IMG/VR virus record: IMGVR_UViG_2896589216_000002 | DNA length: 34,924 nt | Source of the DNA: a virus | Taxonomy: Duplodnaviria; Heunggongvirae; Uroviricota; Caudoviricetes | Reading direction: 5' to 3' (one strand) | In this document: piece after piece, positions 1 through 34,924 of the stretch | Position numbering within the stretch: position 1 is the stretch's first letter | Layout: each line of letters starts with the position of its first letter | The notes under the pieces: generated by a model | Database searches by the model: none | Told to the model about the DNA's origin: nothing | Seen by the model: the letters and a program-made list of their open reading frames with translations, nothing else | Translations under genes and position numbers: made by a program

Positions 1-381
1 ATGCAGAAAAATGTGAATCCCGGCAGGCGAAAAGGCTGCCCTAATTATCCTCCCGAATTTAAACAGCAGCTCGTTGCTGCCTCCTGTGAACCCGGGATAT
101 CCATCTCAAAACTTGCTCTTGAAAATGGCATTAACGCCAATCTGTTGTTCAAATGGCGACAACAATGGCGCGAGGGAAAGCTGCTATTACCTTCTTCAGA
201 GAGCCCCCAGCTACTTCCTGTGACTCTCGATGCAGCTGCCGAACAGCCAGAATCGCTCGCAGAGGATCCGGAAACCCTCAGTATCAGCTGTGAGGTAACG
301 TTCCGGCACGGGACGCTCCGCTTTAATGGCAATGTCAGCGAAAAGCTCCTGACTCTGCTGATACAGGAACTGAAGCGATGA
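1..381 (+). CDS. tnpA: IS66-family accessory protein TnpA (OrfA), first ~7 codons cut by window edge
   Basis: Identical to the 133-aa ORFs at 19886-20287 and 28328-28729 (which start MGTKVSDMQKNVN). Confidence 0.85.
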   Translation: MQKNVNPGRRKGCPNYPPEFKQQLVAASCEPGISISKLALENGINANLLFKWRQQWREGKLLLPSSESPQLLPVTLDAAAEQPESLAEDPETLSISCEVTFRHGTLRFNGNVSEKLLTLLIQELKR

Positions 382-725
382 TCCCGTTACCTTCCGGGAC
401 CAAAATTTGGCTGGTTGCCGGTATCACCGATATGAGAAATGGCTTCAACGGCCTGGCGGCAAAGGTGCAGACGACGCTGAAAGACGATCCGATGTCAGGT
501 CACGTTTTTATCTTCCGTGGGCGTAATGGCAGTCAGGTAAAGCTCCTCTGGTCTACCGGCGATGGACTGTGTCTGCTGACCAAACGGCTGGAGCGCGGCC
601 GCTTCGCCTGGCCGTCAGCCCGGGATGGCAAAGTGTTCCTCACACCGGCACAGCTGGCGATGCTCCTTGAAGGTATCGACTGGCGGCAGCCTAAAAGACT
701 GCTTACGTCCCTGACTATGTTGTAA
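378..725 (+). CDS. tnpB: IS66-family TnpB (OrfB), 115 aa
   Basis: ATGA overlap with tnpA; conserved IS66 OrfB-type sequence; three identical copies in window. Confidence 0.85.
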   Translation: MIPLPSGTKIWLVAGITDMRNGFNGLAAKVQTTLKDDPMSGHVFIFRGRNGSQVKLLWSTGDGLCLLTKRLERGRFAWPSARDGKVFLTPAQLAMLLEGIDWRQPKRLLTSLTML

Positions 726-773
726 GCCTCTTTATCCTGGTCGACGCTGAATGAGCCTGGTAATATACCCGGT

Positions 774-2312
774 ATGAGCAGCTCACTTCCTGACGATATC
801 AATGCACTGAAACGTCTCCTTGCCGAACAGGAGGCGCTGAACCGTGCCCTGCTGGAAAAGCTGAACGAGCGTGAACGCGAAATAGACCATCTGCAGGCAC
901 AGCTGGATAAGCTGCGCCGGATGAACTTCGGCAGCCGCTCCGAAAAAGTCTCCCGTCGTATCGCACAGATGGAAGCTGACCTGAAGGCACTTCAGAAAGA
1001 AAGTGATACCCTTACCGGTCGGGTTGACGACCCGGCCGTGCAGCGCCCGCTGCGTCAAACCCGCACCCGCAAACCGTTCCCCGAATCACTCCCCCGCGAT
1101 GAAAAACGGCTGCTGCCGGCAGCGTCATGCTGCCCGGAATGTGGAGGCTCACTGAGCTATCCGGGTGAGGATGCCGCCGAACAGCTGGAGTTGATGCGCA
1201 GCGTCTTCCGGGTTATCCGGACTGTACGTGAAAAGCATGCCTGTACTCAGTGCGATGCCATCGTGCAGGCCCCCGCGCCTTCACGGCCCATCGAGCGGGG
1301 TATCGCAGGACCGGGGCTGCTGGCCCGCGTGCTGATCTCAAAGTATGCAGAGCACACCCCGCTGTACCGCCAGTCTGAAATGTACGGCCGCCAGGGCGTG
1401 GAGCTGAGTCGTTCACTGCTGTCGGGCTGGGTGGATGCATGCTGCCGGCTACTGTCACCGCTGGAAGAAGCGCTTCAGGACTATGTGCTGACTGACGGTA
1501 AGCTCCATGCTGATGACACGCCTGTCCCGGTGCTGTTGCCAGGCAATAAGAAAACGAAGACCGGGCGGTTATGGACCTACGTTCGTGACGACCGTAACGC
1601 CGGGTCAACGCTGGCGCCGGCGGTGTGGTTCGCTTACAGCCCGGACAGAAAAGGCATCCATCCGCAGACCCATCTTGCGGGGTTCAGTGGTGTACTGCAG
1701 GCGGATGCATACGCCGGGTTCAACGAGCTGTACCGGGATGGCCGGATAACGGAAGCCGCCTGTTGGGCTCACGCCCGCCGTAAAATCCACGATGTGCACG
1801 TTCGCACCCCGTCAGCCCTGACGGAGGAAGCGCTGAAACGGATCGGCGAACTGTACGCCATCGAGGCAGAGATAAGGGGAATGACGGCGGAGCAGCGCCT
1901 TGCCGAACGTCAGTTGAAAACGAAACCGCTGCTGAAATCCCTGGAAAGCTGGCTGCGTGAAAAGATGAAAACCCTGTCGCGACACTCAGAACTGGCGAAA
2001 GCGTTCGCATACGCCCTGAACCAGTGGCCGGCGCTGACGTACTATGCAGATGATGGCTGGGCTGAGGCGGACAATAACATCGCTGAAAATGCGTTGCGGA
2101 TGGTCAGTCTGGGCCGCAAAAACTACCTGTTCTTCGGTTCGGATCATGGAGGAGAGCGGGGAGCGCTGCTGTACAGCCTGATCGGGACGTGCAAACTGAA
2201 CGGAGTGGAGCCAGAAAGCTACCTCCGCTATGTCCTTGACGTCATAGCCGACTGGCCGATAAACCGGGTCGGCGAACTGCTCCCCTGGCGCGTAGCACTG
2301 CCGACTGAATAA
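774..2312 (+). CDS. tnpC: IS66-family transposase TnpC, 512 aa
   Basis: Long ORF with Cys-rich zinc-finger-like region (CCPECG...CTQC); identical to copy 3. Confidence 0.9.
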
Positions 2313-2345
2313 CACATCCCCGTCAATACGGTTCTTGCTGCACGC

Positions 2346-2705
2346 TTACGATTTTGCCAGCATGACTACCGGGGACAGGCGGCCCAGTGAGTCGGGACCA
2401 GCATTCCAGATACGACCGTTCCATTCAAACGTGAACGGCTTCGCCTCCTGTTCTGCGCGCCATGCTTCAATTTCCTGACGTCTGGCCTCTCTGGCCGCTT
2501 CCTGCATTTCTGGTGTCACAGTGAATGGGGCTATCTCACCCCATTTGCCGCTTTGCAGTTCCTGCCAGATTTGCTGACCCGTCGGAGCGACATCATCAGC
2601 GGTGGCTGTGTAGGGGACTGCCTGGTCCCTGTCGTCAAAAAAAACGTCACAGTCTACTGCGCCACTTTCGGTATAACGGGGATTAATGATTTTTTTAGTT
2701 TCCAC
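2346..2705 (-). pseudogene. tail fiber assembly protein (Tfa-like), GTG start at 2705; 3' end abuts IS66 and stop codon lies inside the IS terminus
   Basis: RBS gagga upstream of GTG (VETKKIINPRY...); last sense codon 2349-2351 and stop 2346-2348 straddle the IS66 end. Confidence 0.5.
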
Positions 2706-2715
2706 GGTGCATTCC

Positions 2716-3069
2716 TCACGATGTGCGAATAAAAAGCCCGGGCATTGCGCCAGAGACATGTGCATCCGGCACCCCGGACAGGGCGCAATATGACCCCGGT
2801 AATGAATGCTCTGAACATCCCGTAATGAAAAATTGTGGGGATGCTATATACGTTCCGGTGGGAGTACTGGGCACTGAAATCCCCACCGGTCCCAGTCGTG
2901 AGCCTCTGTATGACTGCCCCCTGACAAGTCTGATGACTTTATCACCGTCAGCTTCTCCCTGGTACGCAGCAATAATCAGCCCGCCAATGTCAGGGGCTCC
3001 CCATCTGTTGCGGACAGAGCTCGCCACGATTCTGTAAATAATATCTTCTGTGGTTATATTTATTTTCAC
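2716..3069 (-). CDS. hypothetical protein, 117 aa, between side tail fiber and tfa
   Basis: ATGA-coupled to upstream fiber ORF; no recognisable family; could be a displaced fiber C-terminal domain. Confidence 0.35.
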   Translation of the reverse strand: MKINITTEDIIYRIVASSVRNRWGAPDIGGLIIAAYQGEADGDKVIRLVRGQSYRGSRLGPVGISVPSTPTGTYIASPQFFITGCSEHSLPGSYCALSGVPDAHVSGAMPGLFIRTS

Positions 3070-4124
3070 CCAGTCAGTCTGGATATGGGCCAGTAGCAGT
3101 AGCGGGTGTGATAAATGGGGCCGTTAATGCCGTAAAAAGTAAGGGATTTGGCTCTGTACCGCGGTTCTGTTGTCTCAGGGCGTGCATCAGTCCACCGGAT
3201 GCTGAGCACCCCTTCAAACCGTGTGTCGGGTATGATGCCCAGGCGGCCAGCAACGGAATACTCACCTGGCAGCGCATTCCTTACCCAGGCCAGGAAATCA
3301 CTCTTAGTGTCAAAACGGATAACATCTTCAGGCAGAAAAGCACACCCAAAGCCGAATGCGCCGGGTATCGCCAGACGGCCTTTTGTCCGGTCGTAAATGT
3401 CGCTCTGTGCTTCCATCGTGGCCGCACTTTTCAGCCCCAGATTATCCCGGGACTTCTGTTGTGCCTTTTCGCCTGCTGCTGCGATTTCTGACAGATGGTT
3501 AGCCATTTTCAGAGTGCCGGTAAGCGCAGCATCAATGTCATTTTTGGCCTGTTCTGCTGCGCGGGCATAACCTGCGGCATCCTGTGCGCTCTGTCCGGCT
3601 GCGGCTGCATTTGCTCCTGTGCTTGTCACATCTTCCGCAGTGGCCTTTCTGTCCTCAGCTGTGACGGTTGCATCCTGTCTGGCATTCTCCGCAAAACGTT
3701 GTGCATCATCACGGGCCGTTGCGGCTGCCGCCACATCCTGCGCCGTCTGCTGTGCGTTTCCGGCTGCGGCCCCGGCGCTCTGCTGCGCCTGCACCACCAT
3801 TTCCTCAAAGCGTTTGACGACATCCGGTTTCAGGTCGCCCTCATCAGGAGCAATCAGAAAGTCATTCAGCGTGCCGGGCTTTGAGTCCTCATATACAGCA
3901 ATGTCGCCAACGTTGTACTCGTTGTGCCAGCCCGGTTTCAGATACACACCATATTTTCCAGTCCGCGCATGGAAACAGTATTCACCATCGTTTCCTGTCA
4001 TCACATCAGCAACAGTGTGCATCACCACTTCCGGGGTGTTTACCCGGGATTTCAGAATAATATGGTATCCGGACATGGGGATACCTGCGCCATCAGTCAG
4101 CGCACCTGATATCACTACAGACAT
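3066..4124 (-). CDS. stf: side tail fiber protein with lambda Stf-like N-terminal domain and Ala/Gln-rich shaft, 352 aa
   Basis: N-terminus (ISGALTDGAG...VYEDSKPGTLNDFL) parallels lambda Stf N-domain (VYEDSQPGTLNDFL). Confidence 0.7.
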   Translation of the reverse strand: MSVVISGALTDGAGIPMSGYHIILKSRVNTPEVVMHTVADVMTGNDGEYCFHARTGKYGVYLKPGWHNEYNVGDIAVYEDSKPGTLNDFLIAPDEGDLKPDVVKRFEEMVVQAQQSAGAAAGNAQQTAQDVAAAATARDDAQRFAENARQDATVTAEDRKATAEDVTSTGANAAAAGQSAQDAAGYARAAEQAKNDIDAALTGTLKMANHLSEIAAAGEKAQQKSRDNLGLKSAATMEAQSDIYDRTKGRLAIPGAFGFGCAFLPEDVIRFDTKSDFLAWVRNALPGEYSVAGRLGIIPDTRFEGVLSIRWTDARPETTEPRYRAKSLTFYGINGPIYHTRYCYWPISRLTG

Positions 4125-4476
4125 AGTTTTTCTCGCGATAAATTAAATCAGGAAGAAATTTCCGGAGAGGCGGGCCATTCAATGGCGTTGTATGAGGTTT
4201 TATCAGTGATGACACTGAAATCCATCGCCTGCAGCGATTTCGCGTAAATGCGGTACGCTTTCAGTTTTTCCCGGTCTTCGTCGCTGATTAGCCCCAGCAG
4301 CAGGTCTTCTTCCCATTCCCCTGTCCGGGCACTGACCTGAGCCAGAAGGGCATCACGCTCATCTTCCGCTTTGAGTCTGTAGTCAAAGACAAATTCATCA
4401 TTGCGGTAAAACCAGTAACCCGGCGCGGTAATGCGGCGGTTGGCGGTAATATCAGGAACTTGGTAATGACTCCAAC

Positions 4477-4980
4477 TTACTGATAGTGTTTTATGTTCAG
4501 ATAATGCCCGATGACCTTGTCATGCAGCTCCACCGATTTTGAGAACGACAGTGACTTCCGTCCCAGCCTTGCCAGATGTTGTCTCAGATTCAGATTATGT
4601 CGCTCAATGCGCTGAGTGTAACGCTTGCTGATAACGTGCAGCTTTCCCTTCAGGCGTGATTCATACAGCGGCCAGCCATCCGTCATCCATACCACGACCT
4701 CAAAGGCCGACAGCAGGCTCAGAAGACGCTCCAGTGTGGCCAGAGTGCGTTCACCGAAGACGTGCGCCACAACCGTCCTCCGTATCCTGTCATACGCGTA
4801 AAACAGCCAGCGCTGACGTGATTTAGCACCGACGTAGCCCCACTGTTCGTCCATTTCAGCGCAGACAATCACATCACTGCCCGGTTGTATGCGCGAGGTT
4901 ACCGACTGCGGCCTGAGTTTTTTAAGTGACGTAAAACCGTGTTGAGGCCAACGCCCATAATGCGTGCACTGGCGCGACAT
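4477..4980 (-). CDS. insB: IS1 InsB
   Basis: Canonical IS1 InsB sequence. Confidence 0.9.
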
Positions 4981-5174
4981 CCGACGCCATTCATGGCCAT
5001 ATCAATGATTTTCTGGTGCGTACCGGGCTGAGAGGCGGTGTAAGTGAACTGTAGTTGCCATGTTTTACGGCAATGAGAGCAGAGATAGCGCTGATGTCCG
5101 GCAGTGCTTTTGCCGTTACGCACCACGCCTTCAGTAGCGGAGCAGGAAGGACATCTGATGGAAATGGAAGCCAC
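4899..5174 (-). CDS. insA: IS1 InsA
   Basis: Canonical 91-aa InsA with CxxC zinc finger. Confidence 0.9.
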
Positions 5175-5472
5175 GCAAGCACCTTAAAATCACCATCATA
5201 CACTAAATCAGTAAGTTGGCAGCATTACCCAGGAACTTCAATAACACTGGCGTTACGGGGTTCAATGCCTGTCACATCCTTACCGACCCACACCACGCGA
5301 CCGTCTCCGGTGTAAGTTATTTTAATTGTGTCGCTGGCGAAATTCTTCAGCTCTTCATACCAGTTTTTTCCGTCTTCCGAAAAAAGCCAGGTGACATCAT
5401 ATTGTTTTGTCAGCTGATATTGTTCCACGGTTTTCGGATTGCCCGCAGTAATATTTTTTAAATGCAACATTG

Positions 5473-6858
5473 TTAAACACTCGCCACGTTATACCAGGTG
5501 CCATTAATCAGTTTCTGAAGCGGGCGGTAATACACGCCGTTGACGTTATCCGCTGAGTCACGGCCGGTATCCGATATCGCTATCCCTGACAGCCCGTGTC
5601 CCGAAGGTGCGCGAAATCTCCACGAAACGGTGTTACTGCCGGGGCTGTAATACATTTCATGGCCATACCGTACATCCTGTACCCCCTCTGTTCGATATTT
5701 ATAGCGGGCATCGAAGTTTCCGTAATTTAACGGAATTACCTGTCCGTTTACGGCGAACGTGATGCTGTTATCTGTATTCCTCTGGCTGAAAAAATGCCAG
5801 CCTGAATCATCGCCAAGCTCTGCAACAACAGACCTGGATGGATTACCCCACAAATAAAACGCTGCATTTTTCGTGGAGTTGTTGGCGCTGGATAACGTGA
5901 ATTTTCTGGCAGTTCCGGCCTGAATATTCTTAAAAGCAATAGCCACTCCATTCTGAAAGCGGAATACACGCTGACTATTAGCATAAACATCCAGAATACC
6001 GTCTCCATTCTGTTTAAATCCGGTGTCATTATCACCAAGAACAATTGAATTCCCCCCCAGGGCGTTCTGAACGCCGATACCCAGCGCACCATTGACCTGC
6101 GAACCACCGCCAACAGACACTTTATGCGACATGGATATTTCACCCGTCCGCAAATTAATGGTGAACGGGCGCAGGGGACCAATATCGCCATTTTCCCCCT
6201 GACCTTCACTGGTGGGAATAAGGTGCAGGCACTCTTCCGAACGACGAAAAATCAGGCCAAAAGCTTCGTTGAAAATCCTCAGCGCATTAACACCACGGAT
6301 TTTCAGCTCTCCGGTTATTTTATCGCCTTCCCGATGAACATAGCGTTGATCTGACTGCTCTTTACTGTAAACCTGAAGATTATCCCGTGCCGTCCCTTTA
6401 TTCTGAAGGTCTGACAGATTGTTCTTCTGCCGCAGGAATATCCTTTTCGGATCCTCAAGAAGATTTACCCAGCCCGCACTGTCGGAGCCTTCAGGATCGG
6501 TCAGGTTATCGTCTGTGGTATTCAGCCAGACCGCTGTTGTTGCGACTCCGGCGAGAATGGCTCCTTTTGCATATCCACCAATGGCCCCCGCAAAACCGGC
6601 ATTATACGTGTACAAACCGCCAGCTTGGGCGAACCGTATTGCTGCGGTAATATCGTACATCAGACCGTTAAAATCCTTGCAGTGTGGCGGTATACCTCCC
6701 GCTGAGACCGCTGTCATGGTCACCGGAGGAAAACCTGAATCATACGCAGCATTACCGCTCTCTCTGGTCTGCTGTGTCGCCTTGTCCGGGATACGGTTTT
6801 TATCTCCGGTACTCGCAAAGGGGACCGCCAGCTGGCGGGGTTTATCACTGGCCTTCAT
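5473..6858 (-). CDS. phage tail fiber protein, 461 aa
   Basis: Sits between baseplate genes and tfa; stop directly abuts tfa start. Confidence 0.6.
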
Positions 6859-7261
6859 TACGGGACTCCTTTAAAACTACTGAAACATAAACACCCGGCG
6901 GGGACGGCAGTGCACCCGACGACTGGATAATCGCCAGTTCTGCCAACGAGAGCGCGGACTCAAAGATGTAACTCATCCTCAGCCCACCATTATTCAGAAC
7001 ATAAGCCCGCCGTTTTTTTCCGAACATAAATCTCAGCATCCGGTTAATATCCGGAACGGAACAGTCAGTAATGTTCGACATGGCTTTCATCAGTATCAGC
7101 CGCCGGTATACAGCATCAGACAGGTCAACAGTCCGGGTATCCGATTTTCCGTTGTAAAACGGTGCCTGATTAGACTGGCCCCCTGAATCTCCAGACAACC
7201 AGTATCACTTAAATAAGTGATAGTCTTAATACTAGTTTTTAGACTAGTCATTGGAGTACAG

Positions 7262-7627
7262 ATGATTGATGTCTTAGGGCCGGAGAAACGCAGACGGCGT
7301 ACCACACAGGAAAAGATCGCAATTGTTCAGCAGAGCTTTGAACCGGGGATGACGGTCTCCCTCGTTGCCCGGCAACATGGTGTAGCAGCCAGCCAGTTAT
7401 TTCTCTGGCGTAAGCAATACCAGGAAGGAAGTCTTACTGCTGTGGCCGCCGGAGAACAGGTTGTTCCTGCCTCTGAACTTGCTGCCGCCATGAAGCAGAT
7501 TAAAGAACTCCAGCGCCTGCTCGGCAAGAAAACGATGGAAAATGAACTCCTCAAAGAAGCCGTTGAATATGGACGGGCAAAAAAGTGGATAGCGCACGCG
7601 CCCTTATTGCCCGGGGATGGGGAGTAA
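7262..7627 (+). CDS. insC: IS2 InsC (OrfA)
   Basis: Starts [16 protein letters not shown] protein. Confidence 0.9.
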
Positions 7628-8490
7628 GCTTAGTCAGCCGTTGTCTCCGGGTGTCGCGTGCGCAGTTGCACGTCATTCTCAGACGAACCGATGACTGGAT
7701 GGATGGCCGCCGCAGTCGTCACACTGATGATACGGATGTGCTTCTCCGTATACACCATGTTATCGGAGAGCTGCCCACGTATGGTTATCGTCGGGTATGG
7801 GCGCTGCTTCGCAGACAGGCAGAACTTGATGGTATGCCTGCGATCAATGCCAAACGTGTTTACCGGATCATGCGCCAGAATGCGCTGTTGCTTGAGCGAA
7901 AACCTGCTGTACCGCCATCGAAACGGGCACATACAGGCAGAGTGGCCGTGAAAGAAAGCAATCAGCGATGGTGCTCTGACGGGTTCGAGTTCTGCTGTGA
8001 TAACGGAGAGAGACTGCGTGTCACGTTCGCGCTGGACTGCTGTGATCGTGAGGCACTGCACTGGGCGGTGACTACCGGCGGCTTCAACAGTGAAACAGTA
8101 CAGGACGTCATGCTGGGAGCGGTGGAACGCCGCTTCGGCAACGATCTTCCGTCGTCTCCAGTGGAGTGGCTGACGGATAATGGTTCATGCTACCGGGCTA
8201 ATGAAACACGCCAGTTCGCCCGGATGTTGGGACTTGAACCGAAGAACACGGCGGTGCGGAGTCCGGAGAGTAACGGAATAGCAGAGAGCTTCGTGAAAAC
8301 GATAAAGCGTGACTACATAAGTATCATGCCCAAACCAGACGGGTTAACGGCAGCAAAGAACCTTGCAGAGGCGTTCGAGCATTATAACGAATGGCATCCG
8401 CATAGTGCGCTGGGTTATCGCTCGCCACGGGAATATCTGCGGCAGCGGGCTTGTAATGGGTTAAGTGATAACAGATGTCTGGAAATATAG
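7585..8490 (+). CDS. insD: IS2 InsD (OrfB transposase)
   Basis: 301-aa DDE ORF overlapping insC in -1 frame. Confidence 0.9.
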
Positions 8491-8787
8491 GGGCAAATCC
8501 ACTGATTAAACGGACAGGGATCATCCATTACCGGGGTGTCCATCCTGGACTCGCTGAAGCCCAGGTAATTAAAATCGTCCTTTACCGTCAGCCGGCGACT
8601 GACACCCACAATCTTTCCCCAGACATCAAGACCATACTTTTCTGCGGTATCGATGTTCCAGATAAGACCATAAAAATCACTGATAAAACTGTCGGGGGAA
8701 AGCGCTGCGTTAAAGCTGTTAATGAGGGCATTGAGTCGGGGGCTGGCAGCATACTGCGCAAGCACAGTGGCAGCCACATTCTGCACG

Positions 8788-10025
8788 TTATGCCTCCTGG
8801 AGTTTCACACTGATATCCGACACATCCAGAACCGGAATCTCATCTATCCCGAAAGTGACAGCCGTTGTCCATGACGAACCGTCACGGCTCACAGTAAGGC
8901 CCAGAATATCAATATGTTCCGGATCGGTTTTGTAAATGCCGGCATAGTAGCGCCCGGCAGAGACAACAGAGGCAACCCTTGCCCGCAGACCACCATCTGT
9001 ACCATTAAATGCGTCCAGCACGGATTGCTGTACCTGTCGGGTAATATCTGAAGGCAGGTAGTCACTTTTTTTCAGCGTCACACTGACATGCAGACTGACG
9101 GGTTTGAGTGTCTGCCAGCTGATTACGTATTCAGGATACGGCGGATCGTACTCCTTATCTGCAACAGTGAACGTTGTGTTGCCATTCATATCAATACCCG
9201 GCGGAGCCTTACGCCAGATGGCCGCCGCGATATCTGCCGGGCTGCCGCCGTACACGCCAACATAAAGCGAACCGGGTGTTAATGGATACTGACTGACTCC
9301 GGCTTTTTGTTCTGTTTTTTTCGGATTATGGGGGACGTAAACATCCACCACGTTTTCTACCGTGGAGAGTATTTCACCCCGGATGGCTTCCAGAATATTC
9401 CGGGCATTACGGGCAACTGAATTACGTCGGCGGTTTTCAAAGTCCGCACGGGTTTCCTCATCGCTGCCCGGCACACCGGCACGGGCGTTAGTGACACCTG
9501 ACCAGCCAGGTATTGCCTTATAAATTTTATTCAGCGTCCCCACAGGACAGCCGACGGGGCCGGTGGACAAATTCAGAAATACCGCATCAACCTGCCCTGA
9601 TGCGCCGATAGTGACGTCTGACTGACATACTTATAACCGGCCTCATCCTGCCCCATACTGCCCGCCGGGATCAGCGTGCCAACCAGCCCGGTACAGGTCG
9701 CTGTTACTGTCGTACCTGTGGCCCCACGGCGCTCCAGGAAATAAATCCTGCCTATTGCATCCTGAAAGCGACCACTGGAAAAGTCAGGGTTGATCTGGTT
9801 AACGATATACAGCAACTGATCGTTTTTATCCGCAATAATGGCGCTTTCGCTGGATGCAAGTTGTCCCTGCGGACTGCTCAGACTGGTACTCATGGCCCCG
9901 CCCAGCGCCGCCGAAAAATCAGCAAGCCTGCCGCTCAGAATATCCGCTTCATCCGGCACATTCAGCCCGCTATCCGAAATCTGTACAGCGGGCACTGCGG
10001 TAGAAAAAGATTTATTTTCACTCAT
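8788..10025 (-). pseudogene. baseplate J-like protein split by an apparent 1-nt frameshift near 9615-9635
   Basis: 150-aa N-terminal ORF (9573-10025) and 260-aa ORF (8788-9570); the second frame reads ...SDVTIGASGQVDAVFLN... straight after the first stops. Confidence 0.6.
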
Positions 10026-10378
10026 AGCAGTACCGTAAAAATGTCATTATTGGTATCTGTAATACGCAGCACACCTGTTACTGTCCGGGTTTGATCAGCT
10101 GTGACCTGGCAGACAGCGGCGCTCACGGTCGGCAGTTTAAGTGCTTCCTGTTGCAGAGTGGCATTCACCAGTTGTGTGCCGGGCCAGTGTCCGAGGATGC
10201 GTGGCCAGTAAGGTATGCCAGCCGTTGAGTCGTACCAGCACTCCCCCAGAAAAGTACTGCACGCACACGCCACATCCTGAGCTACCGCATGGGGATTATC
10301 AGTAATGGCAAGATTTCCGGTATCATCAAGCAGGATATCCCATGTCCCGGTGTCAAGAAGAAGTGATCGTGACTGCAT
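10022..10378 (-). CDS. baseplate wedge protein (gpW / gp25-like), 118 aa
   Basis: Size and position between V-like and J-like genes. Confidence 0.5.
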   Translation of the reverse strand: MQSRSLLLDTGTWDILLDDTGNLAITDNPHAVAQDVACACSTFLGECWYDSTAGIPYWPRILGHWPGTQLVNATLQQEALKLPTVSAAVCQVTADQTRTVTGVLRITDTNNDIFTVLL

Positions 10379-10390
10379 GTTTTCTCCTGT

Positions 10391-11068
10391 TTACCGGGAT
10401 CCCTGCGTGGTTGAGCCGCCGGACTCAACGCCGCCGTGAACGTGGTTTCCAAAATCAATACCCCCGATGTTCGAACCGCCGGAAAGCCTGGACTGCCCGG
10501 TAACGTCAAGCCCCTTACTGACGGCGGTATCGCCGTTCAGCGCAATTTGTGGTGAGTTAACGGTGAAGCTTTTCGGCGCATTAATCACCCCCTCAGGCGC
10601 GGATATCTCCACTTTCCAGGGAGATACAATCCGTATCTGGTTGTCATCAAATACCACAAACTGGACGGGATCACCGTTGAGCACGCCACCCAGCCAGATG
10701 GCATCAGCATAATTATGGGTACGCTTTGATCCCGGCATCGCAGCCTGACGCGTGGCTTTTACCGCACTGATATCCCGATCGCAGATGGCAAGAAAACCGA
10801 TATCCCCCACATGTGGCGGGATAATCACCGCATTACCGCCCCCCTGTAGTCGCCATACGGGAATGTTATAAATCACCTCATGTTCAACCGGGGAACCGTC
10901 TGCTGCAACGCCCATTACCATCGGTCGGGCCTCAATAAATCCCTCTTCCACGGCTACCACCCGTCCCAGAGTGATAAACGCATGACGTCCGAGAAACTGC
11001 CGCAGCATAAAGTCCTGTGCATTGATTTCGCTGTTCACGTCTGTCGGGTTACTGAGTGGTTGTGCCAT
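10391..11068 (-). CDS. baseplate spike / assembly protein V-like (Mu gp45-like), 225 aa
   Basis: C-terminal GNHVHGG motif; position upstream of W/J. Confidence 0.6.
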   Translation of the reverse strand: MAQPLSNPTDVNSEINAQDFMLRQFLGRHAFITLGRVVAVEEGFIEARPMVMGVAADGSPVEHEVIYNIPVWRLQGGGNAVIIPPHVGDIGFLAICDRDISAVKATRQAAMPGSKRTHNYADAIWLGGVLNGDPVQFVVFDDNQIRIVSPWKVEISAPEGVINAPKSFTVNSPQIALNGDTAVSKGLDVTGQSRLSGGSNIGGIDFGNHVHGGVESGGSTTQGSR

Positions 11069-11918
11069 TTTCTTCAGCCCTCATCATGGTACAGTTGGAA
11101 CTCCACGGACCGCCCACGGTTCGCGAAGTAATGGTGTGTATCACCCCTGTGATCGTATAATCGCCCGTCATATCAGGCAGTGACGATTCCAGATGCGCTG
11201 GCCTGCCAGTAAAGAGATCGGGGCAGAATATCGTGGTGGCGCTGAGTCCGGTCATGGTGTAAACCGGATAGCCAGTCAGTCCGTGATCCGGCGAAATCAG
11301 TACCGGCGGAATATTCCGGTTCTGCCCTTTCGGCCAGATGGTGACTTTCTCCACATTCCCCAGATCAATGTTAATATCGGCGGCTGAAGCGACATCCAGC
11401 ATTTGTTGTACAACATTACCGGAAAAATGCGGGTCAGACAGACTGCGGCTGACCCCCTGGTTTTCAAATCCAAGCCCGACAGTTGACGCCAGCGCACGGA
11501 TAATATCTGCAACCGCAACATCGCCCTTTGCGCTGAAATCTGCCGCCGGCTGATTACGCAGATTAAAATGAATCTGTCCTGTCAGAATGAGCGGAATATC
11601 CGGCGCCTGGTTGTAGTCGGCGTATGCATCAGTAATATCACCTTCAAAAATAAGCCGCCCGTCGGCCCACAGCCGCATTTTATTTGCGGTACTCTGCTCC
11701 TGTCGCCACACACCGCGCCAGCTTAAATTCGTCATATGCGCCGGTGACATTCCCCAGATATACAGCGTGATTTGTGTACCAGCCACCCCTCCATATACGG
11801 CAATACTGGCAAAACAGCTTGCGTCGGTAATGGTCAGCATATTGCCCTGGCCATTACCAAACGTTCGTCCGTCTGAAAGAGTGAACTCCACCGTTATTTT
11901 ACGTTGTCTGTAGCTCAT
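11049..11918 (-). CDS. phage tail protein, possible baseplate hub, 289 aa
   Basis: Position between tape measure and baseplate genes. Confidence 0.4.
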
Positions 11919-12217
11919 ATCAGTTCCTCAGGTAACAGCCAGTAGAGCCGGTACCGGGATCCGAGCCCCCGCCAGTCAGGGTCACTATTCCCCTCCGTGT
12001 CGGTAAAAAACAGATCCCCCTGAAACGGCAGGTATCCGTACCGGACAATCCGGTTATTATTCAGACACAGCACGCCATACAGGCACGGTTCACCATTAAC
12101 AATGATATCGATATACATCCCCGTAGTACGCTGATTCAGGCGAATGGTGCAGACCTGAGCGCCCAGTGTCACCGTAAACTGCTGGGCTTTAACGGGAGAT
12201 AAAACAATTTCCAGCAT
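11915..12217 (-). CDS. phage tail protein, 100 aa
   Basis: Translationally coupled within tail operon. Confidence 0.35.
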
Positions 12218-12927
12218 CAGGTGATCCCCCTGTTCGTGGCGCTTCGTCTGTCAGCGTCTGACGGTTGTGTCTCCGACGCCGTAACTGGCTGCGTTTTAAC
12301 CGATGCGGCCCCTTTTGCTTTATCGTTGTCCGTGGGAGACGACTTATCCGTACTTCCCACTGACACCTCTCCTGTATTCATTACGGTCTGAAATACCGCA
12401 GTAACCGTCAGTAAGGTCGGACCATTATTACTTCGCATTCGGTAGTCATATTTCACAAGGTCGCAGGATGTCCATGTCTTGTCCGGCGTCTCAATATCGT
12501 AGAGTCCTGCCGTGGTACGCATCCTTTCAAGCGTTTCCAGCACATTCGTCCGCGAGGTGGTGGAAAAATTTGTCAGGTTCGGGACGGATCCGGAAAAGGC
12601 CGTCCACCCCTCTACAGTGAAAGTCACATGCAGTTCCGGCGATCTCTGGATTTTATTAAAGGTGGTATAAGCCCCCTGCTCCACGGGGACGGTGGAAACA
12701 GAAGCCTCCGCGCCCACCTCAACGACAACAAAAGAATCCGGGGAGAAAGGTTTGCCACCCTTCTGATGGGCACCTGCCGGATCATTCCGTGCGTAATAAA
12801 TACCGAATGACGGTGCCAGTACACTATTAATGAGTCCCAGGACACAGCCGCCACGAACTGCACTCAGTACGTTACTTTCACTGAGCGAAAAGTTATTCAG
12901 GGAAATATTATCGAAAGAAAAACTCAT
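12217..12927 (-). CDS. phage tail protein, 236 aa, directly downstream of tape measure
   Basis: Operon position; overlapping stop/start. Confidence 0.4.
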
Positions 12928-14944
12928 CCTGTTACCCCGCTGGAATAAACCGACACAAGCGCCGAATTCGTGATACGCCGACGTGCGTCATCGGTAATAC
13001 CCTTCACATTGTCCGACGTTGTGGTGACATTCAGTGTCCCGATATGCGTGGTTTCCGTTACGGTGGACTGCGATACAGGCGCAGGATGGAGCGACCGTAT
13101 GGCCATTGCCGCACCCGGATAAGGCAGGTTCGCCAGCACCCGCGGAATATAGTTGCGGGTCTCCTCCGGAGCAGCAGCCAGTCCCTTACGCTGAACATTT
13201 CCCTCTCCACAGTTATATGCCGCCAGAGCCTTAGCCAGATCGCCATGAAAAAAACGTATCAGGCCACCAAGTTTTCTCGCGGCGGCATCAGCGGCTTTTT
13301 CGGGATCAAAGGCATCGTTCCCCCTCAGACCAAATTCACTGGCCGTCTTCGGCATGAACTGAAACAGTCCCATCGCACCAGCAGGTGAGACGGCAAACTG
13401 ATTACCACGGGATTCGGTGATCGCAACGCTGCGCAGCAGTCCGGGCGGCAGGTTATATTTTTCCTCCAGTTGAGACAGTTTCGGTTGCAGCCAGCCTAAC
13501 AGGGCTTCCCCGGTCTTCGTCGGTCGCTGGCGGTTTTGCATGGCATTACCGAGTTTTTCCTGCGTCGCACGCATACCCTGTAGCCAGGATTCACCGAAGG
13601 CTGCTTCCCTCCCGGTTGCCTGAGAAGCCTGAGTATCCAGCATGCCCTGCTGCCATACTGTGGGTGATTGTGCCCGGGTGATGTTGCCAGGCTTTTCTCC
13701 GGCATCCAGTTTTGTCTGATACGTCTCCATCTCTTTCTTATTGAAAAAGAAAGTCCCGTCTGAAGCCCAGAAAAAACCATGTGAATCCAGCCAGTCCTTA
13801 TTTTCCCTGCCAACAATGGATGTCAGTAATCCGTCAACAACCGGGTAAAGCGCCGTTATCGCAAAAAGAAGGCCTCCGGGGCCACTGAGGGCTTTTGTCA
13901 GCCCCCGCACCCATGACGCCACTTTCAGCCCGATCAGCGTAATAATGACATTCTGCCAGCCCCCCAGTTCTCCGGCAGCCTTATTCGCTAGGGAGGCCAC
14001 TGACTCAACGTCATTCAGAAATGTGGTGATAAACCTGTTCACTTCCTCCGGATGTTGCTGCATCCAGTCACCGAGTGTCTCCAGCCAGTGGCTGAGCTTC
14101 AGCGCGTACGGCATCAACGCGGTGCTAATCGTCATCCCGATGCCGGACCAGGTCTGATCGAGCTCAACAAGCTCTTTTCGTAGCTTACGGGCCAGCGCTG
14201 TACGCCCCGGCGTAACCTGCGAACGGGAAGTAAATTCGTCCACATCTTTCAGCGCATGACCGGAGCCAAGAAACTGCTGTCCGGCATAACTGAAGCCCAG
14301 CGCGTTGCCGTAGGCAGTTTGTTCGGACTTTGTCAGTCGCGGAAAAATAACCGCCAGCTTGCGCATGATGGCTTCAGTGCTGTCAGTATTTAAATCAACA
14401 CTAATGCCCGCCCTGGCTGCAACCTGAAACAAATCCTGTAACACAGGATCAAAGGACCTTCCGGCTCTGAAGGCCGCTTTTGCATTTGCAAGCCGGGAAA
14501 ATGCCCCAGACATTTCCCCTTCATCAACATTATTTGCCCGCGCAGCCCGTAACCATCCGTCCAGATTTCTGGCCTTCATGCCAAAAGCATCGGATTCCAC
14601 GGACAGACGGTTCAGATCACGGGCAAAACCTGTTACCAGGTTCTTCAGCCCCCCAGCGTCAGACTGACACCCGCAAGAGCCAGAATCTCGCTACGGATTC
14701 CTGAAAAAAAACGGGACGCCCGTTTCCCGGCATCTTCCATTCGACGGGCCGTTTTATCAGCATCTTTTCCGGTTTTTTCCAGTGATTCACTGGTTTTCTT
14801 CTGTCCCTGACTGAATGTGTCAGCGACACCTTCCATCACCGTCGTGAGCCGGTTAAGGGCAGCATGTACTGCCTGTTCCCCGGCAGTAAAGTCCCTGTCA
14901 TCAATCCCGAGGGACAGAACAAGCTCATCAAGTACCTGCGCCAT
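12924..14944 (-). CDS. tail tape measure protein with C-terminal lytic transglycosylase (SLT) domain; N-terminal 99 aa and main 558 aa separated by a frameshift in a C6 tract
   Basis: SLT motif (ITESRGNQFAVSPAGAMGLFQFMP...AYNCGEGNV); adding one G to the run at 14649-14654 fuses the frames as ...SLTLGGLKNLVTGFARDLNRLSVESDAF... Confidence 0.7.
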
Positions 14945-15180
14945 TTCTGTTCTCCTGTATCACCTGTTCGTTATGGGCATCCACATGAATTATTTCCAGC
15001 AGATCCCATAAGTCCTGCACACCAAGGACAGAATCCAGTTCAGCTTTTGAAGCCTTACCGGAGGAGATAACGGTCGCAATGGTACGGGGAACATTAACGT
15101 AATCCACCACCCCGAACGGTCTGTCGGGGTCGAGATAACGCGGGGGATATCTAGCTGACGACGGTAGCGAAAAAATCCAC
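14928..15180 (-). CDS. candidate frameshift extension of tail chaperone (+1 frame relative to 15151-15555)
   Basis: Protein-like +1 frame (...PRYLDPDRPFGVVDYVNVPRTIATVISSGKASKAELDSVLGVQDLWDLLEIIHVD...) opens at the T6C run and ends overlapping the tape measure start. Confidence 0.4.
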
Positions 15181-15555
15181 ATGCAGCTTAAAGACCTCCG
15201 CACGCAGATTAAGACGGGTAATGATTTCTTCAATATCCTCTTCAACAAGCGGTCTCCGGATGCTGCGTTTTTTCGGATCGGGAACAAACTGCACACAGTC
15301 CATCATTTCATCCATCAACGGACGCGCCTCATCAGGCGGAATTTTCGATAATGCTTTCAGCCCTTCAAGGGCAAGCGCAGCCATCCCCAGACTACGAACA
15401 TCATCCGGTAACTCCACGCCACCACGCCCCATTGCCATAATGGCACGCATCGCCCACCATTCCGCCTGTGAGGCAGACATTTCGGTAAGATGAAATACCT
15501 TGCCCTTATCCCGTCCCTGACCTTCAATAGTGATAAATTTCTCTTTACGGGCCAT
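15151..15555 (-). CDS. tail assembly chaperone, 134 aa
   Basis: Directly upstream of tape measure; ends at slippery run GAT TTT TTC. Confidence 0.5.
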   Translation of the reverse strand: MARKEKFITIEGQGRDKGKVFHLTEMSASQAEWWAMRAIMAMGRGGVELPDDVRSLGMAALALEGLKALSKIPPDEARPLMDEMMDCVQFVPDPKKRSIRRPLVEEDIEEIITRLNLRAEVFKLHVDFFATVVS

Positions 15556-15893
15556 CAGTTAAAAACCTCCGGAGTAATGGTTTCCCACTCAATAACCGCC
15601 TGCCCTGGCTGCAACGTACGAGCTGCATCAGGCAGCGCTTTCCATTGTTTGAGTACGCCATTCACGCAGGTATATTTACGGCCAATCGCCGGAAGCAGGA
15701 CGACAGCGTTACAACGGAATACAGCCCGACTGGCCCGGATGTGGTTGACCAGGTATCAAAAATATCCCGGCTGGGGGAATCCGGCATGATATGAAACGTC
15801 TGGATAATGTTGCTGTACACAAATCCCGCGGACAGTTTGGTAATGCTGCCAACTTACTGATTTAGTGTATGATGGTGATTTTAAGGTGCTTGC

Positions 15894-16169
15894 GTGGCTT
15901 CCATTTCCATCAGATGTCCTTCCTGCTCCGCTACTGAAGGCGTGGTGCGTAACGGCAAAAGCACTGCCGGACATCAGCGCTATCTCTGCTCTCATTGCCG
16001 TAAAACATGGCAACTACAGTTCACTTACACCGCCTCTCAGCCCGGTACGCACCAGAAAATCATTGATATGGCCATGAATGGCGTCGGATGTCGCGCCAGT
16101 GCACGCATTATGGGCGTTGACCTCAACACGGTTTTCCGTCACTTAAAAAACTCAGGCCGCAGTCGGTAA
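15894..16169 (+). CDS. insA: IS1 InsA
   Basis: 91-aa InsA. Confidence 0.9.
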
Positions 16170-16195
16170 CCTCGCGCATACAACCGGGCAGTGAT

Positions 16196-16591
16196 GTGAT
16201 TGTCTGCGCTGAAATGGACGAACAGTGGGGCTACGTCGGTGCTAAATCACGTCAGCGCTGGCTGTTTTACGCGTATGACAGGATACGGAGGACGGTTGTG
16301 GCGCACGTCTTCGGTGAACGCACTCTGGCCACACTGGAGCGTCTTCTGAGCCTGCTGTCGGCCTTTGAGGTCGTGGTATGGATGACGGATGGCTGGCCGC
16401 TGTATGAATCACGCCTGAAGGGAAAGCTGCACGTTATCAGCAAGCGTTACACTCAGCGCATTGAGCGACATAATCTGAATCTGAGACAACATCTGGCAAG
16501 GCTGGGACGGAAGTCACTGTCGTTCTCAAAATCGGTGGAGCTGCATGACAAGGTCATCGGGCATTATCTGAACATAAAACACTATCAGTAA
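16196..16591 (+). CDS. insB: IS1 InsB
   Basis: InsB frame. Confidence 0.9.
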
Positions 16592-17955
16592 GTTGGAGTC
16601 ATTACCGACAGTTTACCGTCAATACCGCGGGCAGTTTCCGCCAGTACCAGTGGATCGGTGCCATAAACGTTATCTGTTGCAAATCCCTGAAGTCGTACGC
16701 CGGAGGGATACAGATTATTCACTGTCAGCGTGATAATGGCATCCGCCGCAGTGATGGTGTTGTTGTTACCCGACATTTACTGGACCTCCGTGGATGCAAT
16801 AACAAGTTTCTGGATACTACCGCCGTCACAGTACCAGAGCGTACAGGACGGACTGCTACGGGTTGCCCGCAAAGAGGGAAGCATATCGCCGATATACAGG
16901 TAATAGCCGGTGGCAAACAACGTTGAAGAAACATCTGCCTCCACAACATTGTTAATCTGTTTCTTCTGCGCCTCCGTCAGTGTCACCCCTTCACGGATCC
17001 CTCCCAGCGTTTGTACTGCTGGATAACGTCACTCATTGACGCTGCAACCAGCGCCCGCCCTTCATTGTTGTAGGGGACCGTCTGGTTTGACTTGAATAAT
17101 GCGATCACCGCCCCTGCAAACTGGCATTCAGCCAGATTTGCCCGCAGAAACTGTCCAGCCATTTAAAATCACCGGTAATAGTGCCATCCGCCCAGTAATC
17201 TTCCACCACACTGTTTTCCGCATATTTTCCGTAGAAATTGTAACCTGCGGCGATCAGCGCATCATAATCGCTGCCACTGGTAACATCAGCGGCCAGCCCC
17301 TCATACTCGCGGAACTTGAATGATACACGCCCCTCTGGTCGGATAAAATCAAGGCACGCTGCATACCCCAGTACCGCTGCAGCCCGGTTACCATCAGTCG
17401 CGAAAACAGGTACAACAGAGCTGTAGTTATTGACAGCAATTATCTGGTAAGCGATGTGTTCAGTACTGCCTTTTACTCTGGCGTTGCCGCTGGTTGTCCA
17501 TGCCACATAAAAGTAACGCTTGCCCTGCCCGTTTGCCCATGCAGAAAACGCCAGGTGTTGCTCGTCAGTGACCTCAGATACCGTGGAAAAACCCGCCCAT
17601 TGCTGGGAAGCGGCCTTAATGGCTGCCATTGTGTCAGGGACATCAGATACAGGCGCGCCCCGGGATATCACCGCACCGGTGTTACTGGTCATCTTCAGGA
17701 GTTCTGCTGCCGATCCACTGCCGAACGTTATCGTGGTACTCCCGGGTTTCGCCCCGGCGACAGTAATGACAAAAGCATTCTGTGTGGTATCGAATACCAC
17801 TGTAGCCACTGCTGCGGTCAGCGCTGTCTGTAGTGCCGTTGCAGCAGCGGCGAAGCTGGCGACACCGTTAAAATTCACTTCAATGCTGACGCTTTTCCCG
17901 TTAATACTCAGCATCAGCGTAAGCGTGCAGCAAGAACCGTATTGACGGGGATGTG

Positions 17956-19493
17956 TTATTCAGTCGGCAGTGCTACGCGCCAGGGGAGCAGTTCGCCGAC
18001 CCGGTTTATCGGCCAGTCGGCTATGACGTCAAGTACATAGCGGAGGTAGCTTTCTGGCTCCACTCCGTTCAGTTTGCACGTCCCGATCAGGCTGTACAGC
18101 AGCGCTCCCCGCTCTCCTCCATGATCCGAACCGAAGAACAGGTAGTTTTTGCGGCCCAGACTGACCATCCGCAACGCATTTTCAGCGATGTTATTGTCCG
18201 CCTCAGCCCAGCCATCATCTGCATAGTACGTCAGCGCCGGCCACTGGTTCAGGGCGTATGCGAACGCTTTCGCCAGTTCTGAGTGTCGCGACAGGGTTTT
18301 CATCTTTTCACGCAGCCAGCTTTCCAGGGATTTCATCAGCGGTTTCGTTTTCAACTGACGTTCGGCAAGGCGCTGCTCCGCCGTCATTCCCCTTATCTCT
18401 GCCTCGATGGCGTACAGTTCGCCGATCCGTTTCAGCGCTTCCTCCGTCAGGGCTGACGGGGTGCGAACGTGCACATCGTGGATTTTACGGCGGGCGTGAG
18501 CCCAACAGGCGGCTTCCGTTATCCGGCCATCCCGGTACAGCTCGTTGAACCCGGCGTATGCATCCGCCTGCAGTACACCACTGAACCACGCAAGATGGGT
18601 CTGCGGATGGATGCCTTTTCTGTCCGGGCTGTAAGCGAACCACACCGCCGGCGCCAGCGTTGACCCGGCGTTACGGTCGTCACGAACGTAGGTCCATAAC
18701 CGCCCGGTCTTCGTTTTCTTATTGCCTGGCAACAGCACCGGGACAGGCGTGTCATCGCATGGAGCTTACCGTCAGTCAGCACATAGTCCTGAAGCGCTTC
18801 TTCCAGCGGTGACAGTAGCCGGCAGCATGCATCCACCCAGCCCGACAGCAGTGAACGACTCAGCTCCACGCCCTGGCGGCCGTACATTTCAGACTGGCGG
18901 TACAGCGGGGTGTGCTCTGCATACTTTGAGATCAGCACGCGGGCCAGCAGCCCCGGTCCTGCGATACCCCGCTCGATGGGCCGTGAAGGCGCGGGGGCCT
19001 GCACGATGGCATTGCACTGAGTACAGGCATGCTTTTCACGTACAGTCCGGATAACCCGGAAGACGCTGCGCATCAACTCCAGCTGTTCGGCGGCATCCTC
19101 ACCCGGATAGCTCAGTGAGCCTCCACATTCCGGGCAGCATGACGCTGCCGGCAGCAGCCGTTTTTCATCGCGGGGGAGTGATTCGGGGAACGGTTTGCGG
19201 GTGCGGGTTTGACGCAGCGGGCGCTGCACGGCCGGGTCGTCAACCCGACCGGTAAGGGTATCACTTTCTTTCTGAAGTGCCTTCAGGTCAGCTTCCATCT
19301 GTGCGATACGACGGGAGACTTTTTCGGAGCGGCTGCCGAAGTTCATCCGGCGCAGCTTATCCAGCTGTGCCTGCAGATGGTCTATTTCGCGTTCACGCTC
19401 GTTCAGCTTTTCCAGCAGGGCACGGTTCAGCGCCTCCTGTTCGGCAAGGAGACGTTTCAGTGCATTGATATCGTCAGGAAGTGAGCTGCTCAT
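17956..19493 (-). pseudogene. tnpC: IS66 tnpC with 1-nt deletion (copy 2)
   Basis: gtcatcgcatgg near 18755-18760 versus gtcatcagcatgg in copy 3; ORF splits into 324 + 260 aa. Confidence 0.85.
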
Positions 19494-19541
19494 ACCGGGT
19501 ATATTACCAGGCTCATTCAGCGTCGACCAGGATAAAGAGGC

Positions 19542-19889
19542 TTACAACATAGTCAGGGACGTAAGCAGTCTTTTAGGCTGCCGCCAGTCGATACCTTCAA
19601 GGAGCATCGCCAGCTGTGCCGGTGTGAGGAACACTTTGCCATCCCGGGCTGACGGCCAGGCGAAGCGGCCGCGCTCCAGCCGTTTGGTCAGCAGACACAG
19701 TCCATCGCCGGTAGACCAGAGGAGCTTTACCTGACTGCCATTACGCCCACGGAAGATAAAAACGTGACCTGACATCGGATCGTCTTTCAGCGTCGTCTGC
19801 ACCTTTGCCGCCAGGCCGTTGAAGCCATTTCTCATATCGGTGATACCGGCAACCAGCCAAATTTTGGTCCCGGAAGGTAACGGGATCAT
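19542..19889 (-). CDS. tnpB: IS66 TnpB (copy 2)
   Basis: Identical to copies 1 and 3. Confidence 0.85.
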   Translation of the reverse strand: MIPLPSGTKIWLVAGITDMRNGFNGLAAKVQTTLKDDPMSGHVFIFRGRNGSQVKLLWSTGDGLCLLTKRLERGRFAWPSARDGKVFLTPAQLAMLLEGIDWRQPKRLLTSLTML

Positions 19890-20287
19890 CGCTTCAGTTC
19901 CTGTATCAGCAGAGTCAGGAGCTTTTCGCTGACATTGCCATTAAAGCGGAGCGTCCCGTGCCGGAACGTTACCTCACAGCTGATACTGAGGGTTTCCGGA
20001 TCCTCTGCGAGCGATTCTGGCTGTTCGGCAGCTGCATCGAGAGTCACAGGAAGTAGCTGGGGGCTCTCTGAAGAAGGTAATAGCAGCTTTCCCTCGCGCC
20101 ATTGTTGTCGCCATTTGAACAACAGATTGGCGTTAATGCCATTTTCAAGAGCAAGTTTTGAGATGGATATCCCGGGTTCACAGGAGGCAGCAACGAGCTG
20201 CTGTTTAAATTCGGGAGGATAATTAGGGCAGCCTTTTCGCCTGCCGGGATTCACATTTTTCTGCATATCTGACACTTTGGTTCCCAC
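19886..20287 (-). CDS. tnpA: IS66 TnpA (copy 2)
   Basis: 133-aa full-length. Confidence 0.85.
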   Translation of the reverse strand: MGTKVSDMQKNVNPGRRKGCPNYPPEFKQQLVAASCEPGISISKLALENGINANLLFKWRQQWREGKLLLPSSESPQLLPVTLDAAAEQPESLAEDPETLSISCEVTFRHGTLRFNGNVSEKLLTLLIQELKR

Positions 20288-20687
20288 TACTTATTTGGTG
20301 GACACCACTTTGTCTAATTCGTCAGATTCTGACCAGACGGTTCAGGCTGTACGCTTACGCATCAGCGTGCCGGAAAGTTTTTGTAGCTGTTCAACAGTCG
20401 CGCCCTTAAACGAACCGCTACGTAACCAGGCCGCCGATGGGGCAGGACTGAAACGGGAAAACAACAATTGCCCCGGCGTCCTGGTGGCATTTTTGAAGCC
20501 CTGGAAATAAAGCTGAGCGCGTGCGTACTCATCGGATAATGCACCAAAATACGCGGCCACATCATCCGGAGAGGAAAACGGAACCACAGTGCCGACCGGA
20601 AGTAACGGATTACTGGTCAACAGCAGGCCGTTAAGATCGACGGCATTACCCGCCACAGCCAGCACACCGGGATTTATCTGTACATCT

Positions 20688-21233
20688 TTACTGAGTGGAA
20701 TTGGCATTATCAGCCTCCGTTGTCCGGGTGATCACGTTGTCAAAAAACATCAGGGAAGTTGTGACCACAGGGTTAATCTGCATCTGAATATCAAGCGTCC
20801 AGCGCGGTTCATACTGTTGCTGACCGTTGGGGAATGTGGTGTTAAAGGGCTCTGAGCAATACAGCGGGGAAATCAGCCCACCGCCCTGCCGGAAAAGCCG
20901 TACGGAAAATTCAGACCGGAAAAGCGTTGCCAGCACCTGAGCGTTATCTGCCGCGTGAGGGCCGTAGAAATCAAGCTGGCAACGCCATTTTGTGGTACGG
21001 GTGATATGCTGAGAGCCCTCACCAGCCTGCGCTGGCGCAGAATATGCCACTACCGCAGTGGATAATCCGGTAACATCAATGCCCGTCATGGTGATGAAAT
21101 TCCCCTGAGGCATCGGGACCTGGTTCTGCTGCGTTCGTTCAATCCCGGCATCAGAAAAAAGCCCCCGGTGATAATCACCGAGGGCCTGATAAAGAGCGCT
21201 TTCCGTAACGGAGAGGGTCACACCTGAAGGCAT
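20688..21233 (-). CDS. phage virion protein immediately upstream of sheath, 181 aa
   Basis: Tight operon; position of tail terminator/completion proteins. Confidence 0.4.
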   Translation of the reverse strand: MPSGVTLSVTESALYQALGDYHRGLFSDAGIERTQQNQVPMPQGNFITMTGIDVTGLSTAVVAYSAPAQAGEGSQHITRTTKWRCQLDFYGPHAADNAQVLATLFRSEFSVRLFRQGGGLISPLYCSEPFNTTFPNGQQQYEPRWTLDIQMQINPVVTTSLMFFDNVITRTTEADNANSTQ

Positions 21234-21583
21234 ACAATAACCCTCGTCCAGTCAGGCCAGATTTCCAGTACCTCAATCACCAGCCACGTTTCATCGCCAA
21301 TAACAAATTTATCGCCTCCCTGTTGCCGGGCACGGTTAAGCCCGCACCAGTTACCATCGGTATACAATGTGGCGAAAACTCCCTGCTGGTTAAGATTATC
21401 AAGATGACGTAAATCAGCCTGGGTGACAGCCTGCTTTTGCCCCCTGACGGAAACCGGATCTTCATACTCAGGTACGCGGGAATAATCTGCCTGCTGTGTA
21501 CTCCCGCGGGAACGATAAACCAGCGCGTCTGTAAAGGGATTTACCCGACGTACTGCGCCGGAAACAATACCGTGAAAGTTCAT
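21218..21583 (-). CDS. phage head-tail joining protein, 121 aa
   Basis: Overlapping coupled ORF in structural operon. Confidence 0.4.
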   Translation of the reverse strand: MNFHGIVSGAVRRVNPFTDALVYRSRGSTQQADYSRVPEYEDPVSVRGQKQAVTQADLRHLDNLNQQGVFATLYTDGNWCGLNRARQQGGDKFVIGDETWLVIEVLEIWPDWTRVIVCLQV

Positions 21584-21834
21584 TTTTTGCCCCCGTCTAC
21601 AGAATAATCAACGCTGTCCATCATATGTCCGGTTTCAATAAGCGGGTTGTTAAAACCCTTTTGCCGGGCAGTGGATGCAGCGTTGGACGGACTTTCCCAG
21701 TCGCGAACAGACATCTGCAACTGCCCTTTGATATGTTCTCCCATACACACCAGAGCGGTCGCAGTATCAAAATCATTCGCCCGTAATAAGGTCGCCATTT
21801 TTTCGCCCCATTCGGGACTTTTATGTTCGATCAT
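21580..21834 (-). CDS. phage structural protein, 84 aa
   Basis: ATGA coupling on both sides. Confidence 0.35.
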   Translation of the reverse strand: MIEHKSPEWGEKMATLLRANDFDTATALVCMGEHIKGQLQMSVRDWESPSNAASTARQKGFNNPLIETGHMMDSVDYSVDGGKK

Positions 21835-22163
21835 CTTACGGAAGAACGGACGGGGGGAATGGTGACCGTGTGCTCAGGAATAACCACATCCTGAACAAAA
21901 TTCCCTTTACCGGCTTTGACAAAGCGGTGCCCGGTTTCTCCCGTTTTTTCGTTATAGCGAAAGTGGAGCGTCTGCTCACGGGCGGGTATGACCGCTCTTC
22001 CACCAAACTCCTGAACTGCGGCAATATAAGCCACTGACGTACCGTCAGGGTAAGTTGCTCCCTCAAGAAAACCCACTTTGAGTTTTTTACCCAATGAAAG
22101 GTTCGCGGCAACCTGTTTCAGCTTCTGCCGGAACTGTTTGCCACCTGTGACTTTATTTACCAT
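21831..22163 (-). CDS. phage head-tail connector/completion protein (HK97 gp10-like size), 110 aa
   Basis: Operon position. Confidence 0.4.
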
Positions 22164-22612
22164 CGACGCCCCCTCCCGTATCCCCGGTAATAATGCCCCG
22201 GATATCGCGAAGGTGCCCCCCCGGAATGATACTGCATTGAGCGGTATGGCGCTGTCGCCTGCCAGTAGTCAGCACCCCAGGGGGTCTGGAGATACCACCA
22301 CGACGCATCATTACTGCCGCTATTATCCACCGATACCGATACAGAACCTTCCGACGCACTGGTGATACGCCCCACCAGACCAGCCTGCCCGTCTCTCCCG
22401 TTTCCCAGCCCCCGCAATGCGCACAGATGCGCAACCAGCAGGAACAGAAGCTGTTCCCGCTCCTTCAGGTCGGTAACCGGACTGTCGTCCGTGTTATCCA
22501 GGTACAACGCGGTCGCCCGGTTAAACACCGCCGTCAGTAGCTCCGGTGTCACCGTGGAAAACTCCGGGTACAGACTGACAAACATCCGACAGTCAAACGT
22601 CACCGTACCCAT
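22157..22612 (-). CDS. phage head-tail adaptor-like protein, 151 aa
   Basis: Operon position; Gly/Arg/Tyr-rich C-terminus. Confidence 0.4.
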
Positions 22613-22617
22613 AGCGT

Positions 22618-23685
<1,068 letters not shown>

Positions 23686-23694
23686 ATGGCGACA

Positions 23695-23910
23695 TTATTC
23701 ACCTCTCGCAGCCTTACGCTTATCTTCTCTTATTTTGAAATACAGATTCGTCAGATAAGTCAGAAGCCCCAGAAGCAGACTTCCCAGCACACCAATCGCA
23801 GCCCACTGTGATGGACTGACCTGATCCAACCACTGCAAAAACCAGTAGCCGGCACTGCCGGCGGAGGTGCCGTAGGCAATGCCCGTTGAAATTTTGTCCA
23901 TGGATTTCAT
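23695..23910 (-). CDS. phage-21-type pinholin (S21 family), 71 aa, dual-start motif MKSMDK
   Basis: Near-identical to the S21 holin as I recall it ([30 protein letters not shown]...); second Met at 23901. Confidence 0.8.
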
Positions 23911-24202
23911 AGCCTCACCTCCGCAAATAACGGATGGCGTAGTTTTACACTGAGAAATGAAAGGGATTTGAAAAGAAAAAAACGCAAAAGCGGGCGAAAC
24001 GATATATACAGTAAGGAAAGCACTCTATCCAACAAACCACCCACAGTTAATCGGAATAAAAGCAGAGTGCTTATGAATGATCGCACGCCCGAAGGTTAGT
24101 ATTTCTGCACAGCAATTTTGCAAAAAAAGGCGATCATTCATAACTTAAACGTCTTTCAGTCACTCCGGGATTTCCCATCATCGCAGACTGAAAGACTCTG
24201 AC

Positions 24203-24277
<75 letters not shown>

Positions 24278-24280
24278 ATA

Positions 24281-24357
<77 letters not shown>

Positions 24358-24359
24358 CT

Positions 24360-24436
24360 GGCCCACCACCGAGGACTCGAACCTCGCACCGTCAACTTAG
24401 AAGGTTGATGCTCTATCCGGATGAGCTAGTGGTGGT
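24360..24436 (-). tRNA. tRNA-Arg (anticodon UCU), phage argN/argO-like
   Basis: Anticodon loop CTTCTAA, T-loop TTCGAGT, CCA; unusual C1:G72 acceptor pair. Confidence 0.8.
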
Positions 24437-24437
24437 T

Positions 24438-24514
24438 GGTGGCCCTTGCTGGACTTGAACCAGCGACCTGGCGATTATGAGTCGCTCGCTCTGACCAACT
24501 GAGCTAAAGGGCCG
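24438..24514 (-). tRNA. tRNA with CAU anticodon, ileX/ileZ-like (probable tRNA-Ile2; Met not excluded)
   Basis: GGCCCTT acceptor, anticodon loop CTCATAA, T-arm GCTGGTTCAAGTCCAGC resembling E. coli ileX. Confidence 0.7.
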
Positions 24515-24593
24515 GAGGCAGAATAATAACCATATGTCATCACATCTGCAAACTCATCTGACCACCAGCACGTTTAACGTCCTGTGCCGTTTT

Positions 24594-25894
<1,301 letters not shown>

Positions 25895-26232
25895 CTGATA
25901 AAAGCGCCCTGTACTGGTTAGCAATAGCAAATTTACTACCAGCTGCTCTGATTTCAAGAAAGCTGTACACCTCCCTTATGCCTATATTTTTAACCGGAAC
26001 ACCACCAAAGTATTCACTTATGATTTTCAACCTCTGGTTGTGTCTTTTCATGGTGTTTGTGCTTAATTGTCTACGCTCTATTTCATTTCTGAAATTTAAT
26101 ATCAGCTCGCAGAATAATGTTACGCTATTACCTTTTATTCTATCCAGTAAGCTTATATGTTGCGTGGATAATAATTCCATATTTGCCGCAATAGCCTCAT
26201 TAACTGCAATTCTTTTGTCTCTTCCGATTCCA
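25895..26232 (-). pseudogene. AT-rich integrase-like fragment (N-terminal/SAM-like region), cut by IS1 upstream and IS911 downstream
   Basis: Frame ...RDKRIAVNEAIAANMELLSTQHISLLDRIK...LSTNTMKRHNQRLKIISEYFGGVPVKNIGIREVYSFLE...; low-GC codons. Confidence 0.35.
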
Positions 26233-26359
26233 GGTGATGACTCCAACTTACTGATAGTGTTTTATGTTCAGATAATGCCCGATGACCTTGTCATGCAGCT
26301 CCACCGATTTTGAGAACGACAGTGACTTCCGTCCCAGCCTTGCCAGATGTTGTCTCAGA
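26233..26359 (-). mobile_element. IS1 fragment (127 bp, IRR end plus insB 3' end), truncated by IS66 copy 3
   Basis: Identical to the 4462-4588 end of IS1 copy 1 up to ...tgtctcaga. Confidence 0.9.
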
Positions 26360-26396
26360 GTAAGCGTGCAGCAAGAACCGTATTGACGGGGATGTG

Positions 26397-27935
26397 TTAT
26401 TCAGTCGGCAGTGCTACGCGCCAGGGGAGCAGTTCGCCGACCCGGTTTATCGGCCAGTCGGCTATGACGTCAAGTACATAGCGGAGGTAGCTTTCTGGCT
26501 CCACTCCGTTCAGTTTGCACGTCCCGATCAGGCTGTACAGCAGCGCTCCCCGCTCTCCTCCATGATCCGAACCGAAGAACAGGTAGTTTTTGCGGCCCAG
26601 ACTGACCATCCGCAACGCATTTTCAGCGATGTTATTGTCCGCCTCAGCCCAGCCATCATCTGCATAGTACGTCAGCGCCGGCCACTGGTTCAGGGCGTAT
26701 GCGAACGCTTTCGCCAGTTCTGAGTGTCGCGACAGGGTTTTCATCTTTTCACGCAGCCAGCTTTCCAGGGATTTCAGCAGCGGTTTCGTTTTCAACTGAC
26801 GTTCGGCAAGGCGCTGCTCCGCCGTCATTCCCCTTATCTCTGCCTCGATGGCGTACAGTTCGCCGATCCGTTTCAGCGCTTCCTCCGTCAGGGCTGACGG
26901 GGTGCGAACGTGCACATCGTGGATTTTACGGCGGGCGTGAGCCCAACAGGCGGCTTCCGTTATCCGGCCATCCCGGTACAGCTCGTTGAACCCGGCGTAT
27001 GCATCCGCCTGCAGTACACCACTGAACCCCGCAAGATGGGTCTGCGGATGGATGCCTTTTCTGTCCGGGCTGTAAGCGAACCACACCGCCGGCGCCAGCG
27101 TTGACCCGGCGTTACGGTCGTCACGAACGTAGGTCCATAACCGCCCGGTCTTCGTTTTCTTATTGCCTGGCAACAGCACCGGGACAGGCGTGTCATCAGC
27201 ATGGAGCTTACCGTCAGTCAGCACATAGTCCTGAAGCGCTTCTTCCAGCGGTGACAGTAGCCGGCAGCATGCATCCACCCAGCCCGACAGCAGTGAACGA
27301 CTCAGCTCCACGCCCTGGCGGCCGTACATTTCAGACTGGCGGTACAGCGGGGTGTGCTCTGCATACTTTGAGATCAGCACGCGGGCCAGCAGCCCCGGTC
27401 CTGCGATACCCCGCTCGATGGGCCGTGAAGGCGCGGGGGCCTGCACGATGGCATCGCACTGAGTACAGGCATGCTTTTCACGTACAGTCCGGATAACCCG
27501 GAAGACGCTGCGCATCAACTCCAGCTGTTCGGCGGCATCCTCACCCGGATAGCTCAGTGAGCCTCCACATTCCGGGCAGCATGACGCTGCCGGCAGCAGC
27601 CGTTTTTCATCGCGGGGGAGTGATTCGGGGAACGGTTTGCGGGTGCGGGTTTGACGCAGCGGGCGCTGCACGGCCGGGTCGTCAACCCGACCGGTAAGGG
27701 TATCACTTTCTTTCTGAAGTGCCTTCAGGTCAGCTTCCATCTGTGCGATACGACGGGAGACTTTTTCGGAGCGGCTGCCGAAGTTCATCCGGCGCAGCTT
27801 ATCCAGCTGTGCCTGCAGATGGTCTATTTCGCGTTCACGCTCGTTCAGCTTTTCCAGCAGGGCACGGTTCAGCGCCTCCTGTTCGGCAAGGAGACGTTTC
27901 AGTGCATTGATATCGTCAGGAAGTGAGCTGCTCAT
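26397..27935 (-). CDS. tnpC: IS66 transposase TnpC (copy 3, intact)
   Basis: 512 aa, identical to copy 1. Confidence 0.9.
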
Positions 27936-27983
27936 ACCGGGTATATTACCAGGCTCATTCAGCGTCGACCAGGATAAAGAGGC

Positions 27984-28331
27984 TTACAACATAGTCAGGG
28001 ACGTAAGCAGTCTTTTAGGCTGCCGCCAGTCGATACCTTCAAGGAGCATCGCCAGCTGTGCCGGTGTGAGGAACACTTTGCCATCCCGGGCTGACGGCCA
28101 GGCGAAGCGGCCGCGCTCCAGCCGTTTGGTCAGCAGACACAGTCCATCGCCGGTAGACCAGAGGAGCTTTACCTGACTGCCATTACGCCCACGGAAGATA
28201 AAAACGTGACCTGACATCGGATCGTCTTTCAGCGTCGTCTGCACCTTTGCCGCCAGGCCGTTGAAGCCATTTCTCATATCGGTGATACCGGCAACCAGCC
28301 AAATTTTGGTCCCGGAAGGTAACGGGATCAT
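27984..28331 (-). CDS. tnpB: IS66 TnpB (copy 3)
   Basis: Identical. Confidence 0.85.
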   Translation of the reverse strand: MIPLPSGTKIWLVAGITDMRNGFNGLAAKVQTTLKDDPMSGHVFIFRGRNGSQVKLLWSTGDGLCLLTKRLERGRFAWPSARDGKVFLTPAQLAMLLEGIDWRQPKRLLTSLTML

Positions 28332-28729
28332 CGCTTCAGTTCCTGTATCAGCAGAGTCAGGAGCTTTTCGCTGACATTGCCATTAAAGCGGAGCGTCCCG
28401 TGCCGGAACGTTACCTCACAGCTGATACTGAGGGTTTCCGGATCCTCTGCGAGCGATTCTGGCTGTTCGGCAGCTGCATCGAGAGTCACAGGAAGTAGCT
28501 GGGGGCTCTCTGAAGAAGGTAATAGCAGCTTTCCCTCGCGCCATTGTTGTCGCCATTTGAACAACAGATTGGCGTTAATGCCATTTTCAAGAGCAAGTTT
28601 TGAGATGGATATCCCGGGTTCACAGGAGGCAGCAACGAGCTGCTGTTTAAATTCGGGAGGATAATTAGGGCAGCCTTTTCGCCTGCCGGGATTCACATTT
28701 TTCTGCATATCTGACACTTTGGTTCCCAC
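28328..28729 (-). CDS. tnpA: IS66 TnpA (copy 3)
   Basis: Identical. Confidence 0.85.
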   Translation of the reverse strand: MGTKVSDMQKNVNPGRRKGCPNYPPEFKQQLVAASCEPGISISKLALENGINANLLFKWRQQWREGKLLLPSSESPQLLPVTLDAAAEQPESLAEDPETLSISCEVTFRHGTLRFNGNVSEKLLTLLIQELKR

Positions 28730-28826
28730 TACTTATTTGGTGGACACCACTTTGTCTAATTCGTCAGATTCTGACCAGACGGTTCAGGCTGTACGCTTAC
28801 GTTTTTATAATCCGGCCATGACATTT

Positions 28827-29186
28827 TTACAACATTGTCAGTGCGTTAAGGCGGGATGTTTTTGGCTGACGCCAGTCCAGCTTATCGAGGAGCATTGCCA
28901 GTTGCGAGCGGGTAATGGATACCTTGCCGTCACGCACAGCAGGCCAGATAAACTGGCCTTCCTCCAGGCGTCTGGTGAACAGGCACAGACCATCAGCATC
29001 AGCCCACAGGATTTTAATCATGTCACCCCGTCGGCCACGGAAGATGAACAGGTGACCGGAGAAGGGATTATCATTCAGCACATGCTGTACCTGTTCACCC
29101 AGCCCGTTGAAAGACTTACGCATATCGGTTATCCCAGCAACGAGCCAGATGCGGGTGCCTGACGGGAGTGAGATCATCGTCCCCAC
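28827..29186 (-). CDS. tnpB: IS66-family TnpB (second element), 119 aa
   Basis: Clear paralogue of the 115-aa TnpB (...WLVAGITDMR...NGL...FIFRGRRG...). Confidence 0.8.
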   Translation of the reverse strand: MGTMISLPSGTRIWLVAGITDMRKSFNGLGEQVQHVLNDNPFSGHLFIFRGRRGDMIKILWADADGLCLFTRRLEEGQFIWPAVRDGKVSITRSQLAMLLDKLDWRQPKTSRLNALTML

Positions 29187-29593
29187 CCGGTCAGTTCACG
29201 GATCAACACTGTGAGCAGCTCTGGTGAAGGATTTTCCAGCGTCATGTTACCGTGACGGAACTCCACCTTGCAGGAGCTGGCACTAACTGTAGTCTGAGTA
29301 GATAAAGACGGAGTAAGAGCAGCCACCGGTTCTTTCGGCTCATCCGGCGTTATCTCCACAGGTAATAATTCAACGCCAGTGTCAGAAGAGGTTGTTACCG
29401 GAAGACGCCGCGATATGCGCCCTTCGTTCTGCCAGAGCCTGAGCCATTTGAACAGCAGGTTATCATTGATATCGTGTTCCCGGGCAATACGGGCAACAGA
29501 GGCTCCTGGTTGTGAAGCCAGTTTAACCATTTGAAGTTTAAACTCATTTGAAAATGATCTGCGGGGTTCTGCAGATAATGCTTTCTGTTCCAT
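29174..29593 (-). CDS. tnpA: IS66-family TnpA (second element), 139 aa
   Basis: HTH protein paralogous to tnpA. Confidence 0.75.
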   Translation of the reverse strand: MEQKALSAEPRRSFSNEFKLQMVKLASQPGASVARIAREHDINDNLLFKWLRLWQNEGRISRRLPVTTSSDTGVELLPVEITPDEPKEPVAALTPSLSTQTTVSASSCKVEFRHGNMTLENPSPELLTVLIRELTGWGR

Positions 29594-29679
29594 AACAGGT
29601 GTCCACTAGTTGAAAAGGTGGGCACCTACGTTACCAATACAGGCTTAATGGCTACATACGGCGGTCAGTTTACGCTTAC

Positions 29680-30017
29680 CAAAATACGCTGTTGCTTTTT
29701 TTAATATATATCGCTCAAGGCGAGCTTCATTTAACGCCTTACGCAGTTGCAGAATTTCAGATTCCAGTTCAGCCACCGTGCGGGAACCAGGAGTACCGAG
29801 CCCTTTTCTGGCGGCGGTAACCCATTGTCCTAAAGTGCCTTCAGGAAGGGATAATCGGGAAGCGCCTTCACTGATCGAAAGTTGATTTTCAAGAACCGTT
29901 CTGACAGCTTCGGCTTTGAACTCTTTAGAGTAACGTTGGTTTTTTCTGCTCATTATTAGCTCCTTCTGATGCCATTCTATTTCAGGAAGGAGTGTCCGTT
30001 AAACTCAGGCTACCTCA
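29680..30017 (-). mobile_element. IS600 fragment (IRL + most of orfA), truncated by the IS66-family remnant
   Basis: OrfA MSRKNQRYSKEFKAEAVRTVLENQLSISEGASRL...; end tgaggtagcctgagtttaacggacactcc (complement, 29989-30017); A7G slippery run. Confidence 0.85.
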
Positions 30018-30076
30018 GCCTGAGGGCAGGTGTAAAACAATAATCAAGCATGGGGTTCATATCCATAGCTCCATTT

Positions 30077-30622
30077 TTATTTTAAGGAAAGCAACTGCTC
30101 TACGGTCATGTTTTTAATTGCGCCCCGGTTTACAAGAGTCCAGCCCTGTTTTTCCAGATAAAACCGGAAAGTCTCCAGGGTACAGACCAGTGCGCCATCA
30201 GGAACGGTTTCGGTGAATTCGACATTGCCGAATTTGTCGAAGTGAACAACCAGAGTGCGACCATCACCCGGAATCATCTTGTCAGCAGGTGGGGTGTTAT
30301 TCTGGCGCAGTTCGGCCTCCATGCGGTCGAACTCAGCAATGTAGGCTTCCTTGAATGTGGCGGCTTTTTTGCCCGTGAAGCCCATCACCAGGAAAACGAA
30401 GCCGTTTTTGGTGATTTGGTAGGCGTTATAAGAATTGCCGCGGTGTTCGAATTTAACCCGCGAAAAGTTGCTGGTTAAAAATAGTTCAGAACATTCGAGG
30501 GATTCTATTTTTTGAACAACATGGTGATGCTGCTTGCCAAAAAACTCAGCAATCGAAATAGAAGTAGTGACGGCGCGACCATTTTCGATGGTTACGTCAG
30601 GGTGAGAAAGGGTAGTAGCCAT
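30077..30622 (-). CDS. Rha-family phage regulatory protein, ~182 aa from ATG at 30622
   Basis: N-terminal Rha motif (VTTSISIAEFFGKQHHHVVQKIESL); RBS gagga 8 nt upstream; longer 274-aa ORF in track is probably an over-extension. Confidence 0.65.
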   Translation of the reverse strand: MATTLSHPDVTIENGRAVTTSISIAEFFGKQHHHVVQKIESLECSELFLTSNFSRVKFEHRGNSYNAYQITKNGFVFLVMGFTGKKAATFKEAYIAEFDRMEAELRQNNTPPADKMIPGDGRTLVVHFDKFGNVEFTETVPDGALVCTLETFRFYLEKQGWTLVNRGAIKNMTVEQLLSLK

Positions 30623-30788
30623 AATGACATCCTCAAGTGATAAGTTAATTAACTCACCAGCAGAGGTGCTAATCTCATGGGTGGTGAGACGCACAGGGTT
30701 AGCACTACCGGTCACTCGAGAACCCGGCCAGCCTTGCGGCTGCCCCGCACGCCTCACCATAATTTGAATGTGGCTGTGCATTACGCAT

Positions 30789-30814
30789 AAAAAAAACCGC
30801 TTCAGCGCGGTTAT
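30789..30814 (-). terminator. strong rho-independent terminator
   Basis: Minus-strand hairpin aaccgcgctgaagcggtt followed by T8. Confidence 0.7.
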
Positions 30815-30866
30815 GCGCTCGAGTAACTTTCGGGGTGCTAATCCCGGCGCCCGTTTTATGAGGTGC
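30789..30866 (-). ncRNA. candidate ~80-nt small RNA or leader transcript bounded by the promoter and terminator above
   Basis: No start codon inside; predicted RNA gcaccucauaaaacgggcgccgggauuagcaccccgaaaguuacucgagcgcauaaccgcgcugaagcgguuuuuuuu. Confidence 0.4.
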
Positions 30867-30872
30867 AGGTGC

Positions 30873-30901
30873 ATTATAATTCCACCCGTTCTGGTTTTCA
30901 A
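30873..30901 (-). promoter_or_regulatory. near-consensus sigma70 promoter (TTGAAA - 17 nt - TATAAT) reading toward lower coordinates
   Basis: Minus-strand ttgaaaaccagaacgggtggaattataat. Confidence 0.55.
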
Positions 30902-30939
30902 TAGCTACATTCAACATTTTCTCTTTCCTTTCATCACCG

Positions 30940-31085
30940 AAGTGAATTTTGTGATGCGGTGCCTAGTGCCTCCAGGTGACGTTAACCAGTTAACAATTAC
31001 AGTCGGCTTTCCCACCCAAACCAATAAGGACTAACATGACTTTTAACTGTGCCGCGTGCGCTTAGCCGCATTCACCGCATCACAA
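30940..31085. repeat. 22-bp perfect inverted repeat (aagtgaattttgtgatgcggtg) flanking a 102-bp spacer with central gttaaccagttaac palindrome
   Basis: Arms at 30940-30961 and 31064-31085. Confidence 0.8.
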
Positions 31086-31086
31086 A

Positions 31087-31150
31087 ATTCACTTTAAAAA
31101 GGGCGGACATCAGCCAGCAATTAAACCGATGCCGCCAACTGGTACTTCAC
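31087..31150 (-). ncRNA. DicF-like small RNA candidate
   Basis: Downstream of ydfA in a dicA-led operon; hairpin GGCGGCATC...GATGTCCGCC + T5; resembles the DicF core as I recall it (GUUUGGCGGUAUCAG...CUGCCGCCCUUUUU). Confidence 0.45.
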
Positions 31151-31338
31151 ACAGCAATGTCGTTATTTACAACCGGAAGCGCACTCCCACCATTTAAATT
31201 TCACAGACAAGACCGACTCTTTATGAATACCGGAAATGCGCCTTCGTGTTGTGCCCGGTTTTATTTCACCACCTCCGGGCTTTGGTGGCCTCGGCTATAC
31301 CTCTACAGCGAGAATATTGAATTAATCCAATAAATGGA

Positions 31339-31491
31339 TTAGCTGGTATTTTTGGCAAGCCAGCGACGTGCGCCAGCTTCGGTTTTAAACGTTTTGCTTT
31401 TGGTATACGTCATGGCGGTGAATGTGCCGTCCTGATTGGGAAACACGCCACACACTAGGGATTCGTTGTTGCCAAGATCGATAGTATCCAT
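31339..31491 (-). CDS. ydfA: YdfA-like protein (DUF1391), 51 aa from ATG at 31491
   Basis: MDTIDLGNNESLVCGVFPNQDGTFTAMTYTKSKTFK... closely matches Qin YdfA; RBS gagg upstream. Confidence 0.75.
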   Translation of the reverse strand: MDTIDLGNNESLVCGVFPNQDGTFTAMTYTKSKTFKTEAGARRWLAKNTS

Positions 31492-31693
31492 GCTGACCTC
31501 ATTTCCCCTTAACGCCGGGGTAGCGGAACTGTTTGCTGAGAACACCGTGCGGTGTCTTGATGAATGAAATTTAGAATAACCTAAGGTGTTGGGTTAAGAT
31601 TTTATGTAGAAAAACCTAAGTTTTTTTGATGTAAAAAACACAAGTGTTTGAAAGTTTGTGCTTTTTATTACAGGGTGTGGAGAAAAAAGGGGA

Positions 31694-32101
31694 TTATTTG
31701 TTTGCGCTTCTTTTGCGAGCTTTGAGTAGTTCTTCAAAAAGTTTGTTGAAATTTTCAACTCGAGCACGCATCTCTGACAACAGGGCCTTTTGCTCTGACT
31801 CAGGCAGTGCGTCGAACAGTTGAAGTAACTCTTTTTGATCTTCTGTCAGAATGGCTGGCTGATTATCCGGGATCGGTTCGCCTGGTTGTTTATCTTCATC
31901 CCCAAAAAGAAGCCAAGTCGGTGAGCACTGAAGCGCTTGGCTCAGTGCGAATAATCTTTTCCCCGCCGGCTGTGTTTCATCTCTTTCCCATTGAGAAATT
32001 GTTACGTGAGCCACTTTGACCAGCTTACCTAATGCGGCCTGAGACAGTTTTAATTTTTTACGCCTATGTAAGAGGCGAGCACCGAAGGTTTCGTTTTTCA
32101 T
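31694..32101 (-). CDS. dicA: DicA-like XRE-family HTH repressor, 135 aa
   Basis: Motifs LQCSPTWLLFGDEDKQP, LFDALPESEQ, EMRARVENFNKLFEELLKAR match DicA; divergent from a Cro-like gene. Confidence 0.8.
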   Translation of the reverse strand: MKNETFGARLLHRRKKLKLSQAALGKLVKVAHVTISQWERDETQPAGKRLFALSQALQCSPTWLLFGDEDKQPGEPIPDNQPAILTEDQKELLQLFDALPESEQKALLSEMRARVENFNKLFEELLKARKRSANK

Positions 32102-32177
32102 ATTAGGGAATTCTAATTTTTCTTGACTTAGGTTTCTCTACGAGCTAGTTTCCTTAGGAAAATCTAAGGAGCTCGAT
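32102..32177. promoter_or_regulatory. dicA-dicC divergent control region with repeated CTTAGG/CCTAAG motifs (candidate operators)
   Basis: ttaggga, gacttaggttt, ccttaggaaaatctaagga; same hexamer recurs downstream of dicA (31580-31630). Confidence 0.4.

Positions 32178-34924: not shown

Follow-up and report, generated by a model that had tools for sequence, protein, structure and literature searches.

The side tail fibre of phage lambda, Stf, is a protein of 774 aa with a gp37-like distal region, and is chaperoned by the Caudo_TAP protein Tfa. In the lambda particle a collar of twelve StfN domains on gpV/gpM bears four trimeric fibres (PMC12617516), and in phage XM1 a domain of the StfN kind anchors trimers at the neck (PMC10457771). 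A further group of fibre assembly factors is typified by a DUF4376 domain. V22 gp27, A5 gp9 and the partner of the CJIE1 H-fibre are proteins of 195-239 aa with a C-terminal DUF4376, which are encoded immediately 3' of the fibre gene, and experiments show that fibre function depends on them (PMC7289586, PMC10579305, PMC7882524); those of Alteromonas phage V22 (PMC7289586, PMC10579305) and of the Campylobacter CJIE1 prophage (PMC7882524) are required fibre chaperones.

Both kinds of assembly factor are found together in a four-gene cassette at the prophage end in phiP27 (L54-L57; AJ298298) and Rac-SA53 (tail1-tail4; KU052037). This comprises, in order, a fibre lacking PF08400, a Caudo_TAP protein, a fibre with PF08400 (490 aa in phiP27 and 1061 aa in Rac-SA53) and a DUF4376 protein of 187-188 aa, and is an established, already annotated arrangement. 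The same four-gene order and Pfam domains are present in the stretch of viral DNA analysed here (the window; 34,924 nucleotides), but the phiP27 and Rac-SA53 copies are intact, whereas that of the window carries three inactivating lesions (Table 1). We consider it highly probable (roughly 0.93) that positions 2346-4124 of the window hold the decayed distal part of a cassette for host recognition, which belongs to a defective prophage of the contractile-tail type. The sequence of CP026832.1 is 100% identical to window positions 1-14124 and the exact-match proteins are named in the database as those of Shigella dysenteriae, which, as judged from these matches, is evidently the host of the prophage.

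Table 1. Features at the left end of the window
Feature	Positions	Strand	Basis or remark
IS66-family element, right-hand 2349 bp of ~2442 bp	1-2349	+	ORFs, Pfam, two further copies
tnpA	1-381	+	IS66
tnpB	378-725	+	IS66
tnpC	774-2312	+	IS66
139-aa ORF	2346-2765	-	listed ORF overlapping the truncated DUF4376-type gene
DUF4376-type tail-fibre chaperone gene, 119 of 187 codons (5' two-thirds)	2349-2705	-	PF14301, PHROG 1141, intact homologues
117-aa ORF	2716-3069	-	3' part of split fibre 2
Fibre 2 pseudogene, 470 aa once repaired	2716-4124	-	DNA alignment, repair, Pfam, PHROG, homologues
352-aa ORF	3066-4124	-	5' part of split fibre 2
Frameshift site, (ACTG)2	3071-3078	-	three-way DNA alignment
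tfa 3' part	4148-4461	-	positions 233-546 of the E. coli O121 tfa align to window 4461-4148 (blast)
IS1, 768 bp, inside tfa	4462-5229		end sequences, 9-nt overlap of tfa blast segments
tfa 5' part, 80 codons	5230-5470	-	99.6% identity to positions 1-241 of the E. coli O121 tfa
Fibre 1, 461 aa, baseplate-type tail fibre	5473-6858	-	follows the DUF2612 wedge gene

The second tail fibre gene and its frameshift

A previous, sequence-only reading of this region had described three ORFs of 352, 117 and 139 aa, all of which are present on the minus strand, and had taken them for three separate genes: a naturally short Stf-like protein devoid of a receptor-binding domain, a 117-aa gene in its own right and a lambda-type tfa cut short by IS66. 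The first of these assignments is sound in its N-terminal part, with residues 1-131 (~3732-4124) recovering PF08400, the 'Prophage tail fibre N-terminal' domain, with a score of 225 bits against a cutoff of 26.6 (E 3.4e-67). The 117-aa ORF possesses a GTG start of its own that overlaps the upstream stop, and the last gene is truly clipped by IS66, both of which are in keeping with three genes. However, in all homologues a single continuous protein runs across both of the upstream ORFs. Searches recovered 1240 homologues of this fibre (hereafter fibre 2) at E<=1e-10, the full-length members of which have 421-475 aa, and intact alleles in this size range are common among E. coli and Shigella. 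In an alignment of 25 sequences the end of the 352-aa protein and the start of the 117-aa protein fall in adjacent columns of continuous homologues. Similarly, the 117-aa ORF, which had been described as an orphan, matches the C-terminal positions 456-567 of 568 in PHROG 2636 (E 4.8e-45) and abuts the 352-aa ORF exactly in every homologue, while no exact record of it as a stand-alone protein is present among ~15 billion sequences.

The point of breakage was located by a three-way DNA alignment of the window with the corresponding loci of E. coli RMDEC465 and E. coli O121. In the former, fibre 2 is a single 470-aa 'prophage tail fiber N-terminal domain-containing protein' (WP_490185896.1), and in the latter it is a protein of 421 aa (WP_115333404.1) in which 49 aa of the shaft are missing. 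The window is one base out of frame relative to both of them at a single spot, where its minus strand reads CCAG ACTG ACTG GGTG; the O121 locus reads ACTG ACTG GCTG GGTG and the RMDEC465 locus has a differing local sequence with one extra base. Intact alleles of the type ACTGACTGACTG encode a protein with ...SRLTDWVKIN..., and those of the type ACTGACTGGCTG one with ...SRLTGWVKIN.... Alleles of the 'TDW' form, such as that of the intact E. coli protein P0244 (470 aa), would correspond at the DNA level to ACTG ACTG ACTG GGTG, as reasoned from their protein sequence. Thus, the 352-aa and 117-aa ORFs are the halves of a single tail-fibre gene of ~470 aa, which was broken through the loss of one 4-bp ACTG unit at 3071-3078. 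The loss brings a TGA (3068-3066) into frame and leaves the remainder of the gene in the -1 frame, so that the uninterrupted frame through the distal (receptor-binding) domain that is seen in intact members is absent from the window copy.

Insertion of 4 bp at the break in silico opens 470 codons, and the product aligns without a gap to P0244 at 91% identity; P0244 and the 352-aa protein also fall in the same 90% cluster. The repaired protein matches PHROG 2636 with an E-value of 3.3e-219 (best stretch, residues 180-469 against positions 270-567 of 568) and conforms to the family from end to end, including its C-terminal ...GLFIR(T/I)x. The frame is open across the ACTG site in the alleles of RMDEC465, O121 and P0244, which share 94-99% DNA identity with window positions 2350-4461 and keep the order tfa - fibre 2 - DUF4376; a megablast search of complete E. 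coli genomes likewise found the homology to intact prophages to span 2350 to 4461. Four assemblies, of which two are complete genomes, encode the identical 352-aa protein, and the frameshifted allele is therefore not a sequencing error. The window copy of fibre 2 is a pseudogene of the PF08400 family.

The architecture of the fibre was approached through AlphaFold2 modelling of P0003 (467 aa), an intact homologue that is 98% identical to the 352-aa part of the window protein except in its first ~95 residues, where it has a different PF08400 subtype; the fold match for the N-domain is therefore indirect for the window copy. The model predicts a beta-sandwich N-domain, long helices over residues 99-225 and one confident globular region at 255-467 (pLDDT ~80-90). 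The order of elements in the repaired fibre 2 is accordingly a PF08400 collar or anchor domain, an alanine-rich helical shaft and, from about residue 255, a globular distal domain of ~210 aa. The break, near residue 349, lies inside this globular region, and since the frameshift falls within the distal domain there is no receptor-binding domain missing from the gene, contrary to what had been proposed: both the alignment and the P0003 model point to a complete predicted distal domain once the gene is repaired. Nor is the modest length of the fibre as compared to lambda Stf a mark of truncation, because the family is naturally of 421-475 aa.

A profile of fibre 2 run against the PDB recovered matches to the N-domain alone, namely lambda StfN and XM1 gp40, and this sequence search of the PDB found no solved analogue of the distal domain. 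The distal domain of phiP27 L56 aligns with that of the window fibre over its full length at ~30% identity, whereas the distal parts of the neck or collar fibres of Vibrio phage XM1 (gp40) and cyanophage A-1(L) (gp82), and of the tail collar fibre gp4 of Bxb1, are unrelated to it. In comparison with the Stf/Tfa pair of Ur-lambda, fibre 2 differs in its size of ~470 aa, in being paired by position with a DUF4376 protein and in having a distal domain with no match in the PDB.

In light of the coincidence of the break with the deletion of a 4-bp repeat unit, the placement of the 117-aa part inside a single predicted globular domain and the membership of the last gene in DUF4376 rather than PF02413 (see below), it is very improbable that three separate genes are present here; the orphan status of the 117-aa ORF and the missing receptor-binding domain are refuted outright by the DNA alignment, the repair and the gapless match to P0244. 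The earlier reading had itself named matches of the 117-aa ORF and the downstream fragment to intact genes as a finding that would speak against it. Both do match larger intact genes, but each corresponds to a part of such a gene and not to a complete one.

The position of the lesion in a tetranucleotide tandem repeat, of which alleles with two units (the window) and three units (the P0244 type) are known, might alternatively indicate a regulatory device, in which slipped-strand changes in (ACTG)n or programmed -1 frameshifting would switch the full-length fibre 2 on and off and thereby make host range phase-variable. Several observations render this very improbable. Repeat tracts of two or three units are much too short for slippage at appreciable rates of the kind seen at contingency loci. 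The other type of intact allele carries ACTGACTGGCTG, which shows that the repeat is not conserved and argues against regulation through it. No slippery heptamer of the form X XXY YYZ was found at the overlap of the two ORFs, and the two-unit allele is seen solely in this Shigella lineage, in the four assemblies, where the adjacent tfa, chaperone, sheath and wedge genes have been destroyed by IS elements. Low-level ribosomal -1 slippage that would restore some full-length fibre 2 is likewise improbable in view of the lack of a slippery heptamer, and the chaperone and tfa genes are broken in any case.

The DUF4376 gene and the IS66 junction

The ORF of 139 aa had been labelled tfa-like. Neither this ORF (2346-2765) nor its intact homologue matches PF02413 (Caudo_TAP), and it is hence not a lambda-type tfa; instead it belongs with DUF4376. 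The underlying guess of a fibre assembly factor was reasonable, given that DUF4376 chaperones are experimentally required elsewhere. The listed ORF over-extends the gene upstream by 20 codons. The likely start is the GTG at 2705-2703, which is preceded by a GAGGAA Shine-Dalgarno sequence and lies 10 nt beyond the stop of fibre 2 (2716). Intact homologues of 187-188 aa start at the equivalent of the window VETKK, beginning with M(Q/E/N)IK(K/E)I.... Profile analysis with PF14301 (DUF4376) scored the window fragment at 23.1 bits over profile positions 1-40 of 106, which falls short of the cutoff of 25 owing to the loss of the remaining domain to IS66; the intact homologue from RMDEC465 scored 59.3 bits with this profile and matched PHROG 1141 with an E-value of 3.2e-87. 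The window gene is thus a truncated member of the family. Its location directly downstream of the fibre gene is shared with the RMDEC465 and O121 loci, phiP27 and Rac-SA53. With V22 gp27, A5 gp9 and the CJIE1 partner the family has in common a DUF4376 domain at the C-terminus, a comparable size and the position immediately 3' of the fibre gene, but the kinship is at the level of the domain only and the window gene keeps just the first ~40 of the 106 domain positions. A sequence search of the PDB with the DUF4376 protein returned nothing below E 0.1. This gene position, taken together with the experiments on distant DUF4376 proteins, suggests that the product was the dedicated chaperone of fibre 2.

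The ends of the IS66 element were defined with the aid of two further complete copies, lying at 17919-20358 and 26360-28800 of the window, and the first copy runs ~93-96 bp past the left window edge. The terminal inverted repeat common to all three copies, GTAAGCG on the minus strand, starts at 2349, and homology to the intact loci ends at 2350. The minus-strand junction reads ...GCA AAA TC|G TAA GCG..., in which IS66 provides the third base of the last chaperone codon, TCG, as well as the whole of the stop TAA (2348-2346). This upholds the earlier claims that the stop lies inside the IS66 terminus and that the element truncates the accessory gene, the cut falling after codon 119 of 187. The exact junction between IS66 and the DUF4376 gene had no match in GTDB species representatives. 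In the O121 locus the chaperone gene is likewise interrupted, but by a different IS66-family element lying ~150 nt further in than that of the window, whereas in RMDEC465 it is complete and followed by ipaH.

The second IS66 copy is bounded by a perfect 8-bp target duplication, GCATCAGC. The first copy has its genes and terminal repeats, but its flanks, GCAAAATC and AGTTAAGT, differ and there is no 8-bp target-site duplication. In CP026832.1 the DNA beyond IS66 contains zitB within ~30 bp, followed by pnuC, nadA and the tolB-pal region. The lack of a target duplication and the presence of chromosomal zitB directly after the element indicate a deletion or rearrangement and not a simple insertion. 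The 3'-terminal ~205 nt of the intact gene, which include GATGCCGATAATCAGCAGGTGAAACTG, are absent from both the 34.9-kb window and the 7 kb beyond IS66, where blastn with a word size of 7 gave chance-level matches of at most 27 nt; the displaced 3' end that had been anticipated beyond the left edge is thus not found within that distance. It is also conceivable, albeit rather unlikely, that IS66 entered the DUF4376 gene by simple insertion and that the 3' end was moved elsewhere in the genome by later recombination between IS66 copies, instead of being deleted. The missing target duplication of the first copy and the occurrence of three near-identical copies, able to recombine, in the window alone are consistent with such a course. 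However, neither the window nor the adjoining 7 kb contains the 3' end, and an exchange of flanks between the first and third copies is rejected, with the flanks of the latter (GTCTCAGA and GTTTTTAT) pairing with neither of the former. As the DUF4376 gene is non-functional in either outcome, this alternative concerns the history of the lesion only.

Fibre 1, its interrupted tfa and the prophage setting

The fibre 2 and DUF4376 genes had been placed directly after a first fibre-tfa pair, but the tfa of that pair is itself split by IS1, and it is the 3' part of it that adjoins the 352-aa ORF upstream. The intact tfa encodes a lambda-type Caudo_TAP protein of 181 aa (an intact homologue matches PF02413 with E 1.1e-25) that belongs with fibre 1. 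A 9-bp target duplication, CAGGAACTT, is present at 4453-4461 and 5230-5238, and the IS1 is a simple insertion. Fibre 1 lacks PF08400, and over its last 207 aa it shares 92% identity with the C-terminus of a lambdoid Stf-like fibre of 813 aa from E. coli RMDEC465.

The surrounding prophage is of the contractile-tail type with E217/Pam3-type tail genes, encoding a neck terminator, an E217 gp28-like collar protein, a DUF3383 sheath, an SLT tape measure, a sheath initiator and a DUF2612 wedge. Further IS lesions affect this region, with the sheath gene split by IS66 and the wedge gene by IS2. In a megablast search of the phage collection the neighbouring structural genes gave only matches to IS2 and IS1. 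The Stx2e phage phiP27 is likewise contractile-tailed (sheath gene L44), but a tblastn search of it with the window tail proteins recovered the middle of fibre 1 as the sole match, which implies that the prophage backbone is not phiP27-like.

The block from ~6056, within fibre 1, through the DUF4376 gene shows 92-99% DNA identity to E. coli cassettes. In RMDEC465 the setting is a lambdoid one, unlike that of the window, with the order J-lom-stf-tfa-fibre 2-DUF4376-ipaH, and the block shared with the window ends at the IS66 junction. Its sharing with a lambdoid prophage implies that the cassette has been exchanged between unrelated tail types, and the mosaicism suspected earlier is borne out in this form. 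The comparison with intact cassettes that had been suggested as a check has thereby yielded counterparts in RMDEC465, O121, phiP27 and Rac-SA53.

The ancestral cassette and its intact relatives

The intact cassette comprises fibre 1, its Caudo_TAP assembly protein, a fibre 2 of ~470 aa and a DUF4376 protein of 187 aa, the putative chaperone of fibre 2. The Stf-type collar domain of fibre 2 would dock the trimer on the virion, with the distal domain of ~210 aa predicted to bind the receptor. Three independent lesions, namely IS1 in tfa, the ACTG loss in fibre 2 and IS66 in the chaperone gene, have inactivated the cassette in the window, the last of them replacing the final 68 chaperone codons and most of the DUF4376 domain alongside a deletion or rearrangement. 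Probably nothing functional is made from the cassette today.

A more tentative possibility is that the fibre-1 tip, tfa, the PF08400 fibre and the DUF4376 chaperone constitute a portable auxiliary-fibre unit that recombines between unrelated tail types. The block accompanies an E217/Pam3-type contractile tail in the window prophage, a different contractile tail in phiP27 and a lambdoid siphovirus tail in RMDEC465. A generic collar domain might allow the second fibre to attach to the tail-tip collar of siphoviruses and to the neck of myoviruses. The copy in the window would then be no more than a dead example of such a unit.

Thus, in conclusion, the three ORFs of this region should be annotated as two pseudogenes, one for a frameshifted PF08400 tail fibre and the other for an IS66-truncated DUF4376 chaperone. 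The region reflects the ordinary decay of genes in a Shigella prophage riddled with IS elements, and it has little significance past its correct annotation, being another case of the decay of Shigella prophages driven by IS elements and slippage. The wider interest lies with the intact relatives, in which a Stf-type second fibre and a DUF4376 chaperone travel with the fibre-1 tip between siphovirus-type and myovirus-type prophages. This co-travel of the fibre tip and the second fibre could help in the engineering of fibre swaps.

Length and N-domain variation of the fibre

The alleles of fibre 2, the PF08400 tail-fibre pseudogene, display a length polymorphism in their Ala-rich shaft (window 3579-3719 vs L002, the E. 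coli O121 locus), with 147 nt (49 aa) of the shaft being present in the window and in E. coli RMDEC465 and missing from the O121 allele. Other homologues, in proteins of 575-766 aa, possess much longer shafts. In the alignment of fibre 2 homologues (A1), three clearly distinct PF08400 N-domain subtypes, with the N-termini MSVVISGAL..., MAVKISGVL... and MPQLKGVIK..., occur on fibres that are nearly identical to one another in the shaft and the distal domain (P0002, P0003, P0009, P0024 and P0028). This combination indicates that in these fibres the anchoring domain has been swapped, in addition to the tip.

Insertions in the chaperone gene and elsewhere

The intact DUF4376 chaperone gene of E. 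coli RMDEC465 is closely followed downstream by ipaHd, which encodes a T3SS effector (L001 3862-5613). In E. coli O121 the DUF4376 gene is interrupted by another IS66-family element, ~150 nt further in than the IS66 of the window (L002 3239-5818), and sitABCD adjoins this element and gene; this is a second, independent IS66-family event in the gene.

The IS66 copy in the sheath gene (see table) differs from the copy at 1-2349 in being a simple insertion, as shown by the 8-bp target sequence, GCATCAGC, which is perfectly duplicated at its two ends. Separately, nested mobile elements occupy window 26233-29600, in the order IS1 fragment, third IS66 copy and a further IS66-family tnpA/tnpB pair, and leftovers of the prophage regulatory region lie at 30077-32101.

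Neighboring features of the prophage in window coordinates
Feature	Position	Remark
DUF2612 (Phage_Wedge1) baseplate wedge gene fragments	6845-7198 and 8415-8786	
IS2	~7171-8501	inserted in DUF2612 gene
DUF3383 tail-sheath gene fragments	17105-17914 and 20342-20707	
IS66, second full copy	17919-20358	within DUF3383 gene
E217 gp28-like collar protein gene	21218-21583	weak similarity, E 2.7e-06, 28 bits vs cutoff 27
IS3-family element	24594-25858	adjoins mobile-element cluster
Lambda-type integrase fragment	25803-26246	adjoins mobile-element cluster
IS1 fragment, 127 bp	within 26233-29600	mobile-element cluster
IS66, third copy	26360-28800	no target duplication
Second IS66-family tnpA/tnpB pair	28827-29593	differs from third IS66 copy
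Rha/Ash-family protein	30077-30901	regulatory-region remnant
cI-like HTH repressor	31694-32101	regulatory-region remnant

A candidate docking partner

The gene resembling that for gp28, the collar protein of the contractile-tailed phage E217, is adjoined by the neck terminator gene. If the ancestral phage carried a PF08400 fibre at its neck, the fibre could have docked on the product of this gp28-like gene.

What the first reader, a model, noticed from the sequence alone, without database searches (positions are those of the whole stretch)
4137..5470. IS1 insertion in tfa with intact 9-bp target duplication
caggaactt occurs at 4453-4461 and 5230-5238. Removing IS1 and one repeat copy gives a continuous ~190-aa Tfa-family ORF (...IEVPDITANRRITAPGYWFY...). 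This is a simple, recent insertion with no later rearrangement.
Basis: seen in the sequence. Interest (0 to 1): 0.5.

Follow-up and report, generated by a model that had tools for sequence, protein, structure and literature searches.

The report
IS1 insertion splitting a prophage tfa gene
A 768-bp IS1 mobile element has jumped cleanly into the tail-fibre chaperone gene of an already dead Shigella prophage, which is an ordinary event in these insertion-sequence-laden genomes.

Summary
CAGGAACTT occurs only at 4453-4461 and 5230-5238. The two copies abut a complete 768-bp IS1 (4462-5229, minus strand) with both terminal inverted repeats, insA, the TTAAAAAAC frameshift motif and insB'. Removing IS1 and one repeat gives a 181-aa ORF (5470..4148, minus), not about 190 aa, and it ends at 4148 rather than 4137. 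This ORF matches Pfam Caudo_TAP (E=1.7e-25) and phage Mu tail-fibre assembly protein U (PDB 5YVQ_B, E=5.5e-39).

The decisive evidence is the empty site. Two other public assemblies (source names point to Shigella) carry the same prophage at the same chromosomal boundary without IS1. Their tfa is identical to the repaired ORF at all 546 nt, and the two flank alignments overlap by exactly the 9-bp repeat.

"Recent" needs qualifying. The identical insertion is in at least five complete assemblies: S. dysenteriae 14 ATCC 49346, which matches the window 100% over 13.5 kb, and four I could not name. So it is inherited within a clade, not private to one strain. That clade also shares a 4-bp frameshift deletion in the next gene. 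The prophage was already disabled, because an IS2 in a baseplate gene is present in both occupied and empty genomes. About 40% of the window is insertion sequence. This is a well-understood, low-interest event.

The parts
5230..5470 (-). The 5' part of tfa: codons 1-80 plus the first base of codon 81. As it stands it is read as an 81-aa product (5225-5470). That product has 80 native residues, then a Gly codon (GGG) that spans the junction, then a TAA stop supplied by the IS1 terminal repeat GGTAATG.
   Evidence: Translation. The ATG at 5470 lies 2 nt after the stop of the upstream tail-fibre gene (5473).
5230..5238 (.). Target-site duplication, copy next to the insA end of IS1 (CAGGAACTT on the + strand, AAGTTCCTG on the gene strand).
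   Evidence: Empty alleles carry a single copy.
4462..5229 (-). Complete 768-bp IS1 of an IS1F-like isoform, with insA and insB' pointing the same way as tfa.
   Evidence: Inverted repeats. Pfam. 99.7% identical to an element annotated 'IS1 family IS1F' in LC567836.1. Differs by 2 nt from the window's other IS1 at 15839-16606. Found as an exact match in five public complete genomes.
4899..5174 (-). insA, 91 aa.
   Evidence: Pfam Zn_ribbon_InsA (E=5.9e-20) and HTH_Tnp_IS1 (E=4.9e-30).
4917..4925 (-). TTAAAAAAC, the -1 programmed frameshift motif in the overlap between insA and insB'.
   Evidence: One search places the motif at element positions 305-313. insA is in frame offset 1 and insB' in offset 0, which is a -1 relation. 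That this motif drives frameshifting in IS1 is established knowledge and was not tested here.
4477..4980 (-). insB' reading frame, listed from its first ATG (167 aa).
   Evidence: Pfam DDE_Tnp_IS1, E=1.3e-74, covering profile positions 1-131 of 131.
4453..4461 (.). Target-site duplication, copy next to the insB end of IS1.
4148..4461 (-). The 3' part of tfa: the duplicated 9 bp plus codons 81-181 and the stop codon at 4148-4150. It is now separated from its start codon and promoter side.
   Evidence: 0 nt differences from intact alleles.
5473..6858 (-). Upstream tail-fibre gene (461 aa), the presumed client of Tfa.
   Evidence: Its position matches the gene annotated 'phage tail protein' or 'tail fiber' in L001 and L002. 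That it is the client is inferred from gene order.
3066..4124 (-). Downstream second tail-fibre gene (stf2, with a lambda-Stf-type N-terminal domain). It is cut to 352 aa by a 4-bp deletion near 3080. In genomes with the empty site it is 470 aa.
   Evidence: Pfam phage_tail_N, E=1.9e-67. The deletion is mapped. The 470-aa gene in L010 and L016 is listed.

Best explanation
An IS1 element transposed into a tail-fibre assembly (chaperone) gene, tfa, of a defective contractile-tail prophage in a Shigella chromosome. The window is identical to S. dysenteriae serotype 14 ATCC 49346 (CP026832) over the 13.5 kb compared. The IS1 transposase made a 9-bp staggered cut in the target, and repair of the gaps duplicated CAGGAACTT on both sides of the element. 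The insertion lies after the first base of codon 81, inside the conserved PDITANRR motif. The gene now yields at most an 81-aa stub, which stops at a TAA supplied by the IS1 end. The remaining 101 codons are stranded downstream, so tfa is a pseudogene. Nothing was lost or rearranged at the site afterwards. The event happened once in an ancestor of a small clade and was inherited. It came after an IS2 had already broken a baseplate gene, so it most likely had no effect on fitness and is simply one step in prophage decay. SHOWN: the anatomy, the duplication, the empty orthologous allele, the family assignments, and the sharing among genomes. INFERRED: the direction of the event (insertion rather than excision), loss of chaperone function, and neutrality.
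For: (1) A 768-bp element with IS1 inverted repeats, insA, the A6C motif and a full DDE_Tnp_IS1 frame. (2) Perfect 9-bp repeats abutting both ends. (3) The repaired 181-aa ORF matches Caudo_TAP at 90.2 bits, Mu protein U (5YVQ_B) at E=5.5e-39 over residues 1-158, and phiP27 Tfa at 74%. (4) The exact repaired protein exists intact in public data, on 64 contigs. (5) Orthologous empty sites exist in L010 and L016, which have the same prophage, the same IS2 and the same IS66-zitB-pnuC-nadA boundary. L010 1-8241 matches window 13470-5230 at 99.90%, and L010 8233-12697 matches window 4461-1 at 99.87%. The two alignments overlap by exactly the 9 bp. The tfa ORF differs at 0 of 546 nt. (6) More distant empty alleles in two E. 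coli-labelled genomes span exactly 1124 bp, which is 1901-768-9, without gaps. (7) The identical 1401-bp occupied region is in five independent complete assemblies, and two draft contigs break off 118-124 bp into IS1, so this is not an assembly artefact. (8) All occupied genomes aligned (the window, L003 and L007) share a 4-bp deletion in stf2 that both empty genomes lack, which supports empty as the ancestral state. (9) IS insertions account for a large share of Shigella pseudogenes, and IS1 is among the expanded IS types (PMC7373316).
Against: Nothing contradicts it. Four caveats remain. Loss of function is inferred from truncation and was not measured. Whether the genome keeps another intact tfa copy elsewhere is unknown; an identical tfa fragment sits between IS66 copies next to ipaH in other assemblies, L011-L015 and L017. 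I could name only one of the five carrier strains. The timing of the event is relative only.
Confidence: 0.96

Rival explanations
1. The empty alleles are derived. Under this reading, IS1 was ancestral in tfa and was lost by precise excision, through slippage between the 9-bp repeats, in the lineages that now have an intact gene.
For: Precise excision of IS1 between its direct repeats is a known rare event (established knowledge, not tested here). It would leave exactly the single-copy site seen.
Against: Intact alleles are widespread and diverse: 94%-identical versions in two E. coli-labelled genomes and 64 contigs with the identical protein. The occupied genomes share a second derived lesion, the 4-bp deletion in stf2, that the empties lack. 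Multiple independent precise excisions would be needed.
Confidence: 0.02
2. The insertion happened in a paralogous copy of the tfa module elsewhere in the genome, and homologous recombination or gene conversion later moved it into this prophage.
For: Other assemblies (source names point to Shigella) carry a second, 100%-identical tfa fragment in another context, between inverted IS66 copies next to ipaH (L011-L015 and L017). A donor or recipient copy for conversion therefore exists in the group.
Against: No occupied copy was seen in that other context. All five occupied loci are in the same prophage context. This rival changes nothing about what the feature is.
Confidence: 0.02
3. The 9-bp repeat is a coincidence, or the IS1 placement is an assembly artefact, or the element lies between unrelated sequences joined by recombination between two IS1 copies.
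For: Counted over the whole window, a 9-mer recurs at least twice in 3 of 100 shuffles. Other IS copies in this window do lack matching duplications, for example the IS66 at 26360-28803.
Against: Both flanks are collinear with an uninterrupted gene in empty-site genomes, and the flank alignments overlap by exactly 9 bp. Five independent long-read assemblies and two short-read contigs support the junction.
Confidence: 0.005

Closest known systems
IS1 (IS1 family insertion sequence; IS1F-like isoform)
   Same: 768 bp. Imperfect terminal inverted repeats of about 23 bp starting GGTAATG. insA (Zn-ribbon plus HTH) followed by insB' in the -1 frame with an A6C slippery site. A 9-bp target duplication. 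99.7% identical to an element annotated IS1F in LC567836.1.
   Different: Nothing of substance. It is about 91% identical to the IS1 copies of phages P1 and SfIV and to the second isoform at the window's end (34212-34924). The window therefore holds two IS1 isoforms.
Phage Mu tail fibre assembly protein U (PDB 5YVQ chain B); Pfam PF02413 Caudo_TAP
   Same: The repaired protein aligns with Mu U from residue 1 to 158, E=5.5e-39, at about 46% identity in tblastn. It lies directly downstream of a tail-fibre gene, as U follows S in Mu (the Mu gene order is from my own knowledge).
   Different: Here the gene is interrupted at codon 81 and is a pseudogene. It is followed by a second tail-fibre gene in the same orientation, not by an inverted S'/U' pair in an invertible G segment. 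No invertase gene lies next to it in the window.
IS-mediated pseudogenisation in Shigella (Hawkey et al. 2020, PMC7373316)
   Same: An IS1 insertion inside a coding sequence, fixed within a lineage, in a genome with heavy IS load. The paper attributes 35% of S. dysenteriae pseudogenes (22% in S. flexneri, 50% in S. sonnei) directly to IS.
   Different: The target here is a gene of a prophage that was already defective, not a metabolic gene. No convergent or adaptive loss is implied.
Tfa of Stx2e phage phiP27 and of Actinobacillus phage vB_Apl-pPE4
   Same: These are the closest Tfa proteins in sequenced phages: 74% and 86% identity over the full 181 aa.
   Different: The rest of the tail and baseplate module (8800-14600) has no close relative in the phage collection. 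The best match is 66-71% identity over at most 12% of the query.

Membership tests
IS1 family insertion sequence | Length about 768 bp with imperfect terminal inverted repeats of about 23 bp (GGTRATG...) | tested here: met
   4462-5229 is 768 bp. The ends match at 20 of 23 positions.
IS1 family insertion sequence | insA (Zn-ribbon plus HTH) and insB' (IS1-type DDE domain) reading frames | tested here: met
   Pfam PF03811 and PF12759 on the 91-aa ORF. PF03400 covers profile positions 1-131 of 131 on the 167-aa ORF, E=1.3e-74.
IS1 family insertion sequence | insB' lies in the -1 frame relative to insA, with an A6C slippery motif in the overlap | tested here: met
   TTAAAAAAC at element positions 305-313, with the frames offset by -1.
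IS1 family insertion sequence | Target-site duplication of 8-9 bp, confirmed against an empty site | tested here: met
   9-bp CAGGAACTT on both sides, with a single copy in the orthologous empty alleles. The second IS1 in the window has an 8-bp duplication.
IS1 family insertion sequence | Ability to transpose | not testable with these tools
   All sequence features are intact, but activity needs a mating-out or papillation assay.
Tail fibre assembly protein (Pfam Caudo_TAP PF02413; Mu U / lambda Tfa type) | Profile match above the curated threshold | tested here: met
   Repaired ORF: 90.2 bits against a cutoff of 22.1, covering profile positions 2-131 of 131.
Tail fibre assembly protein (Pfam Caudo_TAP PF02413; Mu U / lambda Tfa type) | Homology to a structurally characterised member | tested here: met
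   5YVQ_B 'Tail fiber assembly protein U', E=5.5e-39.
Tail fibre assembly protein (Pfam Caudo_TAP PF02413; Mu U / lambda Tfa type) | Gene lies immediately downstream of a tail-fibre gene | tested here: met
   The upstream 461-aa gene ends at 5473 and tfa starts at 5470. L001 and L002 have the same arrangement, with annotation.
Tail fibre assembly protein (Pfam Caudo_TAP PF02413; Mu U / lambda Tfa type) | Uninterrupted reading frame in this window, meaning a functional gene | tested here: not met
   The frame is interrupted at codon 81. The product as it stands is 81 aa and keeps only residues 40-80 of the domain, which spans 40-178. It is a pseudogene of the family.
Tail fibre assembly protein (Pfam Caudo_TAP PF02413; Mu U / lambda Tfa type) | Chaperone activity on the cognate fibre | not testable with these tools
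   This needs co-expression and fibre-folding assays.

The most novel reading that the evidence does not exclude
The insertion might not have been neutral. It could have been selected because it silenced a tail-fibre module that was still being expressed, for example by stopping adsorption-competent tail-like particles or a costly fibre, or by polar shut-off of the downstream stf2 / DUF4376 cassette. That cassette sits next to the ipaH effector gene in related prophages. More modestly, the IS1 insertion together with the 4-bp stf2 deletion could serve as a lineage marker for a subclade containing S. dysenteriae 14.
Probability: 0.04. Interest if true: 0.3.

Novelty: already known. Interest (0 to 1): 0.07.

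Why it matters
It matters little beyond bookkeeping. It is a clean, fully documented example of IS1 transposition, with the occupied site, the orthologous empty site and a 9-bp duplication all in hand. It could serve as a teaching case, as a correction for pseudogene annotation (some public records call the 81-aa stub a 'tail fiber assembly protein'), or as a presence/absence marker within one Shigella clade. It also helps order the decay steps of this prophage: IS2 in the baseplate gene came first, then IS1 in tfa and the 4-bp deletion in stf2, then further IS2 and IS66 events in some strains.

Tried and rejected
(1) An exact search for the tfa/IS1 junction (40-mer) in genome contigs found nothing. 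My guess, untested, is that Shigella is folded into E. coli in that one-genome-per-species collection. The source was found through the exact 81-aa product instead. (2) No complete genome in the E. coli collection holds the occupied allele: 0 records cover at least 80% of the query. (3) I tried to name the other four carrier strains (CP026807, CP026815, CP026819, CP026825) through the Kim et al. 2018 genome announcement, but neither the DOI nor the PMC id is held. Only CP026832 could be named, via PMC10132075. (4) A search for a close sequenced phage relative of the baseplate and tail module gave only 66-71% identity over at most 12% of the query, so the idea that this is a phiP27-like or Mu-like prophage as a whole is dropped. 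Only Tfa itself resembles those phages. (5) A paper search for the Mu Tfa structure paper did not return it, so statements on Tfa domain roles are limited to what the alignment shows. (6) Chance repeat, assembly artefact and IS1-IS1 recombination were considered and rejected.

Full report
OBSERVATION. The 9-mer CAGGAACTT occurs exactly twice in the 34,924-bp window, at 4453-4461 and 5230-5238. The count alone is only mildly unusual: 0.28 matches are expected, and 3 of 100 shuffles gave at least 2. What matters is that the two copies directly abut a 768-bp element at 4462-5229. Its ends are the IS1 inverted repeats GGTAATGACTCCAACTTACTGAT and GGTAATGCTGCCAACTTACTGAT, which match at 20 of 23 positions. 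The element lies on the minus strand. It encodes a 91-aa InsA (Pfam Zn_ribbon_InsA and HTH_Tnp_IS1) and an InsB' frame that matches DDE_Tnp_IS1 over the whole profile, E=1.3e-74. The TTAAAAAAC slippery motif sits in the overlap, with the two frames in a -1 relation. By sequence it is a complete IS1. It is 99.7% identical to an element annotated IS1F in a public phage record. It differs by 2 nt from a second full IS1 in the window at 15839-16606.

IN-SILICO EXCISION. Removing 4462-5229 and one repeat copy joins 5470..5239 to 4461..4148 on the minus strand. The repaired protein matches Pfam Caudo_TAP at 90.2 bits against a cutoff of 22.1. It aligns from residue 1 to 158 with phage Mu tail-fibre assembly protein U (PDB 5YVQ_B, E=5.5e-39). 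It is 74% identical to phiP27 Tfa and 86% identical to the Tfa of Actinobacillus phage vB_Apl-pPE4. The insertion point is after the first base of codon 81, inside the motif PDITANRR that is conserved with Mu U. As the sequence stands, translation gives 80 native residues, one Gly, and a TAA stop supplied by the IS1 terminal repeat. That product keeps only residues 40-80 of a domain that spans 40-178. Loss of function is inferred from this and was not measured.

EMPTY SITES. Three levels of evidence support the insertion. (a) In the collection of complete E. coli genomes, no record holds the occupied allele. Several records match both flanks in a single place spanning exactly 1124 bp, which is 1901-768-9. 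The two best are RMDEC465 and FDAARGOS_944, both of which carry ipaH. Each has an annotated, intact 546-nt 'tail fiber assembly protein' there. (b) The exact repaired 181-aa sequence is present in public data as an intact protein, 'MULTISPECIES: tail fiber assembly protein [Shigella]', on 64 contigs. (c) Two of those contigs, L010 (UYIT01000003.1) and L016 (PSSQ01000001.1), are true orthologous empty sites. They carry the same prophage, the same IS2 insertion in the baseplate wedge gene, and the same IS66-zitB-pnuC-nadA boundary. L010 positions 1-8241 align to window 13470-5230 at 99.90%. L010 positions 8233-12697 align to window 4461-1 at 99.87%. The two alignments overlap by exactly the 9 bp AAGTTCCTG, which is the signature of a target-site duplication. 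The repaired tfa ORF differs from L010 and L016 at 0 of 546 nt.

SOURCE AND SPREAD. The 81-aa truncated product is called as a gene in five complete NCBI assemblies (CP026807, CP026815, CP026819, CP026825, CP026832) and in short draft contigs. All five complete assemblies contain the identical 1401-bp region with IS1 and both repeats. Two draft contigs end 118-124 bp into IS1, as short-read assemblies do at repeats. This is therefore not an assembly artefact. The window is 100% identical over 13,470 bp to CP026832. A published paper identifies that record as S. dysenteriae 14 ATCC 49346 (PMC10132075). The one source name attached to the exact 81-aa product (9 contigs) is S. boydii. The five carriers differ around the site. 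Some have one IS2-type copy and some have two. stf2 is 313 aa in some and 352 aa in others. In CP026819 the IS66 copy is joined to different sequence. So the insertion predates their divergence. It is 'recent' only in the sense that no mutation has accumulated in the repeats, in the tfa flanks, or in the element itself.

ORDER OF EVENTS (inferred). The IS2 at 7171-8501 (5-bp duplication CTGAT) and the IS66 copy that truncates the end of the module are present in both empty and occupied genomes, so they are older. The occupied genomes I aligned (the window, L003 and L007) share, besides IS1, a 4-bp deletion near window position 3080. It frameshifts the downstream second fibre gene from 470 aa to 352 aa and is absent from both empty genomes. 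This favours insertion over precise excision as the direction of change. It also shows that the prophage was already defective when IS1 arrived, so the insertion was most likely neutral.

CONTEXT. The window is a decayed contractile-tail prophage. Its recognisable genes encode baseplate proteins, a spike, a sheath initiator, an SLT-domain tape-measure-like protein, a DUF3383 sheath protein, a neck terminator, and remnants of an integrase and an early region. It is interrupted by many insertion sequences, which make up roughly 40% of the sequence. These are three IS66-family copies, two full IS1 copies, a 127-bp IS1 stub, a divergent IS1 isoform, one IS2, and three copies or fragments of another IS3-family element. 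Some are clean insertions with target duplications, such as the IS66 in the sheath gene (8 bp) and the IS2 (5 bp). Others are not: the IS66 at 26360-28803 has no matching duplication. The baseplate module has no close relative among sequenced phages.

COMPARISON WITH WHAT IS KNOWN. IS1 insertion with an 8- or 9-bp duplication is textbook biology (my own knowledge, not checked against a paper here). IS expansion and IS-driven pseudogene formation in Shigella are well documented. IS1 is one of five commonly expanded IS types, and 35% of S. dysenteriae pseudogenes are attributed directly to IS (PMC7373316). Every defining feature of IS1 that can be read from sequence is met. The target meets the features of the Tfa family except that its frame is interrupted, so it is a pseudogene of that family.

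VERDICT. Its interpretation is supported, with minor corrections to ORF length and end coordinate and a qualification of 'recent'. The feature is ordinary and already explained.

Noticed in passing
window ~3080 (within 3066-4124, minus strand): A 4-bp deletion (GACT on the gene strand) frameshifts the second tail-fibre gene, stf2, from 470 aa to 352 aa. It is present in all IS1-occupied genomes I aligned (the window, L003 and L007) and absent from both orthologous empty-site genomes, so it marks the clade together with the IS1.
   Followed up: yes
window 15839-16606: A second complete IS1 in the opposite orientation. It differs by 2 nt from the tfa copy and is flanked by an 8-bp duplication, GACAGTTT, in the tail-gene region. 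I did not look for an empty site for it.
   Followed up: partly
window 17918-20359: An IS66-family element (2442 bp) with a clean 8-bp duplication, GCATCAGC. It splits the DUF3383 tail-sheath gene into 20342-20707 and 17105-17914.
   Followed up: partly
window 25803-28803: A nested wreck. An integrase N-terminal remnant (25803-26246) is cut by a 127-bp IS1 stub (26233-26359). The stub is in turn cut by an IS66-family copy (26360-28803) that has no matching target duplication, which suggests an IS66-associated deletion or rearrangement.
   Followed up: partly
window 7171-8501: An IS2 (1331 bp, 5-bp duplication CTGAT) inside the baseplate wedge gene. It is present in both IS1-occupied and empty genomes, so it predates the tfa insertion. 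Three carrier genomes (L003, L004, L006) have a second IS2-type copy beside it.
   Followed up: partly
window 34212-34924 (runs off the end): A different IS1 isoform, only about 91% identical to the two full copies. It abuts an IS3-family element at 32984-34211. The region therefore holds two IS1 lineages.
   Followed up: no
window 22966-23696, 24637-25895, 32984-34211: Three copies or fragments of another IS3-family element, with Pfam rve and HTH_Tnp_1 matches. Its name was not determined.
   Followed up: no
L001 4239-6794 and L002 4383-6794, compared with window 2346-5470: The cassette tfa / stf2 (lambda-Stf N-terminal domain) / DUF4376 protein / ipaH effector follows a lambdoid J-Lom-Stf module in RMDEC465. 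In FDAARGOS_944 and in the window it follows a contractile-tail baseplate. It thus looks like a portable end-module shared by unrelated prophage types. In the window the DUF4376 gene is truncated by IS66 and no ipaH follows.
   Followed up: partly
L011-L015 and L017, positions ~7461-8657: A 1.2-kb fragment holding the last 173 codons of the fibre gene, an intact tfa, and 33 codons of stf2. It is identical to the window at all or all but one nt. It sits between inverted IS66 copies next to an ipaH gene and a yfhM-like alpha-2-macroglobulin gene. This is the same module decayed in a different way, or a paralogous copy.
   Followed up: partly
L006 (CP026819) 11126-16246: In this carrier genome the IS66 copy next to stf2 continues into sequence that lies at 28803-31480 in the window, instead of into zitB-pnuC-nadA. 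This indicates an IS66-mediated rearrangement between strains.
   Followed up: no
L016, junction at 6356/6357 (corresponds to window 7115-7170): The empty-site genome L016 lacks 56 bp directly next to the IS2 end, including one copy of the IS2 target duplication. This looks like an IS-adjacent deletion.
   Followed up: no
window 29600-32800: Early-region remnants that appear to belong to a second phage: a Rha/Ash-type antirepressor (30077-30901) and a CI-like HTH repressor (31694-32101). They are flanked by IS elements.
   Followed up: no

What the first reader, a model, noticed from the sequence alone, without database searches (positions are those of the whole stretch)
6845..8786. IS2 insertion in a baseplate-adjacent gene with 5-bp duplication ctgat
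Exact 1331-bp IS2 with ctgat on both sides; the flanking ORF pieces fuse in frame after excision (...VMDDPCPFNQAPFYNGKSDTRT...).
Basis: seen in the sequence. Interest (0 to 1): 0.45.

Follow-up and report, generated by a model that had tools for sequence, protein, structure and literature searches.

The report
IS2 splits a prophage baseplate gene
An ordinary, intact copy of the insertion sequence IS2 has jumped into a baseplate wedge gene of a dead, IS-riddled prophage in Shigella dysenteriae; this is routine genome decay and nothing new.

Summary
A 1331-bp IS2 lies at window 7171-8501 (+ strand), flanked by the direct repeat CTGAT (7166-7170 and 8502-8506). It splits a minus-strand gene that spans 8786..6845.

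- **Repair:** removing the IS and one repeat copy restores a stop-free 606-bp, 201-aa ORF. It matches Pfam PF11041 (DUF2612, now named Phage_Wedge1) over its full length, E 2.7e-65.
- **Homologues:** full-length relatives occur in 231 phage records. A weaker sequence match reaches a solved baseplate wedge protein (PDB 7kh1 gp17).
- **Empty site:** seven enteroinvasive-type E. coli genomes carry the uninterrupted gene with a single CTGAT, 99.3-99.5% identical and two amino acids different. This proves a real transposition.
- **Source:** window 1-18786 is 100% identical to Shigella dysenteriae 14 ATCC 49346 (CP026832). At least seven assemblies show the same insertion.

The IS differs from K-12 IS2A at six bases, although its proteins are identical. 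The target is a baseplate wedge subunit itself, not a baseplate-adjacent gene.

The surrounding prophage carries other lesions: a baseplate J frameshift and insertions of IS1, IS66-family and IS3-family elements. Verdict: already known kind, low interest.

The parts
7171..8501 (+). Complete IS2 insertion sequence (1331 bp)
   Evidence: 99.9% identical to annotated E. coli IS2 copies. Six mismatches against K-12 IS2A over 1331 ungapped positions, with identical termini.
7171..7212 (+). IS2 left imperfect inverted repeat (IRL, 42 bp by the published definition), beginning TAGACTGG
   Evidence: Inverted repeat I1 spans 7180-7212 and 8461-8493. Ends compared. The 42/41-bp IRL/IRR definition is from PMC3299598.
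8461..8501 (+). IS2 right imperfect inverted repeat (IRR, 41 bp), ending GCAAATCCA
   Evidence: definition from PMC3299598.
7262..7627 (+). IS2 orfA (insC; 121 aa; repressor and N-terminal part of the transposase)
   Evidence: NCBIfam NF006928 'IS2 repressor TnpA', 276 bits against a cut-off of 229, positions 1-121/121. Pfam HTH_Tnp_1. Amino-acid sequence identical to K-12 InsC1.
7579..7585 (+). A6G slippery site for the programmed -1 frameshift that yields the OrfAB transposase
   Evidence: Sequence GGGCAAAAAAGTGG read. Role of the A6G window from PMC3299598. RefSeq annotates identical copies with 'programmed frameshift'.
7585..8490 (+). IS2 orfB (insD; 301 aa; DDE catalytic domain)
   Evidence: NCBIfam NF006918 'IS2 transposase TnpB', 727.6 bits against a cut-off of 597, positions 1-301/301. 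Pfam rve, rve_3 and HTH_21. Identical to K-12 InsD1.
7166..7170 (.). Target-site duplication, left copy (CTGAT)
   Evidence: The empty site in L009 holds a single CTGAT.
8502..8506 (.). Target-site duplication, right copy (CTGAT)
8502..8786 (-). 5' part of the interrupted DUF2612/Phage_Wedge1 baseplate wedge gene. It holds codons 1-95 with a GTG start at 8786. As an ORF it reads on into IS2 IRR to 8415, giving 123 aa of which 28 are IS-encoded.
   Evidence: The start matches the RefSeq annotation of the orthologue WP_046880340.1. Pfam Phage_Wedge1 is recorded on this fragment.
6845..7170 (-). 3' part of the same gene, from codon 96 to the stop at 6845-6847. The left CTGAT copy at 7166-7170 is the redundant duplicate. 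The end overlaps the tail-fibre gene start by 14 bp.
   Evidence: Pfam Phage_Wedge1 is recorded on the corresponding fragment in L002 and L004.
8788..10025 (-). Context: upstream baseplate J/gp47-like gene, itself a pseudogene through a 4-bp deletion near 9618
   Evidence: PHROG 6 baseplate wedge subunit on both halves. Frameshift against the intact 413-aa orthologue.
5473..6858 (-). Context: downstream tail-fibre gene (461 aa)
   Evidence: PHROG 6859 and 454 tail fiber protein.

Best explanation
An intact IS2 (IS3 family) inserted into codon 95/96 (AAT CAG | GCA, motif NQ|APFY) of a 201-aa DUF2612/Phage_Wedge1 gene. That gene lies in the late tail operon of a myovirus-type prophage in the Shigella dysenteriae chromosome. 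IS2 moves by the copy-out/paste-in route of its family. The OrfAB transposase, made by a -1 frameshift at A6G, forms a figure-of-eight and then a minicircle. The abutted ends of the minicircle attack the target with a 5-bp stagger, and repair of that stagger leaves the CTGAT duplication. The IS is transcribed opposite to the phage gene. The insertion splits the gene into a 95-residue N-terminal stub fused to 28 IS-encoded residues and a promoterless C-terminal piece, so no wedge protein can be made. By analogy with phage E217 (two gp44 plus one gp45 per triplex, with the tail fibre gp46 attached to a gp45 loop), the lost protein would be the third subunit of the wedge triplex, built with two baseplate J copies, and the anchor for the tail fibre encoded just downstream. 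Its loss would prevent baseplate assembly and fibre attachment. The event is one of many inactivating lesions in this prophage remnant and is best read as neutral decay during the Shigella IS expansion. Shown here: the element's identity and integrity, the duplication, the ancestral empty site, the family of the repaired protein, and sharing of the insertion among strains. Inferred: the transposition pathway (taken from IS2 literature), the wedge and fibre-anchor role (from homologues), and neutrality.
For: - **IS2 identity and integrity:**
- **Duplication and empty site:** a single CTGAT in seven E. coli genomes, aligned in one 1065-bp piece at 99.3-99.5%.
- **Repaired ORF:** 606 bp, no stops, two amino-acid differences from WP_046880340.1.
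- **Family of the repaired protein:** Pfam PF11041 at E 2.7e-65 over positions 2-180/181; phrog_587 structural protein at E 2.2e-76; PDB 7kh1 gp17 'baseplate wedge protein' at E 1.9e-7 over residues 8-184, 9zd7 gp89 at E 1.6e-7, and weak matches (E 0.17) to E217 gp45 'triplex'.
- **Gene order:** sheath initiator, baseplate J, DUF2612, tail fibre, the same order as E217 gp44-gp45-gp46 (PMC10329688).
- **Later secondary events on the same insertion:** a 56-bp adjacent deletion in L004/L005 and a nested IS2 in L003.
- **Other lesions in the same prophage:**
- **IS2 mechanism:** PMC3299598.
Against: Nothing contradicts the insertion itself. Several points remain open. The order of the inactivating events is unknown, so the IS2 hit could have been either the first lesion or a late, irrelevant one. 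No expression data exist for the two fragments. The wedge and fibre-anchor role rests on homology of 20-30% identity to solved structures and on a weak (E 0.17) match to E217 gp45. Some single-base deletions counted as extra lesions may be long-read homopolymer errors, because other assemblies (L002-L004) have the intact 673-aa transglycosylase gene.
Confidence: 0.96

Rival explanations
1. Assembly artefact: a repeated IS2 was placed wrongly in this gene by the assembler, and the real chromosome has an intact gene.
For: IS2 is multicopy in these genomes, up to 41 places per E. coli genome. Such repeats are a known source of misassembly.
Against: Both junctions, each with the 5-bp duplication, recur base for base in L002-L007, and the IRR junction also on the short contig L008; the loci include closed chromosomes and an NCTC assembly. 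Derived variants exist: an adjacent deletion and a nested IS2. A misplaced repeat would not create a precise target duplication.
Confidence: 0.01
2. The two flanks were joined by homologous recombination between two separate IS2 copies (an inversion or deletion end-point), so the gene pieces were not split by one insertion.
For: The window is full of repeated IS copies that have clearly rearranged the prophage. Examples are three copies of one IS66-family element and loss of the head genes beyond 22963.
Against: The flanks are contiguous in the empty-site genomes and carry the same 5 bp on both sides. Recombination between independent copies would give unrelated flanks with different duplications.
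Confidence: 0.01
3. The insertion is functional rather than neutral. Either IS2 supplies outward transcription that changes expression of the downstream tail-fibre genes, or the 123-aa N-terminal fusion protein is made and interferes with baseplate assembly of related superinfecting phages. In either case selection would have fixed the insertion.
For: The insertion is retained in every strain found that carries this copy of the prophage. The N-terminal ORF keeps its native start, coupled to the upstream gene. IS2 is known from the older literature (my own knowledge) to affect neighbouring gene expression in an orientation-dependent way.
Against: The upstream J gene is frameshifted, and the sheath, tube and fibre-assembly genes carry IS insertions, so there is no functional module left to regulate. 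Late phage operons are silent in a lysogen. Two relatives have deleted 56 bp of the C-terminal piece, and one has put a second IS2 into the first, without any sign of constraint. Sharing among strains is explained by common descent.
Confidence: 0.03

Closest known systems
IS2 of Escherichia coli K-12 (IS2A, insC1/insD1; IS3 family, IS2 group)
   Same: Same length (1331 bp) and identical termini. OrfA and OrfB amino-acid sequences are identical. It has the A6G frameshift window and a 5-bp target duplication; the K-12 copy in yaiX is flanked by ATTAC on both sides.
   Different: Six base substitutions, all silent or non-coding. The host is Shigella dysenteriae and the insertion site differs.
IS2 insertions in the orthologous ipaH-associated prophages of enteroinvasive-type E. 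coli VL40
   Same: The same prophage family and the same tail gene block. An IS2 that is 99.9% identical has independently entered the tail-fibre gene (duplication TTTTG). Another has entered the baseplate J gene of a second related prophage.
   Different: The target genes and duplications differ. In VL40 the DUF2612 gene is intact (WP_490182035.1).
DUF2612/Phage_Wedge1 baseplate wedge proteins: PDB 7kh1 gp17, PDB 9zd7 gp89, Pseudomonas phage K8 GP075, and the N-terminal region of E217 triplex subunit gp45
   Same: The repaired protein is a full-length PF11041 member. It aligns with 7kh1 gp17 over residues 8-184. It sits between the baseplate J-like gene and the tail-fibre gene, as gp45 does in E217. 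K8 GP075 is a DUF2612 virion protein that interacts with baseplate and fibre proteins.
   Different: Identity to the solved proteins is only about 20-30%. At 201 aa it is far shorter than E217 gp45 (504 aa), and that match is weak (E 0.17). No structure or virion data exist for this prophage.
P2 gpI / Mu gp48 type wedge proteins
   Same: The same position in the operon, after the J-like gene and before the fibre gene, and presumably the same architectural role.
   Different: No sequence-level membership. DUF2612 was the only Pfam family reported for the repaired protein at E <= 0.01.

Membership tests
IS2 (IS3 family) | Element of about 1331 bp bounded by imperfect 42/41-bp inverted repeats with the IS2 termini (TAGACTGG... 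and ...GCAAATCCA) | tested here: met
   7171-8501 is 1331 bp. The termini are identical to those of K-12 IS2A and the inverted repeat was detected. Definition from PMC3299598.
IS2 (IS3 family) | Two overlapping ORFs (orfA, orfB) joined by a programmed -1 frameshift at A6G, with a DDE (rve) catalytic domain in orfB | tested here: met
   orfA 7262-7627, orfB 7585-8490, AAAAAAG at 7579-7585. Pfam HTH_Tnp_1 and rve/rve_3. NCBIfam IS2 TnpA and TnpB above cut-off.
IS2 (IS3 family) | Near-identity to the reference element. My understanding of ISfinder practice is that the same name needs more than 95% DNA identity. | tested here: met
   99.55% identical to K-12 IS2A with identical proteins. 99.9% identical to RefSeq-annotated IS2 copies.
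IS2 (IS3 family) | 5-bp target-site duplication | tested here: met
   CTGAT on both sides and single in the empty site. Other IS2 copies seen here also have 5-bp duplications: ATTAC, TTTTG and CGTGA.
IS2 (IS3 family) | Transposition activity (minicircle formation) | not testable with these tools
   Sequence integrity suggests competence. A nested second IS2 in L003 shows that IS2 has been active in this lineage.
Pfam PF11041 DUF2612 / Phage_Wedge1 | Score above the Pfam gathering threshold over the whole domain | tested here: met
   220.2 bits against a cut-off of 23.5, E 2.7e-65, profile positions 2-180/181, on the repaired 201-aa protein. Both fragments are labelled PF11041 in the precomputed hits.
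Pfam PF11041 DUF2612 / Phage_Wedge1 | Gene located in a contractile-tail baseplate block, between the baseplate J-like gene and the tail-fibre gene | tested here: met
   The window order is spike, sheath initiator, J, DUF2612, fibre. Intact relatives show the same order.
Pfam PF11041 DUF2612 / Phage_Wedge1 | Homology to an experimentally located baseplate wedge subunit | tested here: met
   phmmer against the PDB: 7kh1 gp17 'baseplate wedge protein' at E 1.9e-7 over residues 8-184, and 9zd7 gp89 at E 1.6e-7.
Pfam PF11041 DUF2612 / Phage_Wedge1 | Protein physically present in the baseplate of this phage | not testable with these tools
   The prophage is defective and no virions are expected.
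P2 gpI tail protein family | Significant match to the P2 gpI profile | tested here: not met
   The Pfam scan at E <= 0.01 returned only PF11041 for the repaired protein.

The most novel reading that the evidence does not exclude
The baseplate J, wedge and tail-fibre block of this ipaH-associated prophage family may be a preferred IS2 target, or inactivation of it may be repeatedly selected, for example to immobilise prophages that carry useful cargo. At least three independent IS2 insertions were seen in that few-kb block: the DUF2612 gene here, the tail-fibre gene in one VL40 prophage, and the baseplate J gene in a second VL40 prophage.
Probability: 0.06. Interest if true: 0.3.

Novelty: already known. 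Interest (0 to 1): 0.08.

Why it matters
It matters little beyond bookkeeping. The result shows that this locus is a pseudogene made by a standard IS2 transposition in a prophage remnant of Shigella dysenteriae. This is one instance of the well-documented IS-driven genome decay of Shigella. Practical uses are modest:
- The junction is a stable lineage marker shared by several assemblies.
- The repaired 201-aa sequence can be annotated as a DUF2612/Phage_Wedge1 baseplate wedge protein.
- The locus should be annotated as a pseudogene rather than as two small hypothetical ORFs.

Tried and rejected
- **In-frame stop in baseplate J:** I first read the split J gene (150 + 260 aa) as an in-frame nonsense codon. 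Alignment with the intact orthologue shows a 4-bp deletion and a frameshift instead.
- **P2 gpI membership:** not supported, since there is no Pfam hit.
- **NCBIfam model for the repaired protein:** none exists.
- **Occupied site in complete E. coli genomes:** searched with the unrepaired 2.4-kb region. Only VL40 covered it, and there the IS2 lies in a different gene (tail fibre), so no E. coli genome in that collection shares this insertion.
- **Misassembly and IS-IS recombination:** both rejected on the empty-site and duplication evidence.
- **Steps not run:** I did not run structure prediction or the large protein-database searches. Family membership, solved-structure homologues and the empty site already settle the question, and those shared resources were not justified.
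- **Species of other assemblies:** a paper search for the accession numbers identified only CP026832. I did not determine the species of the other assemblies that carry the insertion.
Full report
**1. What is in the sequence**

Reading 6500-9100 and checking by script shows a 1331-bp element at 7171-8501. It begins TAGACTGGCCCC and ends GGGGCAAATCCA. The pentamer CTGAT sits immediately outside both ends, at 7166-7170 and 8502-8506.

The repeat finder reports the terminal imperfect inverted repeat at 7180-7212 and 8461-8493. Inside the element, on the + strand, are two ORFs:
- a 121-aa ORF at 7262-7627;
- an overlapping 301-aa ORF at 7585-8490.

The sequence AAAAAAG at 7579-7585 lies in the overlap.

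**2. Identity of the element**

- **Pfam:** HTH_Tnp_1 in the first ORF; rve, rve_3 and HTH_21 in the second.
- **NCBIfam:** 'IS2 repressor TnpA' at 276 bits (cut-off 229) and 'IS2 transposase TnpB' at 727.6 bits (cut-off 597), both over their full length.
- **Megablast:** matches in 4846 of 5426 complete E. coli genomes, the best at 99.9% and annotated 'IS3-like element IS2 family transposase'.
- **K-12 comparison:** against IS2A (NC_000913.3 381260-382590) the element aligns without gaps, with six substitutions. None changes OrfA or OrfB.

So 'exact IS2' is correct for length, ends and proteins, but not for every base. The element looks fully intact. The published IS2 description (42- and 41-bp IRL/IRR, orfA/orfB, A6G -1 frameshift, figure-of-eight then minicircle then insertion) is in PMC3299598.

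**3. The target gene and the in-silico excision**

On the minus strand, a GTG at 8786 opens an ORF that runs into the IS. It has 95 native codons followed by 28 IS-encoded codons and stops at 8415. A second piece runs from the other IS end to the stop at 6845-6847.

Removing 7171-8506 (the IS plus one CTGAT) gives a 606-bp ORF of 201 codons with no stop. The junction reads ...DPCPFNQ|APFYNGK.... The insertion lies between codons 95 and 96, in AAT CAG | GCA.

**4. Proof that this is a real transposition**

The repaired 1065-bp stretch (6600-7170 plus 8507-9000) aligns as one piece at 98.7-99.5% to seven complete E. coli genomes; six of them are at 99.3-99.5%. There the gene is annotated as an intact 'DUF2612 domain-containing protein', flanked by 'baseplate J/gp47 family protein' and 'phage tail fiber protein'.

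In RMDEC364 (L009 20246-20851, WP_046880340.1) the site reads GTAAAACGGTGCCTGATTAAACGGACAGGG, with a single CTGAT. The protein differs from the repaired one at two residues, V104D and T111S. This excludes chance, misassembly and IS-IS recombination as explanations.

**5. What the repaired protein is**

- **Families:** Pfam PF11041 (DUF2612) at E 2.7e-65 and 220 bits against a cut-off of 23.5, covering profile positions 2-180 of 181. The newer Pfam name, seen in the precomputed annotations, is Phage_Wedge1. PHROG 587 'structural protein' at E 2.2e-76.
- **Phage homologues:** tblastn against phage genomes gives 238 records, 231 of them covering at least 80% of the protein. The nearest are Pantoea phage PA-1 (59%) and temperate Klebsiella phages (54%).
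- **Solved structures:** 7kh1 gp17 'baseplate wedge protein' at E 1.9e-7 over residues 8-184, 9zd7 gp89 at E 1.6e-7, and weak matches (E 0.17) to E217 gp45 'Triplex gp45' and to 9b45 'gp46 Baseplate wedge 2'.

The neighbouring genes have E217- and Pam3-type Pfam families: E217_gp31_N sheath, E217_Gp32, Pam3_gp18, E217_GP41 hub and Sheath_initiator.

In E217 the baseplate 'nut' is made of six triplexes, each with two gp44 and one gp45. The tail fibre gp46, encoded next, attaches to a gp45 loop at residues 76-123 (PMC10329688). The window has the same order: J-like (413 aa when intact), DUF2612, tail fibre.

I therefore infer that the disrupted protein is the third wedge-triplex subunit and the fibre anchor. 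A DUF2612 protein of Pseudomonas phage K8 (GP075) is a virion protein that interacts with baseplate and fibre proteins (PMC9887876).

The repaired protein is not a P2 gpI member by sequence.

**6. Where the window comes from and how widespread the insertion is**

The 123-aa fusion ORF is found exactly on 10 contigs read by the look-up, of which seven places are shown. Window 1-18786 is 100% identical to L007, which is CP026832.1. ShigaPass identifies that record as Shigella dysenteriae 14 ATCC 49346 (PMC10132075).

- L002-L007 have the same IRR junction, and L002, L003, L006 and L007 also have the same IRL junction. On the short contig L008 only the IRR junction is visible.
- L004 and L005 lack 56 bp directly abutting IRL (window 7115-7170, including the left CTGAT). 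This is an IS2-adjacent deletion.
- L003 (CP026807) carries a second IS2 nested in the first, with its own 5-bp duplication CGTGA.

The insertion therefore predates the divergence of these strains, and IS2 stayed active afterwards. No complete E. coli genome in the collection shares the insertion.

**7. Context: a thoroughly degraded prophage**

Compared with RMDEC364, the window shows these further lesions:
- a 4-bp deletion in the baseplate J gene, giving a frameshift at about codon 137; the same split gene calls appear in all relatives;
- IS1 at 4462-5229 (9-bp duplication) in the tail-fibre-assembly gene;
- IS1 at 15839-16606 in the tube gene;
- an IS66-family element at 17919-20358 (8-bp duplication) in the sheath gene, with further copies at 1-2350 and 26360-28803;
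- IS3-family copies at 24594-25858 and 33021-34216;
- loss of most head genes beyond 22963.

Several single-base deletions may be real or may be long-read errors, since some relatives have the intact transglycosylase gene.

In the E. coli relatives this prophage family carries ipaH effector genes next to the fibre genes. In the window that end is replaced by an IS66-family element next to zitB-pnuC-nadA.

**8. Mechanism and consequence**

The best explanation is a single copy-out/paste-in IS2 insertion with a 5-bp staggered target cut. The IS is oriented opposite to the phage late operon. It abolishes the wedge protein and is probably polar on the fibre genes. In a prophage with so many other lesions the event is most simply neutral decay.

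The rivals are a misassembly, an IS-IS recombination joint, or a selected regulatory or dominant-negative role. The first two are excluded by the empty-site evidence. The third is unsupported.

**9. Novelty**

IS2, its 5-bp duplication, DUF2612/Phage_Wedge1 proteins and IS-driven pseudogenisation in Shigella are all known, and RefSeq-style annotation already labels the parts. The only mildly notable point is that IS2 has hit the same tail block independently in related prophages of E. coli VL40: the tail-fibre gene and a baseplate J gene. That could reflect target preference or just relaxed selection, and I did not test it statistically. Interest is low.

Noticed in passing
window 8788-10025 (-), deletion near 9618: The baseplate J/gp47-like gene is a pseudogene. 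A 4-bp deletion relative to E. coli RMDEC364 shifts the frame at about codon 137 and splits it into ORFs of 150 and 260 aa. The same split appears in all related assemblies.
   Followed up: yes
window 4462-5229: A 768-bp IS1 with a 9-bp target duplication (CAGGAACTT) interrupts the tail-fibre-assembly gene. It is present in L003 and L007 but absent from L002 and L004-L006, so it is younger than the IS2 insertion.
   Followed up: partly
window 15839-16606 and 17919-20358: A second IS1 (8-bp duplication GACAGTTT) lies in the tail tube gene. A 2.44-kb IS66-family element (8-bp duplication GCATCAGC) lies in the sheath (DUF3383/E217_gp31_N) gene.
   Followed up: partly
window 1-2350, 17919-20358, 26360-28803: Three near-identical copies (more than 99.7%) of the same IS66-family element (tnpA, tnpB and a 512-aa transposase). 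The first abuts the chromosomal zitB-pnuC-nadA side in the matching genome and probably marks a deletion of the prophage end that carries ipaH in E. coli relatives.
   Followed up: partly
window 24594-25858 (-) and 33021-34216 (+); 34208-34924: Two inverted copies of an IS3-family element (112-aa orfA plus a 276/299-aa orfB), an integrase fragment at 25806-26246, and a divergent IS1-like copy (91% to the other IS1s) at the window end. Repressor-like and Rha/Ash-like regulatory genes lie at 30077-32101.
   Followed up: no
window ~14649, 15142, 15737, 17003, 17111: Single-base deletions (all C or G) relative to the E. coli reference split the transglycosylase/tape-measure-like gene and others. 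Some relatives (L002-L004) have the intact 673-aa gene, so these may be either real mutations or long-read homopolymer errors.
   Followed up: partly
L004 and L005, position corresponding to window 7115-7170: A 56-bp deletion ending exactly at the IS2 IRL removes the left copy of the target duplication. This is the signature of an IS2-mediated adjacent deletion.
   Followed up: yes
L003 (CP026807), around 10472-11813 of the locus: A second complete IS2 is nested inside orfB of the first, in the same orientation, with its own 5-bp duplication CGTGA.
   Followed up: yes
L001 6001-7331 and L012 about 5190-6520 (E. coli VL40): Independent IS2 insertions in the tail-fibre gene of the orthologous ipaHb-carrying prophage (duplication TTTTG) and in the baseplate J gene of a second related prophage. 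IS2 has hit this tail block repeatedly.
   Followed up: partly
window 5230-6320: The tail-fibre gene is only 93% identical to the E. coli reference over 5230-6053 and has no match over about 6054-6320, while its neighbours are more than 99% identical. The fibre gene looks mosaic and exchanged.
   Followed up: no
window 7166-7170 and 8502-8506 (protein residues 95-100): The insertion point NQ|APFY aligns with the APWYSVG motif of PDB 9zd7 gp89. That motif is duplicated in host-range mutants of Pseudomonas phage K8 GP075. The point also falls, on a weak alignment, in the stretch matching the fibre-attachment-loop region of E217 gp45. This is probably coincidental.
   Followed up: partly

Follow-up and report, generated by a model that had tools for sequence, protein, structure and literature searches.

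A baseplate J gene split by the inherited loss of one GTCA repeat unit in a decayed Shigella prophage

The baseplate J gene in the window (the whole stretch of DNA analysed here, 34,924 nt of IMG/VR record IMGVR_UViG_2896589216_000002) is split by a frameshift which is the loss of one unit from a three-unit GTCA repeat, and this lesion is a mutation fixed in a lineage and not an assembly error. We consider it very probable that this is an ordinary pseudogene, a baseplate J gene inactivated by the inherited loss of a GTCA unit in a decayed prophage, and as such it is of an already-known kind with nothing new in type. A preliminary description made from the DNA alone had reported a J gene in two pieces, with a 150-aa 5′ ORF ending just as a second frame opens, and we found both ORFs (10025..9573 and open from 9630). 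The split gene and its immediate neighbours are arranged as follows.

10022..10378, minus strand: intact sheath initiator (gp25-like) of 118 aa, whose identical product in related loci carries PF10934.
10025..9573, minus strand: 5′ fragment of the J/gp47 pseudogene, with an ATG start, 150 aa and the stop TGA at 9575..9573.
9619..9626, minus strand: deletion site, where (GTCA)2 is left of an original (GTCA)3, placed by alignments to the E. coli loci L001, L002 and L003.
9621..8788, minus strand: 3′ part of the J/gp47 pseudogene, native residues 137–413 (SDVTIGASG...KLQEA) and stop.
8415..8786, minus strand: 5′ fragment of the DUF2612/Phage_Wedge1 gene, downstream of J and truncated by IS2.
7180..8501, plus strand: IS2 in the DUF2612/Wedge1 gene, with boundaries good to about 14 nt.
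6845..7198, minus strand: 3′ fragment of the DUF2612/Wedge1 gene beyond IS2, with PF11041 found on products of 81–117 aa.

The stop of the sheath-initiator gene overlaps the J start. The 5′ ORF is composed of native residues 1–136 followed by out-of-frame residues 137–150 (TSLSAHQGRLMRYF), and its terminus is ...GYKYVSQTSLSAHQGRLMRYF*. The 3′ frame is open from 9630, directly past a TAA at 9633..9631, and runs as far as the stop codon 8790..8788. This frame, which reads VCQSDVTIGASGQVDAVFLN... (also VCQSDVTIGASGQVDAVFLNLSTGP...), overlaps the 5′ frame by 58 nt. This 3′ part is without a convincing start codon, and gene callers choose three different starts giving products of 260, 251 or 228 aa. 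The 150-aa product is listed in databases as a Shigella dysenteriae 'hypothetical protein' or as a 'homolog of phage Mu gp47'.

Comparison with intact relatives locates the lesion exactly. A megablast search with positions 8700–10100 of the window against 5,426 complete E. coli genomes returned seven full-length matches with 99.0–99.4% identity, in which the matching segment is 1405 nt long compared with 1401 nt in the window, and each is annotated with a single 1242-nt (413 aa) 'baseplate J/gp47 family protein' gene between the sheath-initiator and DUF2612 genes. The nine intact relatives, from chromosomes of enteroinvasive E. coli and from prophage contigs in IMG/VR, are 99% identical and have one 413-aa ORF. 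The preliminary description had suggested alignment with intact J-family proteins as a means of finding the indel, and in such alignments the sole indel within the J gene is a 4-nt gap at the GTCA repeat: the two paralogous copies in E. coli CFSAN029787 and the FDAARGOS_943 copy read TAT GTCA GTCA GTCA GAC where the window reads TAT GTCA GTCA GAC (over the break, GTCAGTCAGTCA in the intact relatives and GTCAGTCA in the window). The intact repeat occupies codons 134–137, and which of the units was deleted is ambiguous inside the repeat. The reading frame is thereby moved by −4, the same as −1, and meets a stop 14 codons on. When the 4 nt were restored in silico we obtained a 413-aa protein with two differences (A125G and T233P) from WP_046880343.1, and the pair of ORFs is therefore not a chance juxtaposition.

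It should be noted that the local sequence gtcagtcagacgtcac, which is the minus strand from 9626 to 9611, contains no homopolymer, and to this extent the earlier statement that there is no run at the site was right. It overlooked that 9626..9619 is the two-unit remnant of a tetranucleotide tandem repeat, and the mutation is thus still a slippage-type event and not an arbitrary indel. The repeat is recognisable solely by comparison with intact alleles, and Tandem Repeats Finder did not report the GTCA tract in the window, where two units are too short.

The assignment to the J/gp47 family is clear once the frame is repaired. The 413-aa protein matches Pfam Baseplate_J (PF04865) over residues 90–234 with 42.4 bits (E 6.5e-11; the curated cut-off is 21.1 bits), with no Baseplate_J match for the 5′ fragment and a score of 17.2 bits, under the cut-off, for the 3′ fragment, and the break at residue 136/137 falls inside this domain. 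The surroundings are those of a baseplate module, with PF10934 upstream and PF11041 Phage_Wedge1 (DUF2612) downstream, and with tail fibre and Caudo_TAP genes beyond the latter. As the ORF is split after residue 136 by the 4-nt deletion, the window copy is a pseudogene of the J/gp47 family and not a functional member, and both fragments have presumably lost their function. The two ORFs (150 aa, and 228–260 aa according to the caller) stand in databases as 'hypothetical protein' or 'homolog of phage Mu gp47', and their annotation ought to be joined into that of a single baseplate J pseudogene marked as frameshifted.

Homologues elsewhere are in one piece. A tblastn search of 50,697 phage records with the protein found 983 matching, and in 536 of these a single place accounts for at least 80% of the protein (the best record was Pantoea phage PA-1 at 57%), and together with the single genes in E. 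coli this indicates that J homologues are single ORFs. The possibility raised earlier that homologues might show two natural ORFs here is not borne out by either the E. coli relatives or these 536 records, and a natural two-ORF arrangement is ruled out by the one-piece records and by the Pfam domain spanning the break. We note that the J homologue of Klebsiella phage KP12 (OM835954.1, 6357–7558) matches in two pieces which are annotated as two hypothetical proteins; either a separate frameshift in that phage or an error of sequencing may lie behind this.

Among solved structures, those of Pseudomonas phage E217 gp44 (8env/8eon) and Pa193 gp45 (9b45) come closest, with E values of 8.8e-25 for PDB 8env_J and 1.7e-24 for 9b45_j, and the alignment runs over residues 16–344 unbroken at the frameshift site, with SDVTI conserved. 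The protein is homologous to E217 gp44 across the core, although the relationship is distant with only the core aligned, and the window copy differs in being truncated after residue 136. In E217, two gp44 conformers and one gp45 form each triplex, and six triplexes in the baseplate nut hold the tail tip, carry the fibres and drive contraction (PMC10329688). Whether J would form such a 2:1 triplex with its Wedge1-type partner is moot in the window, since both genes are disrupted there. In identical loci, the genes next to J likewise encode proteins that hit families of the E217/Pam3 type (E217_GP41 hub, Pam3_gp18, Sheath_initiator, Phage_Wedge1 and E217_gp31 sheath), but E217 is a lytic Pbunavirus whereas the window is a lambdoid-type temperate prophage.

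Much closer to the window are the prophages of enteroinvasive E. coli CFSAN029787 (NZ_CP011416.1; WP_046880343.1 and WP_046881262.1), which have 99% nucleotide identity to it. This chromosome has two paralogous copies of the tail module (L003 and L001), one adjoining sitABCD and one adjoining ipaH, and the copy adjoining sitABCD was the intact sister prophage used for comparison. The window and the E. coli sister prophages share the gene order spike, sheath initiator, J, DUF2612/Wedge1, tail fibre and tail-fibre assembly, but the sister copies, with (GTCA)3, keep J in one ORF of 1242 nt, and in the window, with (GTCA)2, the gene falls into two pieces in different frames.

The J gene lies in a prophage remnant saturated with insertion sequences, and the prophage is defunct and cannot make virions or tails. 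The IS2 (1331 bp, with a target duplication of 5 bp, as judged from a 14-nt alignment overlap) truncates the Wedge1 gene, so the partner wedge protein of J has been inactivated too. Further insertions relevant here are listed below.

4462–5229: a further copy of IS1.
15839–16606: IS1 in the tube/sheath region.
17914–20359 (17921–20358 when set against the CFSAN029787 copy): middle copy of an IS66-family element, interrupting the sheath (DUF3383/E217_gp31) gene.

The IS2 insertion occurs in all related S. dysenteriae loci, and the IS1 and IS66-family insertions, too, are shared by the other S. dysenteriae loci. Compared with CFSAN029787 (L003 17989–27384), about 9.4 kb with the head, portal, head-morphogenesis, terminase and some lysis genes is missing at 22963–23686. 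As the prophage is unable to make virions or tails, nothing selects for an intact J. Genomes of S. dysenteriae are reported to have very many pseudogenes and frameshifts and are known for a heavy IS load (PMC4445032), and the window, with its multiple copies of IS1, IS2 and IS66-family elements, deletions and frameshifts, resembles this genome decay and has nothing distinctive about it.

Several smaller features of the remnant were also seen. The IS66-family element is present in three copies (1–2349, 17914–20359 and 26355–28801) which are 99.8–99.96% identical, and the middle copy has a 1-nt deletion at 18756, away from any homopolymer, which splits its own tnpC into ORFs of 324 aa and 260 aa. 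A partial IS copy is found at the 22963–23686 junction, with full copies at 24668–25895 and 32984–34211. Four tRNA genes lie on the minus strand at 24203–24513 (Gly-tcc, Thr-tgt, Arg-tct and a CAT-anticodon tRNA), and the annotation of the E. coli sister prophage gives Val, Thr, Arg and Ile for the corresponding genes, with the first one differing in called identity.

The course of events which would best account for these observations begins with a temperate myovirus that integrated in an ancestor of the Shigella dysenteriae/boydii lineage, carrying a normal 413-aa baseplate wedge gene of the J/gp47 family, homologous to phage E217 gp44. One GTCA unit would then have been lost, with slipped-strand mispairing of the replicating DNA as the most plausible cause, shifting the frame after residue 136 and bringing in a stop 14 codons later. 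Slipped-strand mispairing in replication has such an exact one-unit loss from a short tandem repeat as its signature, and the repeat context points to this mechanism here, although a three-unit tetranucleotide repeat is only a weak hotspot. Descendants would have inherited the deletion and later gained substitutions, with no selection against it as IS insertions, the head/terminase deletion and other frameshifts were dismantling the prophage.

The distribution of alleles is in agreement with inheritance. Besides the window, 15 independent related loci have the lesion (10 NCBI S. dysenteriae assemblies and 5 IMG/VR contigs), and all of them, like the window, have (GTCA)2; (GTCA)3 was found in 10 related loci, namely 3 from E. 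coli (L001–L003) and 7 IMG/VR contigs (9 of the 10 span the whole gene). The IMG/VR contigs came from a gapped-pattern scan allowing 1–5 units, which found 12 contigs, 7 with three units and 5 with two, and none of the 26 sequences surveyed had 1, 4 or 5 units. A gapped-pattern scan of genome contigs with one genome per species gave no matches, because this collection is evidently without a representative carrying the prophage. Among the loci fetched none is identical to the window; those nearest to it are CP045784.1, with 3 mismatches in 6.4 kb, and CP026807.1, with 2 mismatches in its initial 4.7 kb.

The (GTCA)2 alleles form two sub-haplotypes in the table of variable sites, with T300 and C547 common to both, and the simplest reading of this pattern would be one old deletion with later divergence. 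We infer a single origin for the deletion from these few shared SNPs, though an identical deletion could recur. Nonsynonymous and synonymous changes, counted as a test for relaxed selection, number 5:3 in the (GTCA)2 group and 11:9 in the (GTCA)3 group; these ratios are alike, and the changes are too few to bear on selection. The lesion is a stable marker common to S. dysenteriae and some S. boydii genomes, and it has little importance beyond annotation and lineage marking. In one of the (GTCA)3 contigs, L017 (IMGVR_UViG_2850796239_000011), the J gene is otherwise intact and has a Q-to-stop change at codon 411, three codons before the normal end.

It is extremely unlikely that 4 nt of a true (GTCA)3 were lost by the assembler, even though the window has several 1-nt homopolymer indels which differ between the assemblies of near-identical strains and the assembly may contain errors. 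The preliminary description had favoured a real mutation over a read error, and the wider data agree, since the exact truncated protein is present on 150 contigs named Shigella dysenteriae (221 index blocks, covering NCBI and Logan assemblies of sequencing runs) and two units are found in all ten of the independent NCBI S. dysenteriae assemblies examined as well as in the five IMG/VR contigs of the lineage. The same shifted tail is also carried by diverged variants: P0005 (S. dysenteriae, 29 contigs) has 150 aa with the shifted tail kept together with S83F and A125, and P0011 (S. boydii ATCC 9905, 5 contigs) has 150 aa, A125 and an A-to-V change within the shifted tail. Furthermore, a 4-nt loss is not the usual homopolymer type of error. 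The J lesion was also said to be more trustworthy than the sheath and tape-measure frameshifts, and this too held up, as those runs vary between assemblies and the J tract never does. Of the ten S. dysenteriae assemblies, five have C7 and five have C6 in the tape-measure run at 14648 (C6 in the window and C7 in E. coli), an intergenic G-run (15141; G6 to G5 in the window) has 6, 5 or 4 residues among them, and the sheath C-runs (17002 and 17110) have 4 and 5 in most of the ten but 3 and 4 in the window, whereas the GTCA tract is invariant in the same assemblies. The varying homopolymer sites are probably read errors or hypermutable runs, and the J lesion provides a control within the window, with independent assemblies separating inherited frameshifts from assembly-variable homopolymer indels. 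A G3-to-G2 frameshift in the tail-tube gene (15736), in a very short homopolymer, is absent from the E. coli copies and also looks real, because it is fixed in all ten S. dysenteriae assemblies. Six homopolymer runs, at 14648, 15141, 17002, 17110, 21851 and 22169, differ by one base from those of the E. coli sister prophage, and five of the six differences are under-calls; the annotation of the sit-linked CFSAN029787 copy itself marks its tape-measure gene as frameshifted, at the C-run corresponding to 14648 (C6).

Accepting that the deletion is inherited, the gene might still be expressed if programmed or fortuitous frameshifting restored a full-length J, or if reinitiation at a TTG yielded two cooperating fragments. 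The 5′ ORF ends TAT TTC TGA where the 3′ frame has TTT CTG, and a −1 re-pairing of the P-site tRNA-Phe from UUC to UUU appears sterically possible on this reading of the codons, with the TTG lying 2 nt past the 5′ ORF stop. We nevertheless regard such a rescue as highly unlikely: there is no canonical X XXY YYZ heptamer within the 5′ ORF and no Shine-Dalgarno sequence before the TTG; the gene callers disagree on the start; the intact homologues are single ORFs, so the split arrangement is derived and not conserved; and the break divides the Baseplate_J domain. A rescued J would also have nothing to assemble into, with the partner wedge, tube, sheath, head and terminase genes all destroyed. There is only a minute chance that the split gene is partly alive, with a rare −1 P-site slip at TAT TTC TGA or TTG reinitiation giving some J, as these sequence motifs might allow, in which case the GTCA tract would work as a rough switch turning a tail-like particle on and off; given the other lesions in the tail module, it is very unlikely that residual J would matter. 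Tetranucleotide-repeat contingency loci are known in Haemophilus and Neisseria, and a change in the number of units of a tetranucleotide repeat is the class of lesion such loci use, but the proposal that the GTCA tract toggles the J gene at high frequency in this manner has next to no likelihood. The tract has only two or three units, the gene encodes a structural phage protein and its prophage is dead, and the tract length is fixed by lineage, with two units in 16 of 16 S. dysenteriae-type sequences and three in 10 of 10 others.

What the first reader, a model, noticed from the sequence alone, without database searches (positions are those of the whole stretch)
14928..15555. Tail chaperone pair with a U UUU UUC slippery run at the stop of the upstream ORF
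The 134-aa ORF ends ...DFFATVVS* over GAT TTT TTC at about 15165-15180. A protein-like ORF continues in the +1 frame for ~75 codons to the tape-measure start; the -1 frame is poorer. This is the expected position of G/GT-type chaperones, and a +1 direction would be the less common kind. A separate ATG-initiated small gene (ATGTGGATTTTTTCG) is an alternative.
Basis: partly seen in the sequence, partly recalled or inferred. Interest (0 to 1): 0.5.

Follow-up and report, generated by a model that had tools for sequence, protein, structure and literature searches.

The report
Ordinary -1 tail-chaperone frameshift, broken here
This is the usual phage tail-assembly chaperone gene pair joined by a backward (-1) ribosomal slip on U UUU UUC; it looks like a rare +1 shift only because this copy, in a decayed prophage, lacks one C just after the stop codon.

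Summary
The described sequence is there. A 134-aa ORF on the minus strand (15555..15151) ends ...HVDFFATVVS*. GAT TTT TTC lies at 15177..15169. In this window the +1 frame runs open to the tape-measure start.

The ORF is a tail assembly chaperone (phrog_1932, E 3e-59). The downstream frame is a conserved small domain (phrog_3976, E 6e-32).

The "+1" reading is private to this sequence. All 18 near-identical E. coli-type genome copies compared have six C after the stop (TAGATATCCCCCCGCG). They include two assemblies with the same IS1 and IS66 insertions. The window has five C (15146..15142). With six C the conserved domain lies in the -1 frame.

Across 92 other loci from about ten genera:
- The domain is in the -1 frame in all 12 reference loci and 78 of 80 viral contigs.
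- That frame is open from the slip site to the tape-measure gene.
- A canonical in-frame heptamer (T_TTT_TTC/A/T or G_GGT_TTT) sits at the same H-V-D-F-F motif in all but two loci, one with only a T_TTT tetramer and one with a truncated chaperone gene.

The -1 frame shows purifying selection. The ATG alternative is not conserved.

This is an ordinary lambda G/GT- or P2 E/E+E'-type -1 frameshift. In this window it is inactivated by a homopolymer deletion or assembly error. Low interest.

The parts
15151..15555 (-). Tail assembly chaperone gene (G-like, also called TAC-N), 134 aa, intact in the window.
   Evidence: It matches phrog_1932 'tail assembly chaperone' at E 3.2e-59 over residues 1-131. 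Five of 12 diverse homologues hit Pfam Phage_TAC_15. It lies between the tail tube gene and the tape-measure gene.
15169..15175 (-). Slippery heptamer T_TTT_TTC, in frame as X_XXY_YYZ, 21 nt before the stop codon.
   Evidence: Searches give the sequence and position. The heptamer is TTTTTTC, or once TTTTTTT, in 79 of 80 IMG/VR loci. A canonical heptamer is present in 11 of 12 reference loci. The codons GAT TTT are invariant, while the Phe codon five positions upstream is TTC in 23 of 27 unique sequences.
15151..15153 (-). TAG stop codon of the chaperone frame. In intact copies it is embedded in the -1-frame codons CTA GAT (Leu-Asp of the conserved LDIPP motif).
15142..15146 (-). C5 run, which is C6 in all close relatives. 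This 1-nt deletion moves the conserved downstream domain from the -1 frame to the +1 frame.
   Evidence: Alignments are. C-run counts are: all 10 NCBI copies have 6 and the window has 5. All 8 full-length E. coli hits span 702 nt against the 701-nt query.
14928..15141 (-). Coding sequence of the T-like domain, which is the C-terminal part of the frameshift product. It ends at the TGA at 14930..14928.
   Evidence: It matches phrog_3976 at E 6.1e-32. It is conserved in the -1 frame in all 12 reference loci and 78 of 80 viral contigs. Pairwise codon differences are 2086 synonymous to 1270 nonsynonymous in this frame, against 528/3028 and 161/3366 in the other two frames.
14645..14944 (-). N-terminal fragment (99 aa) of the tape-measure / lytic tail protein. 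It is cut off by a G7-to-G6 deletion at 14654..14649.
   Evidence: It matches phrog_2013 positions 1-76. The G-run has 6 bases in the window and 7 in all relatives.
12924..14600 (-). Remainder of the tape-measure / lytic tail protein, carrying an SLT transglycosylase domain. In intact relatives the two pieces form one 673-aa gene.
   Evidence: It matches phrog_2013 at E 2.5e-207 and Pfam SLT at E 1.7e-26. The intact 673-aa gene is seen.

Best explanation
The locus is the G/GT-type tail assembly chaperone pair of an E217/AP22-type contractile-tail prophage.

In intact copies most ribosomes translate the 134-aa chaperone and stop at TAG. A minority slip back one nucleotide on U_UUU_UUC, with the P- and A-site tRNA-Phe re-pairing on UUU UUU. 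They then read CGC UAC CGU ... through the 0-frame stop. The product is a 209-aa fusion: the chaperone body, then a basic linker (RYRRQLDIPP), then a roughly 60-aa T-like domain that ends at the tape-measure start.

By analogy with lambda gpG/gpGT, the common part would coat the tape-measure protein and the T-like domain would recruit tail tube subunits.

In this window one C of the C6 run (codons CCC CCG, the Pro-Pro of the linker) is missing. The T-like domain now lies in the +1 frame, and a -1 slip yields a nonsense tail. The apparent '+1 chaperone frameshift' is therefore an artefact of a homopolymer deletion. The deletion is either real decay in a dead prophage or an assembly error.

Shown here: the deletion, the -1 frame relation in relatives, the conservation of the heptamer, and coding constraint on the -1 frame.
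Inferred, not shown: that slippage actually happens, its efficiency, and the roles of the two products.
For: 1. Family and position. phrog_1932 'tail assembly chaperone' matches at E 3e-59. The downstream frame matches phrog_3976 at E 6e-32. The neighbours are sheath, tube, an SLT-bearing tape-measure gene and baseplate genes.

2. The deletion.
- The window reads TAGATAT-CCCCCGCG, against CCCCCC in E. coli CFSAN029787.
- All 8 full-length E. coli hits and all 10 NCBI copies of the identical chaperone have C6.
- L014 and L021 share the window's IS66-in-sheath and IS1-in-tube architecture at 99.9% identity. They differ from the window by four 1-nt gaps. All four are deletions in the window; three lie in G or C runs of 4-7 bases, and the fourth lies next to a G run that was not resolved.
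- An exact-match scan for the C5 allele in 185,579 species-representative genomes found nothing.

3. With C6, the -1 frame from T_TTT_TTC reads FFRYRRQLDIPPRYLDPDRPFGVVDYVNVPRT...NGAGT, 82 codons up to the tape-measure ATG.

4. Diverse phages carry an in-frame canonical heptamer at the homologous HxDF(F/L) motif and an open -1 frame of 75-88 codons. They are Pantoea PA-1, Burkholderia phiE131, Pseudomonas Orisa03, Aeromonas 56, Edwardsiella GF-2, Vibrio IKEMa6-1, three Acinetobacter phages and a fecal contig. The +1 frame closes after 2-44 codons in those with a heptamer, and after 51 in the Klebsiella phage.

5. In the 80 IMG/VR loci (26 unique junctions, 59-100% aa identity), 78 have the T-like domain in the -1 frame and 79 carry TTTTTTC or TTTTTTT.

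6. In many relatives a -1-frame TGA lies directly 5' of the heptamer (GTT GAT TTT TTC). The -1 ORF therefore opens exactly at the slip site.

7. The linkers are stop-free in all 20 sampled sequences. The product of shuffle probabilities is about 1e-8, or about 5e-6 for the 11 most diverse.

8. Purifying selection acts on the -1 frame. Variable sites fall 35/22/61 at codon positions 1/2/3. Synonymous to nonsynonymous codon differences are 2086/1270, against 528/3028 and 161/3366 in the control frames. The linker motif LDIPP spans the 0-frame stop and is conserved, while the 0-frame tail (ATVVS, TAVAG, ENGAE and so on) is not.

9. U_UU.U_UU.C is among the heptamers that shift without a stimulator in E. 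coli and belongs to the efficient H_HH.U_UU.Y class (PMC4066793).

10. G-T-type frameshifting is widely conserved in long-tailed phages (PMC5009743).

11. No database protein spans both parts. All of the best 120 of 345 hits are about 134 aa. The two parts are therefore never fused in frame.
Against: - There is no direct evidence of slippage for this family: no proteomics and no reporter assay.
- No conserved downstream RNA structure was found. The consensus fold is -0.55 kcal/mol, and the single-sequence z-score is -0.38. Efficiency would therefore rest on the heptamer alone, as in lambda.
- Public annotations call the downstream part a separate small gene with its own GTG or ATG.
- One relative, a Klebsiella prophage, has only a U_UUU tetramer and not a heptamer.
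- Whether the missing C is a true mutation or an assembly error cannot be decided from sequence alone.
- A chaperone-like fold could not be confirmed. The AlphaFold2 model had pLDDT 50.
Confidence: 0.86

Rival explanations
1. The T-like domain is made as an independent small protein of about 60 aa from its own start codon, as PGAP and most phage records annotate it. On this reading no frameshift is needed.
For: - Separate CDSs of 45-70 aa are annotated in E. coli (GTG start), PA-1, Aeromonas 56, Acjo_20, GF-2, AP22 and phiAC-1.
- The PA-1 subgroup has a conserved ATG (PP[VT]MG...).
- phrog_3976 is a family of stand-alone 67-aa entries.
Against: - No start codon is conserved across the family. 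The E. coli GTG GTG is CTT GTC, ATG ATC or CTG ATT in close relatives.
- The -1 frame is stop-free from the heptamer through a 25-33-codon linker in every relative.
- That linker carries a conserved motif spanning the 0-frame stop.
- The slippery heptamer is invariant against the local codon preference.
- Independent initiation explains none of these observations. The two routes are not mutually exclusive.
Confidence: 0.08
2. The element uses a genuine +1 (or Mu-like -2) programmed frameshift on the T6 run to join the chaperone to the downstream frame.
For: - In the window as given, the +1/-2 frame is the one that reaches the conserved domain.
- A T6 run could in principle allow tRNA-Phe to re-pair in the +1 or -2 register.
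- Phage Mu uses -2 at its tail chaperone genes (PMC5009743).
Against: - The +1 relation exists only in this one sequence. It is explained by a 1-nt homopolymer deletion that is absent from 18 near-identical copies, two of them with the same IS architecture.
- All other relatives place the domain in the -1 frame.
- The +1 route would replace the conserved RYRRQLDIPP linker with SLPSSARYPP.
- No +1 stimulator is present: no rare or stop codon in the A site and no suitably spaced SD-like element.
- The surrounding prophage is dead. IS elements interrupt the sheath and tube genes and the tape-measure gene is split, so nothing would select for a rescue.
Confidence: 0.02
3. The fusion is made by transcriptional slippage. 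RNA polymerase adds an extra U on the T6 run, rather than the ribosome slipping.
For: - An extra U in the mRNA gives the same -1-frame fusion.
- Homopolymer runs are the substrate for such slippage (PMC5009743).
Against: - Six T is short for bacterial RNA polymerase slippage. By my own recollection, known cases use runs of about 9 or more.
- Relatives with G_GGT_TTT have only 4-5 T yet keep the X_XXY_YYZ phasing.
- The motif is always in the exact codon phase that tandem tRNA slippage requires. Transcriptional slippage does not need that phasing.
Confidence: 0.03
4. A separate small gene starts at the ATG in C ATG TGG ATT TTT TCG (15182..15180).
For: In the window, this ATG opens an 84-codon ORF that contains the conserved domain.
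Against: - The ATG is a by-product of the codons CAT GTG. Relatives have CAC GTG, CAC GTT or CAT GTT.
- With the normal C6 run, this frame ends 19 codons after the chaperone stop and never reaches the conserved domain.
Confidence: 0.01

Closest known systems
Phage lambda gpG / gpGT tail assembly chaperones (-1 frameshift at G_GGA_AAG)
   Same: - There are two overlapping ORFs directly upstream of the tape-measure gene.
- A slippery heptamer lies a few codons before the stop of the first ORF.
- The -1 extension is of similar size, about 80 codons.
- No strong stimulatory RNA structure is present.
- The general account is in PMC5009743.
   Different: - No detectable sequence similarity.
- The host phage has a contractile tail, whereas lambda is a siphovirus.
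- The heptamer is U_UUU_UUC.
- The function of the two products is untested here.
Phage P2 gpE / gpE+E' (-1 frameshift on a T-run, contractile tail)
   Same: - A contractile-tail phage with the chaperone pair between the tube and tape-measure genes.
- A T-rich heptamer. I recall TTTTTTG for P2 from Christie et al. 2002; this was not checked here.
- PMC5009743 notes that P2-type efficiency is 2-3 times that of lambda.
   Different: - A different protein family: phrog_1932 and phrog_3976, with no hit to P2-type models.
- The tail module is of the E217/AP22/Pam3 type with a DUF3383 sheath.
Phage Mu tail chaperone genes (-2 frameshift; Xu, Hendrix and Duda 2004, as cited in PMC5009743)
   Same: The genomic position is the same. 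The window, read at face value, has the same frame relation, since +1 is equivalent to -2.
   Different: All intact relatives of this locus use the -1 frame. The -2/+1 appearance comes from a 1-nt deletion. Nothing in the tail module is Mu-like.
TAC-N / TAC-NC -1 frameshift proposed for Pakpunavirus and Andersonviridae myoviruses (PMC12846349)
   Same: - The downstream ORF is routinely annotated as a hypothetical protein.
[quoted passage not shown]
- The -1 frame is stop-free in every genome examined.
- The same comparative logic was used there as here.
   Different: The phage lineages and protein families differ. Here the motif is a full X_XXY_YYZ heptamer.

Membership tests
G/GT-type tail assembly chaperone pair with programmed -1 frameshift | The pair is located immediately upstream of the tape-measure gene and downstream of the major tail (tube) gene. 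| tested here: met
   The gene order is sheath, tube, chaperone, T-like ORF, SLT-bearing tape-measure gene, baseplate. This holds in the window and in intact relatives.
G/GT-type tail assembly chaperone pair with programmed -1 frameshift | [quoted passage not shown] | tested here: met
   T_TTT_TTC is at 15175..15169, 21 nt before the stop. It is conserved in 79 of 80 IMG/VR loci and 11 of 12 reference loci.
G/GT-type tail assembly chaperone pair with programmed -1 frameshift | The -1 frame is open from the slip site to about the tape-measure start and encodes a conserved domain. | tested here: not met
   Not met in the window itself. The -1 frame loses the conserved domain after ...QLDIP because of the C6-to-C5 deletion. 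It is met in every intact relative: 82 codons in E. coli CFSAN029787 and 75-88 codons in diverse phages. The window copy is therefore a broken member of the family.
G/GT-type tail assembly chaperone pair with programmed -1 frameshift | The upstream protein belongs to a recognised tail-assembly-chaperone family. | tested here: met
   phrog_1932 matches at E 3.2e-59. Pfam Phage_TAC_15 hits 5 of 12 homologues with best E 4.9e-9, but not the window protein itself. NCBIfam gave no hit. The fold was not confirmed, because the model had pLDDT 50.
G/GT-type tail assembly chaperone pair with programmed -1 frameshift | Two products are made at a fixed ratio. Both are needed for tail assembly and both are absent from virions. 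| not testable with these tools
   This needs proteomics or reporter assays and genetics in an intact relative.
+1 or -2 (Mu-type) tail chaperone frameshift | The downstream conserved frame is +1/-2 relative to the chaperone frame, and this relation is conserved among relatives. | tested here: not met
   The +1 relation is seen only in the window. Eighteen near-identical genome copies, 78 of 80 IMG/VR loci and 12 of 12 reference loci have the -1 relation.
Mu-like prophage | Mu-type structural or transposition genes are present in the element. | tested here: inconclusive
   The tail and neck genes match E217 / Pam3 / DUF3383 families. The transposases in the window match IS-type families (IS66, IS1 and others). 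The head and replication modules were not examined in full.

The most novel reading that the evidence does not exclude
The C5 allele is a real mutation and not an assembly error, and the T6 run allows enough +1 or -2 slippage to restore a functional chaperone-T fusion. That would be a natural example of a -1 site being converted into a +1/-2 site by a single indel. It could show how Mu-type -2 chaperone frameshifts arose.
Probability: 0.02. Interest if true: 0.5.

Novelty: new member of a known kind. Interest (0 to 1): 0.1.

Why it matters
The biological weight is small. This is one more family using the well-known tail chaperone frameshift. It occurs in prophages and phages of Escherichia, Salmonella, Serratia, Photorhabdus, Pantoea, Enterobacter, Acinetobacter, Aeromonas, Burkholderia, Pseudomonas, Edwardsiella and Vibrio.

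Two practical points follow:
1. In every annotated record I looked at, the T-like part is either a separate 'hypothetical protein' or not annotated at all. The family could be re-annotated as a -1 frameshift product: T_TTT_TTY/A at the HxDF(F/L) motif, giving a fusion of about 209 aa.
2. A single homopolymer indel downstream of a slip site can make a canonical -1 site look like a rare +1/-2 site. Unusual frameshift directions should be checked against relatives before they are believed.

Tried and rejected
- Searching viral contigs with the 12-sequence chaperone alignment failed, because no conserved stretch was long enough. I used the single protein instead.
- Pfam and NCBIfam gave no hit for the window chaperone, the T-like domain or the repaired fusion.
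- A profile search of the PDB gave only a chance hit at E 2.1.
- AlphaFold2 on a 22-sequence alignment gave pLDDT 50 and pTM 0.32. That is too poor for a fold search, so none was run.
- I looked for a downstream stimulatory RNA structure and found none. The consensus over 13 relatives was -0.55 kcal/mol with 3 pairs, and the single-sequence z-score was -0.38. By eye there is no suitably spaced SD-like element upstream either; the nearest, GGAGG, is about 25 nt away.
- An exact-match scan of species-representative genomes for the C5 allele found nothing.
- DNA-level search of the phage collection found only Pantoea PA-1. A protein-level search was needed to reach the 106 related phages.
- The search with the repaired 209-aa fusion found no in-frame or annotated fusions among the best hits.
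- I could not find the organism or assembly the window comes from.
Full report
**What is in the window**

All relevant genes are on the minus strand. An ATG-initiated 134-aa ORF runs 15555..15151 and ends CAT GTG GAT TTT TTC GCT ACC GTC GTC AGC TAG. GAT TTT TTC is at 15177..15169. The heptamer T_TTT_TTC is at 15175..15169, in the X_XXY_YYZ phase, 21 nt before the TAG at 15153..15151.

In this sequence the +1 (equivalently -2) frame is open to a TGA at 14930..14928. That TGA overlaps the ATG of the next gene at 14944..14942. The +1 frame reads ...PFGVVDYVNVPRTIATVISSGKASKAELDSVLGVQDLWDLLEIIHVDAHNEQVIQENRNGAGT*. The -1 frame is open for about 60 codons but is not protein-like after ...QLDIP.

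**Identity of the parts**

- The 134-aa protein matches phrog_1932 'tail assembly chaperone' at E 3.2e-59.
- The downstream frame matches phrog_3976, a family of 67-aa proteins of unknown function, at E 6.1e-32.
- The next gene is a tape-measure-type 'lytic tail protein' (phrog_2013) with an SLT transglycosylase domain.
- Upstream lie a tail tube gene (E217_Gp32-like) and a DUF3383 sheath gene. Downstream lie Dit-like, Pam3_gp18 plug, hub, spike and wedge genes.

This is the G/GT position of a contractile-tail module of the E217/AP22/Pam3 type. I saw nothing Mu-like in it.

The element is a wreck:
- IS1 sits in the tube gene.
- An IS66-family element sits in the sheath gene.
- Further IS copies lie elsewhere in the window.
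- The tape-measure gene is split into 99-aa and 558-aa pieces.

**The key result: a missing C**

I aligned the window with the intact prophage of E. coli CFSAN029787. It shows three 1-nt gaps in 3.8 kb, all of them homopolymer deletions in the window. One lies 4 nt after the chaperone stop: TAGATAT-CCCCCGCG in the window (C5, 15146..15142) against CCCCCC in the relative.

Every other close copy has C6:
- All 8 full-length hits in complete E. coli genomes span 702 nt against the 701-nt query.
- All 10 NCBI genome copies that encode the identical chaperone have C6, and also G7 in the tape-measure gene.
- Two of these, L014 and L021, carry the same IS66-in-sheath and IS1-in-tube insertions as the window and are 99.9% identical over 6.4 kb. 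They differ from the window by four 1-nt gaps. All four are deletions in the window. Three lie in G or C runs of 4-7 bases. The fourth lies next to a G run that was not resolved.

An exact-match scan for the C5 allele in species-representative genomes found nothing. The C5 state is thus private to this sequence. It is either very recent decay or an assembly error. Sequence alone cannot decide between the two.

**Consequence for the reading frame**

With C6 the conserved downstream domain is in the -1 frame. From T_TTT_TTC the -1 frame reads FF RYRRQLDIPP RYLDPDRPFGVVDYVNVPRT...NGAGT. That is 82 codons, ending at the tape-measure start. The +1 frame stops 19 codons after the chaperone stop. The predicted fusion is 209 aa.

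**Is -1 the family rule?**

A tblastn search of the phage collection found 106 phages with a homologous chaperone. I fetched representatives and analysed them without preselecting for any motif. Together with E. coli CFSAN029787 they form a set of 12 reference loci.

- Eleven of the 12 have a canonical in-frame heptamer at the homologous H-(V/I/L)-(D/G)-F-(F/L) motif. It is T_TTT_TTC, T_TTT_TTA or T_TTT_TTT, or G_GGT_TTT in Burkholderia phiE131 and Aeromonas 56.
- The twelfth, a Klebsiella prophage, has a U_UUU tetramer.
- In all 12 the -1 frame is open for 75-88 codons to the tape-measure region and encodes the same domain (NVPRTIATV..L.EL.TVY..D...LLEI).
- The +1 frame closes after 2-51 codons.

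Eighty further loci from IMG/VR gave 26 unique junctions at 59-100% aa identity:
- 78 have the domain in the -1 frame, and 79 have TTTTTTC or TTTTTTT.
- One exception (L023) carries C7 plus a second C-run insertion.
- The other (L083) has a truncated chaperone.

In many relatives a -1-frame TGA directly precedes the heptamer (GTT GAT TTT TTC). The -1 ORF therefore opens exactly at the slip site.

**Tests of constraint**

- *Codon choice.* At the slip site the codons are always GAT TTT TTN. Neighbouring synonymous sites vary freely: CAT 13 to CAC 17 at the His codon, and three Val codons at the next position. The Phe codon five positions upstream is TTC in 23 of 27 unique sequences.
- *Stop-free linker.* The linker between the heptamer and the conserved domain is 25-33 codons long and stop-free in all 20 sampled sequences. 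The product of the shuffle probabilities is about 1e-8. It is about 5e-6 for the 11 most diverse sequences, which are not fully independent.
- *Substitution pattern.* In 15 alignable relatives, variable sites in the non-overlapping part fall 35/22/61 on codon positions 1/2/3 of the -1 frame. Pairwise codon differences are 2086 synonymous to 1270 nonsynonymous. In the other two frames the counts are 528/3028 and 161/3366.
- *Overlap zone.* The -1-frame linker has a conserved basic motif, FF.(R/H)R..LDIPP, whose Leu-Asp codons CTA GAT contain the 0-frame TAG. The 0-frame tail (ATVVS, TAVAG, ENGAE and so on) is not conserved. This argues that ribosomes read through this stretch in the -1 frame. 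An independently initiated small gene would not require that.

**Mechanism**

U_UU.U_UU.C is one of the heptamers that shift measurably without a stimulator in E. coli. It belongs to the efficient H_HH.U_UU.Y class (PMC4066793).

I found no conserved downstream RNA structure and no suitably placed upstream SD-like element. This resembles the low-level lambda G-T shift. Such shifting is described as widely conserved among long-tailed phages, with Mu as a -2 exception (PMC5009743). The same comparative argument was recently made for the Pakpunavirus chaperone genes (PMC12846349).

No protein in the 5.8-billion-sequence collection spans both parts. All of the best 120 hits are about 134 aa. The two parts are thus never fused in frame.

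That slippage occurs, and what the two products do, is inferred by analogy and not shown here.

**Rivals**

- *Independent initiation of the T-like domain, as annotated by PGAP and others.* It cannot be excluded as an additional route. However, it lacks a conserved start codon, and it does not explain the heptamer, the phase, the stop-free linker or the conserved linker motif.
- *A genuine +1/-2 shift.* This is contradicted by every relative.
- *Transcriptional slippage.* This is unlikely on 4-6 T, and it would not need the strict codon phase seen here.
- *The ATG at 15182..15180.* This is a by-product of the codons CAT GTG, is not conserved, and in intact copies leads to a 19-codon dead end.

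**Verdict**

The chaperone-pair idea is right. The '+1, less common kind' idea is wrong. The locus is an ordinary -1 G/GT-type frameshift cassette of a family in which the frameshift is not annotated in any record I examined. In this window it is disabled by a one-base homopolymer deletion inside a thoroughly degraded prophage. Interest is low. The useful by-products are an annotation rule for this family and a caution about indels that mimic unusual frameshift directions.

Noticed in passing
window 12924-14944 (-); G-run at 14649-14654: The tape-measure / lytic tail protein gene is split into 99-aa and 558-aa ORFs by a G7-to-G6 deletion. It is an intact 673-aa gene in all close relatives, including the two with the same IS architecture.
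   Followed up: yes
window 15594-16776 (-), with IS1 at about 15894-16591 (+); CC at 15737-15738: The tail tube gene (E217_Gp32-like) is interrupted by IS1. It also carries a CCC-to-CC deletion that L014 and L021 share, so that one is a real lineage mutation and not an error private to the window.
   Followed up: partly
window 16983-20707; IS66-family element at about 17956-20287: The DUF3383 sheath gene is interrupted by an IS66-family element. That element's own transposase is split by a 1-nt deletion near 18757, compared with the two intact copies in the window (774-2312 and 26397-27935). The sheath fragment has two more 1-nt deletions, near 17114 and 17005.
   Followed up: partly
L023 (IMG/VR UViG_2537561977_000012), about 936-975: Another assembly of the same prophage has C7 at the same post-stop C-run, plus an extra C in a second run. 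This puts the T-like domain in frame 0. The run is indel- or error-prone in more than one data set.
   Followed up: partly
L003 (Burkholderia phage phiE131) 2114-2605: An HNH homing endonuclease gene sits between the T-like ORF and the tape-measure gene. It separates the chaperone cassette from its usual neighbour.
   Followed up: no
L006 (Klebsiella phage ST15-VIM1phi2.1), about 1950-1960: This relative lacks the heptamer (CAT ATC GCT TTT GTA) and keeps only a U_UUU tetramer, yet the -1 frame is still open through a homologous linker (RKLEIPL) and T-like domain. It may have a weaker or different slip site.
   Followed up: partly
window 15120-15168 (-) and the homologous stretch in relatives: In relatives the -1-frame linker after the slip site carries a conserved basic motif, FF.(R/H)R..LDIPP, that spans the 0-frame stop codon. 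Its role is unknown. The window's missing C falls in the Pro-Pro codons of this motif.
   Followed up: partly
E. coli RMDEC332, NZ_CM177021.1 2270935-2271349 (hit H10): The match to the chaperone gene ends at about window 15186, a few bases 5' of the slip site. This suggests a rearrangement or insertion right there in that strain.
   Followed up: no
window 8788-10025 (-): The baseplate wedge (J/gp47-like, phrog_6) coding sequence appears as two adjacent ORFs, 9573-10025 and 8788-9570. This is another probable disruption in the same prophage.
   Followed up: no

What the first reader, a model, noticed from the sequence alone, without database searches (positions are those of the whole stretch)
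14600..14700. Tape measure gene broken at a C6 homopolymer
The 99-aa N-terminal ORF and the 558-aa SLT-containing ORF are out of frame; one extra base in the run at 14649-14654 fuses them into a ~657-aa protein. This could be a sequencing artefact, a real inactivating mutation, or a slippage-prone tract.
Basis: seen in the sequence. Interest (0 to 1): 0.4.

Follow-up and report, generated by a model that had tools for sequence, protein, structure and literature searches.

The report
Artefactual frameshift in prophage tape-measure gene
The break is really in the sequence, but it is almost certainly a one-base long-read miscall in a run of seven C:G pairs, inside one tail gene of a Shigella prophage that other lesions had already disabled, so it is ordinary.

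Summary
On the minus strand, a 99-aa ORF (14944-14645) and the SLT-containing reading frame (to 12924) are halves of one gene. They are separated by a -1 frame offset at the C6 run at 14649-14654 (G6 on the coding strand). One added base gives a 673-aa protein, not ~657. This protein matches the phage 'lytic tail protein'/tape-measure family phrog_2013 end to end.

The repaired protein exists exactly in public data: it is indexed in 224 blocks of the collection, 215 of them holding only short contigs. The 99-aa product of the G6 allele was found on 13 contigs, 9 of which are chromosome-sized.

Over 6.3 kb the window is 100% identical to CP026832.1, a PacBio assembly of S. dysenteriae 14 ATCC 49346. 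Compared with independent assemblies of the same lineage, it lacks one base in each of four G/C runs within 9 kb but differs by only 1-2 SNPs from the closest. Sister long-read assemblies differ from it only by scattered one-base G/C deletions. The G6/G7 state also conflicts with the SNP haplotypes.

The best reading is an assembly artefact (about 0.85). A real slippage mutation is the main rival, because G8 and T7 variants do occur in short contigs. Two naturally separate genes, or a programmed frameshift, are rejected. The prophage is in any case disabled by IS1, IS66 and a 4-bp deletion.

The parts
12924..14944 (-). The whole tape-measure-like 'lytic tail protein' gene. It is 2021 nt in the window and 2022 nt (673 aa) when the run is G7.
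   Evidence: The repaired protein matches phrog_2013 at 1-672 against 1-656/657, E 8e-246, and TMP families phrog_2276 (1e-29) and phrog_9570 (3e-20). PGAP annotates the intact 673-aa CDS in E. coli RMDEC364 and a 'frameshifted' pseudogene in CFSAN029787.
14645..14944 (-). The 99-aa N-terminal ORF. It ends at a TGA created by the missing base.
   Evidence: It matches phrog_2013 positions 1-76. The identical product was found on 13 contigs, 9 of them longer than 1 Mb.
14649..14654 (-). The homopolymer: C6 on the + strand, G6 on the coding strand. Intact alleles have G7, and G8 also occurs.
12924..14648 (-). The downstream part of the gene in the -1 frame. The ORF lister calls it 558 aa from the GTG at 14600; gene callers start it at the ATG at 14444 (506 aa).
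   Evidence: It matches phrog_2013 positions 94-656.
13152..13469 (-). The SLT lytic transglycosylase domain, residues 493-598 of the repaired protein.
   Evidence: Pfam PF01464, 90.2 bits against a cut-off of 21.3. PDB sequence matches to T7 gp16 and to a 'gp41 tape measure protein' (9b45) cover only this domain.
15151..15555 (-). The tail assembly chaperone gene immediately upstream. It provides the synteny evidence that the next gene is the tape measure.
   Evidence: phrog_1932 'tail assembly chaperone', E 3e-59. A T_TTT_TTC heptamer lies at 15175-15169 with an open -1 frame behind it.
15142..15146 (-). A second one-base homopolymer deficit in the window, C5 on the coding strand where the other assemblies have C6.
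   Evidence: All 7 independent G7 assemblies of the lineage have C6. The window and its sister long-read assemblies L007-L009, L011 and L013 have C5.
17003..17114 (-). Two further one-base G-run deficits in the sheath remnant, at 17003-17005 (G3 against G4) and 17111-17114 (G4 against G5).
   Evidence: They split the 379-aa sheath remnant seen in L016-L018 into 269-, 59- and 69-aa ORFs.

Best explanation
The window comes from, or is identical to, the PacBio-only assembly CP026832.1 of Shigella dysenteriae serotype 14 ATCC 49346. The real DNA most likely has seven C:G pairs at 14649-14654, and the consensus caller dropped one. That miscall makes a single 673-aa tail tape-measure-like protein look like a 99-aa ORF plus a 558-aa ORF. 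The protein has an N-terminal helical ruler region and a C-terminal SLT lytic transglycosylase domain, which presumably opens peptidoglycan during tail penetration.

Shown here: the run is the only indel, the intact allele is G7, and the short state goes with long chromosome-level assemblies rather than with ancestry. Inferred: the base is present in the actual strain.

Either way nothing functional depends on it. The prophage was already inactivated by IS1 in the tail tube gene, IS66 in the sheath gene and a 4-bp deletion in the baseplate J gene.
For: 1. Source. Window 11645-17944 is 100% identical, with no mismatches and no gaps, to CP026832.1. PMC10132075 describes that record as a PacBio sequence of S. 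dysenteriae 14 ATCC 49346 from Kim et al. 2018.

2. Exact repaired protein. The window protein repaired with one G carries the haplotype residues A276, C579 and L619. It exists exactly in the public collection as P0017, named Shigella dysenteriae. It is indexed in 224 blocks, 215 of them holding only contigs of 2-50 kb. The E. coli-haplotype intact protein is indexed in 351 blocks. The 99-aa G6 product was found on only 13 contigs, 9 of them longer than 1 Mb. Fisher's exact test on [[9,9],[4,215]] gives p = 5e-9; these are block and contig counts, so it is only a rough measure.

3. Deletion pattern. Seven independent assemblies of the same IS1-bearing lineage were compared: NCTC UYIT01, PSSQ01, CP026828 and four short contigs (two NCBI drafts, two Logan). 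Against them the window shows four one-base deletions in 9 kb, all in G/C runs: G7 to G6, C6 to C5, G5 to G4 and G4 to G3. It differs by only 1-2 SNPs from the closest of them.

4. Sister assemblies. CP026823, CP026815 and CP026825 have 0 mismatches to the window but 2-6 one-base G deletions at differing sites. The run states combine in every way among SNP-identical strains.

5. Conflict with ancestry. SNPs 12272/12014 (A,T or T,C) occur with both G6 and G7, so all four combinations exist. G6 also appears on three wider haplotypes. The short state is therefore homoplasious and follows the type of assembly, not descent.

6. Short contigs of the window haplotype. No short contig with the window haplotype has G6. 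The two exceptions found carry G8 (SRR5018307) or a T8 to T7 change (ERR5984629).
Against: No reads could be examined, so the call for this particular strain is indirect. G6 also occurs in a 1.6-kb Logan contig (SRR34940150), in the draft-genome protein record EPM6537252.1, and in CP091398.1 and E. coli CFSAN029787, whose sequencing platforms I did not verify. Some G6 alleles may therefore be real. The tract does vary in short contigs, where G8 is seen in two lineages. Two assemblies apparently from the same series have G7 (PSSQ01 and CP026828; membership inferred from accession numbers), so the miscall is not universal. Two C7 runs survive elsewhere in the window.
Confidence: 0.85

Rival explanations
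1. A real replication-slippage deletion (G7 to G6) in this strain. It would be one more inactivating lesion accumulating neutrally in a prophage that is already defective.
For: Homopolymer length changes do occur in this gene in short contigs. G8 is seen in S. flexneri GCA_013948745.1 and SRR7826930 and in the S. dysenteriae-lineage run SRR5018307. A T8 to T7 change is seen in ERR5984629. G6 is present in at least one Logan contig. The prophage carries undoubted real lesions, so there is no selection to keep the gene intact: IS1 at 15839-16606, an IS66 junction at about 17914, and a 4-bp deletion at about 9618 that the short contigs share.
Against: G6 is found almost only in chromosome-level assemblies, and it appears on several SNP backgrounds that also carry G7. 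The same record has three more G/C-run deficits that no independent assembly shares. SNP-identical sister assemblies show incompatible combinations of such deficits. No short contig of the window haplotype has G6.
Confidence: 0.12
2. The G tract is a hypermutable contingency tract that switches the tail gene on and off between G6, G7 and G8 under selection.
For: Three tract lengths are seen among isolates. G8 recurs in two lineages in short contigs.
Against: The variants are rare: a few contigs, against hundreds of collection blocks that index the intact G7 protein (224 and 351 for the two haplotypes looked up). All 8 E. coli genomes annotated with an intact gene have matches one base longer than the window, consistent with G7, which was read directly in one of them. 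Seven bases is shorter than typical phase-variable tracts (my own knowledge). A different homopolymer in the same gene also varies (T7), as expected from neutral decay. In Shigella the prophage is dead, so no phenotype is available for selection.
Confidence: 0.02
3. The two ORFs are naturally separate genes, or are joined by a programmed -1 ribosomal frameshift at G_GGG_GGC.
For: A -1 shift is the direction needed to join them. G_GGG_GGC formally has the X_XXY_YYZ shape. An 8-bp hairpin starts a few bases downstream.
Against: Homologues encode one continuous ORF: 673 aa in E. coli and Shigella, 641 aa in Klebsiella phage ST899-OXA48phi17.1 and 585 aa in Edwardsiella phage Edno5. One profile spans both ORFs. 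The downstream fold is not better than shuffled sequence (z -1.5, 18 of 200 shuffles fold as well). The module's real programmed frameshift site sits in the upstream chaperone gene.
Confidence: 0.01

Closest known systems
Phage tail tape measure / 'lytic tail' proteins with a C-terminal SLT lytic transglycosylase domain (PHROG 2013; e.g. the 641-aa transglycosylase of Klebsiella phage ST899-OXA48phi17.1, and WP_046880349.1 of E. coli prophages)
   Same: The repaired protein matches the profile end to end and carries the SLT domain at 493-598. Its position matches too: after the sheath, tube and a frameshifting chaperone, and before the Dit-like baseplate protein, plug and hub of an E217-like myovirus tail module.
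   Different: In this record the gene is split by one missing base. The S. dysenteriae haplotype carries T276A, W579C and R619L relative to the E. coli allele. No classical Pfam tape-measure domain was detected, only SLT.
Homopolymer deletion errors in long-read-only (PacBio RS-era) bacterial assemblies, which create spurious frameshifted pseudogenes
   Same: The deficits are single bases and occur only in G/C runs. There are several per 9 kb, they vary among SNP-identical assemblies that appear (by accession number) to belong to the same sequencing project, and they are absent from the short contigs and the NCTC assembly of the same lineage.
   Different: The read-level evidence that defines such an error was not available here, and a few G6 calls come from other sources.
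Lambda G/GT-type programmed -1 frameshift of tail assembly chaperones
   Same: This module does contain one, at T_TTT_TTC (15175-15169) near the end of the chaperone gene just upstream, with the -1 frame open into the 60-aa phrog_3976 ORF.
   Different: That site is about 500 nt upstream and in another gene. The break at 14649-14654 is not conserved in homologues and needs no recoding.
Phase-variable poly-G/C contingency tracts, such as those in Neisseria and Haemophilus surface genes (my own knowledge)
   Same: It is a coding G run whose length differs (6, 7 or 8) among isolates and which toggles the reading frame.
   Different: The run is short, and variants are rare and scattered. Another run in the same gene also varies, no selectable phenotype exists in a dead prophage, and most G6 calls follow the type of assembly.

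Membership tests
Tail tape measure protein | The gene lies between the tail assembly chaperone (with its -1 frameshift extension) and the baseplate/distal tail genes. | tested here: met
   The chaperone (phrog_1932) is at 15151-15555 and the Dit-like protein (PF21821) at 12217-12927. Sheath (E217_gp31_N) and tube (E217_Gp32) lie upstream, plug and hub downstream.
Tail tape measure protein | Profile similarity to curated tape-measure families. | tested here: inconclusive
   The best PHROG is 'lytic tail protein' (phrog_2013, 8e-246). The tape-measure families phrog_2276 (1e-29, residues 1-607) and phrog_9570 (3e-20, residues 1-463) also match the non-SLT part. Pfam finds only SLT and no tape-measure domain at E<=0.01.
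Tail tape measure protein | The protein sits inside the tail tube and sets tail length. | not testable with these tools
   This needs virion proteomics or cryo-EM, or deletion mutants of an intact relative.
SLT lytic transglycosylase domain (PF01464) | The score is above Pfam's gathering threshold. | tested here: met
   90.2 bits against 21.3, residues 493-598. PDB sequence matches include T7 gp16 and 9b45 gp41.
Sequencing/assembly homopolymer artefact | The difference from trusted sequence is a single-base length change confined to a homopolymer. | tested here: met
   The only indel in the gene is G7 against G6.
Sequencing/assembly homopolymer artefact | The same assembly carries other such deficits that independent assemblies of the same lineage lack. 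| tested here: met
   There are four G/C-run deletions in 9 kb, against 1-2 SNPs to the closest assemblies.
Sequencing/assembly homopolymer artefact | The state follows platform or assembly type rather than phylogeny. | tested here: met
   9 of 13 G6 contigs are longer than 1 Mb, against 9 of 224 blocks for the G7 allele of the same haplotype. All four combinations with SNPs 12272/12014 exist. The PacBio origin of CP026832 is stated in PMC10132075.
Sequencing/assembly homopolymer artefact | The read pile-up shows the longer run. | not testable with these tools
   No reads are available.
Programmed -1 ribosomal frameshift | The two-ORF arrangement and the slippery site are conserved in homologues. 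| tested here: not met
   Homologues are single ORFs.
Programmed -1 ribosomal frameshift | A stimulatory downstream RNA structure is present. | tested here: not met
   z-score -1.5; 18 of 200 shuffles fold as well.
Contingency (phase-variable) homopolymer tract | Tract length varies among isolates in reliable data and is linked to a selectable function. | tested here: inconclusive
   G8 occurs in short contigs of two lineages, and G6 in a few contigs. These variants are rare, and the prophage is defective in Shigella.

The most novel reading that the evidence does not exclude
The G7 run in this tape-measure gene is a genuinely unstable site that flips among G6, G7 and G8 in natural populations at an elevated rate. 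It would then be a mutational switch for tail production in E217-like prophages of E. coli and Shigella, and some of the G6 calls, possibly including this one, would be real.
Probability: 0.04. Interest if true: 0.3.

Novelty: not a real feature. Interest (0 to 1): 0.05.

Why it matters
It matters mainly for data quality. This record, and sister long-read Shigella reference assemblies that appear to come from the same project, carry one-base G/C-homopolymer deficits at roughly one per 2 kb in this region. These create spurious pseudogenes, so frameshifts in these records should not be read as biology without short-read confirmation. Biologically the gene is an ordinary, well-populated prophage tail protein, and the prophage is already inactivated by IS elements and a real 4-bp deletion.

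Tried and rejected
- **Exact-pattern scans.** I scanned the species-representative genomes and the metagenome contigs for the tract with G5-G9. Both scans found nothing, so they said nothing about tract length.
- **Phage collection.** Megablast found no close phage. Only distant protein-level relatives exist, at 35% identity or less over the full length.
- **Split phage homologues.** Several hits were reported as two pieces. Klebsiella phage ST15-VIM1phi2.1 is split at about residue 300, not at this site, and Edno5 is a single gene. There is no conserved split.
- **Programmed frameshift.** The G_GGG_GGC heptamer plus a downstream hairpin was considered. It was rejected on the non-significant fold and the intact homologues.
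- **Internal control with the three IS66 copies.** One copy has a non-homopolymer 1-bp deletion at 18756 and three private SNPs. This neither supports nor contradicts the error model.
- **Kim et al. 2018.** I tried to read this paper for the sequencing method, but it is not held. The platform is taken from a citing paper.
- **CFSAN029787.** The sequencing platform could not be confirmed from the paper read.
- **PDB sequence search.** It matched only the SLT domain.

Full report
**Observation**

The feature is on the minus strand. A 99-aa ORF runs from the ATG at 14944 to a TGA at 14647-14645 and ends ...LALAGVSLTLGG*. The + strand reads CCCCCC at 14649-14654, which is G6 on the coding strand. 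The reading frame one base back is open from the run to 12924 and continues ...GGLKNLVTGFARDLNRLSVESDAFGMK.... The ORF lister reports this frame from the first GTG (14600) as 558 aa. Inserting one G gives a single ORF of 673 aa. The observation and its coordinates are correct.

**What the gene is**

- The repaired protein matches PHROG 2013 ('lytic tail protein') over its whole length, 1-672 against 1-656 of 657 positions, E 8e-246. The two window ORFs cover profile positions 1-76 and 94-656.
- Tape-measure PHROGs 2276 and 9570 match the N-terminal 460-600 residues.
- Pfam finds an SLT lytic transglycosylase domain at 493-598. PDB sequence matches are confined to that domain and include a phage 'gp41 tape measure protein'.
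- The gene sits in an E217-like contractile-tail module. The order is sheath (E217_gp31_N), tube (E217_Gp32), tail assembly chaperone (phrog_1932, 15151-15555), this gene, Dit-like protein, plug, hub, spike, sheath initiator and baseplate J.
- The chaperone carries a canonical T_TTT_TTC heptamer at 15175-15169, with the -1 frame open into the 60-aa phrog_3976 ORF. This is the usual arrangement just upstream of a tape measure gene.

**Are the ORFs naturally separate?**

They are not. Nine complete E. coli genomes hold the region at 99.6% identity or more. Eight have a match one base longer than the window, and the one inspected (RMDEC364) is annotated with an intact 673-aa CDS and has G7. The ninth, CFSAN029787, has G6 and is flagged 'frameshifted'. 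The run is the only indel in the alignment. Distant phage homologues are single genes of 641 aa (Klebsiella phage ST899-OXA48phi17.1) and 585 aa (Edwardsiella phage Edno5). One Klebsiella phage has a split at a different place.

**Where the window comes from**

The 99-aa product is found on 13 contigs, 9 of them chromosome-sized. Window 11645-17944 is identical, with no mismatches and no gaps, to CP026832.1. PMC10132075 describes that record as a PacBio sequence of S. dysenteriae 14 ATCC 49346 from the 59-strain PacBio set of Kim et al. 2018.

**Artefact or mutation?**

Five results point to an artefact.

1. The window protein repaired with one G retains the haplotype-specific residues A276, C579 and L619. 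It exists exactly in the public protein collection under the name Shigella dysenteriae. It is indexed in 224 blocks, 215 of which hold only contigs of 2-50 kb. These contigs show the same lineage-specific context where they extend far enough. The long assemblies L016-L018 and the draft contig L019 show the IS1 insertion next to the chaperone gene, and all align without a gap across the 4-bp deletion in the baseplate J gene.

2. The window was compared with seven independent assemblies of that lineage: an NCTC assembly, two assemblies whose accession numbers place them in the Kim et al. series, and four short contigs. Against them the window has four one-base deletions in 9 kb and only 1-2 SNPs to the closest ones. 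All four lie in G/C runs:

| + strand position | Run in the independent assemblies | Run in the window |
|---|---|---|
| 14649-14654 | G7 | G6 |
| 15142-15146 | C6 | C5 |
| 17111-17114 | G5 | G4 |
| 17003-17005 | G4 | G3 |

3. Sister assemblies CP026823, CP026815 and CP026825 have no mismatches to the window but 2-6 one-base G deletions at different places. The states of the runs at 17111, 17003 and 13960 occur in nearly every combination among strains with no SNP differences. This cannot be tree-like inheritance.

4. G6 and G7 both occur with each allele pair at SNPs 12272/12014, and G6 appears on three wider haplotypes. The short state is enriched in chromosome-level assemblies: 9 of 13 contigs against 9 of 224 blocks, Fisher p = 5e-9. 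That test mixes block and contig counts and is only indicative.

5. The 506-aa downstream product of the window haplotype was looked up. It occurs on three chromosome-sized contigs with similar gene neighbourhoods, of which the one shown (PSST01000003.1) has G6. It also occurs on two Logan short contigs, which owe their break to G8 (SRR5018307) or to a T8 to T7 change at 14704-14711 (ERR5984629), not to G6.

**Caveats**

No reads were available, so the verdict for this strain is an inference. G6 also appears in a short Logan contig (SRR34940150), in the draft-genome protein record EPM6537252.1, in CP091398.1 and in CFSAN029787. I could not establish the platforms behind these. G8 occurs in short contigs of two lineages. 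The tract therefore does change length in nature at low frequency, and a real G6 in this strain keeps a probability of about 0.12.

A programmed frameshift is not supported. Homologues are continuous, and the RNA downstream of the run folds no better than shuffled sequence (z -1.5).

**Biological weight**

The weight is small. In this lineage the prophage is demonstrably dead whatever the state of the tract. IS1 (15839-16606) interrupts the tube gene. An IS66-family element (17914-20359) truncates the sheath gene. A 4-bp deletion at about 9618, shared by the short contigs, splits the baseplate J gene.

**Verdict**

The most likely cause is a long-read homopolymer miscall (0.85). This is not a new biological feature, and interest is low. 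It serves mainly as a warning about spurious pseudogenes in this set of reference assemblies.

Noticed in passing
window 15169-15175 (- strand); extension ORF 14928-15110: The tail assembly chaperone gene (15151-15555) has a canonical -1 slippery heptamer, T_TTT_TTC, seven codons before its stop. In the reference loci the -1 frame stays open from there into the 60-aa phrog_3976 ORF, which is a lambda G/GT-like arrangement. In the window, the missing C at 15142-15146 puts that extension out of register and creates a misleading 122-aa ORF (14928-15296).
   Followed up: partly
window 17003-17005 and 17111-17114: Two more one-base G-run deficits, compared with all independent assemblies, split the 379-aa tail sheath remnant into 269-, 59- and 69-aa ORFs. 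Sister long-read assemblies carry different subsets of these deficits.
   Followed up: yes
window 13960-13965: A second G6 run in the same gene is G5 in four other chromosome-sized assemblies (CP026823, CP026815, CP026825, PSSU01). There it gives 169-aa and 332-aa ORFs, which is the same kind of noise at another run.
   Followed up: partly
window 15839-16606, 4462-5229 and 34208-34924: There are two near-identical IS1 copies (99.7% identical). One is inserted in the tail tube gene, leaving a 63-aa remnant at 16585-16776. A third, diverged IS1-like copy (91% identical) lies at the window end.
   Followed up: partly
window 1-2349, 17914-20359, 26355-28801: There are three IS66-family (ISCro1-like) copies. 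The middle one truncates the sheath gene. It also carries a private 1-bp deletion at 18756, not in a homopolymer, which splits its transposase into 260 and 324 aa where the other copies have 512 aa. It has three private SNPs as well.
   Followed up: partly
window about 9618 (genes 8788-9570 and 9573-10025, - strand): The baseplate J/gp47 gene carries a 4-bp deletion (TCAG) relative to the intact 413-aa E. coli allele. The short contigs and the NCTC assembly of the lineage share it, so it is a genuine inactivating lesion.
   Followed up: yes
window 13209, 13090, 14120 (- strand codons 579, 619, 276): The S. dysenteriae haplotype differs from the E. coli allele by T276A, W579C (inside the SLT domain, in the AAYNWGEGN stretch) and R619L. 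That is three non-synonymous changes out of five substitutions, which fits relaxed constraint, although the numbers are tiny.
   Followed up: no
L023/L024 (S. flexneri), L025/L030 (SRR5018307), L032 (ERR5984629): Short contigs show a G8 allele of the same tract in two lineages and a T8 to T7 change at window 14704-14711 in another isolate. Homopolymer length changes in this gene therefore do occur, or are called, outside long-read data at low frequency.
   Followed up: partly
window 22966-23696, 24637-25365, 33484-34211: Three copies of another repeated, IS-like element are present. One copy differs from the other two by a C5 against C4 run at 23615, so it may be another homopolymer miscall.
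   Followed up: no

Follow-up and report, generated by a model that had tools for sequence, protein, structure and literature searches.

An IS1 insertion with an 8-bp duplication in a predicted tail tube gene of a decaying Shigella prophage

Results

Genes and features at the locus

The window (the whole stretch of phage DNA analysed here, 34,924 nt) contains a tail gene, encoded on the minus strand, that is divided by a complete IS1 element. The element (15839..16606, plus strand; exactly 768 bp, its ends and ORFs read from the sequence) is an IS1F-like isoform, referred to here as IS1 copy 2, and reads against the direction of the late operon. To its right is the 5' fragment of the interrupted gene (16607..16776, minus strand), which holds the first 56 codons and 2 nt of codon 57; to its left is the 3' fragment (15555..15838, minus strand), inside which there is a 1-bp deletion. 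Directly downstream of this gene – identified below as a tail tube gene – lies a gene for a tail assembly chaperone (15151..15555, minus strand; 134 aa, phrog_1932), the ATG of which is overlapped by 1 nt by the native tube stop TGA (15557-15555). On the other side is a tail sheath pseudogene (DUF3383 / PF11863 / E217_gp31_N; 16777..20707, minus strand), and the genes run in the order sheath, tube, chaperone, SLT-domain tape-measure-like protein.

An intact allele of the tube gene is present in a prophage of E. coli CFSAN029787 (447 nt, 148 aa, WP_000016415.1; NZ_CP011416 530596-531042). DNA identity between this prophage and the window is 99.5% over tube, chaperone and sheath, and gene order is the same: a DUF3383 sheath gene (494 aa) directly precedes the tube gene, the end of which shares 1 nt with the start of the chaperone gene (134 aa), and an SLT-domain tape-measure-like gene and baseplate genes come after the chaperone. 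The CFSAN029787 allele differs from that of the window in that it has no IS1, has GGG in place of GG, and forms an unbroken 148-aa ORF.

The sheath pseudogene is split by an IS66-family element of 2440 bp (17919-20358) with the ends GTAAGCG...CGCTTAC, flanked by an 8-bp duplication, GCATCAGC (17911-17918 and 20359-20366); the sheath resumes at 20359-20707. Mapping on the reference prophage, which shows both the split and the resumption, led us to reject the idea of a sheath truncated at its N-terminus. The transposase of the IS66-family element is itself broken in the window, into ORFs of 260 and 324 aa, and in sister assemblies is either intact (512 aa) or broken at different places. At the boundary between sheath and tube the sheath stop TAA (16779-16777, minus strand) touches the tube ATG (16776-16774), with a GGAGG 8 nt upstream. 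A preliminary description of this DNA had held that the two genes are translationally coupled: the abutment of TAA and ATG is as described, but coupling itself is a suggestion, the arrangement being one that would fit either coupling or independent initiation. With the sheath interrupted by the IS66-family element, the question has no bearing in this genome.

Anatomy of IS1 copy 2

Members of the IS1 family are approximately 768 bp long and are bounded by imperfect inverted repeats (about 23 bp) that open with GGTAATG or GGTGATG; they carry insA and insB', from which a -1 frameshift at an A6C motif produces the InsAB' transposase, a protein with zinc-ribbon, HTH and DDE_Tnp_IS1 domains. IS1 copy 2 has both the length and the repeats of the family. 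The latter are of the GGTAATG... type and match between the two ends at 20 of the first 23 positions: the outer ends are GGTAATGCTGCC... and ...GGAGTCATTACC, the element starting with GGTAATGCTGCCAACTTACTGAT and finishing with ...ATCAGTAAGTTGGAGTCATTACC. The coding parts of the transposase are likewise present, with insA (91 aa) at 15894-16169 and insB' at 16196-16591, both on the plus strand, and the A6C frameshift motif TTAAAAAAC at 16143 (IS position 305). A simulated -1 shift gives an open InsAB' fusion ORF, and in sister assemblies a 232-aa product called at the same place contains PF03811, PF12759 and PF03400 (Zn_ribbon_InsA, HTH_Tnp_IS1 and DDE_Tnp_IS1). Identity to an annotated copy of IS1F is 99.5%, and nothing of substance sets IS1 copy 2 apart from the IS1F-type iso-IS1 of E. 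coli and Shigella; phage P1 has an IS1 that is ~91% identical (~9% divergent), a distance inside known iso-IS1 variation.

The target-site duplication and the empty site

Each end of IS1 copy 2 is touched by a copy of the 8-bp sequence GACAGTTT (15831..15838 on the left and 16607..16614 on the right), just as the preliminary description had placed them. The bases immediately outside the repeats are mismatched on both sides (G/C left, A/G right): the repeat is therefore 8 bp and not 9. A chance repeat was rejected as the source of the pair, the probability of an abutting 8-mer match by chance being ~1.5e-5.

The empty site was sought with a repaired query of 1425 nt, from which IS1 copy 2 and one copy of GACAGTTT had been deleted, and which was searched against complete E. 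coli genomes. Nine genomes matched: seven of these, CFSAN029787 included, did so over the full length at 99.4-99.5% identity, and the other two (H8 and H9) only over query positions 1-1049 (74%). Aligned base by base, CFSAN029787 and the repaired stretch are identical at the junction, and GACAGTTT occurs in the empty site a single time (positions 22874-22881 of the reference prophage, L010). In keeping with this, the blocks of BLAST matches that flank the IS1 in the window overlap by exactly these 8 reference bases. Checked against the empty site, the duplication falls in the range of 8-9 bp that characterizes IS1. The IS1 junction is absent from the complete E. coli genomes searched, and the exact junction had no match among species-representative genome contigs, a set that does not include this strain.

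Duplication length among IS1 copies of the same isoform

The preliminary description presented the 8-bp duplication as a departure from a usual 9 bp. Iida et al. reportedly stated as early as 1981, in the title of their paper, that IS1 makes duplications of 8 or 9 bp. To survey duplications, 120 loci with the exact left end of this IS1 isoform were reduced to 87 distinct full-length copies; the IS-rich genomes sampled were those of Shigella flexneri SFBU1023, E. coli ECMA0423 and Mixta sp. Perfect repeats flank 24 copies, and are of 9 bp in 13 cases and of 8 bp in 11: a split, in this small survey of one isoform, of roughly 54% versus 46%. One of the 87 has only an approximate 10-bp repeat (one mismatch), and 62 (71%) have no flanking direct repeat. 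Recombination between IS copies is expected to remove such repeats in IS-rich genomes. The high proportion of copies that lack repeats points to extensive IS1-IS1 recombination, or to adjacent deletion, in the genomes sampled. Within the window, IS1 copy 1, which differs from copy 2 by 2 nt, made a 9-bp duplication, CAGGAACTT.

An 8-bp duplication is a normal outcome of IS1 transposition, and its oddity had been overstated: the survey shows as much, and a recent paper gives duplications of 8 or 9 bp as typical for IS1 (NAR 2025, PMC12065110). One might go further and suppose that the IS1F-type isoform common in Shigella cuts with an 8-bp stagger far more often than textbook IS1 (of the IS1A/IS1R type). 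We consider this unlikely; if true, the length of the duplication would depend on the isoform or on the target sequence, and could be traced to specific differences in the transposase or the inverted repeats.

State of the tube gene

The 5' fragment of the tube gene reads into the end of IS1, resulting in a chimeric ORF of 63 aa (16585-16776) made up of 57 native residues and six encoded by the IS (VMTPTY). A second lesion lies in the 3' fragment, where GGG has become GG (15737-15738) and the frame is shifted at codon 89; the native C-terminus (…VNGVLKQWKALPDAARTLQPGQAVIEWETITPEVFN) is legible in another frame that ends at 15555. For the 52-aa out-of-frame ORF of the 3' fragment, a look-up aimed at short-read assemblies found no called gene. 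In-silico excision of the IS, proposed earlier as a check, reproduces the empty site but, given the -1 frameshift, regenerates no functional ORF. What it yields is an ORF of 112 aa (and not the ~117 aa previously estimated), the last 24 residues of which are out of frame, as compared to 148 aa for the intact gene. Because the frameshift downstream is fixed, precise excision of IS1 would not restore the tube gene.

Every one of the nine aligned sequences with the IS1 has the 1-bp deletion, and GGG is found in all nine E. coli genomes. The full-length assemblies with the frameshift all appear to be long-read assemblies, with variable homopolymer lengths elsewhere, and a systematic sequencing error at the GG/GGG run must be considered; it is unlikely. 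Since the deletion is invariant in nine sequences in which other homopolymers vary, we take it, from the alignment, to be a genuine second lesion at codon 89. The tube gene would then be a doubly inactivated pseudogene, with probable loss of function.

Four single-base differences separate the window from the E. coli reference over the 1.4-kb stretch, and all are deletions in G/C runs. One (~17111, in a C/G run) is found in this window alone, and a second (~17003, also in a C/G run) is common to the window and only two of eight sister assemblies. A further one (~15142-15147) affects a C6 run just 3' of the chaperone stop and varies among assemblies. These three look like long-read consensus errors rather than biology, to judge from their distribution and from the many other homopolymer indels peculiar to single assemblies, and short homopolymer frameshifts in these long-read assemblies warrant caution.

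Occurrence in other assemblies

In an alignment of 6.2 kb, eight other public (NCBI) assemblies show the same junctions as the window: the insertion is thus not an artefact of assembly. The product of the 63-aa chimeric ORF is recorded on 34 contigs, under the label 'MULTISPECIES ... [Shigella]'; UniRef names Shigella dysenteriae as its organism. In this lineage of Shigella, of S. dysenteriae type, the insertion has become fixed.

Identity of the interrupted gene

The intact 148-aa protein matches Pfam family PF22764 (E217_Gp32) with 63.8 bits (E = 1.8e-17; cut-off 27 bits), and the ORF obtained from the window by excision matches the same family with 41.8 bits, over residues 7-83 only. The protein also matches phrog_1964; NCBIfam has no model for it. 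A sequence search of the PDB gave as its top match the tail tube of Pa193, gp33 (9b42), a weak one (E = 0.019; E = 0.096 by profile). Megablast of the region against a phage collection matched only the IS1 part and found no named close phage there, while at the protein level the closest relative from an isolated phage is that of Pantoea phage PA-1 (54.5% identity). Seventy homologues were collected, of which 42 were aligned.

The fold was tested on an intact homologue (P0001, 97% identical) rather than on the broken ORF of the window. The AF2 model (mean pLDDT 89.1, pTM 0.79) has the features of a tail tube protein – a beta-sandwich, a long helix and an extended beta-hairpin – and the best Foldseek matches in the PDB are the tubes of Pa193 (9b42_M, TM 0.86, rmsd 2.0 A) and E217 (8fuv_A, TM 0.81; rmsd 2.0-2.3 A across the two). 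These are followed by the tube proteins of Pam3, Sf14, PhiTE, AFP and PVC, and then by Hcp. In the model, the frameshift of the window falls within the long helix (residues 76-91), and four C-terminal strands would be lost. Cryo-EM of E217 identified gp32 as the protein of the tail tube, in which 34 hexamers are stacked within a sheath of gp31 (PMC10329688).

E217 gp32 (8fuv) and Pa193 gp33 (9b42) share with the modelled homologue both Pfam family and fold, and their genes, like that of the window, stand directly after a sheath gene of E217_gp31 type. Sequence identity is only about 19-20%; moreover, the window copy, unlike the tubes of E217 and Pa193, is a pseudogene (through IS insertion and frameshift), and belongs to a temperate prophage with lambdoid-type regulatory genes, whereas phages of the E217/Pa193 kind are virulent. 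The interrupted gene is, on the strength of family, predicted fold and position, the tube gene of a contractile tail. The preliminary description had named homology and a tube-like fold as the test of this identity and their absence as its refutation; with the family match above and TM scores of 0.81-0.86 for the model of the intact homologue, both are present, and the claim of an IS1 insertion in the tail tube gene, the IS1 being a complete element of 768 bp, holds.

Decay of the surrounding prophage

The insertion in the tube gene has company. IS1 copy 1 (4462-5229, minus strand) lies in a tail fibre assembly gene, its 9-bp duplication at 4453-4461 and 5230-5238. An IS2 of 1331 bp (7171-8501), with the ends TAGACTGGCC...GGCAAATCCA and a 5-bp duplication (CTGAT), lies in a DUF2612 gene of the baseplate region. 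Of the reference prophage, ~9.4 kb with the head, terminase and lysis genes (L010 26784-36180) has no counterpart in the window, and its place is filled by IS3-family transposase sequence together with further IS66- and IS3-family copies (22964-23685 to about 30019). Much of what remains of the window consists of more IS sequence: copies of the IS66 and IS3 families and two incomplete IS1 sequences, one a fragment and one a partial copy. The fragment (127 bp, 26233-26359) is an IS1 right end that adjoins an IS66-family copy, and the partial copy (34212-34924), which runs past the end of the window, belongs to another IS1 isoform, with 91% identity. Compared with the reference prophage, the regulatory region (30020-31530) has the opposite orientation.

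In CFSAN029787 the reference prophage adjoins rcsC, and has an ipaH T3SS effector gene by its tail fibre genes (L010 11168-12931). At the corresponding end of the window (1-4085) there are instead an IS66-family element and a tail fibre gene of another kind (3066-4124), with a PF08400 N-terminal domain.

Discussion

We interpret the locus as the result of simple IS1 transposition, with an 8-bp duplication, into the tube gene (E217 gp32 / PF22764) of a decaying Shigella prophage, a gene now doubly inactivated, and put the probability of this reading at about 93%; no observation contradicts it. The element and its duplication, the empty site, what the gene encodes, the second lesion and the fixed state of the insertion across assemblies are all matters of observation; the course of events would be as follows. 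A single simple transposition would have placed an intact IS1 into codons 55-57 of the 148-aa tube gene. On established IS1 biology, InsAB' would have made staggered cuts of 8 nt in the target and joined the ends of the IS to them, and gap repair by the host would then have yielded the duplication of GACAGTTT. Residue 57 is the last native residue that the insertion leaves in the tube protein; at codon 89 the gene also carries an independent 1-bp deletion, which would inactivate it a second time. The event would be one step in an IS-driven decay in the course of which sheath, baseplate and fibre-assembly genes were disrupted by IS elements and the head/terminase/lysis module was deleted.

Alternatives concern the duplication, the second lesion and the identity of the gene. 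Homopolymer indels differ among sister assemblies, which shows that the data contain single-base errors, and it might be argued that the duplication was once 9 bp, a base having later been lost at the junction or miscalled by the assembler. This is most improbable, and we reject it: IS1 copy 2 is of canonical length with complete ends, the junction columns are invariant in the nine aligned sequences and lie in runs of 3 nt at most (TTT precedes the left junction), and the overlap at the empty site is exactly 8 bp; nor is that length rare, given its 11 occurrences among 24 intact duplications of this isoform. A similar doubt attaches to the frameshift. If it were a sequencing artefact, IS1 would be the sole true lesion and the tube gene would work again once the element was precisely excised, and that all four single-base differences from E. 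coli are deletions in G/C runs, the two in the sheath varying between assemblies, speaks in favor of this. The deletion at 15737-15738 is nonetheless common to nine of nine aligned sequences from several independent assembly projects, the run affected is short (GGG to GG), and GGG is what every one of the nine E. coli genomes has; we regard an artefact as very unlikely. Even with the tube repaired, the sheath would remain split by the IS66-family element and the head module would still be gone.

Names in the databases would make the product of the interrupted gene a tail fibre protein and not a tube: the RefSeq/PGAP product name for WP_000016415.1 is 'phage tail fiber protein', and the Pfam description of PF22764 is 'Tail fiber protein gp32'. 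Set against these names are the structure of E217, in which gp32 is seen as a tube of stacked hexamers (PMC10329688), the fold search, in which the top matches throughout are tail tube, Hcp and contractile-injection-system tube proteins, and the position of the 148-aa gene directly between sheath and chaperone. We reject a tail fibre on these grounds and give it next to no chance of being correct.

Insertion of IS1 into the tail tube gene of this prophage is real, and had been read correctly in its essentials, but is ordinary: a known element acting in its usual way, and a textbook case of IS-driven pseudogenisation in Shigella, whose kind of genome is widely recognized for IS expansion, with little weight beyond annotation. 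For annotation, a single tail tube pseudogene should replace the 63-aa 'phage tail fiber protein' at this locus. The words 'tail fiber' in the description of PF22764, and in the PGAP product name derived from it for WP_000016415.1, are misnomers.

Follow-up and report, generated by a model that had tools for sequence, protein, structure and literature searches.

The question raised by this locus is why a phage tail-sheath gene that has already been broken by an insertion sequence should also appear to change reading frame twice downstream of the break, and whether those two shifts belong to the bacterium or to its published assembly. The DNA analysed (the window, 34,924 nucleotides in all) matches CP026832.1, Shigella dysenteriae 14 ATCC 49346, at 100.000% identity over 20.8 kb, and the locus is the tail-gene module of an S. 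dysenteriae myovirus prophage of the ~45-kb type, which is defective. Over its whole span the sheath gene runs on the minus strand from 20707 to 16777, lying between a Phage_tail_terminator_9 gene upstream and an E217_Gp32 gene downstream, and its neighbours are of the E217 type (gp27, gp28, tail terminator, tube Gp32 and hub GP41).

The insertion itself is straightforward to describe. As an earlier note on this DNA had recognised, the sheath gene is split by an IS66-family element with an 8-bp duplication: the element is ISEc22-like, 2440 bp long and co-oriented with the sheath gene (17919-20358, minus strand; defined from its ends, Pfam matches and sequence identity), and it is flanked by copies of GCATCAGC at 20359-20366 on the 5' side of the sheath and at 17911-17918 on the 3' side, where the empty site of enteroinvasive E. 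coli (EIEC) L001 has a single copy. Removal of the element together with one copy of the repeat leaves the window collinear with the uninterrupted 1485-bp gene of EIEC CFSAN029787, with an identical junction; the uninterrupted EIEC gene encodes 494 aa. The 5' fragment of the sheath (codons 1 to ~114; 20367-20707, minus strand, from the ORF list and the reconstruction) reads on into the end of the element, forming a 121-aa junction ORF at 20342-20707 that occurs in exactly this form on 107 contigs, named as Shigella or S. dysenteriae, and is indexed in 153 collection blocks; the same insertion is found in many S. dysenteriae assemblies. The element jumped into the sheath gene at codon ~114, generating the usual 8-bp target duplication.

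Membership of the IS66 family is indicated by three consecutive minus-strand genes, namely tnpA for an accessory protein with an HTH_Tnp_1 domain (19886-20287), tnpB with TnpB_IS66 (19542-19889) and tnpC for the DDE transposase, with LZ, zf-IS66 and DDE_Tnp_IS66 matches (17956-19493), by inverted ends that start GTAAGCG and agree with one another in 19 of their 22 leading bases, by the duplication as judged against the known EIEC empty site, and by 99.5% identity over 100% of the length to elements annotated as "IS66-like element ISEc22 family". The uninterrupted TnpC of ~512 aa that autonomy requires is absent here, as alignment shows that a 1-bp deletion near 18757, outside any homopolymer, has broken tnpC into ORFs of 324 and 260 aa; the window reads CATCGCATGG at this point and full-length copies read CATCAGCATGG. 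This deletion is common to CP026807, an assembly that has no homopolymer deletions at all, and is therefore probably a real mutation of this copy of the element, restricted to one sub-lineage; tnpC being split, this copy can therefore probably not make its own transposase. A full 512-aa TnpC is encoded by two further IS66 copies of the window, which lie at about 1-2350 and 26355-28801, and by IS66 copies in other strains as well.

A second insertion lies next door. The tail-tube gene (E217_Gp32 family from the ORF list and Pfam; 16585-16776, minus strand) is cut off after ~57 native codons by a 768-bp IS1 that sequence comparison places within it (15839-16606, plus strand), flanked by the 8-bp duplication GACAGTTT at 15831-15838 and 16607-16614, and this insertion inactivated the gene, which is intact in EIEC at 447 bp. 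The IS66-family insertion and the IS1 insertion are both genuine, and an entire S. dysenteriae clade has inherited them. The real biology here is a prophage tail module disabled by IS66 and IS1, which is the well-known IS-driven decay of Shigella genomes, and the IS-split sheath gene is an ordinary finding.

It is the 3' fragment of the sheath (codons ~115-494; 16777-17918, minus strand, from the ORF list and the reconstruction) that poses the problem, being spread over ORFs of 269, 59 and 69 aa in three frames. After excision of the element, frame 0 provides 384 continuous codons, terminating in ...NASLQGR and a stop, while the last ~111 residues are split between two other frames, much as the earlier note had described (a continuous 384-aa N-terminal part followed by ~110 aa in two other frames). 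On alignment, the first apparent frameshift falls where that note had put it, at 17111-17114, where a C4 run (read as G4 on the coding strand) is one base short; the run is C5 in every intact copy read at the site, and C5 also in the outgroup L001. The second shift had been placed at the C run 16986-16989, and a base added there does indeed restore the frame, but it yields EGSVKG instead of the GGIREG of the homologues; the true site lies ~15 nt away, at the C3 run 17003-17005, which is likewise one base short: the intact copies all have C4 there, as do the E. coli outgroups L001 and L002. Run lengths of C5 and C4 can be read directly in L008-L010 and L021-L027. The proposal that one base added at each of two C runs would restore a ~495-aa sheath is consequently correct in principle and wrong as to the second run, the repaired protein having 494 aa; the repaired ORF of the window equals the 379-aa protein of other assemblies residue for residue.

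In these other assemblies the 3' fragment is an unbroken ORF. Full-length runs and the unbroken 379-aa C-terminal ORF are present in at least 11 that have the same IS insertion (six of them short draft contigs), and the ORF is intact behind the same IS66 junction in UYIT01000003, CP026807, CP045784, PSSQ01, PSST01, CP026815 and CP026828. The 379-aa protein occurs on 29 contigs, some of which are drafts of 1.4-1.8 kb ending at IS66 and IS1; the shifted ORFs occur on two to three contigs each, every one of them a CP0268xx record. Within that series the state of the fragment is erratic, with 310 + 69 aa in CP026823 and CP026842, 269 + 128 in CP026825, 269 + 69 in CP026832 and 219 + 128 in CP026805.

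Indels were surveyed more widely in an alignment of 11 assemblies covering window positions 10400-22900 (12.5 kb). It has 38 columns with an indel. In 35 of these a single base is missing from a G run or a C run at least three bases long; just one contains an extra base, and the 321 A/T runs of at least three bases contain no indels. The 35 deletions all come from seven long-read assemblies; the short draft contigs, and four further long-read assemblies, have none. Numbers per assembly range from zero (UYIT01, CP026807, CP045784 and PSSQ01) to 25 (CP026842, equivalent to 2 per kb), as against 1-9 SNPs, so that the ratio of deletions to SNPs reaches ~8:1. At the two sheath sites, no +1 length variants were seen among the assemblies compared, and the distribution of the deletions is at odds with the SNP lineages, each occurring in two to three of these while sister assemblies are without it: the 17111 deletion is carried by CP026832, CP026825 and CP026805 and is lacking in UYIT01, the SNP-identical sister of CP026805, while the 17003 deletion is carried by CP026832, CP026823 and CP026842, which represent three SNP lineages. 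The indels, in other words, have the marks of consensus error, being homopolymer-bound, one-directional and limited to particular assemblies, with the longer run present in independent assemblies including short drafts and with a pattern incongruent with the SNP phylogeny.

Both sheath frameshifts are almost certainly bases lost in an unpolished PacBio assembly. According to two papers that cite Kim et al. (2018), CP026832.1 is a PacBio sequence belonging to the Shigella series of those authors, and the series lacks short-read polishing; Yassine et al. report that the homopolymers of these assemblies hold many indels. The attribution to the PacBio platform as such draws on this literature and on general knowledge of its error mode. 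Homopolymer miscalls are strongly favoured because the signature of the indels, the other assemblies, the homoplasy and the published warning all point the same way, and it is very probable overall that real inactivation by IS66 and IS1 is here combined with G/C homopolymer under-calls, in a PacBio-only consensus, at the sheath C4 and C3. The true sequence of the clade would then be C5 and C4, giving an uninterrupted 379-aa C-terminal frame downstream of the element; that ATCC 49346 itself has C5 and C4 we infer from the run lengths of its relatives.

The earlier note had offered homopolymer miscalls and slipped-strand mutation side by side, and of this pair only the former has worn well. It is improbable that both 1-bp deletions are real slipped-strand mutations in ATCC 49346, representing neutral decay after inactivation by IS66, even though there are grounds for considering this. 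Homopolymers, including G/C runs, are genuine hotspots of slippage, and some homoplasy at G/C runs could be biological; moreover, with the sheath already dead (through IS66, and through IS1 in the tube gene) real frameshifts would cost nothing, and the tnpC deletion near 18757 shows that genuine 1-bp losses outside homopolymers do occur at this locus. However, slippage does not readily account for two deletions that recur across SNP lineages while sister assemblies are without them, nor for indels that are exclusively deletions and exclusively in G/C runs, leaving all 321 A/T runs of at least three bases untouched. The excess over SNPs is equally awkward, as the density in CP026842 would, if real, be genome-wrecking, and the deletions are missing from precisely the short drafts and the four long-read assemblies already mentioned, while the series that has them is documented to be unpolished and to contain many homopolymer indels. 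Very improbable is the related idea of a −1 frameshift mutator specific for G:C homopolymers in long-stored historical Shigella, whereby the deletions would be real and ATCC 49346 truly C4 and C3.

There is scarcely any likelihood that the C runs serve for phase variation or programmed frameshifting, in which slippage in replication, transcription or translation would yield the full C-terminal segment. Two homopolymer shifts within one gene might call such a mechanism to mind, and programmed frameshifts do occur in tail-gene clusters (in the tail chaperone), but a 2.4-kb element upstream of both sites makes a full-length product impossible. Contingency-locus tracts are typically far longer than the 3-4 bases seen in the window (3-5 when the intact copies are included), +1 variants are lacking at these sites, where deletions alone are seen, and in E. 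coli, Salmonella and cultured phages each homologue is one 494-aa ORF with no shift; the IS split, the short tracts and the unshifted homologues effectively refute this proposal, and it was rejected. That the sheath naturally stops near residue 384, with unrelated sequence in the downstream frames, has a negligible probability and was rejected on Pfam and homologue coverage, since it has in its favour the stop codon in the window and nothing else, whereas the DUF3383 match spans profile positions 2-492 of 493 (E = 1.1e-139), 186 of the 195 matching phage records have a query coverage of 80% or more, those listed reach residue 490-494 rather than ending at the shift point (part of the outcome that the earlier note had named as fatal to its case), and the alignment to 9b42, the solved sheath nearest E217 gp31, reaches residue 440.

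The tape-measure / lytic-transglycosylase gene has a C6 run at 14649-14654 where every clean assembly and the E. coli outgroups have C7, and in the clean (C7) assemblies its protein is 673 aa long; the earlier note had already grouped this tract with the sheath runs. To return to the preferred explanation, that of G/C homopolymer under-calls, the tape-measure C6 and the runs G6 at 21852-21857 and G5 at 15142-15146 are artefacts of the same kind as the sheath runs, and at least four structural genes of the prophage (those for the sheath and the tape measure, a 194-aa gene and a small ORF) look frameshifted through assembly error alone. Caution is accordingly needed with CP026832.1 and the sister Shigella assemblies made from PacBio reads alone, where counts of pseudogenes, calls of "phase variation" and conclusions about gene decay will be inflated at G/C homopolymers.

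As judged from its sequence, the repaired protein is a contractile tail sheath of the DUF3383 / E217 gp31 type. Its match to Pfam PF11863 (DUF3383 / E217_gp31_N) scores 467 bits where the cut-off is 34.9, and among solved structures it matches 8env_A, "Sheath protein gp31", over residues 18-441 (E = 4.3e-16) and 9b42_S, "gp32 Sheath" (E = 2.8e-17). A megablast of the phage collection with the 3' fragment found nothing, relatives emerging at the protein level, where tblastn with the repaired sheath gave the 195 phage records referred to above; among the matches listed, the nearest cultured-phage sheath is that of Pantoea phage PA-1, with 52% identity; Edwardsiella Edno5 comes next with 41%, and then the Bcep1 and AP22 groups with ~33%. 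The description of the sheath as "Mu-like" has had to be abandoned, as the repaired protein has no Pfam match to Phage_sheath_1 or Phage_sheath_1C at E <= 0.01, and no Mu-named records are present among the listed rows or in the organism summary of the tblastn matches.

Each component of the locus has a familiar counterpart. The unpolished PacBio assemblies of Kim et al. (2018) likewise have indels that are deletion-only, G/C-run-only and incongruent with lineage, no difference from them being found here. ISEc22 of Shigella and E. coli has the same tnpA-tnpB-tnpC layout, GTAAGCG-type ends and 8-bp duplication as the present element, although copies of that family elsewhere measure 2441 bp and this one 2440 bp. 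The Phage_sheath_1 proteins Mu gpL, P2 FI and T4 gp18 share the contractile-sheath role and a similar length (~495 aa), and a distant fold may be common to this sheath and the Mu gpL family, but the prophage structural module is of the E217 / Bcep1 / AP22 type instead of that of Mu. The sheath has its parallel in gp31 of the Pseudomonas phage E217 (PDB 8env, 8fuv and 8fvg): E217 itself is distant in sequence and the gene described here is a prophage pseudogene, but the family match is full-length and the neighbouring genes are of E217 type.

Read from the minus strand, the prophage sheath gene runs from an ATG at 20707 to a stop at 16777 and is interrupted by an IS66-family element of 2440 bp (17919-20358) that has the direct repeat GCATCAGC on both sides (17911-17918 and 20359-20366), just as the earlier note described. 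The element's inverted repeats, which start GTAAGCG, are imperfect, agreeing at 19 of their first 22 bases, and RefSeq elements named 'IS66-like element ISEc22 family' match it over its full length at 99.5% identity. By ORF and Pfam analysis it contains tnpA (HTH_Tnp_1), tnpB (TnpB_IS66) and a split tnpC (LZ_Tnp_IS66, zf-IS66, DDE_Tnp_IS66 and DDE_Tnp_IS66_C). If the element and one repeat copy are excised in silico, the remaining 1483 bp align full length and collinearly with an unsplit 1485-bp gene of enteroinvasive E. coli CFSAN029787 (product WP_001122282.1, 494 aa, 'DUF3383 domain-containing protein', present in six more E. coli genomes), from which they differ by four substitutions and two missing bases and by nothing else. 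The same sheath/IS66 junction occurs in at least 12 long S. dysenteriae assemblies, while the 121-aa ORF that runs across it from the sheath N-terminus into the end of the IS is found on 107 contigs (153 index blocks), mostly drafts of 2-5 kb. To judge from these comparisons the insertion is real and old, but it is ordinary: insertions like it are typical of genome decay in Shigella.

Within the element, the loss of one base near 18757, outside any homopolymer (CATCGCATGG versus CATCAGCATGG), divides tnpC (17956-19493) into ORFs of 324 and 260 aa. This deletion is also present in CP026807, an assembly with zero homopolymer deletions, and so probably represents a true mutation particular to one lineage; it would leave this IS66 copy non-autonomous. 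Two more ISEc22-like copies, at about 1-2350 and 26355-28801, flank the prophage remnant and have intact 512-aa TnpC ORFs (774-2312, plus strand, and 26397-27935, minus strand). In CP026840 a different sequence lies downstream of the IS66 copy in the sheath gene, which suggests an IS66-mediated rearrangement there, and in some strains an IpaH-type effector gene (LRR_TTSS and NEL E3 ligase domains) adjoins an IS66 copy near the remnant (1-1713 and 1-160 of L008 and L021, loci from other S. dysenteriae assemblies).

After excision the sheath is read in one frame for 384 codons, the continuous N-terminal length originally proposed, then for about 39 residues in a second frame and for the last 72 or so in a third. 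The missing bases lie at 17111-17114 (C4, against C5 in the CFSAN029787 gene) and 17003-17005 (C3 against C4), so that the first of the shift sites in the earlier note was exact and the second, placed at 16986-16989, was off by about 15 nt. Adding one base to each C run does restore a full-length ORF, as foreseen, although of 494 rather than about 495 aa and with the second run elsewhere.

The sheath-fragment ORFs have exact-sequence matches in Shigella dysenteriae, and CP026832.1 is identical to the window (100.000%) across 20.8 kb. The ShigaPass paper attributes this record to Kim et al. 2018, who sequenced S. dysenteriae 14 ATCC 49346 by PacBio, and a passage in Yassine et al. speaks of "numerous indels in the homopolymers" in the assembly series to which it belongs.

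Among assemblies sharing the IS66 junction, the sheath fragment downstream of the IS is a single 379-aa ORF in UYIT01000003, CP026807, CP045784, PSSQ01, PSST01, CP026815 and CP026828; it is split into 310 + 69 aa in CP026823 and CP026842, 269 + 128 aa in CP026825, 219 + 128 aa in CP026805, and 269 + 69 aa in CP026832 (the window). Once repaired, the window ORF has the same sequence as the 379-aa protein of five assemblies with this junction, a protein carried by 29 contigs that include drafts of 1.4-1.8 kb bounded by IS66 and IS1; the shifted ORFs are each on just 2-3 contigs, every one a CP0268xx record. Ten further loci, of which six are short draft contigs, have C5 and C4 when the two sites are read directly. 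The two frameshifts are thus not reproducible between assemblies.

In an alignment of window positions 10400-22900 with the same locus from ten other assemblies, 35 of the 38 indel columns proved to be losses of a single base from runs of 3-7 G or C; only one column held an extra base, and none of the 321 A/T runs of at least 3 bases contained an indel. Such homopolymer deletions number zero in UYIT01, CP026807, CP045784 and PSSQ01 (here termed clean) and 25, against 3 SNPs, in CP026842. The window has five: at 21852-21857 (G6, against G7 in the clean assemblies), splitting a 194-aa structural gene into 110 + 84 aa; at the two sheath sites, where the clean assemblies again have C5 and C4; at 15142-15146 (G5 against G6), in a small ORF upstream of the tape measure; and at 14649-14654 (C6 against C7), splitting the tape-measure/lytic-transglycosylase gene (673 aa when intact), a tract already recognised as part of the same pattern. 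CP026805 and UYIT01 have all SNPs in common, yet the 17111 deletion is in the former and not the latter, while the 17003 deletion recurs across three SNP lineages with sister assemblies that lack it; the distribution of deletions is incongruent with the SNP lineages.

Two runs call for comment. At the equivalent of 21852-21857, the otherwise 'intact' E. coli comparator (CFSAN029787, NZ_CP011416.1; locus L001, 8528-9111) has G6 rather than G7 and its gene is annotated 'frameshifted', while FDAARGOS_943 has G7 and an intact gene; under-calling of this run seems to extend to further long-read assemblies. The C7 run at 22216-22222 varies in both directions, and no other site has a +1 variant: CP026842, PSSQ01 and PSST01 have an extra base there, CP026823 has one fewer, and the E. 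coli outgroup reads ACCCCCC.

Deletion-only, G/C-only indels that differ from assembly to assembly are the mark that consensus error leaves in long-read assemblies that have not been polished; the pattern here matches it, consistent with what is published on this series. The earlier note had left slipped-strand mutation standing beside homopolymer miscalls; the pattern is incompatible with real mutation, since the indels are confined to G and C, are deletion-only and assembly-specific, and reach 2 per kb. We read the sheath and tape-measure frameshifts as homopolymer under-calls in an unpolished PacBio assembly, with very little doubt remaining.

Whatever the status of the frameshifts, the tail module is dead, because IS66 interrupts the sheath and an IS1 of 768 bp (15839-16606, with the 8-bp duplication GACAGTTT) cuts short the next gene downstream, the E217_Gp32-type tail tube gene.

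As to family, the 494-aa product of the repaired gene aligns with Pfam PF11863 (DUF3383, also E217_gp31_N) from position 2 to position 492 of the 493 in the profile (E = 1.1e-139), and the same search gave no match to Phage_sheath_1 at E <= 0.01. Solved sheaths matching it are those of Pseudomonas phage E217 (8env, 8fuv, 8fvg; E about 4e-16) and a related phage (9b42), and its neighbours are also E217-type (gp27, gp28, tail terminator, tube Gp32, hub GP41 and sheath initiator). No record named Mu appears among the phage matches listed or in the organism summary (195 records), and 186 of the 195 align with 80% or more of the query. It follows from the Pfam and phage-match results that the label 'Mu-like' is unsupported, the protein being of the DUF3383/E217 gp31 type, and that homologues continue past the shift rather than ending there. 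Among the phage matches listed, the nearest sheath from a cultured phage is that of Pantoea phage PA-1 (52% identity), followed by Edwardsiella Edno5 (41%), with the Burkholderia Bcep1, Acinetobacter AP22 and Xanthomonas XPP1 groups at 30-36%.

Follow-up and report, generated by a model that had tools for sequence, protein, structure and literature searches.

Prophage decay driven by insertion sequences (IS) and inversions bounded by IS elements occur in Shigella genomes. IS911 transposes by copy-out and paste-in, with an excised circle as the intermediate, rather than replicatively via a cointegrate. Tyrosine integrases of the lambda type, such as lambda Int (PDB entries 1Z1B, 1Z1G and 5J0N) and the enzymes of the phages 434, HK97 and mEp332, consist of an arm-binding, a core-binding and a catalytic domain, with an overlapping xis gene upstream.

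Both the domain layout and the overlapping xis gene recur in the intact relative of the locus studied here, an integrase of Escherichia coli FDAARGOS_944 with a length of 373 aa as annotated, or 348 aa if counted from a lambda-like start. This protein aligns with lambda Int from end to end (residues 2–352, E = 1.2e-83), and the residues R212, K235, H308, R311, H333 and Y342 of lambda Int are all conserved. Three Pfam models score above their cut-offs, Arm-DNA-bind_1 (26–84), Phage_int_M (112–192) and Phage_integrase (218–364). The protein is 45% identical to the integrases of lambda, 434 and HK97. Its attachment site differs from lambda attB in being located at the start codon of the gene pgl.

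The prophage encoding this integrase (NZ_CP065613.1, ~4286.2–4329.4 kb) comprises ~43 kb, is essentially intact and is located between the genes ybhA and pgl. Its left part runs in the order ybhA, attL, int, xis, gam, recE, ydaE, rha, cI, cro and ydaT. These are followed by replication and nin genes, four tRNA genes, holin and lysozyme genes, terminase and head genes, and finally by contractile tail genes, tail fibres, ipaHb, attR and pgl. The ipaHb gene spans 41761..43587 of the prophage locus (L018). Both FDAARGOS_944 and the strain FDAARGOS_943 are filed as E. coli and could represent Shigella or strains of the EIEC type (enteroinvasive E. coli).

Here we investigated a DNA stretch of 34,924 nt recorded as viral (IMGVR_UViG_2896589216_000002; from here: the window), for which a preliminary description had drawn attention to an AT-rich, integrase-like segment at positions 25895..26232. 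We consider this segment, with a probability of about 0.9, to be a non-functional piece from the interior of a prophage gene for a lambda-type integrase, which resulted from the routine IS decay of a Shigella prophage and does not belong to any new system.

An internal integrase fragment between IS911 and IS1

The segment had been described as trapped between two insertion sequences, and this is what we observed. The inverted repeat of a full IS911 ends at position 25894 (...GTGCCACTTCA) and the inverted repeat of a 127-bp IS1 stub starts at position 26233 (GGTGATGACTCC...). The reported drop in GC over ~338 bp was likewise confirmed, with boundaries that are exact to the base: the 338-bp fragment has a GC content of 37.0%, compared to a mean of 52.7% for the window. 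When the entire stretch was divided into pieces of the same length, their GC content had a standard deviation of 4.7% and a minimum of 36.1%, and only 0.2% of them were as low in GC as the fragment, every one overlapping 25895..26232. The GC content is 43% for the intact homologue and 46% for its prophage, which argues that the low GC is a trait of the integrase gene itself.

On the minus strand, a reading frame is open over the entire segment 25895..26232. It corresponds to residues 61–172 of the annotated 373-aa integrase of FDAARGOS_944 (tblastn, E = 6.7e-69), with 112/112 identical amino acids and 337/338 identical nucleotides. Profile searches, the check that had been proposed for the integrase assignment, bore it out as well: the PHROG integrase family phrog_7244 matches the fragment with E = 8.4e-13, and lambda Int structures align with it at about residues 36–146 (E = 6e-8). 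In Pfam, the fragment alone reached 21.5 bits for Phage_int_SAM_4 and 19.5 bits for Arm-DNA-bind_1, both below the gathering cut-offs (22 bits for Arm-DNA-bind_1, a model for which the intact relative scores 72.7 bits). Because the SAM-like and arm models stay below threshold, the integrase call rests on the identity to the intact gene and on the PHROG and PDB matches, not on Pfam.

Encoded in the fragment are the final helix of the arm-binding domain, the linker and the greater part of the core-binding domain (lambda Int ~36–148). The preliminary description had compared it to the N-terminal or SAM-like part of a tyrosine integrase. The second half of this comparison was well founded, as the SAM-like core-binding domain is represented by an alignment to lambda Int that reaches residue 146, whereas the first half has to be revised, as the piece is internal. 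Residues 1–60, constituting the arm-binding beta-sheet, are absent, and of the N-terminal arm-DNA-binding domain (lambda residues 1–64) only the last ~24 residues are left (lambda 36–58). At the opposite end, the final ~20 residues of the core-binding domain, judged by the extent of Phage_int_M in the intact relative (112–192), lie beyond the IS911 break. A catalytic domain with the R-K-H-R-H-Y residues was detected by tblastn neither in the fragment nor anywhere in the window, and the same search found no other integrase piece in the window. Compared to the lambda system, the window retains only ~112 internal residues. With no native start, no arm-binding sheet and no catalytic domain, the fragment is expected to do nothing.

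The allele is rare, which sets it apart from the integrases of lambda, 434, HK97 and mEp332. Among 5426 complete E. coli genomes, only two gave a match, FDAARGOS_944 and FDAARGOS_943, and the integrase gene of the latter is interrupted by IS600. No match to the fragment was obtained in a plasmid collection (megablast) or in a phage collection (blastn), where relatives appear at the protein level only, with 45% identity. Copies of IS600 and IS1 were also noticed in the FDAARGOS_943 prophage.

The displaced catalytic half of the gene

The IS911 element next to the fragment (24647..25894, minus strand; from here: copy B) is complete. Its 1248 bp match the length of ~1250 bp expected for IS911, it possesses the inverted repeats TGAAGTGG... 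and the frames orfA and orfB, and its alignment with the IS911 annotated in phage Sf6 shows 98.7% identity over 1249 bp. Copy B borders on the integrase fragment with its IRL end and on the phage tRNA region with its IRR end. Direct reading of the junctions identified the trinucleotide CTG at 25895..25897 as one copy of the 3-bp target-site duplication that is characteristic of IS911. The second CTG copy adjoins the C-terminal piece of the integrase gene, outside the window.

This C-terminal piece was found in the sequence CP026832.1 (L013), named S. dysenteriae 14 ATCC 49346 (PMC10132075), to which the window is identical from position 15803 to 34924 (19122/19122 nt). Past the right end of the window, CP026832.1 continues with the remainder of an IS1 element and its 9-bp duplication CTCGGTGGC, after which come the terminal 21 bp of IS911 and the trinucleotide CAG. 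The reverse complement of integrase residues 173–373 follows, then attL and ybhA. The C-terminal piece begins 86 bp beyond the right end of the window, and attL lies ~0.8 kb beyond it. Residues 173–373 form an open frame in which all six catalytic residues are present.

In four genomes (L008, L009, L011 and L013), the C-terminal part of the integrase gene lies beside ybhA and modC, with an IS911 following it. With the intact-gene locus (L002) as coordinate reference for both pieces, the C-terminal piece corresponds in all four to 7300..8003 and the N-terminal piece to 8001..8338, giving an overlap of 3 bp (CTG). At the junctions, ...AAAAATGTCTG is joined to the IS911 IRR and the IS911 IRL to CTGATAAAAG. 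As the pieces overlap by exactly the 3 bp of the target-site duplication, it was one insertion of IS911, after codon 172, that split the gene. No exact match to the IS911-integrase junction was found in a collection of one genome per species, in which the source strain is not among the representatives.

These findings bear directly on the preliminary description, according to which IS activity may have deleted the catalytic domain together with the att site, leaving an N-terminal stub at a former island or prophage boundary. Two observations within the window are in line with such a course: no other piece of the integrase was found there by tblastn, and the true N-terminus and xis are gone. 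It is nevertheless very unlikely: residues 173–373 and attL persist by ybhA, starting 86 bp past the window end in a genome that is 100% identical, the shared CTG duplication proves that both halves come from the same gene, and the fragment is internal, not N-terminal. That description is supported in its notion of a former prophage boundary, since the fragment marks the left end of an ipaH-carrying prophage between ybhA and pgl. The search of the neighbourhood that it had recommended located the C-terminal part of the integrase; the tRNA attachment site that it anticipated was not there, the core being at the pgl start codon. Neither attL nor an excisionase gene adjoins the fragment, as xis was lost at the IS1 junction and attL is outside the window with the C-terminal piece.

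An inverted segment between two IS911 copies

A second IS911 (copy A; 32985..34211, plus strand) is inverted relative to copy B and is 98.6% identical to the Sf6 IS911 over 1228 bp. Copy A has its IRL end turned towards ydaT, and an IS1 insertion, which occupies 34212..34924 and runs off the window, separates the terminal 21 bp from the rest of the element. The IRR end of copy A abuts the integrase C-terminal piece in CP026832.1, a junction that was read in L013 and L008. Moreover, a partial IS911 (element positions 530–1248) is present at 22966..23685, where it separates the holin gene from the structural genes.

The IRL ends of copies A and B both face the segment extending from the N-terminal part of the integrase gene to ydaT, and their IRR ends are directed outward, towards the tRNA region and the C-terminal integrase part, respectively. 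Relative to the FDAARGOS_944 prophage, the integrase fragment and the early region of the window are in forward orientation, while the tRNA, holin and tail-fibre regions are reversed. By this comparison, which covered 20 kb of CP026832.1, the stretch that reaches from codon 172 of the integrase gene to a point shortly beyond ydaT has been turned around and is flanked by the two oppositely oriented IS911 copies. The reference for the inversion is a relative, not an ancestor.

On the C-terminal side of the fragment, IS911 inserted after integrase codon 172, thereby duplicating CTG. The DNA from codon 172 back via the immunity region to ydaT now lies inverted between the IS911 copies, probably through homologous recombination between the two. 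As a result, the fragment is situated beside the phage tRNA and holin genes, with the catalytic half and attL remaining by ybhA, ~9 kb off.

A simple history of two insertions plus one inversion was considered and found to be incomplete, because the second IS911 is not flanked by a matching duplication: its neighbouring 3 bp read, in window orientation, CTG towards ydaT and ATG towards the tRNA region. The partial IS911 at 23685 does not supply the partner duplication either. Missing at the second IS911 are ~5.6 kb containing replication, nin and antiterminator genes (L018 ~10.3–15.9 kb), and this loss may account for the unmatched duplication. Given that the second IS911 is without a matching duplication, at least one further IS911-associated deletion or exchange must have taken place, and the order of the events cannot be fixed.

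Alternatively, the IS911 on the ydaT side could have transposed into the integrase gene of the same DNA molecule, a single step that would generate the second copy together with the inversion and would not require recombination between copies already present. The end product would be the same, namely inverted copies and a CTG duplication split across the inverted segment. However, with the copy-out, paste-in mode of IS911, the duplication of the donor copy itself should have survived, which it has not, and the many other exchanges at IS copies in related genomes favour recombination. We therefore regard a one-step transposition as improbable and recombination between two IS911 copies as the preferred course. 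A literature search for an earlier account of this inversion gave nothing specific.

The IS1 junction on the N-terminal side

The IS1 stub next to the integrase fragment (26233..26359) is 99.2% identical to the annotated IS1 of FDAARGOS_943. Of an entire element, with 768 bp, a GGTGATG... inverted repeat and the genes insA and insB, the 127-bp end alone is left, which makes it a remnant and not an element. A complete 768-bp IS1 exists at this position in L015, exactly between ydaE (L002 ~12721) and integrase codon 61 (L002 8338). Missing at the IS1 junction in comparison to the intact relative are integrase residues 1–60, xis, the genes for a DUF1187 protein and an AAA ATPase, gam and recE (~4.4 kb). 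Such a loss would be explained by an IS1-mediated adjacent deletion, by which integrase residues 1–60, xis and the DNA up to ydaE were removed.

An IS66-family element landed in this IS1 later, trimming it to the 127 bp that are present in the window. The element is located at 26360..28800 (minus strand; ends approximate), terminates in GTAAGCG.../...CGCTTAC and encodes a 512-aa transposase with the Pfam domains DDE_Tnp_IS66, zf-IS66 and LZ_Tnp_IS66. In the lineage of the window, ydaE was replaced by further IS66 and IS600 debris. This consists of a second IS66-family remnant at 28802..29679 (minus strand), with a 139-aa orfA (Pfam HTH_Tnp_1) and a partial orfB (TnpB_IS66 in the gene calls of L008 and L013), and of a 338-bp IS600 fragment at 29680..30017, which shares 99.4% identity with the IS600 copies annotated in FDAARGOS_943.

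Altogether, one and the same IS66-family element occurs in three copies in the window, at 1..2350 (plus strand), 17914..20359 (minus strand) and 26360..28800 (minus strand). The tail-sheath gene is interrupted by the copy at 17914..20359, which leaves it in two parts (17105..17914 and 20342..20707). The transposase frame of this copy is broken as well, into ORFs of 324 and 260 aa.

The attachment site and the tRNA cluster

A core sequence, (TT[C/T])ATGAAGCAAA, is common to attB of E. coli K-12, to attL (L002, L013) and to attR (L007), and overlaps the start codon of pgl. This core of 10–13 bp is located at 3084..3096 in K-12 (L017), at 7312..7324 in L002 and at ~4347 in L007. At attR, the phage end provides pgl with a new upstream sequence (GAGGTGTGTTTATG), and the expression of pgl in lysogens may for this reason depend on phage DNA. 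In L007, an ipaH-type gene with LRR_TTSS and NEL domains is located next to pgl.

On the far side of IS911 copy B, ARAGORN predicted a cluster of tRNA genes at about 24202..24646 (minus strand), comprising Gly(tcc), Thr(tgt), Arg(tct) and a tRNA with the anticodon CAT. One could take the fragment for the integrase of a tRNA-targeting island and this Gly-Thr-Arg-Met cluster for its attachment site, as four tRNA genes are situated only 1.4 kb from it, across IS911. Yet the cluster is 98.9% identical to the internal cluster of the intact prophage, where it lies between the antiterminator region and the holin gene (Q–S region), and free phages carry it too, e.g. PhiR47_1 in the same arrangement. 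In addition, the 3′ ends of the tRNA genes point away from the integrase fragment, and the intact integrase gene sits at ybhA/pgl with its core over the pgl start codon. We therefore assign virtually no probability to this reading. The tRNA cluster is cargo of the phage late region and not an attachment site.

Membership in the class of tRNA-targeting integrases, which are recognised by an integrase gene beside a tRNA 3′ end and by an att repeat of that end, was accordingly rejected, with the tRNAs being cargo that faces away and the core being at pgl.

Two tRNA assignments differ between sources. The tRNA with the CAT anticodon (24437..24513) was called Met by ARAGORN, while RefSeq lists a tRNA-Ile for the copy in the 98.9% identical region (L018 16054..16130), and a neighbouring tRNA of PhiR47_1 is annotated as Lys where the window has Arg(tct) (L004 3151..3304). 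Both the Met/Ile and the Lys/Arg differences could reflect annotation or the anticodons.

A hybrid open reading frame

Across the two IS junctions, a hybrid reading frame of 147 aa is open on the minus strand (25803..26246). It starts with TTG in the IS1 repeat, continues through the core-binding domain and ends in a tail from the IS911 end. Its exact product is encoded on at least 23 contigs, 13 of which are longer than 1 Mb. From this conservation and the open frame, one might suppose that the hybrid is expressed as a catalytically dead protein which binds the att core and interferes with related lambda-type integrases. If so, IS elements would by accident have created an anti-recombinase, retained in several Shigella lineages, that might impede integration or excision. 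But the DNA flanking the hybrid frame is equally well conserved, with 99.5–100% identity across genomes, so the conservation points to recent shared descent and not to selection. Furthermore, a scan for a promoter or terminator remained at chance level (promoters: 2 found vs. 1.3 expected), the start codon is TTG, and the product would have an incomplete core-binding domain and no arm-binding sheet. An expressed DNA-binding protein is thus extremely unlikely, and a dead gene piece remains our reading of the fragment.

The remainder of the window belongs to the same prophage

To the right of the IS600 fragment, an early and immunity region with the orientation of the integrase fragment extends over 30020..32813 and is colinear with the intact prophage. 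It encodes Rha (30077..30901, minus strand; Pfam Phage_pRha), a cI-like repressor (31694..32101, minus strand; HTH_3), Cro (~32178..32405, plus strand) and YdaT (32390..32812, plus strand; YdaT_toxin). Identity to the intact prophage is 89.5% over 30020..31288, containing rha, and 98.1% over 31360..32813, containing a DUF1391 gene and the genes for the cI-like repressor, Cro and YdaT.

To the left of the fragment, beyond the tRNA cluster, a class II holin gene (23686..23901, minus strand) is 98.6% identical to that of the intact prophage, and the tail fibres at 2350..6057 match the FDAARGOS_944 prophage in reverse orientation, as do the tRNA and holin genes. Myovirus proteins of the neck, sheath, tape measure and baseplate are encoded in what remains of the left half.

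Overall, the prophage of the window and that of FDAARGOS_944 have attL and the host site in common, and their identities amount to 99.7% for the integrase, 98% for the immunity region, 98.9% for the tRNA cluster, 98.6% for the holin gene and 91–98% for the tail-fibre end. In contrast to the window, the FDAARGOS_944 prophage is colinear and nearly free of insertion sequences, and no blastn match connects the head and tail modules of the two. As the structural module of the window (~6.1–23.4 kb) is without a blastn match, the two prophages are mosaic cousins and that of FDAARGOS_944 is not the exact progenitor. The myovirus head, neck, sheath and baseplate region at ~6100..23400 is unmatched and both its flanks match at 91–99%, which suggests a module swap between relatives.

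Insertion sequences are frequent throughout the window, with at least 12 copies or fragments in 35 kb (IS1, IS3-family, IS911, IS66-family and IS600). Besides the elements described above, there are IS1 copies at 4460..5229 and 15839..16606, in addition to that at 34212..34924, one of the three being inside the tail-fibre genes, and another IS3-family element at 7217..8490 (ORFs of 136 and 301 aa) in the baseplate/tail-fibre region. The tail protein of the tape-measure/lytic transglycosylase type is distributed over two ORFs on the minus strand (12924..14600 and 14645..14944), both matching phrog_2013, and this split suggests a frameshift or a small lesion independent of insertion sequences.

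Taken together, the window is the IS-riddled remainder of a lambdoid/myovirus mosaic prophage with an ipaH effector gene, integrated between ybhA and pgl. With its integrase gene split, xis deleted and the ~5.6-kb region of replication, nin and antiterminator genes missing, this prophage is unable to excise and therefore immobilised.

Related genomes

The integrase C-terminal piece is by ybhA also in S. flexneri SFBU1023 and in ECMA0423 (CP182556.1 and CP178302.1, the latter filed as ‘E. coli’), with 98% aa identity. There, however, it is IS1 and not IS911 that abuts the integrase gene, 27 bp further in (L002 7973; L005/L006 7229..8573). The IS911-integrase junction of the window is absent from the collection of one genome per species, and the prophage decayed independently in the SFBU1023 lineage.

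Across ten genomes (L007–L016), the block consisting of the integrase fragment, IS911, the tRNA genes and the holin gene is constant and its other neighbour varies. The neighbours observed were the prophage early region, ipaH-pgl-ybhD, kdp-RHS, nadA-pnuC with a cation-efflux gene, and kdsA-ldr. The IS66 and IS1 copies at the edge of the block act as rearrangement points, which is useful to know for the assembly and comparison of Shigella genomes.

Conclusions

The segment at 25895..26232 is a lambda-type integrase pseudogene fragment in a typical IS-scrambled Shigella prophage, without departure from known biology. As in other cases of IS decay in Shigella, IS1, IS911, IS600 and IS66 elements split genes, DNA was lost beside IS copies and an inversion is seen between inverted copies. 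The locus differs from these cases in nothing of kind but provides a worked example in which a 3-bp duplication re-joins a split gene on paper.

Beyond annotation, the finding has little weight. It illustrates that a stub which seems orphaned when only a short window is viewed may be one displaced gene half, with its counterpart just past the edge, and that the 3-bp IS911 duplication is a reliable tag by which split halves can be re-joined. It also identifies the window as part of a decayed prophage that carries ipaH and occupies the pgl site of S. dysenteriae serotype 14. This prophage is locked in place, the usual route by which Shigella fixes phage-borne effectors.

Follow-up and report, generated by a model that had tools for sequence, protein, structure and literature searches.

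How does a complete insertion sequence (IS) come to lie in a heap of IS fragments with a different 8-bp sequence at each of its ends, and which DNA was lost on the way? The question is raised by positions 26233-30017 of the window, i.e., the whole stretch of 34,924 nucleotides that was analyzed. A sequence-only reading had described this region as a nested scar consisting of an IS1 fragment, a third IS66 copy, a second IS66-family remnant and an IS600 fragment, formed by sequential insertion followed by IS-mediated deletion or recombination. The states of the locus preserved in sister genomes support that order of events. In our reconstruction from these genomes, the scar very probably arose through nested IS insertions followed by a single 5,012-bp deletion.

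Composition of the scar

To judge from its sequence, the locus is a four-fragment IS pile-up within a decayed lambdoid prophage of Shigella dysenteriae. Positions 20000-34924 of the window are 100% identical to S. dysenteriae chromosome CP026832.1. All 4 named elements in 26233-30017, together with their boundaries, were confirmed to the base, and matches to known ISs at 99-100% identity, extending for hundreds to thousands of bases, are not due to chance. The scar and its surroundings comprise the following features.

24668..25895, strand not given: IS911 copy (repeat I3)
25896..26232, minus strand: internal fragment of the lambdoid prophage integrase gene int, with IS911 on its left and the IS1 end on its right
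26233..26359, strand not given: IS1 end with the insB-proximal terminal repeat, 127 bp, assigned by identity to full IS1 copies
26360..28800, minus strand: ISEc22 copy 3, complete, 2,441 bp, assigned by ORFs, terminal repeats and identity to ISEc22-family copies
26397-27935, minus strand: copy 3 tnpC, ORF intact
27984-28331, minus strand: copy 3 tnpB, ORF intact
28328-28708, minus strand: copy 3 tnpA, ORF intact
28801..29679, minus strand: remnant of a second IS66-family element, positions 1-880 of 2,506 bp, with tnpA, tnpB and one terminal repeat
28827-29177, minus strand: remnant tnpB
29174-29593, minus strand: remnant tnpA; the terminal repeat ends at 29679
29680..30017, minus strand: IS600 start, 338 bp, with the left terminal repeat and orfA
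30018..30020, strand not given: GCC, half of the 3-bp IS600 target duplication, downstream of rha
30077-30901: prophage rha gene (Rha family)
32984-34211, strand not given: second IS911 copy (repeat I3)

The 2 IS911 copies are a 100% identical inverted pair bracketing a 7,088-bp segment that contains the scar, and in one sister genome (L010) this segment is reversed relative to ybhA and holin. The int fragment is 99.4-99.7% identical to int of the intact prophage in genomes L015 and L017; a 147-aa ORF (25803-26246) crosses it and extends into the IS1 and IS911 ends.

The IS1 end, which adjoins copy 3 as had been described, is 98-99% identical to the 2 complete IS1 copies of the window and equally to the IS1 at the same locus in the precursor genome L024, which is complete (768 bp); the 127-bp fragment is thus IS1. 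Its last 8 bp (26352-26359, GTCTCAGA) form one half of an ISEc22 target duplication. The full IS1 in L024 has no target duplication of its own, and at its outer end 4,382 bp are missing relative to the intact prophage L017. This older loss, which spans recE through xis and takes in the 5' part of int, can be given only as ~4.4 kb, the reference being an E. coli prophage with 79-86% identity in the adjoining region.

At the opposite edge, the IS600 (IS3 family) fragment matches annotated IS600 at 99.1-99.7% identity along its 338 bp. It retains the terminal repeat (TGAGGTAGCC...) and orfA, which continues into the IS66 remnant as a hybrid 102-aa ORF (29645-29953), and is missing orfB and the right end. 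Positions 29680-29687 (CAAAATAC) are one half of the target duplication of the second IS66 element. In L024, where IS600 carries its 3-bp duplication, GGC stands on each side.

Copy 3 itself has both termini (GTAAGCGTGCAGC... and GTAAGCGTACAGC...), with imperfect terminal repeats that start with GTAAGCG: the tnpC-side repeat at 26360 (GTAAGCGTGCAGCAAGAACC) and the tnpA-side repeat, or IRL, ending at 28800 (GTAAGCGTACAGCCTGAACC, reverse strand). Its genes stand in the order tnpA, tnpB and DDE tnpC, and their products score above all NCBIfam cut-offs (IS66 TnpA, 97 bits; IS66_TnpB, 120; transpos_IS66, 465). Copies on Shigella plasmids whose transposase bears the RefSeq name 'IS66-like element ISEc22 family' match it at 99.4-99.7% identity, and the name ISEc22 is taken from these. 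Two further copies are present in the window.

1..2349, plus strand: ISEc22 copy 1, truncated at the window edge and in the opposite orientation to copies 2 and 3
17919..20358, minus strand: ISEc22 copy 2, a simple insertion lying within a phage tail gene and flanked by a perfect 8-bp duplication (GCATCAGC)

Copy 3 is identical to copy 1 across the visible 2,349 bp. Copy 2, in which the loss of 1 bp shifts the tnpC reading frame, was used as an internal control, representing an undisturbed insertion. The flanks of copy 3 are indeed unlike, with gtctcaga at the left end, gtttttat at the right end and no duplication in the window.

On its tnpA side, copy 3 adjoins the second IS66-family element, which has indeed lost tnpC. 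This remnant is only 65-67% identical to ISEc22, and 100% identical to a full-length copy on an S. dysenteriae plasmid (L006). The full 2,506-bp element was defined in L007, where it is flanked by the duplication TTTTAGCT; its intact tnpC, the start of which is missing from the window, begins GGCCATGAATC.... The segment 28801-29679 falls short of the 3 genes and 2 repeats of an IS66 element and is predicted to be unable to move on its own. ISEc23, the closest named relative, has the same gene order, terminal repeat and family, but only 86-89% nucleotide identity over tnpA-tnpB, and the second element is therefore a different IS; RefSeq names its transposase just 'IS66 family transposase'.

Sister genomes restore the missing DNA

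The precursor arrangement is preserved in L024, in the order rha, IS600 (1-337), the full 2,506-bp second IS66 element, ISSso6, IS600 (329-1264), ydaE, full IS1, int fragment and IS911. The second IS66 element is flanked there by GTATTTTG on both sides. It had been thought to truncate IS600; the 8-bp duplication, on view in both L019 and L024, points instead to a clean insertion, and the 3' part of IS600 went later, in the 5,012-bp deletion that also took tnpC and most of IS1.

A subsequent state is found in L019 and L026, where ISEc22 lies inside the same IS1; CP026834 and UYIT01 have a locus of the L019 type. The IRL flank of this ISEc22, TCTGAGAC, when reverse-complemented gives the other flank in the window, GTCTCAGA, and the parts of the split IS1 overlap by exactly these 8 bp. 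The partner of the gtctcaga flank is thus present in sister genomes and not in the window genome, and the original 8-bp duplication of copy 3 (TCTGAGAC), absent from the window, is recovered by combining L019/L026 with the window. Within the window genome, correct boundaries yield no matching duplications, and copy 3 has none because the deletion replaced one of its flanks.

Comparison with related genomes had been proposed as the way to identify the deleted segment, and it recovers the interval as L019 11154-16165 (5,012 bp). The second IS66 element lost 1,623 bp, tnpC included, and a further 1,524 bp consisted of ISSso6 together with the displaced terminal bases of that element. IS600 lost 936 bp, the prophage 280 bp (ydaE), and IS1 649 bp, or 641 bp net of the duplicated target. 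The sequence-only reading had spoken of a loss of unknown prophage DNA: the loss is real, but the segment is now identified, and IS sequence makes up 4,732 of the 5,012 bp, the prophage contributing only the 280-bp ydaE remnant. At the deletion junction (28800/28801), the last base of the ISEc22 IRL is joined to a position 4 bp upstream of the tnpC ATG of the second element. A sequence built stepwise from this model is colinear with window positions 31953-22966 over 8,990 bp at 99.84% identity.

Several apparent parallels proved to be different. In S. dysenteriae plasmids (H51-H57, aligning as one piece) that were considered as carrying the same ISEc22 insertion in IS1, the site lies 11 bp further into IS1 and has its own unlike flanks. 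E. coli N25 and many other genomes align over 1.2 kb with the junction of the second IS66 element and IS600, but the junction bases differ and IS600 is cut elsewhere. In L010, the second IS66 element seemed to be cut at the window position but in fact continues into tnpC. A search for the whole scar in complete E. coli genomes and the plasmid collection returned no record covering at least 80% of it.

As a separate observation, 6 contexts show ISSso6 (IS110 family) at an identical site in IS66-family elements, ...ACG^CTTAC, which lies 5 bp into the terminal repeat. This recurrent site may be of more interest than the scar.

Order of events and mechanism of the deletion

The locus can be accounted for by 5 steps. 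IS600 would have inserted at a site downstream of rha, with the 3-bp duplication GGC, and IS1, with its adjacent ~4.4-kb loss, would have come to sit ~280 bp beyond it. The second IS66 element would then have entered IS600 at position 337, duplicating GTATTTTG, and ISSso6 its terminal repeat. In the fourth step, ISEc22 would have inserted into IS1, 127 bp from the int-proximal end, duplicating TCTGAGAC. Finally, a deletion that began at the ISEc22 IRL would have removed everything up to a point lying 4 bp upstream of the tnpC ATG in the second IS66 element. The first, third and fourth steps, as well as the extent of the fifth, can be read from the sister genomes, whereas the chemistry of the fifth is what we infer.

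For this last step, we give about an even chance to a two-stage route, in which ISEc22 inserted a second time and the two copies then underwent homologous recombination. The incoming ISEc22 would have inserted in direct orientation just upstream of tnpC, and recombination between the two copies would leave one hybrid ISEc22 with one flank from each site. This route is supported because ISEc22 copies have swapped flanks repeatedly: flank pairs are split among genomes (TCTGAGAC, GATTTTGC and ACTTAACT), as for copy 1, whose tnpC-side flank GCAAAATC pairs with the tnpA-side flank GATTTTGC from sister genomes, and L032 holds a hybrid of copies 1 and 2. It is further favored because ISEc22 copies of one genome have private SNPs in common and the element has transposed to at least 6 sites in the lineage, and because the same signature has been demonstrated in Agrobacterium (PMC6778807). 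The two-copy intermediate, which would be expected to contain the junction GGTTCTTGCTGCACGCTTAC-ATAAAAAC-GGCCATGAATCAAAAATACC (tnpC-side end of ISEc22, duplicated target, start of the second element's tnpC), is carried by none of the sampled genomes; GTTTTTAT, the partner of the second-element-side flank ATAAAAAC, is next to no ISEc22 tnpC-side end in ~20 genomes. The IS1-side flank of copy 3 has its partner (TCTGAGAC in L019/L026), and the ATAAAAAC flank is without one in the sampled genomes. SNP patterns were uninformative as a test for a hybrid copy 3, because the 21 sites that vary among 27 ISEc22 copies are not numerous enough, form too mosaic a pattern and in part are homopolymer indels. 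As a cause of the deletion, homeologous recombination of ISEc22 with the second IS66 element was rejected: the junction joins position 1 to position 880, which are non-homologous, and the elements are 65-67% identical.

A one-step adjacent deletion is a serious though somewhat less probable explanation. Here, ISEc22 residing in IS1 would have undergone replicative or one-ended intramolecular transposition to a target 5 kb away, upstream of the other tnpC; the element would have kept its position and its original tnpC-side flank, its IRL would have been joined to the new target, and the 5,012 bp would have been lost as a circle. Such an event would account for one endpoint falling exactly on the last base of the ISEc22 IRL and the other on a non-homologous internal position of a different element, for the intact ISEc22 with its other flank untouched, and for the sampling of only the one-copy precursor (L019 and L026) and the deleted product, with no two-copy intermediate. 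It also takes a single event, compared with two for insertion and recombination. Yet the sequence product would be the same as that of the two-step route, so that parsimony is its sole advantage, and IS66-family transposases are not known to carry out replicative or one-ended intramolecular transposition; our literature search found no report of adjacent deletions by this family, nor relevant mechanistic data. If this route were the true one, the locus would be a natural record, and indirect evidence, of IS66-family TnpC acting replicatively or one-endedly.

It is improbable that the deletion junction was copied in ready-made, with the tnpA-tnpB part of the second IS66 element already joined to ISEc22 on the virulence plasmid or at another chromosomal copy, and with crossovers in the 880 bp of IS66 and 2.4 kb of ISEc22 homology. 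These strains do carry further copies of both elements, including the 100% identical second IS66 element on S. dysenteriae plasmids, and shared SNPs suggest gene conversion among ISEc22 copies. However, the copy in the ATCC 49346 plasmid record is full length, without ISEc22 at position 880, no plasmid in the collection matches contiguously across the junction at ~99%, and the chromosomal copy in L010 also runs on into tnpC. A mis-join of repeated IS copies in long-read assembly, conceivable in a region dense in 100% identical repeats of 1.2-2.4 kb and with homopolymer-type indels in sister assemblies, is highly improbable, since the identical arrangement recurs in 5 independent complete assemblies (CP026807, CP026823, CP026825, CP026832 and CP045784) and the second-IS66/ISEc22 junction also in CP026819 and the unrelated draft AKNG01000014.

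Comparison with known systems

IS1, IS26, Tn3 and Mu produce adjacent deletions by intramolecular replicative transposition. The deletion described here resembles these in starting exactly at an IS end, in keeping the IS and its other flank, and in the lack of a duplication; it differs in that the IS66 family is not known to use this chemistry and that the product is indistinguishable from that of two-copy recombination. Wider interest is confined to this question of IS66-family transposition chemistry. As members of the ISEc8/IS679 group, the ISEc22 copies share the gene order tnpA-tnpB-tnpC, GTAAGCG repeats and, where undisturbed (copy 2), an 8-bp duplication. Copy 3 departs from the typical ISEc22 in having no duplication in the window genome and its matching half only in sister genomes, which illustrates that such genomes can restore apparently "missing" target duplications.

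The closest parallel to the recombination between two ISEc22 copies is the deletion in Agrobacterium pAt15955, in which 2 direct copies recombined and the one IS66 that remained carried 8-bp flanks of different sequence (Barton et al. 2019, PMC6778807). Both cases present a lone IS66-family element, each 8-bp flank of which derives from a different original site, the DNA between having been lost. In pAt15955, both parental copies were observed and 270 kb were deleted (PMC6778807), whereas at the Shigella locus only one parental copy is documented and 5 kb were lost, nearly all of it IS DNA. The deleted DNA carried no cargo except the ydaE remnant, and the significance of the locus is mostly one of bookkeeping.

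IS-driven decay and rearrangement are well described in Shigella (Hawkey et al. 2020, PMC7373316; Seferbekova et al. 2021, PMC8072062), and the locus is an ordinary instance of this decay, real but routine. It has in common with that literature the expansion of IS1, IS600, IS911, and IS66- and IS110-family elements and the loss of prophages and genes (PMC7373316; PMC8072062). There is no difference in kind; what is added is one locus resolved base by base, a worked example of Shigella prophage erosion in which nested insertions, an IS-end-anchored deletion and repeated flank swaps via IS recombination come together.

Anatomy of the scar and its source genome

The scar lies within a lambdoid prophage whose intact order, seen in the related loci L015 and L017, is ydaT-cro-cI-...-rha-ydaE-recE-gam-...-xis-int, beside ybhA/modC. 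Reading of 25800-30600, together with an ORF listing and a search for IS termini, confirmed to the base the elements and boundaries of the sequence-only reading:

26233-26359, IS1 end, 127 bp
26360-28800, IS66-family element (ISEc22 copy 3), 2,441 bp, complete, with both terminal repeats
28801-29679, second IS66-family element, a remnant with one terminal repeat, tnpA and tnpB
29680-30017, IS600 fragment, the first 338 bp

Copy 3 has intact tnpA, tnpB and tnpC (all NCBIfam scores above the cut-off) and shares 99.4-99.7% identity with copies on Shigella plasmids that carry an ISEc22-family annotation. The second IS66 remnant, 65-67% identical to copy 3, matches a full-length copy on an S. dysenteriae plasmid at 100%, its closest named relative, ISEc23, being only 86-89% identical. 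The 8-bp flanks of copy 3, gtctcaga and gtttttat, are indeed unlike, so there is no duplication in the window; copy 2 (17919-20358), with a perfect GCATCAGC duplication, provides an internal control.

Sister genomes were retrieved by exact protein look-up with the cI-like repressor (31694-32101) and two junction-specific hybrid ORFs, a 102-aa IS600-orfA/IS66 fusion and a 147-aa int/IS1 fusion, yielding about 20 Shigella chromosomes. The 102-aa ORF (29645-29953) opens with IS600 OrfA sequence and stops inside the terminal repeat of the second IS66 element, an element lying just downstream of the IS600 A-run, presumably the OrfAB frameshift site. The exact protein occurs on 18 contigs, all those examined being S. 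dysenteriae-like, and makes a handy marker. Among the E. coli complete genomes and the plasmids searched, none contained the whole scar structure. Window positions 20000-34924 are 100% identical to CP026832.1; the adjoining accession, CP026833.1, is the plasmid of S. dysenteriae ATCC 49346, and both presumably come from a single assembly.

Earlier states in sister genomes

Two sister loci, L010 and L032, hold rha, a whole IS600, ydaE, a whole IS1, an int fragment and IS911. L024 adds to this state the full 2,506-bp second IS66 element within IS600, split into 1-337 and 329-1264, which overlap where the element went in, with the 8-bp duplication GTATTTTG on both sides of the element; the terminal repeat of the second IS66 element in turn holds an IS110-family element, named ISSso6 in RefSeq. 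L019 and L026 additionally carry ISEc22 within the same IS1. Its tnpA-side flank, TCTGAGAC, is the reverse complement of the window's tnpC-side flank, GTCTCAGA, and the IS1 part in L019 (120-768) overlaps the window's 127-bp end by exactly those 8 bp. The "missing" duplication of copy 3 therefore exists, split between genomes: the absence of target duplications reported earlier holds within the window and fails across genomes, where the halves pair up. In UYIT01, both halves lie on one contig (L026, L028), with an inversion between them. These states support the proposed succession of insertions followed by IS-mediated deletion or recombination.

A 5,012-bp deletion

Comparison with related genomes, the suggested check, located the deleted segment: the window lacks L019 11154-16165 (5,012 bp), made up as follows:

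1,623 bp, tnpC and most of the far repeat of the second IS66 element
1,524 bp, ISSso6 and displaced terminal bases of the second IS66 element
936 bp, 3' part of IS600
280 bp, prophage spacer with a ydaE remnant
649 bp, IS1 (641 bp once the 8-bp duplicated target is discounted)

The deletion is bounded at one end by the final base of the ISEc22 tnpA-side repeat and at the other by a position 4 bp upstream of the tnpC ATG of the second IS66 element. A model sequence, L024 with ISEc22 placed in IS1 with its duplication and the deleted interval removed, is colinear with window 31953-22966 over 8,990 bp at 99.84% identity (9 mismatches, 4 gaps). The direction is unambiguously that of a deletion, because the rest of each of three interrupted elements, matching exactly, lies in the missing piece, something that no insertion can create. 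Contrary to the sequence-only reading, it was not the second IS66 element that truncated IS600, since the 3' part of IS600 went with the deletion; DNA was lost as that reading held, but the segment is now identified and is 94% IS sequence, without cargo apart from the ydaE remnant.

The real prophage loss is an older event, at the outer end of IS1. IS1 at the scar has no duplication, and about 4.4 kb of intact prophage is missing there, from recE through xis together with the 5' part of int. This size is an approximation, since identity to the reference prophage in the neighbourhood is no more than 79-86%. IS600, also an older insertion, is flanked by a GGC duplication. In L011 and L016 12083-12110 (S. 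boydii-like chromosomes CP049281 and UAUR01), the rha-proximal IS600 is cut to its terminal 27 bp, abutting IS911, an independent and different truncation of the same insertion.

Mechanism of the deletion

Recombination between ISEc22 and the second IS66 element is excluded, as the junction positions are non-homologous and the elements only 65-67% identical. Two other routes give an identical product. In the one we favour, at about even confidence, a second ISEc22 would have inserted in direct orientation upstream of the second IS66 element's tnpC and then recombined with the ISEc22 copy in IS1, with loss of the interval. Both ingredients are directly observed in the lineage: ISEc22 has inserted at six or more sites, and its copies have exchanged flanks four times or more, as seen from the split pairs TCTGAGAC, GATTTTGC and ACTTAACT and from a copy 1 x copy 2 hybrid in L032. 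Private SNPs common to the ISEc22 copies within one genome also count for recombination, and experiments on IS66 in Agrobacterium have shown the same signature (PMC6778807).

Somewhat less probable is one-step intramolecular transposition by the resident ISEc22, which is more parsimonious and fits the absence, in about 20 genomes, of both a two-copy ISEc22 intermediate and the GTTTTTAT partner flank; however, a literature search found no evidence of such transposition for IS66-family transposases. Patch conversion from a ready-made donor junction is improbable, no such junction having been found on plasmids or elsewhere, and an assembly artefact can practically be dismissed, since the junctions recur in five independent complete assemblies and an unrelated draft.

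Other rearrangements in and around the window

Flanks of the three window ISEc22 copies (1-2349, 17919-20358 and 26360-28800) and of a fourth site, between zitB and ybgS, are swapped among S. dysenteriae genomes (compared loci L023, L027, L028, L032, L033, L035 and L037). The half-duplications GATTTTGC, TCTGAGAC and ACTTAACT find partners only across loci or genomes, a pattern that indicates several inversions by recombination between ISEc22 copies. In copy 2, a 1-bp deletion breaks tnpC up into two ORFs of 324 and 260 aa (18519-19493 and 17956-18738); as the same copy is intact in some sister genomes, the deletion either arose recently or reflects a homopolymer error in sequencing.

Inverted, 100% identical IS911 copies (24668-25895 and 32984-34211) bracket a 7,088-bp segment holding the scar, rha, cI and ydaT. 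In L010 this segment is reversed relative to ybhA/int-3' and the holin side, so recombination between these two copies has flipped it. Partial IS911 segments (22966-23685, 720 bp; 24647-24716, 70 bp), in inverted arrangement, lie immediately to the left of the full IS911 and indicate more IS911-associated breakage beside a phage holin remnant.

Most of the window (2346-22956) is a second, myovirus-type prophage remnant, in which the gene calls made on sister genomes give Pfam matches to E217-like tail proteins, a sheath initiator, a baseplate wedge, an SLT-domain tape measure and tail-fibre assembly. Besides ISEc22 copies 1 and 2, it is interrupted by:

4462-5229 and 15839-16606, IS1 copies, inverted, 100% identical
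about 7217-8490, IS2-like element

Relation to known systems

In sister loci (L019 12777-14300, L024, L027 11154-12680 and L038-L041 1501-3024), ISSso6 (IS110 family) occupies a constant position, ...ACG^CTTAC, 5 bp inside IS66-family terminal repeats. Among the six contexts are at least four distinct repeats or copies, those of the second IS66 element and of ISEc22 included, and the pattern looks like repeat-targeted insertion, resembling that of IS4321/IS5075, which insert in Tn21 repeats. The target is apparently not discussed in the portions consulted of the literature mentioning ISSso6.

In Shigella, the established mode of genome decay comprises IS expansion, nested insertions, IS-anchored deletions and IS-mediated inversions (PMC7373316). 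Sharing its nested insertions and IS-anchored deletion with that mode, the scar is a tidy example of known IS-driven decay rather than a new kind.
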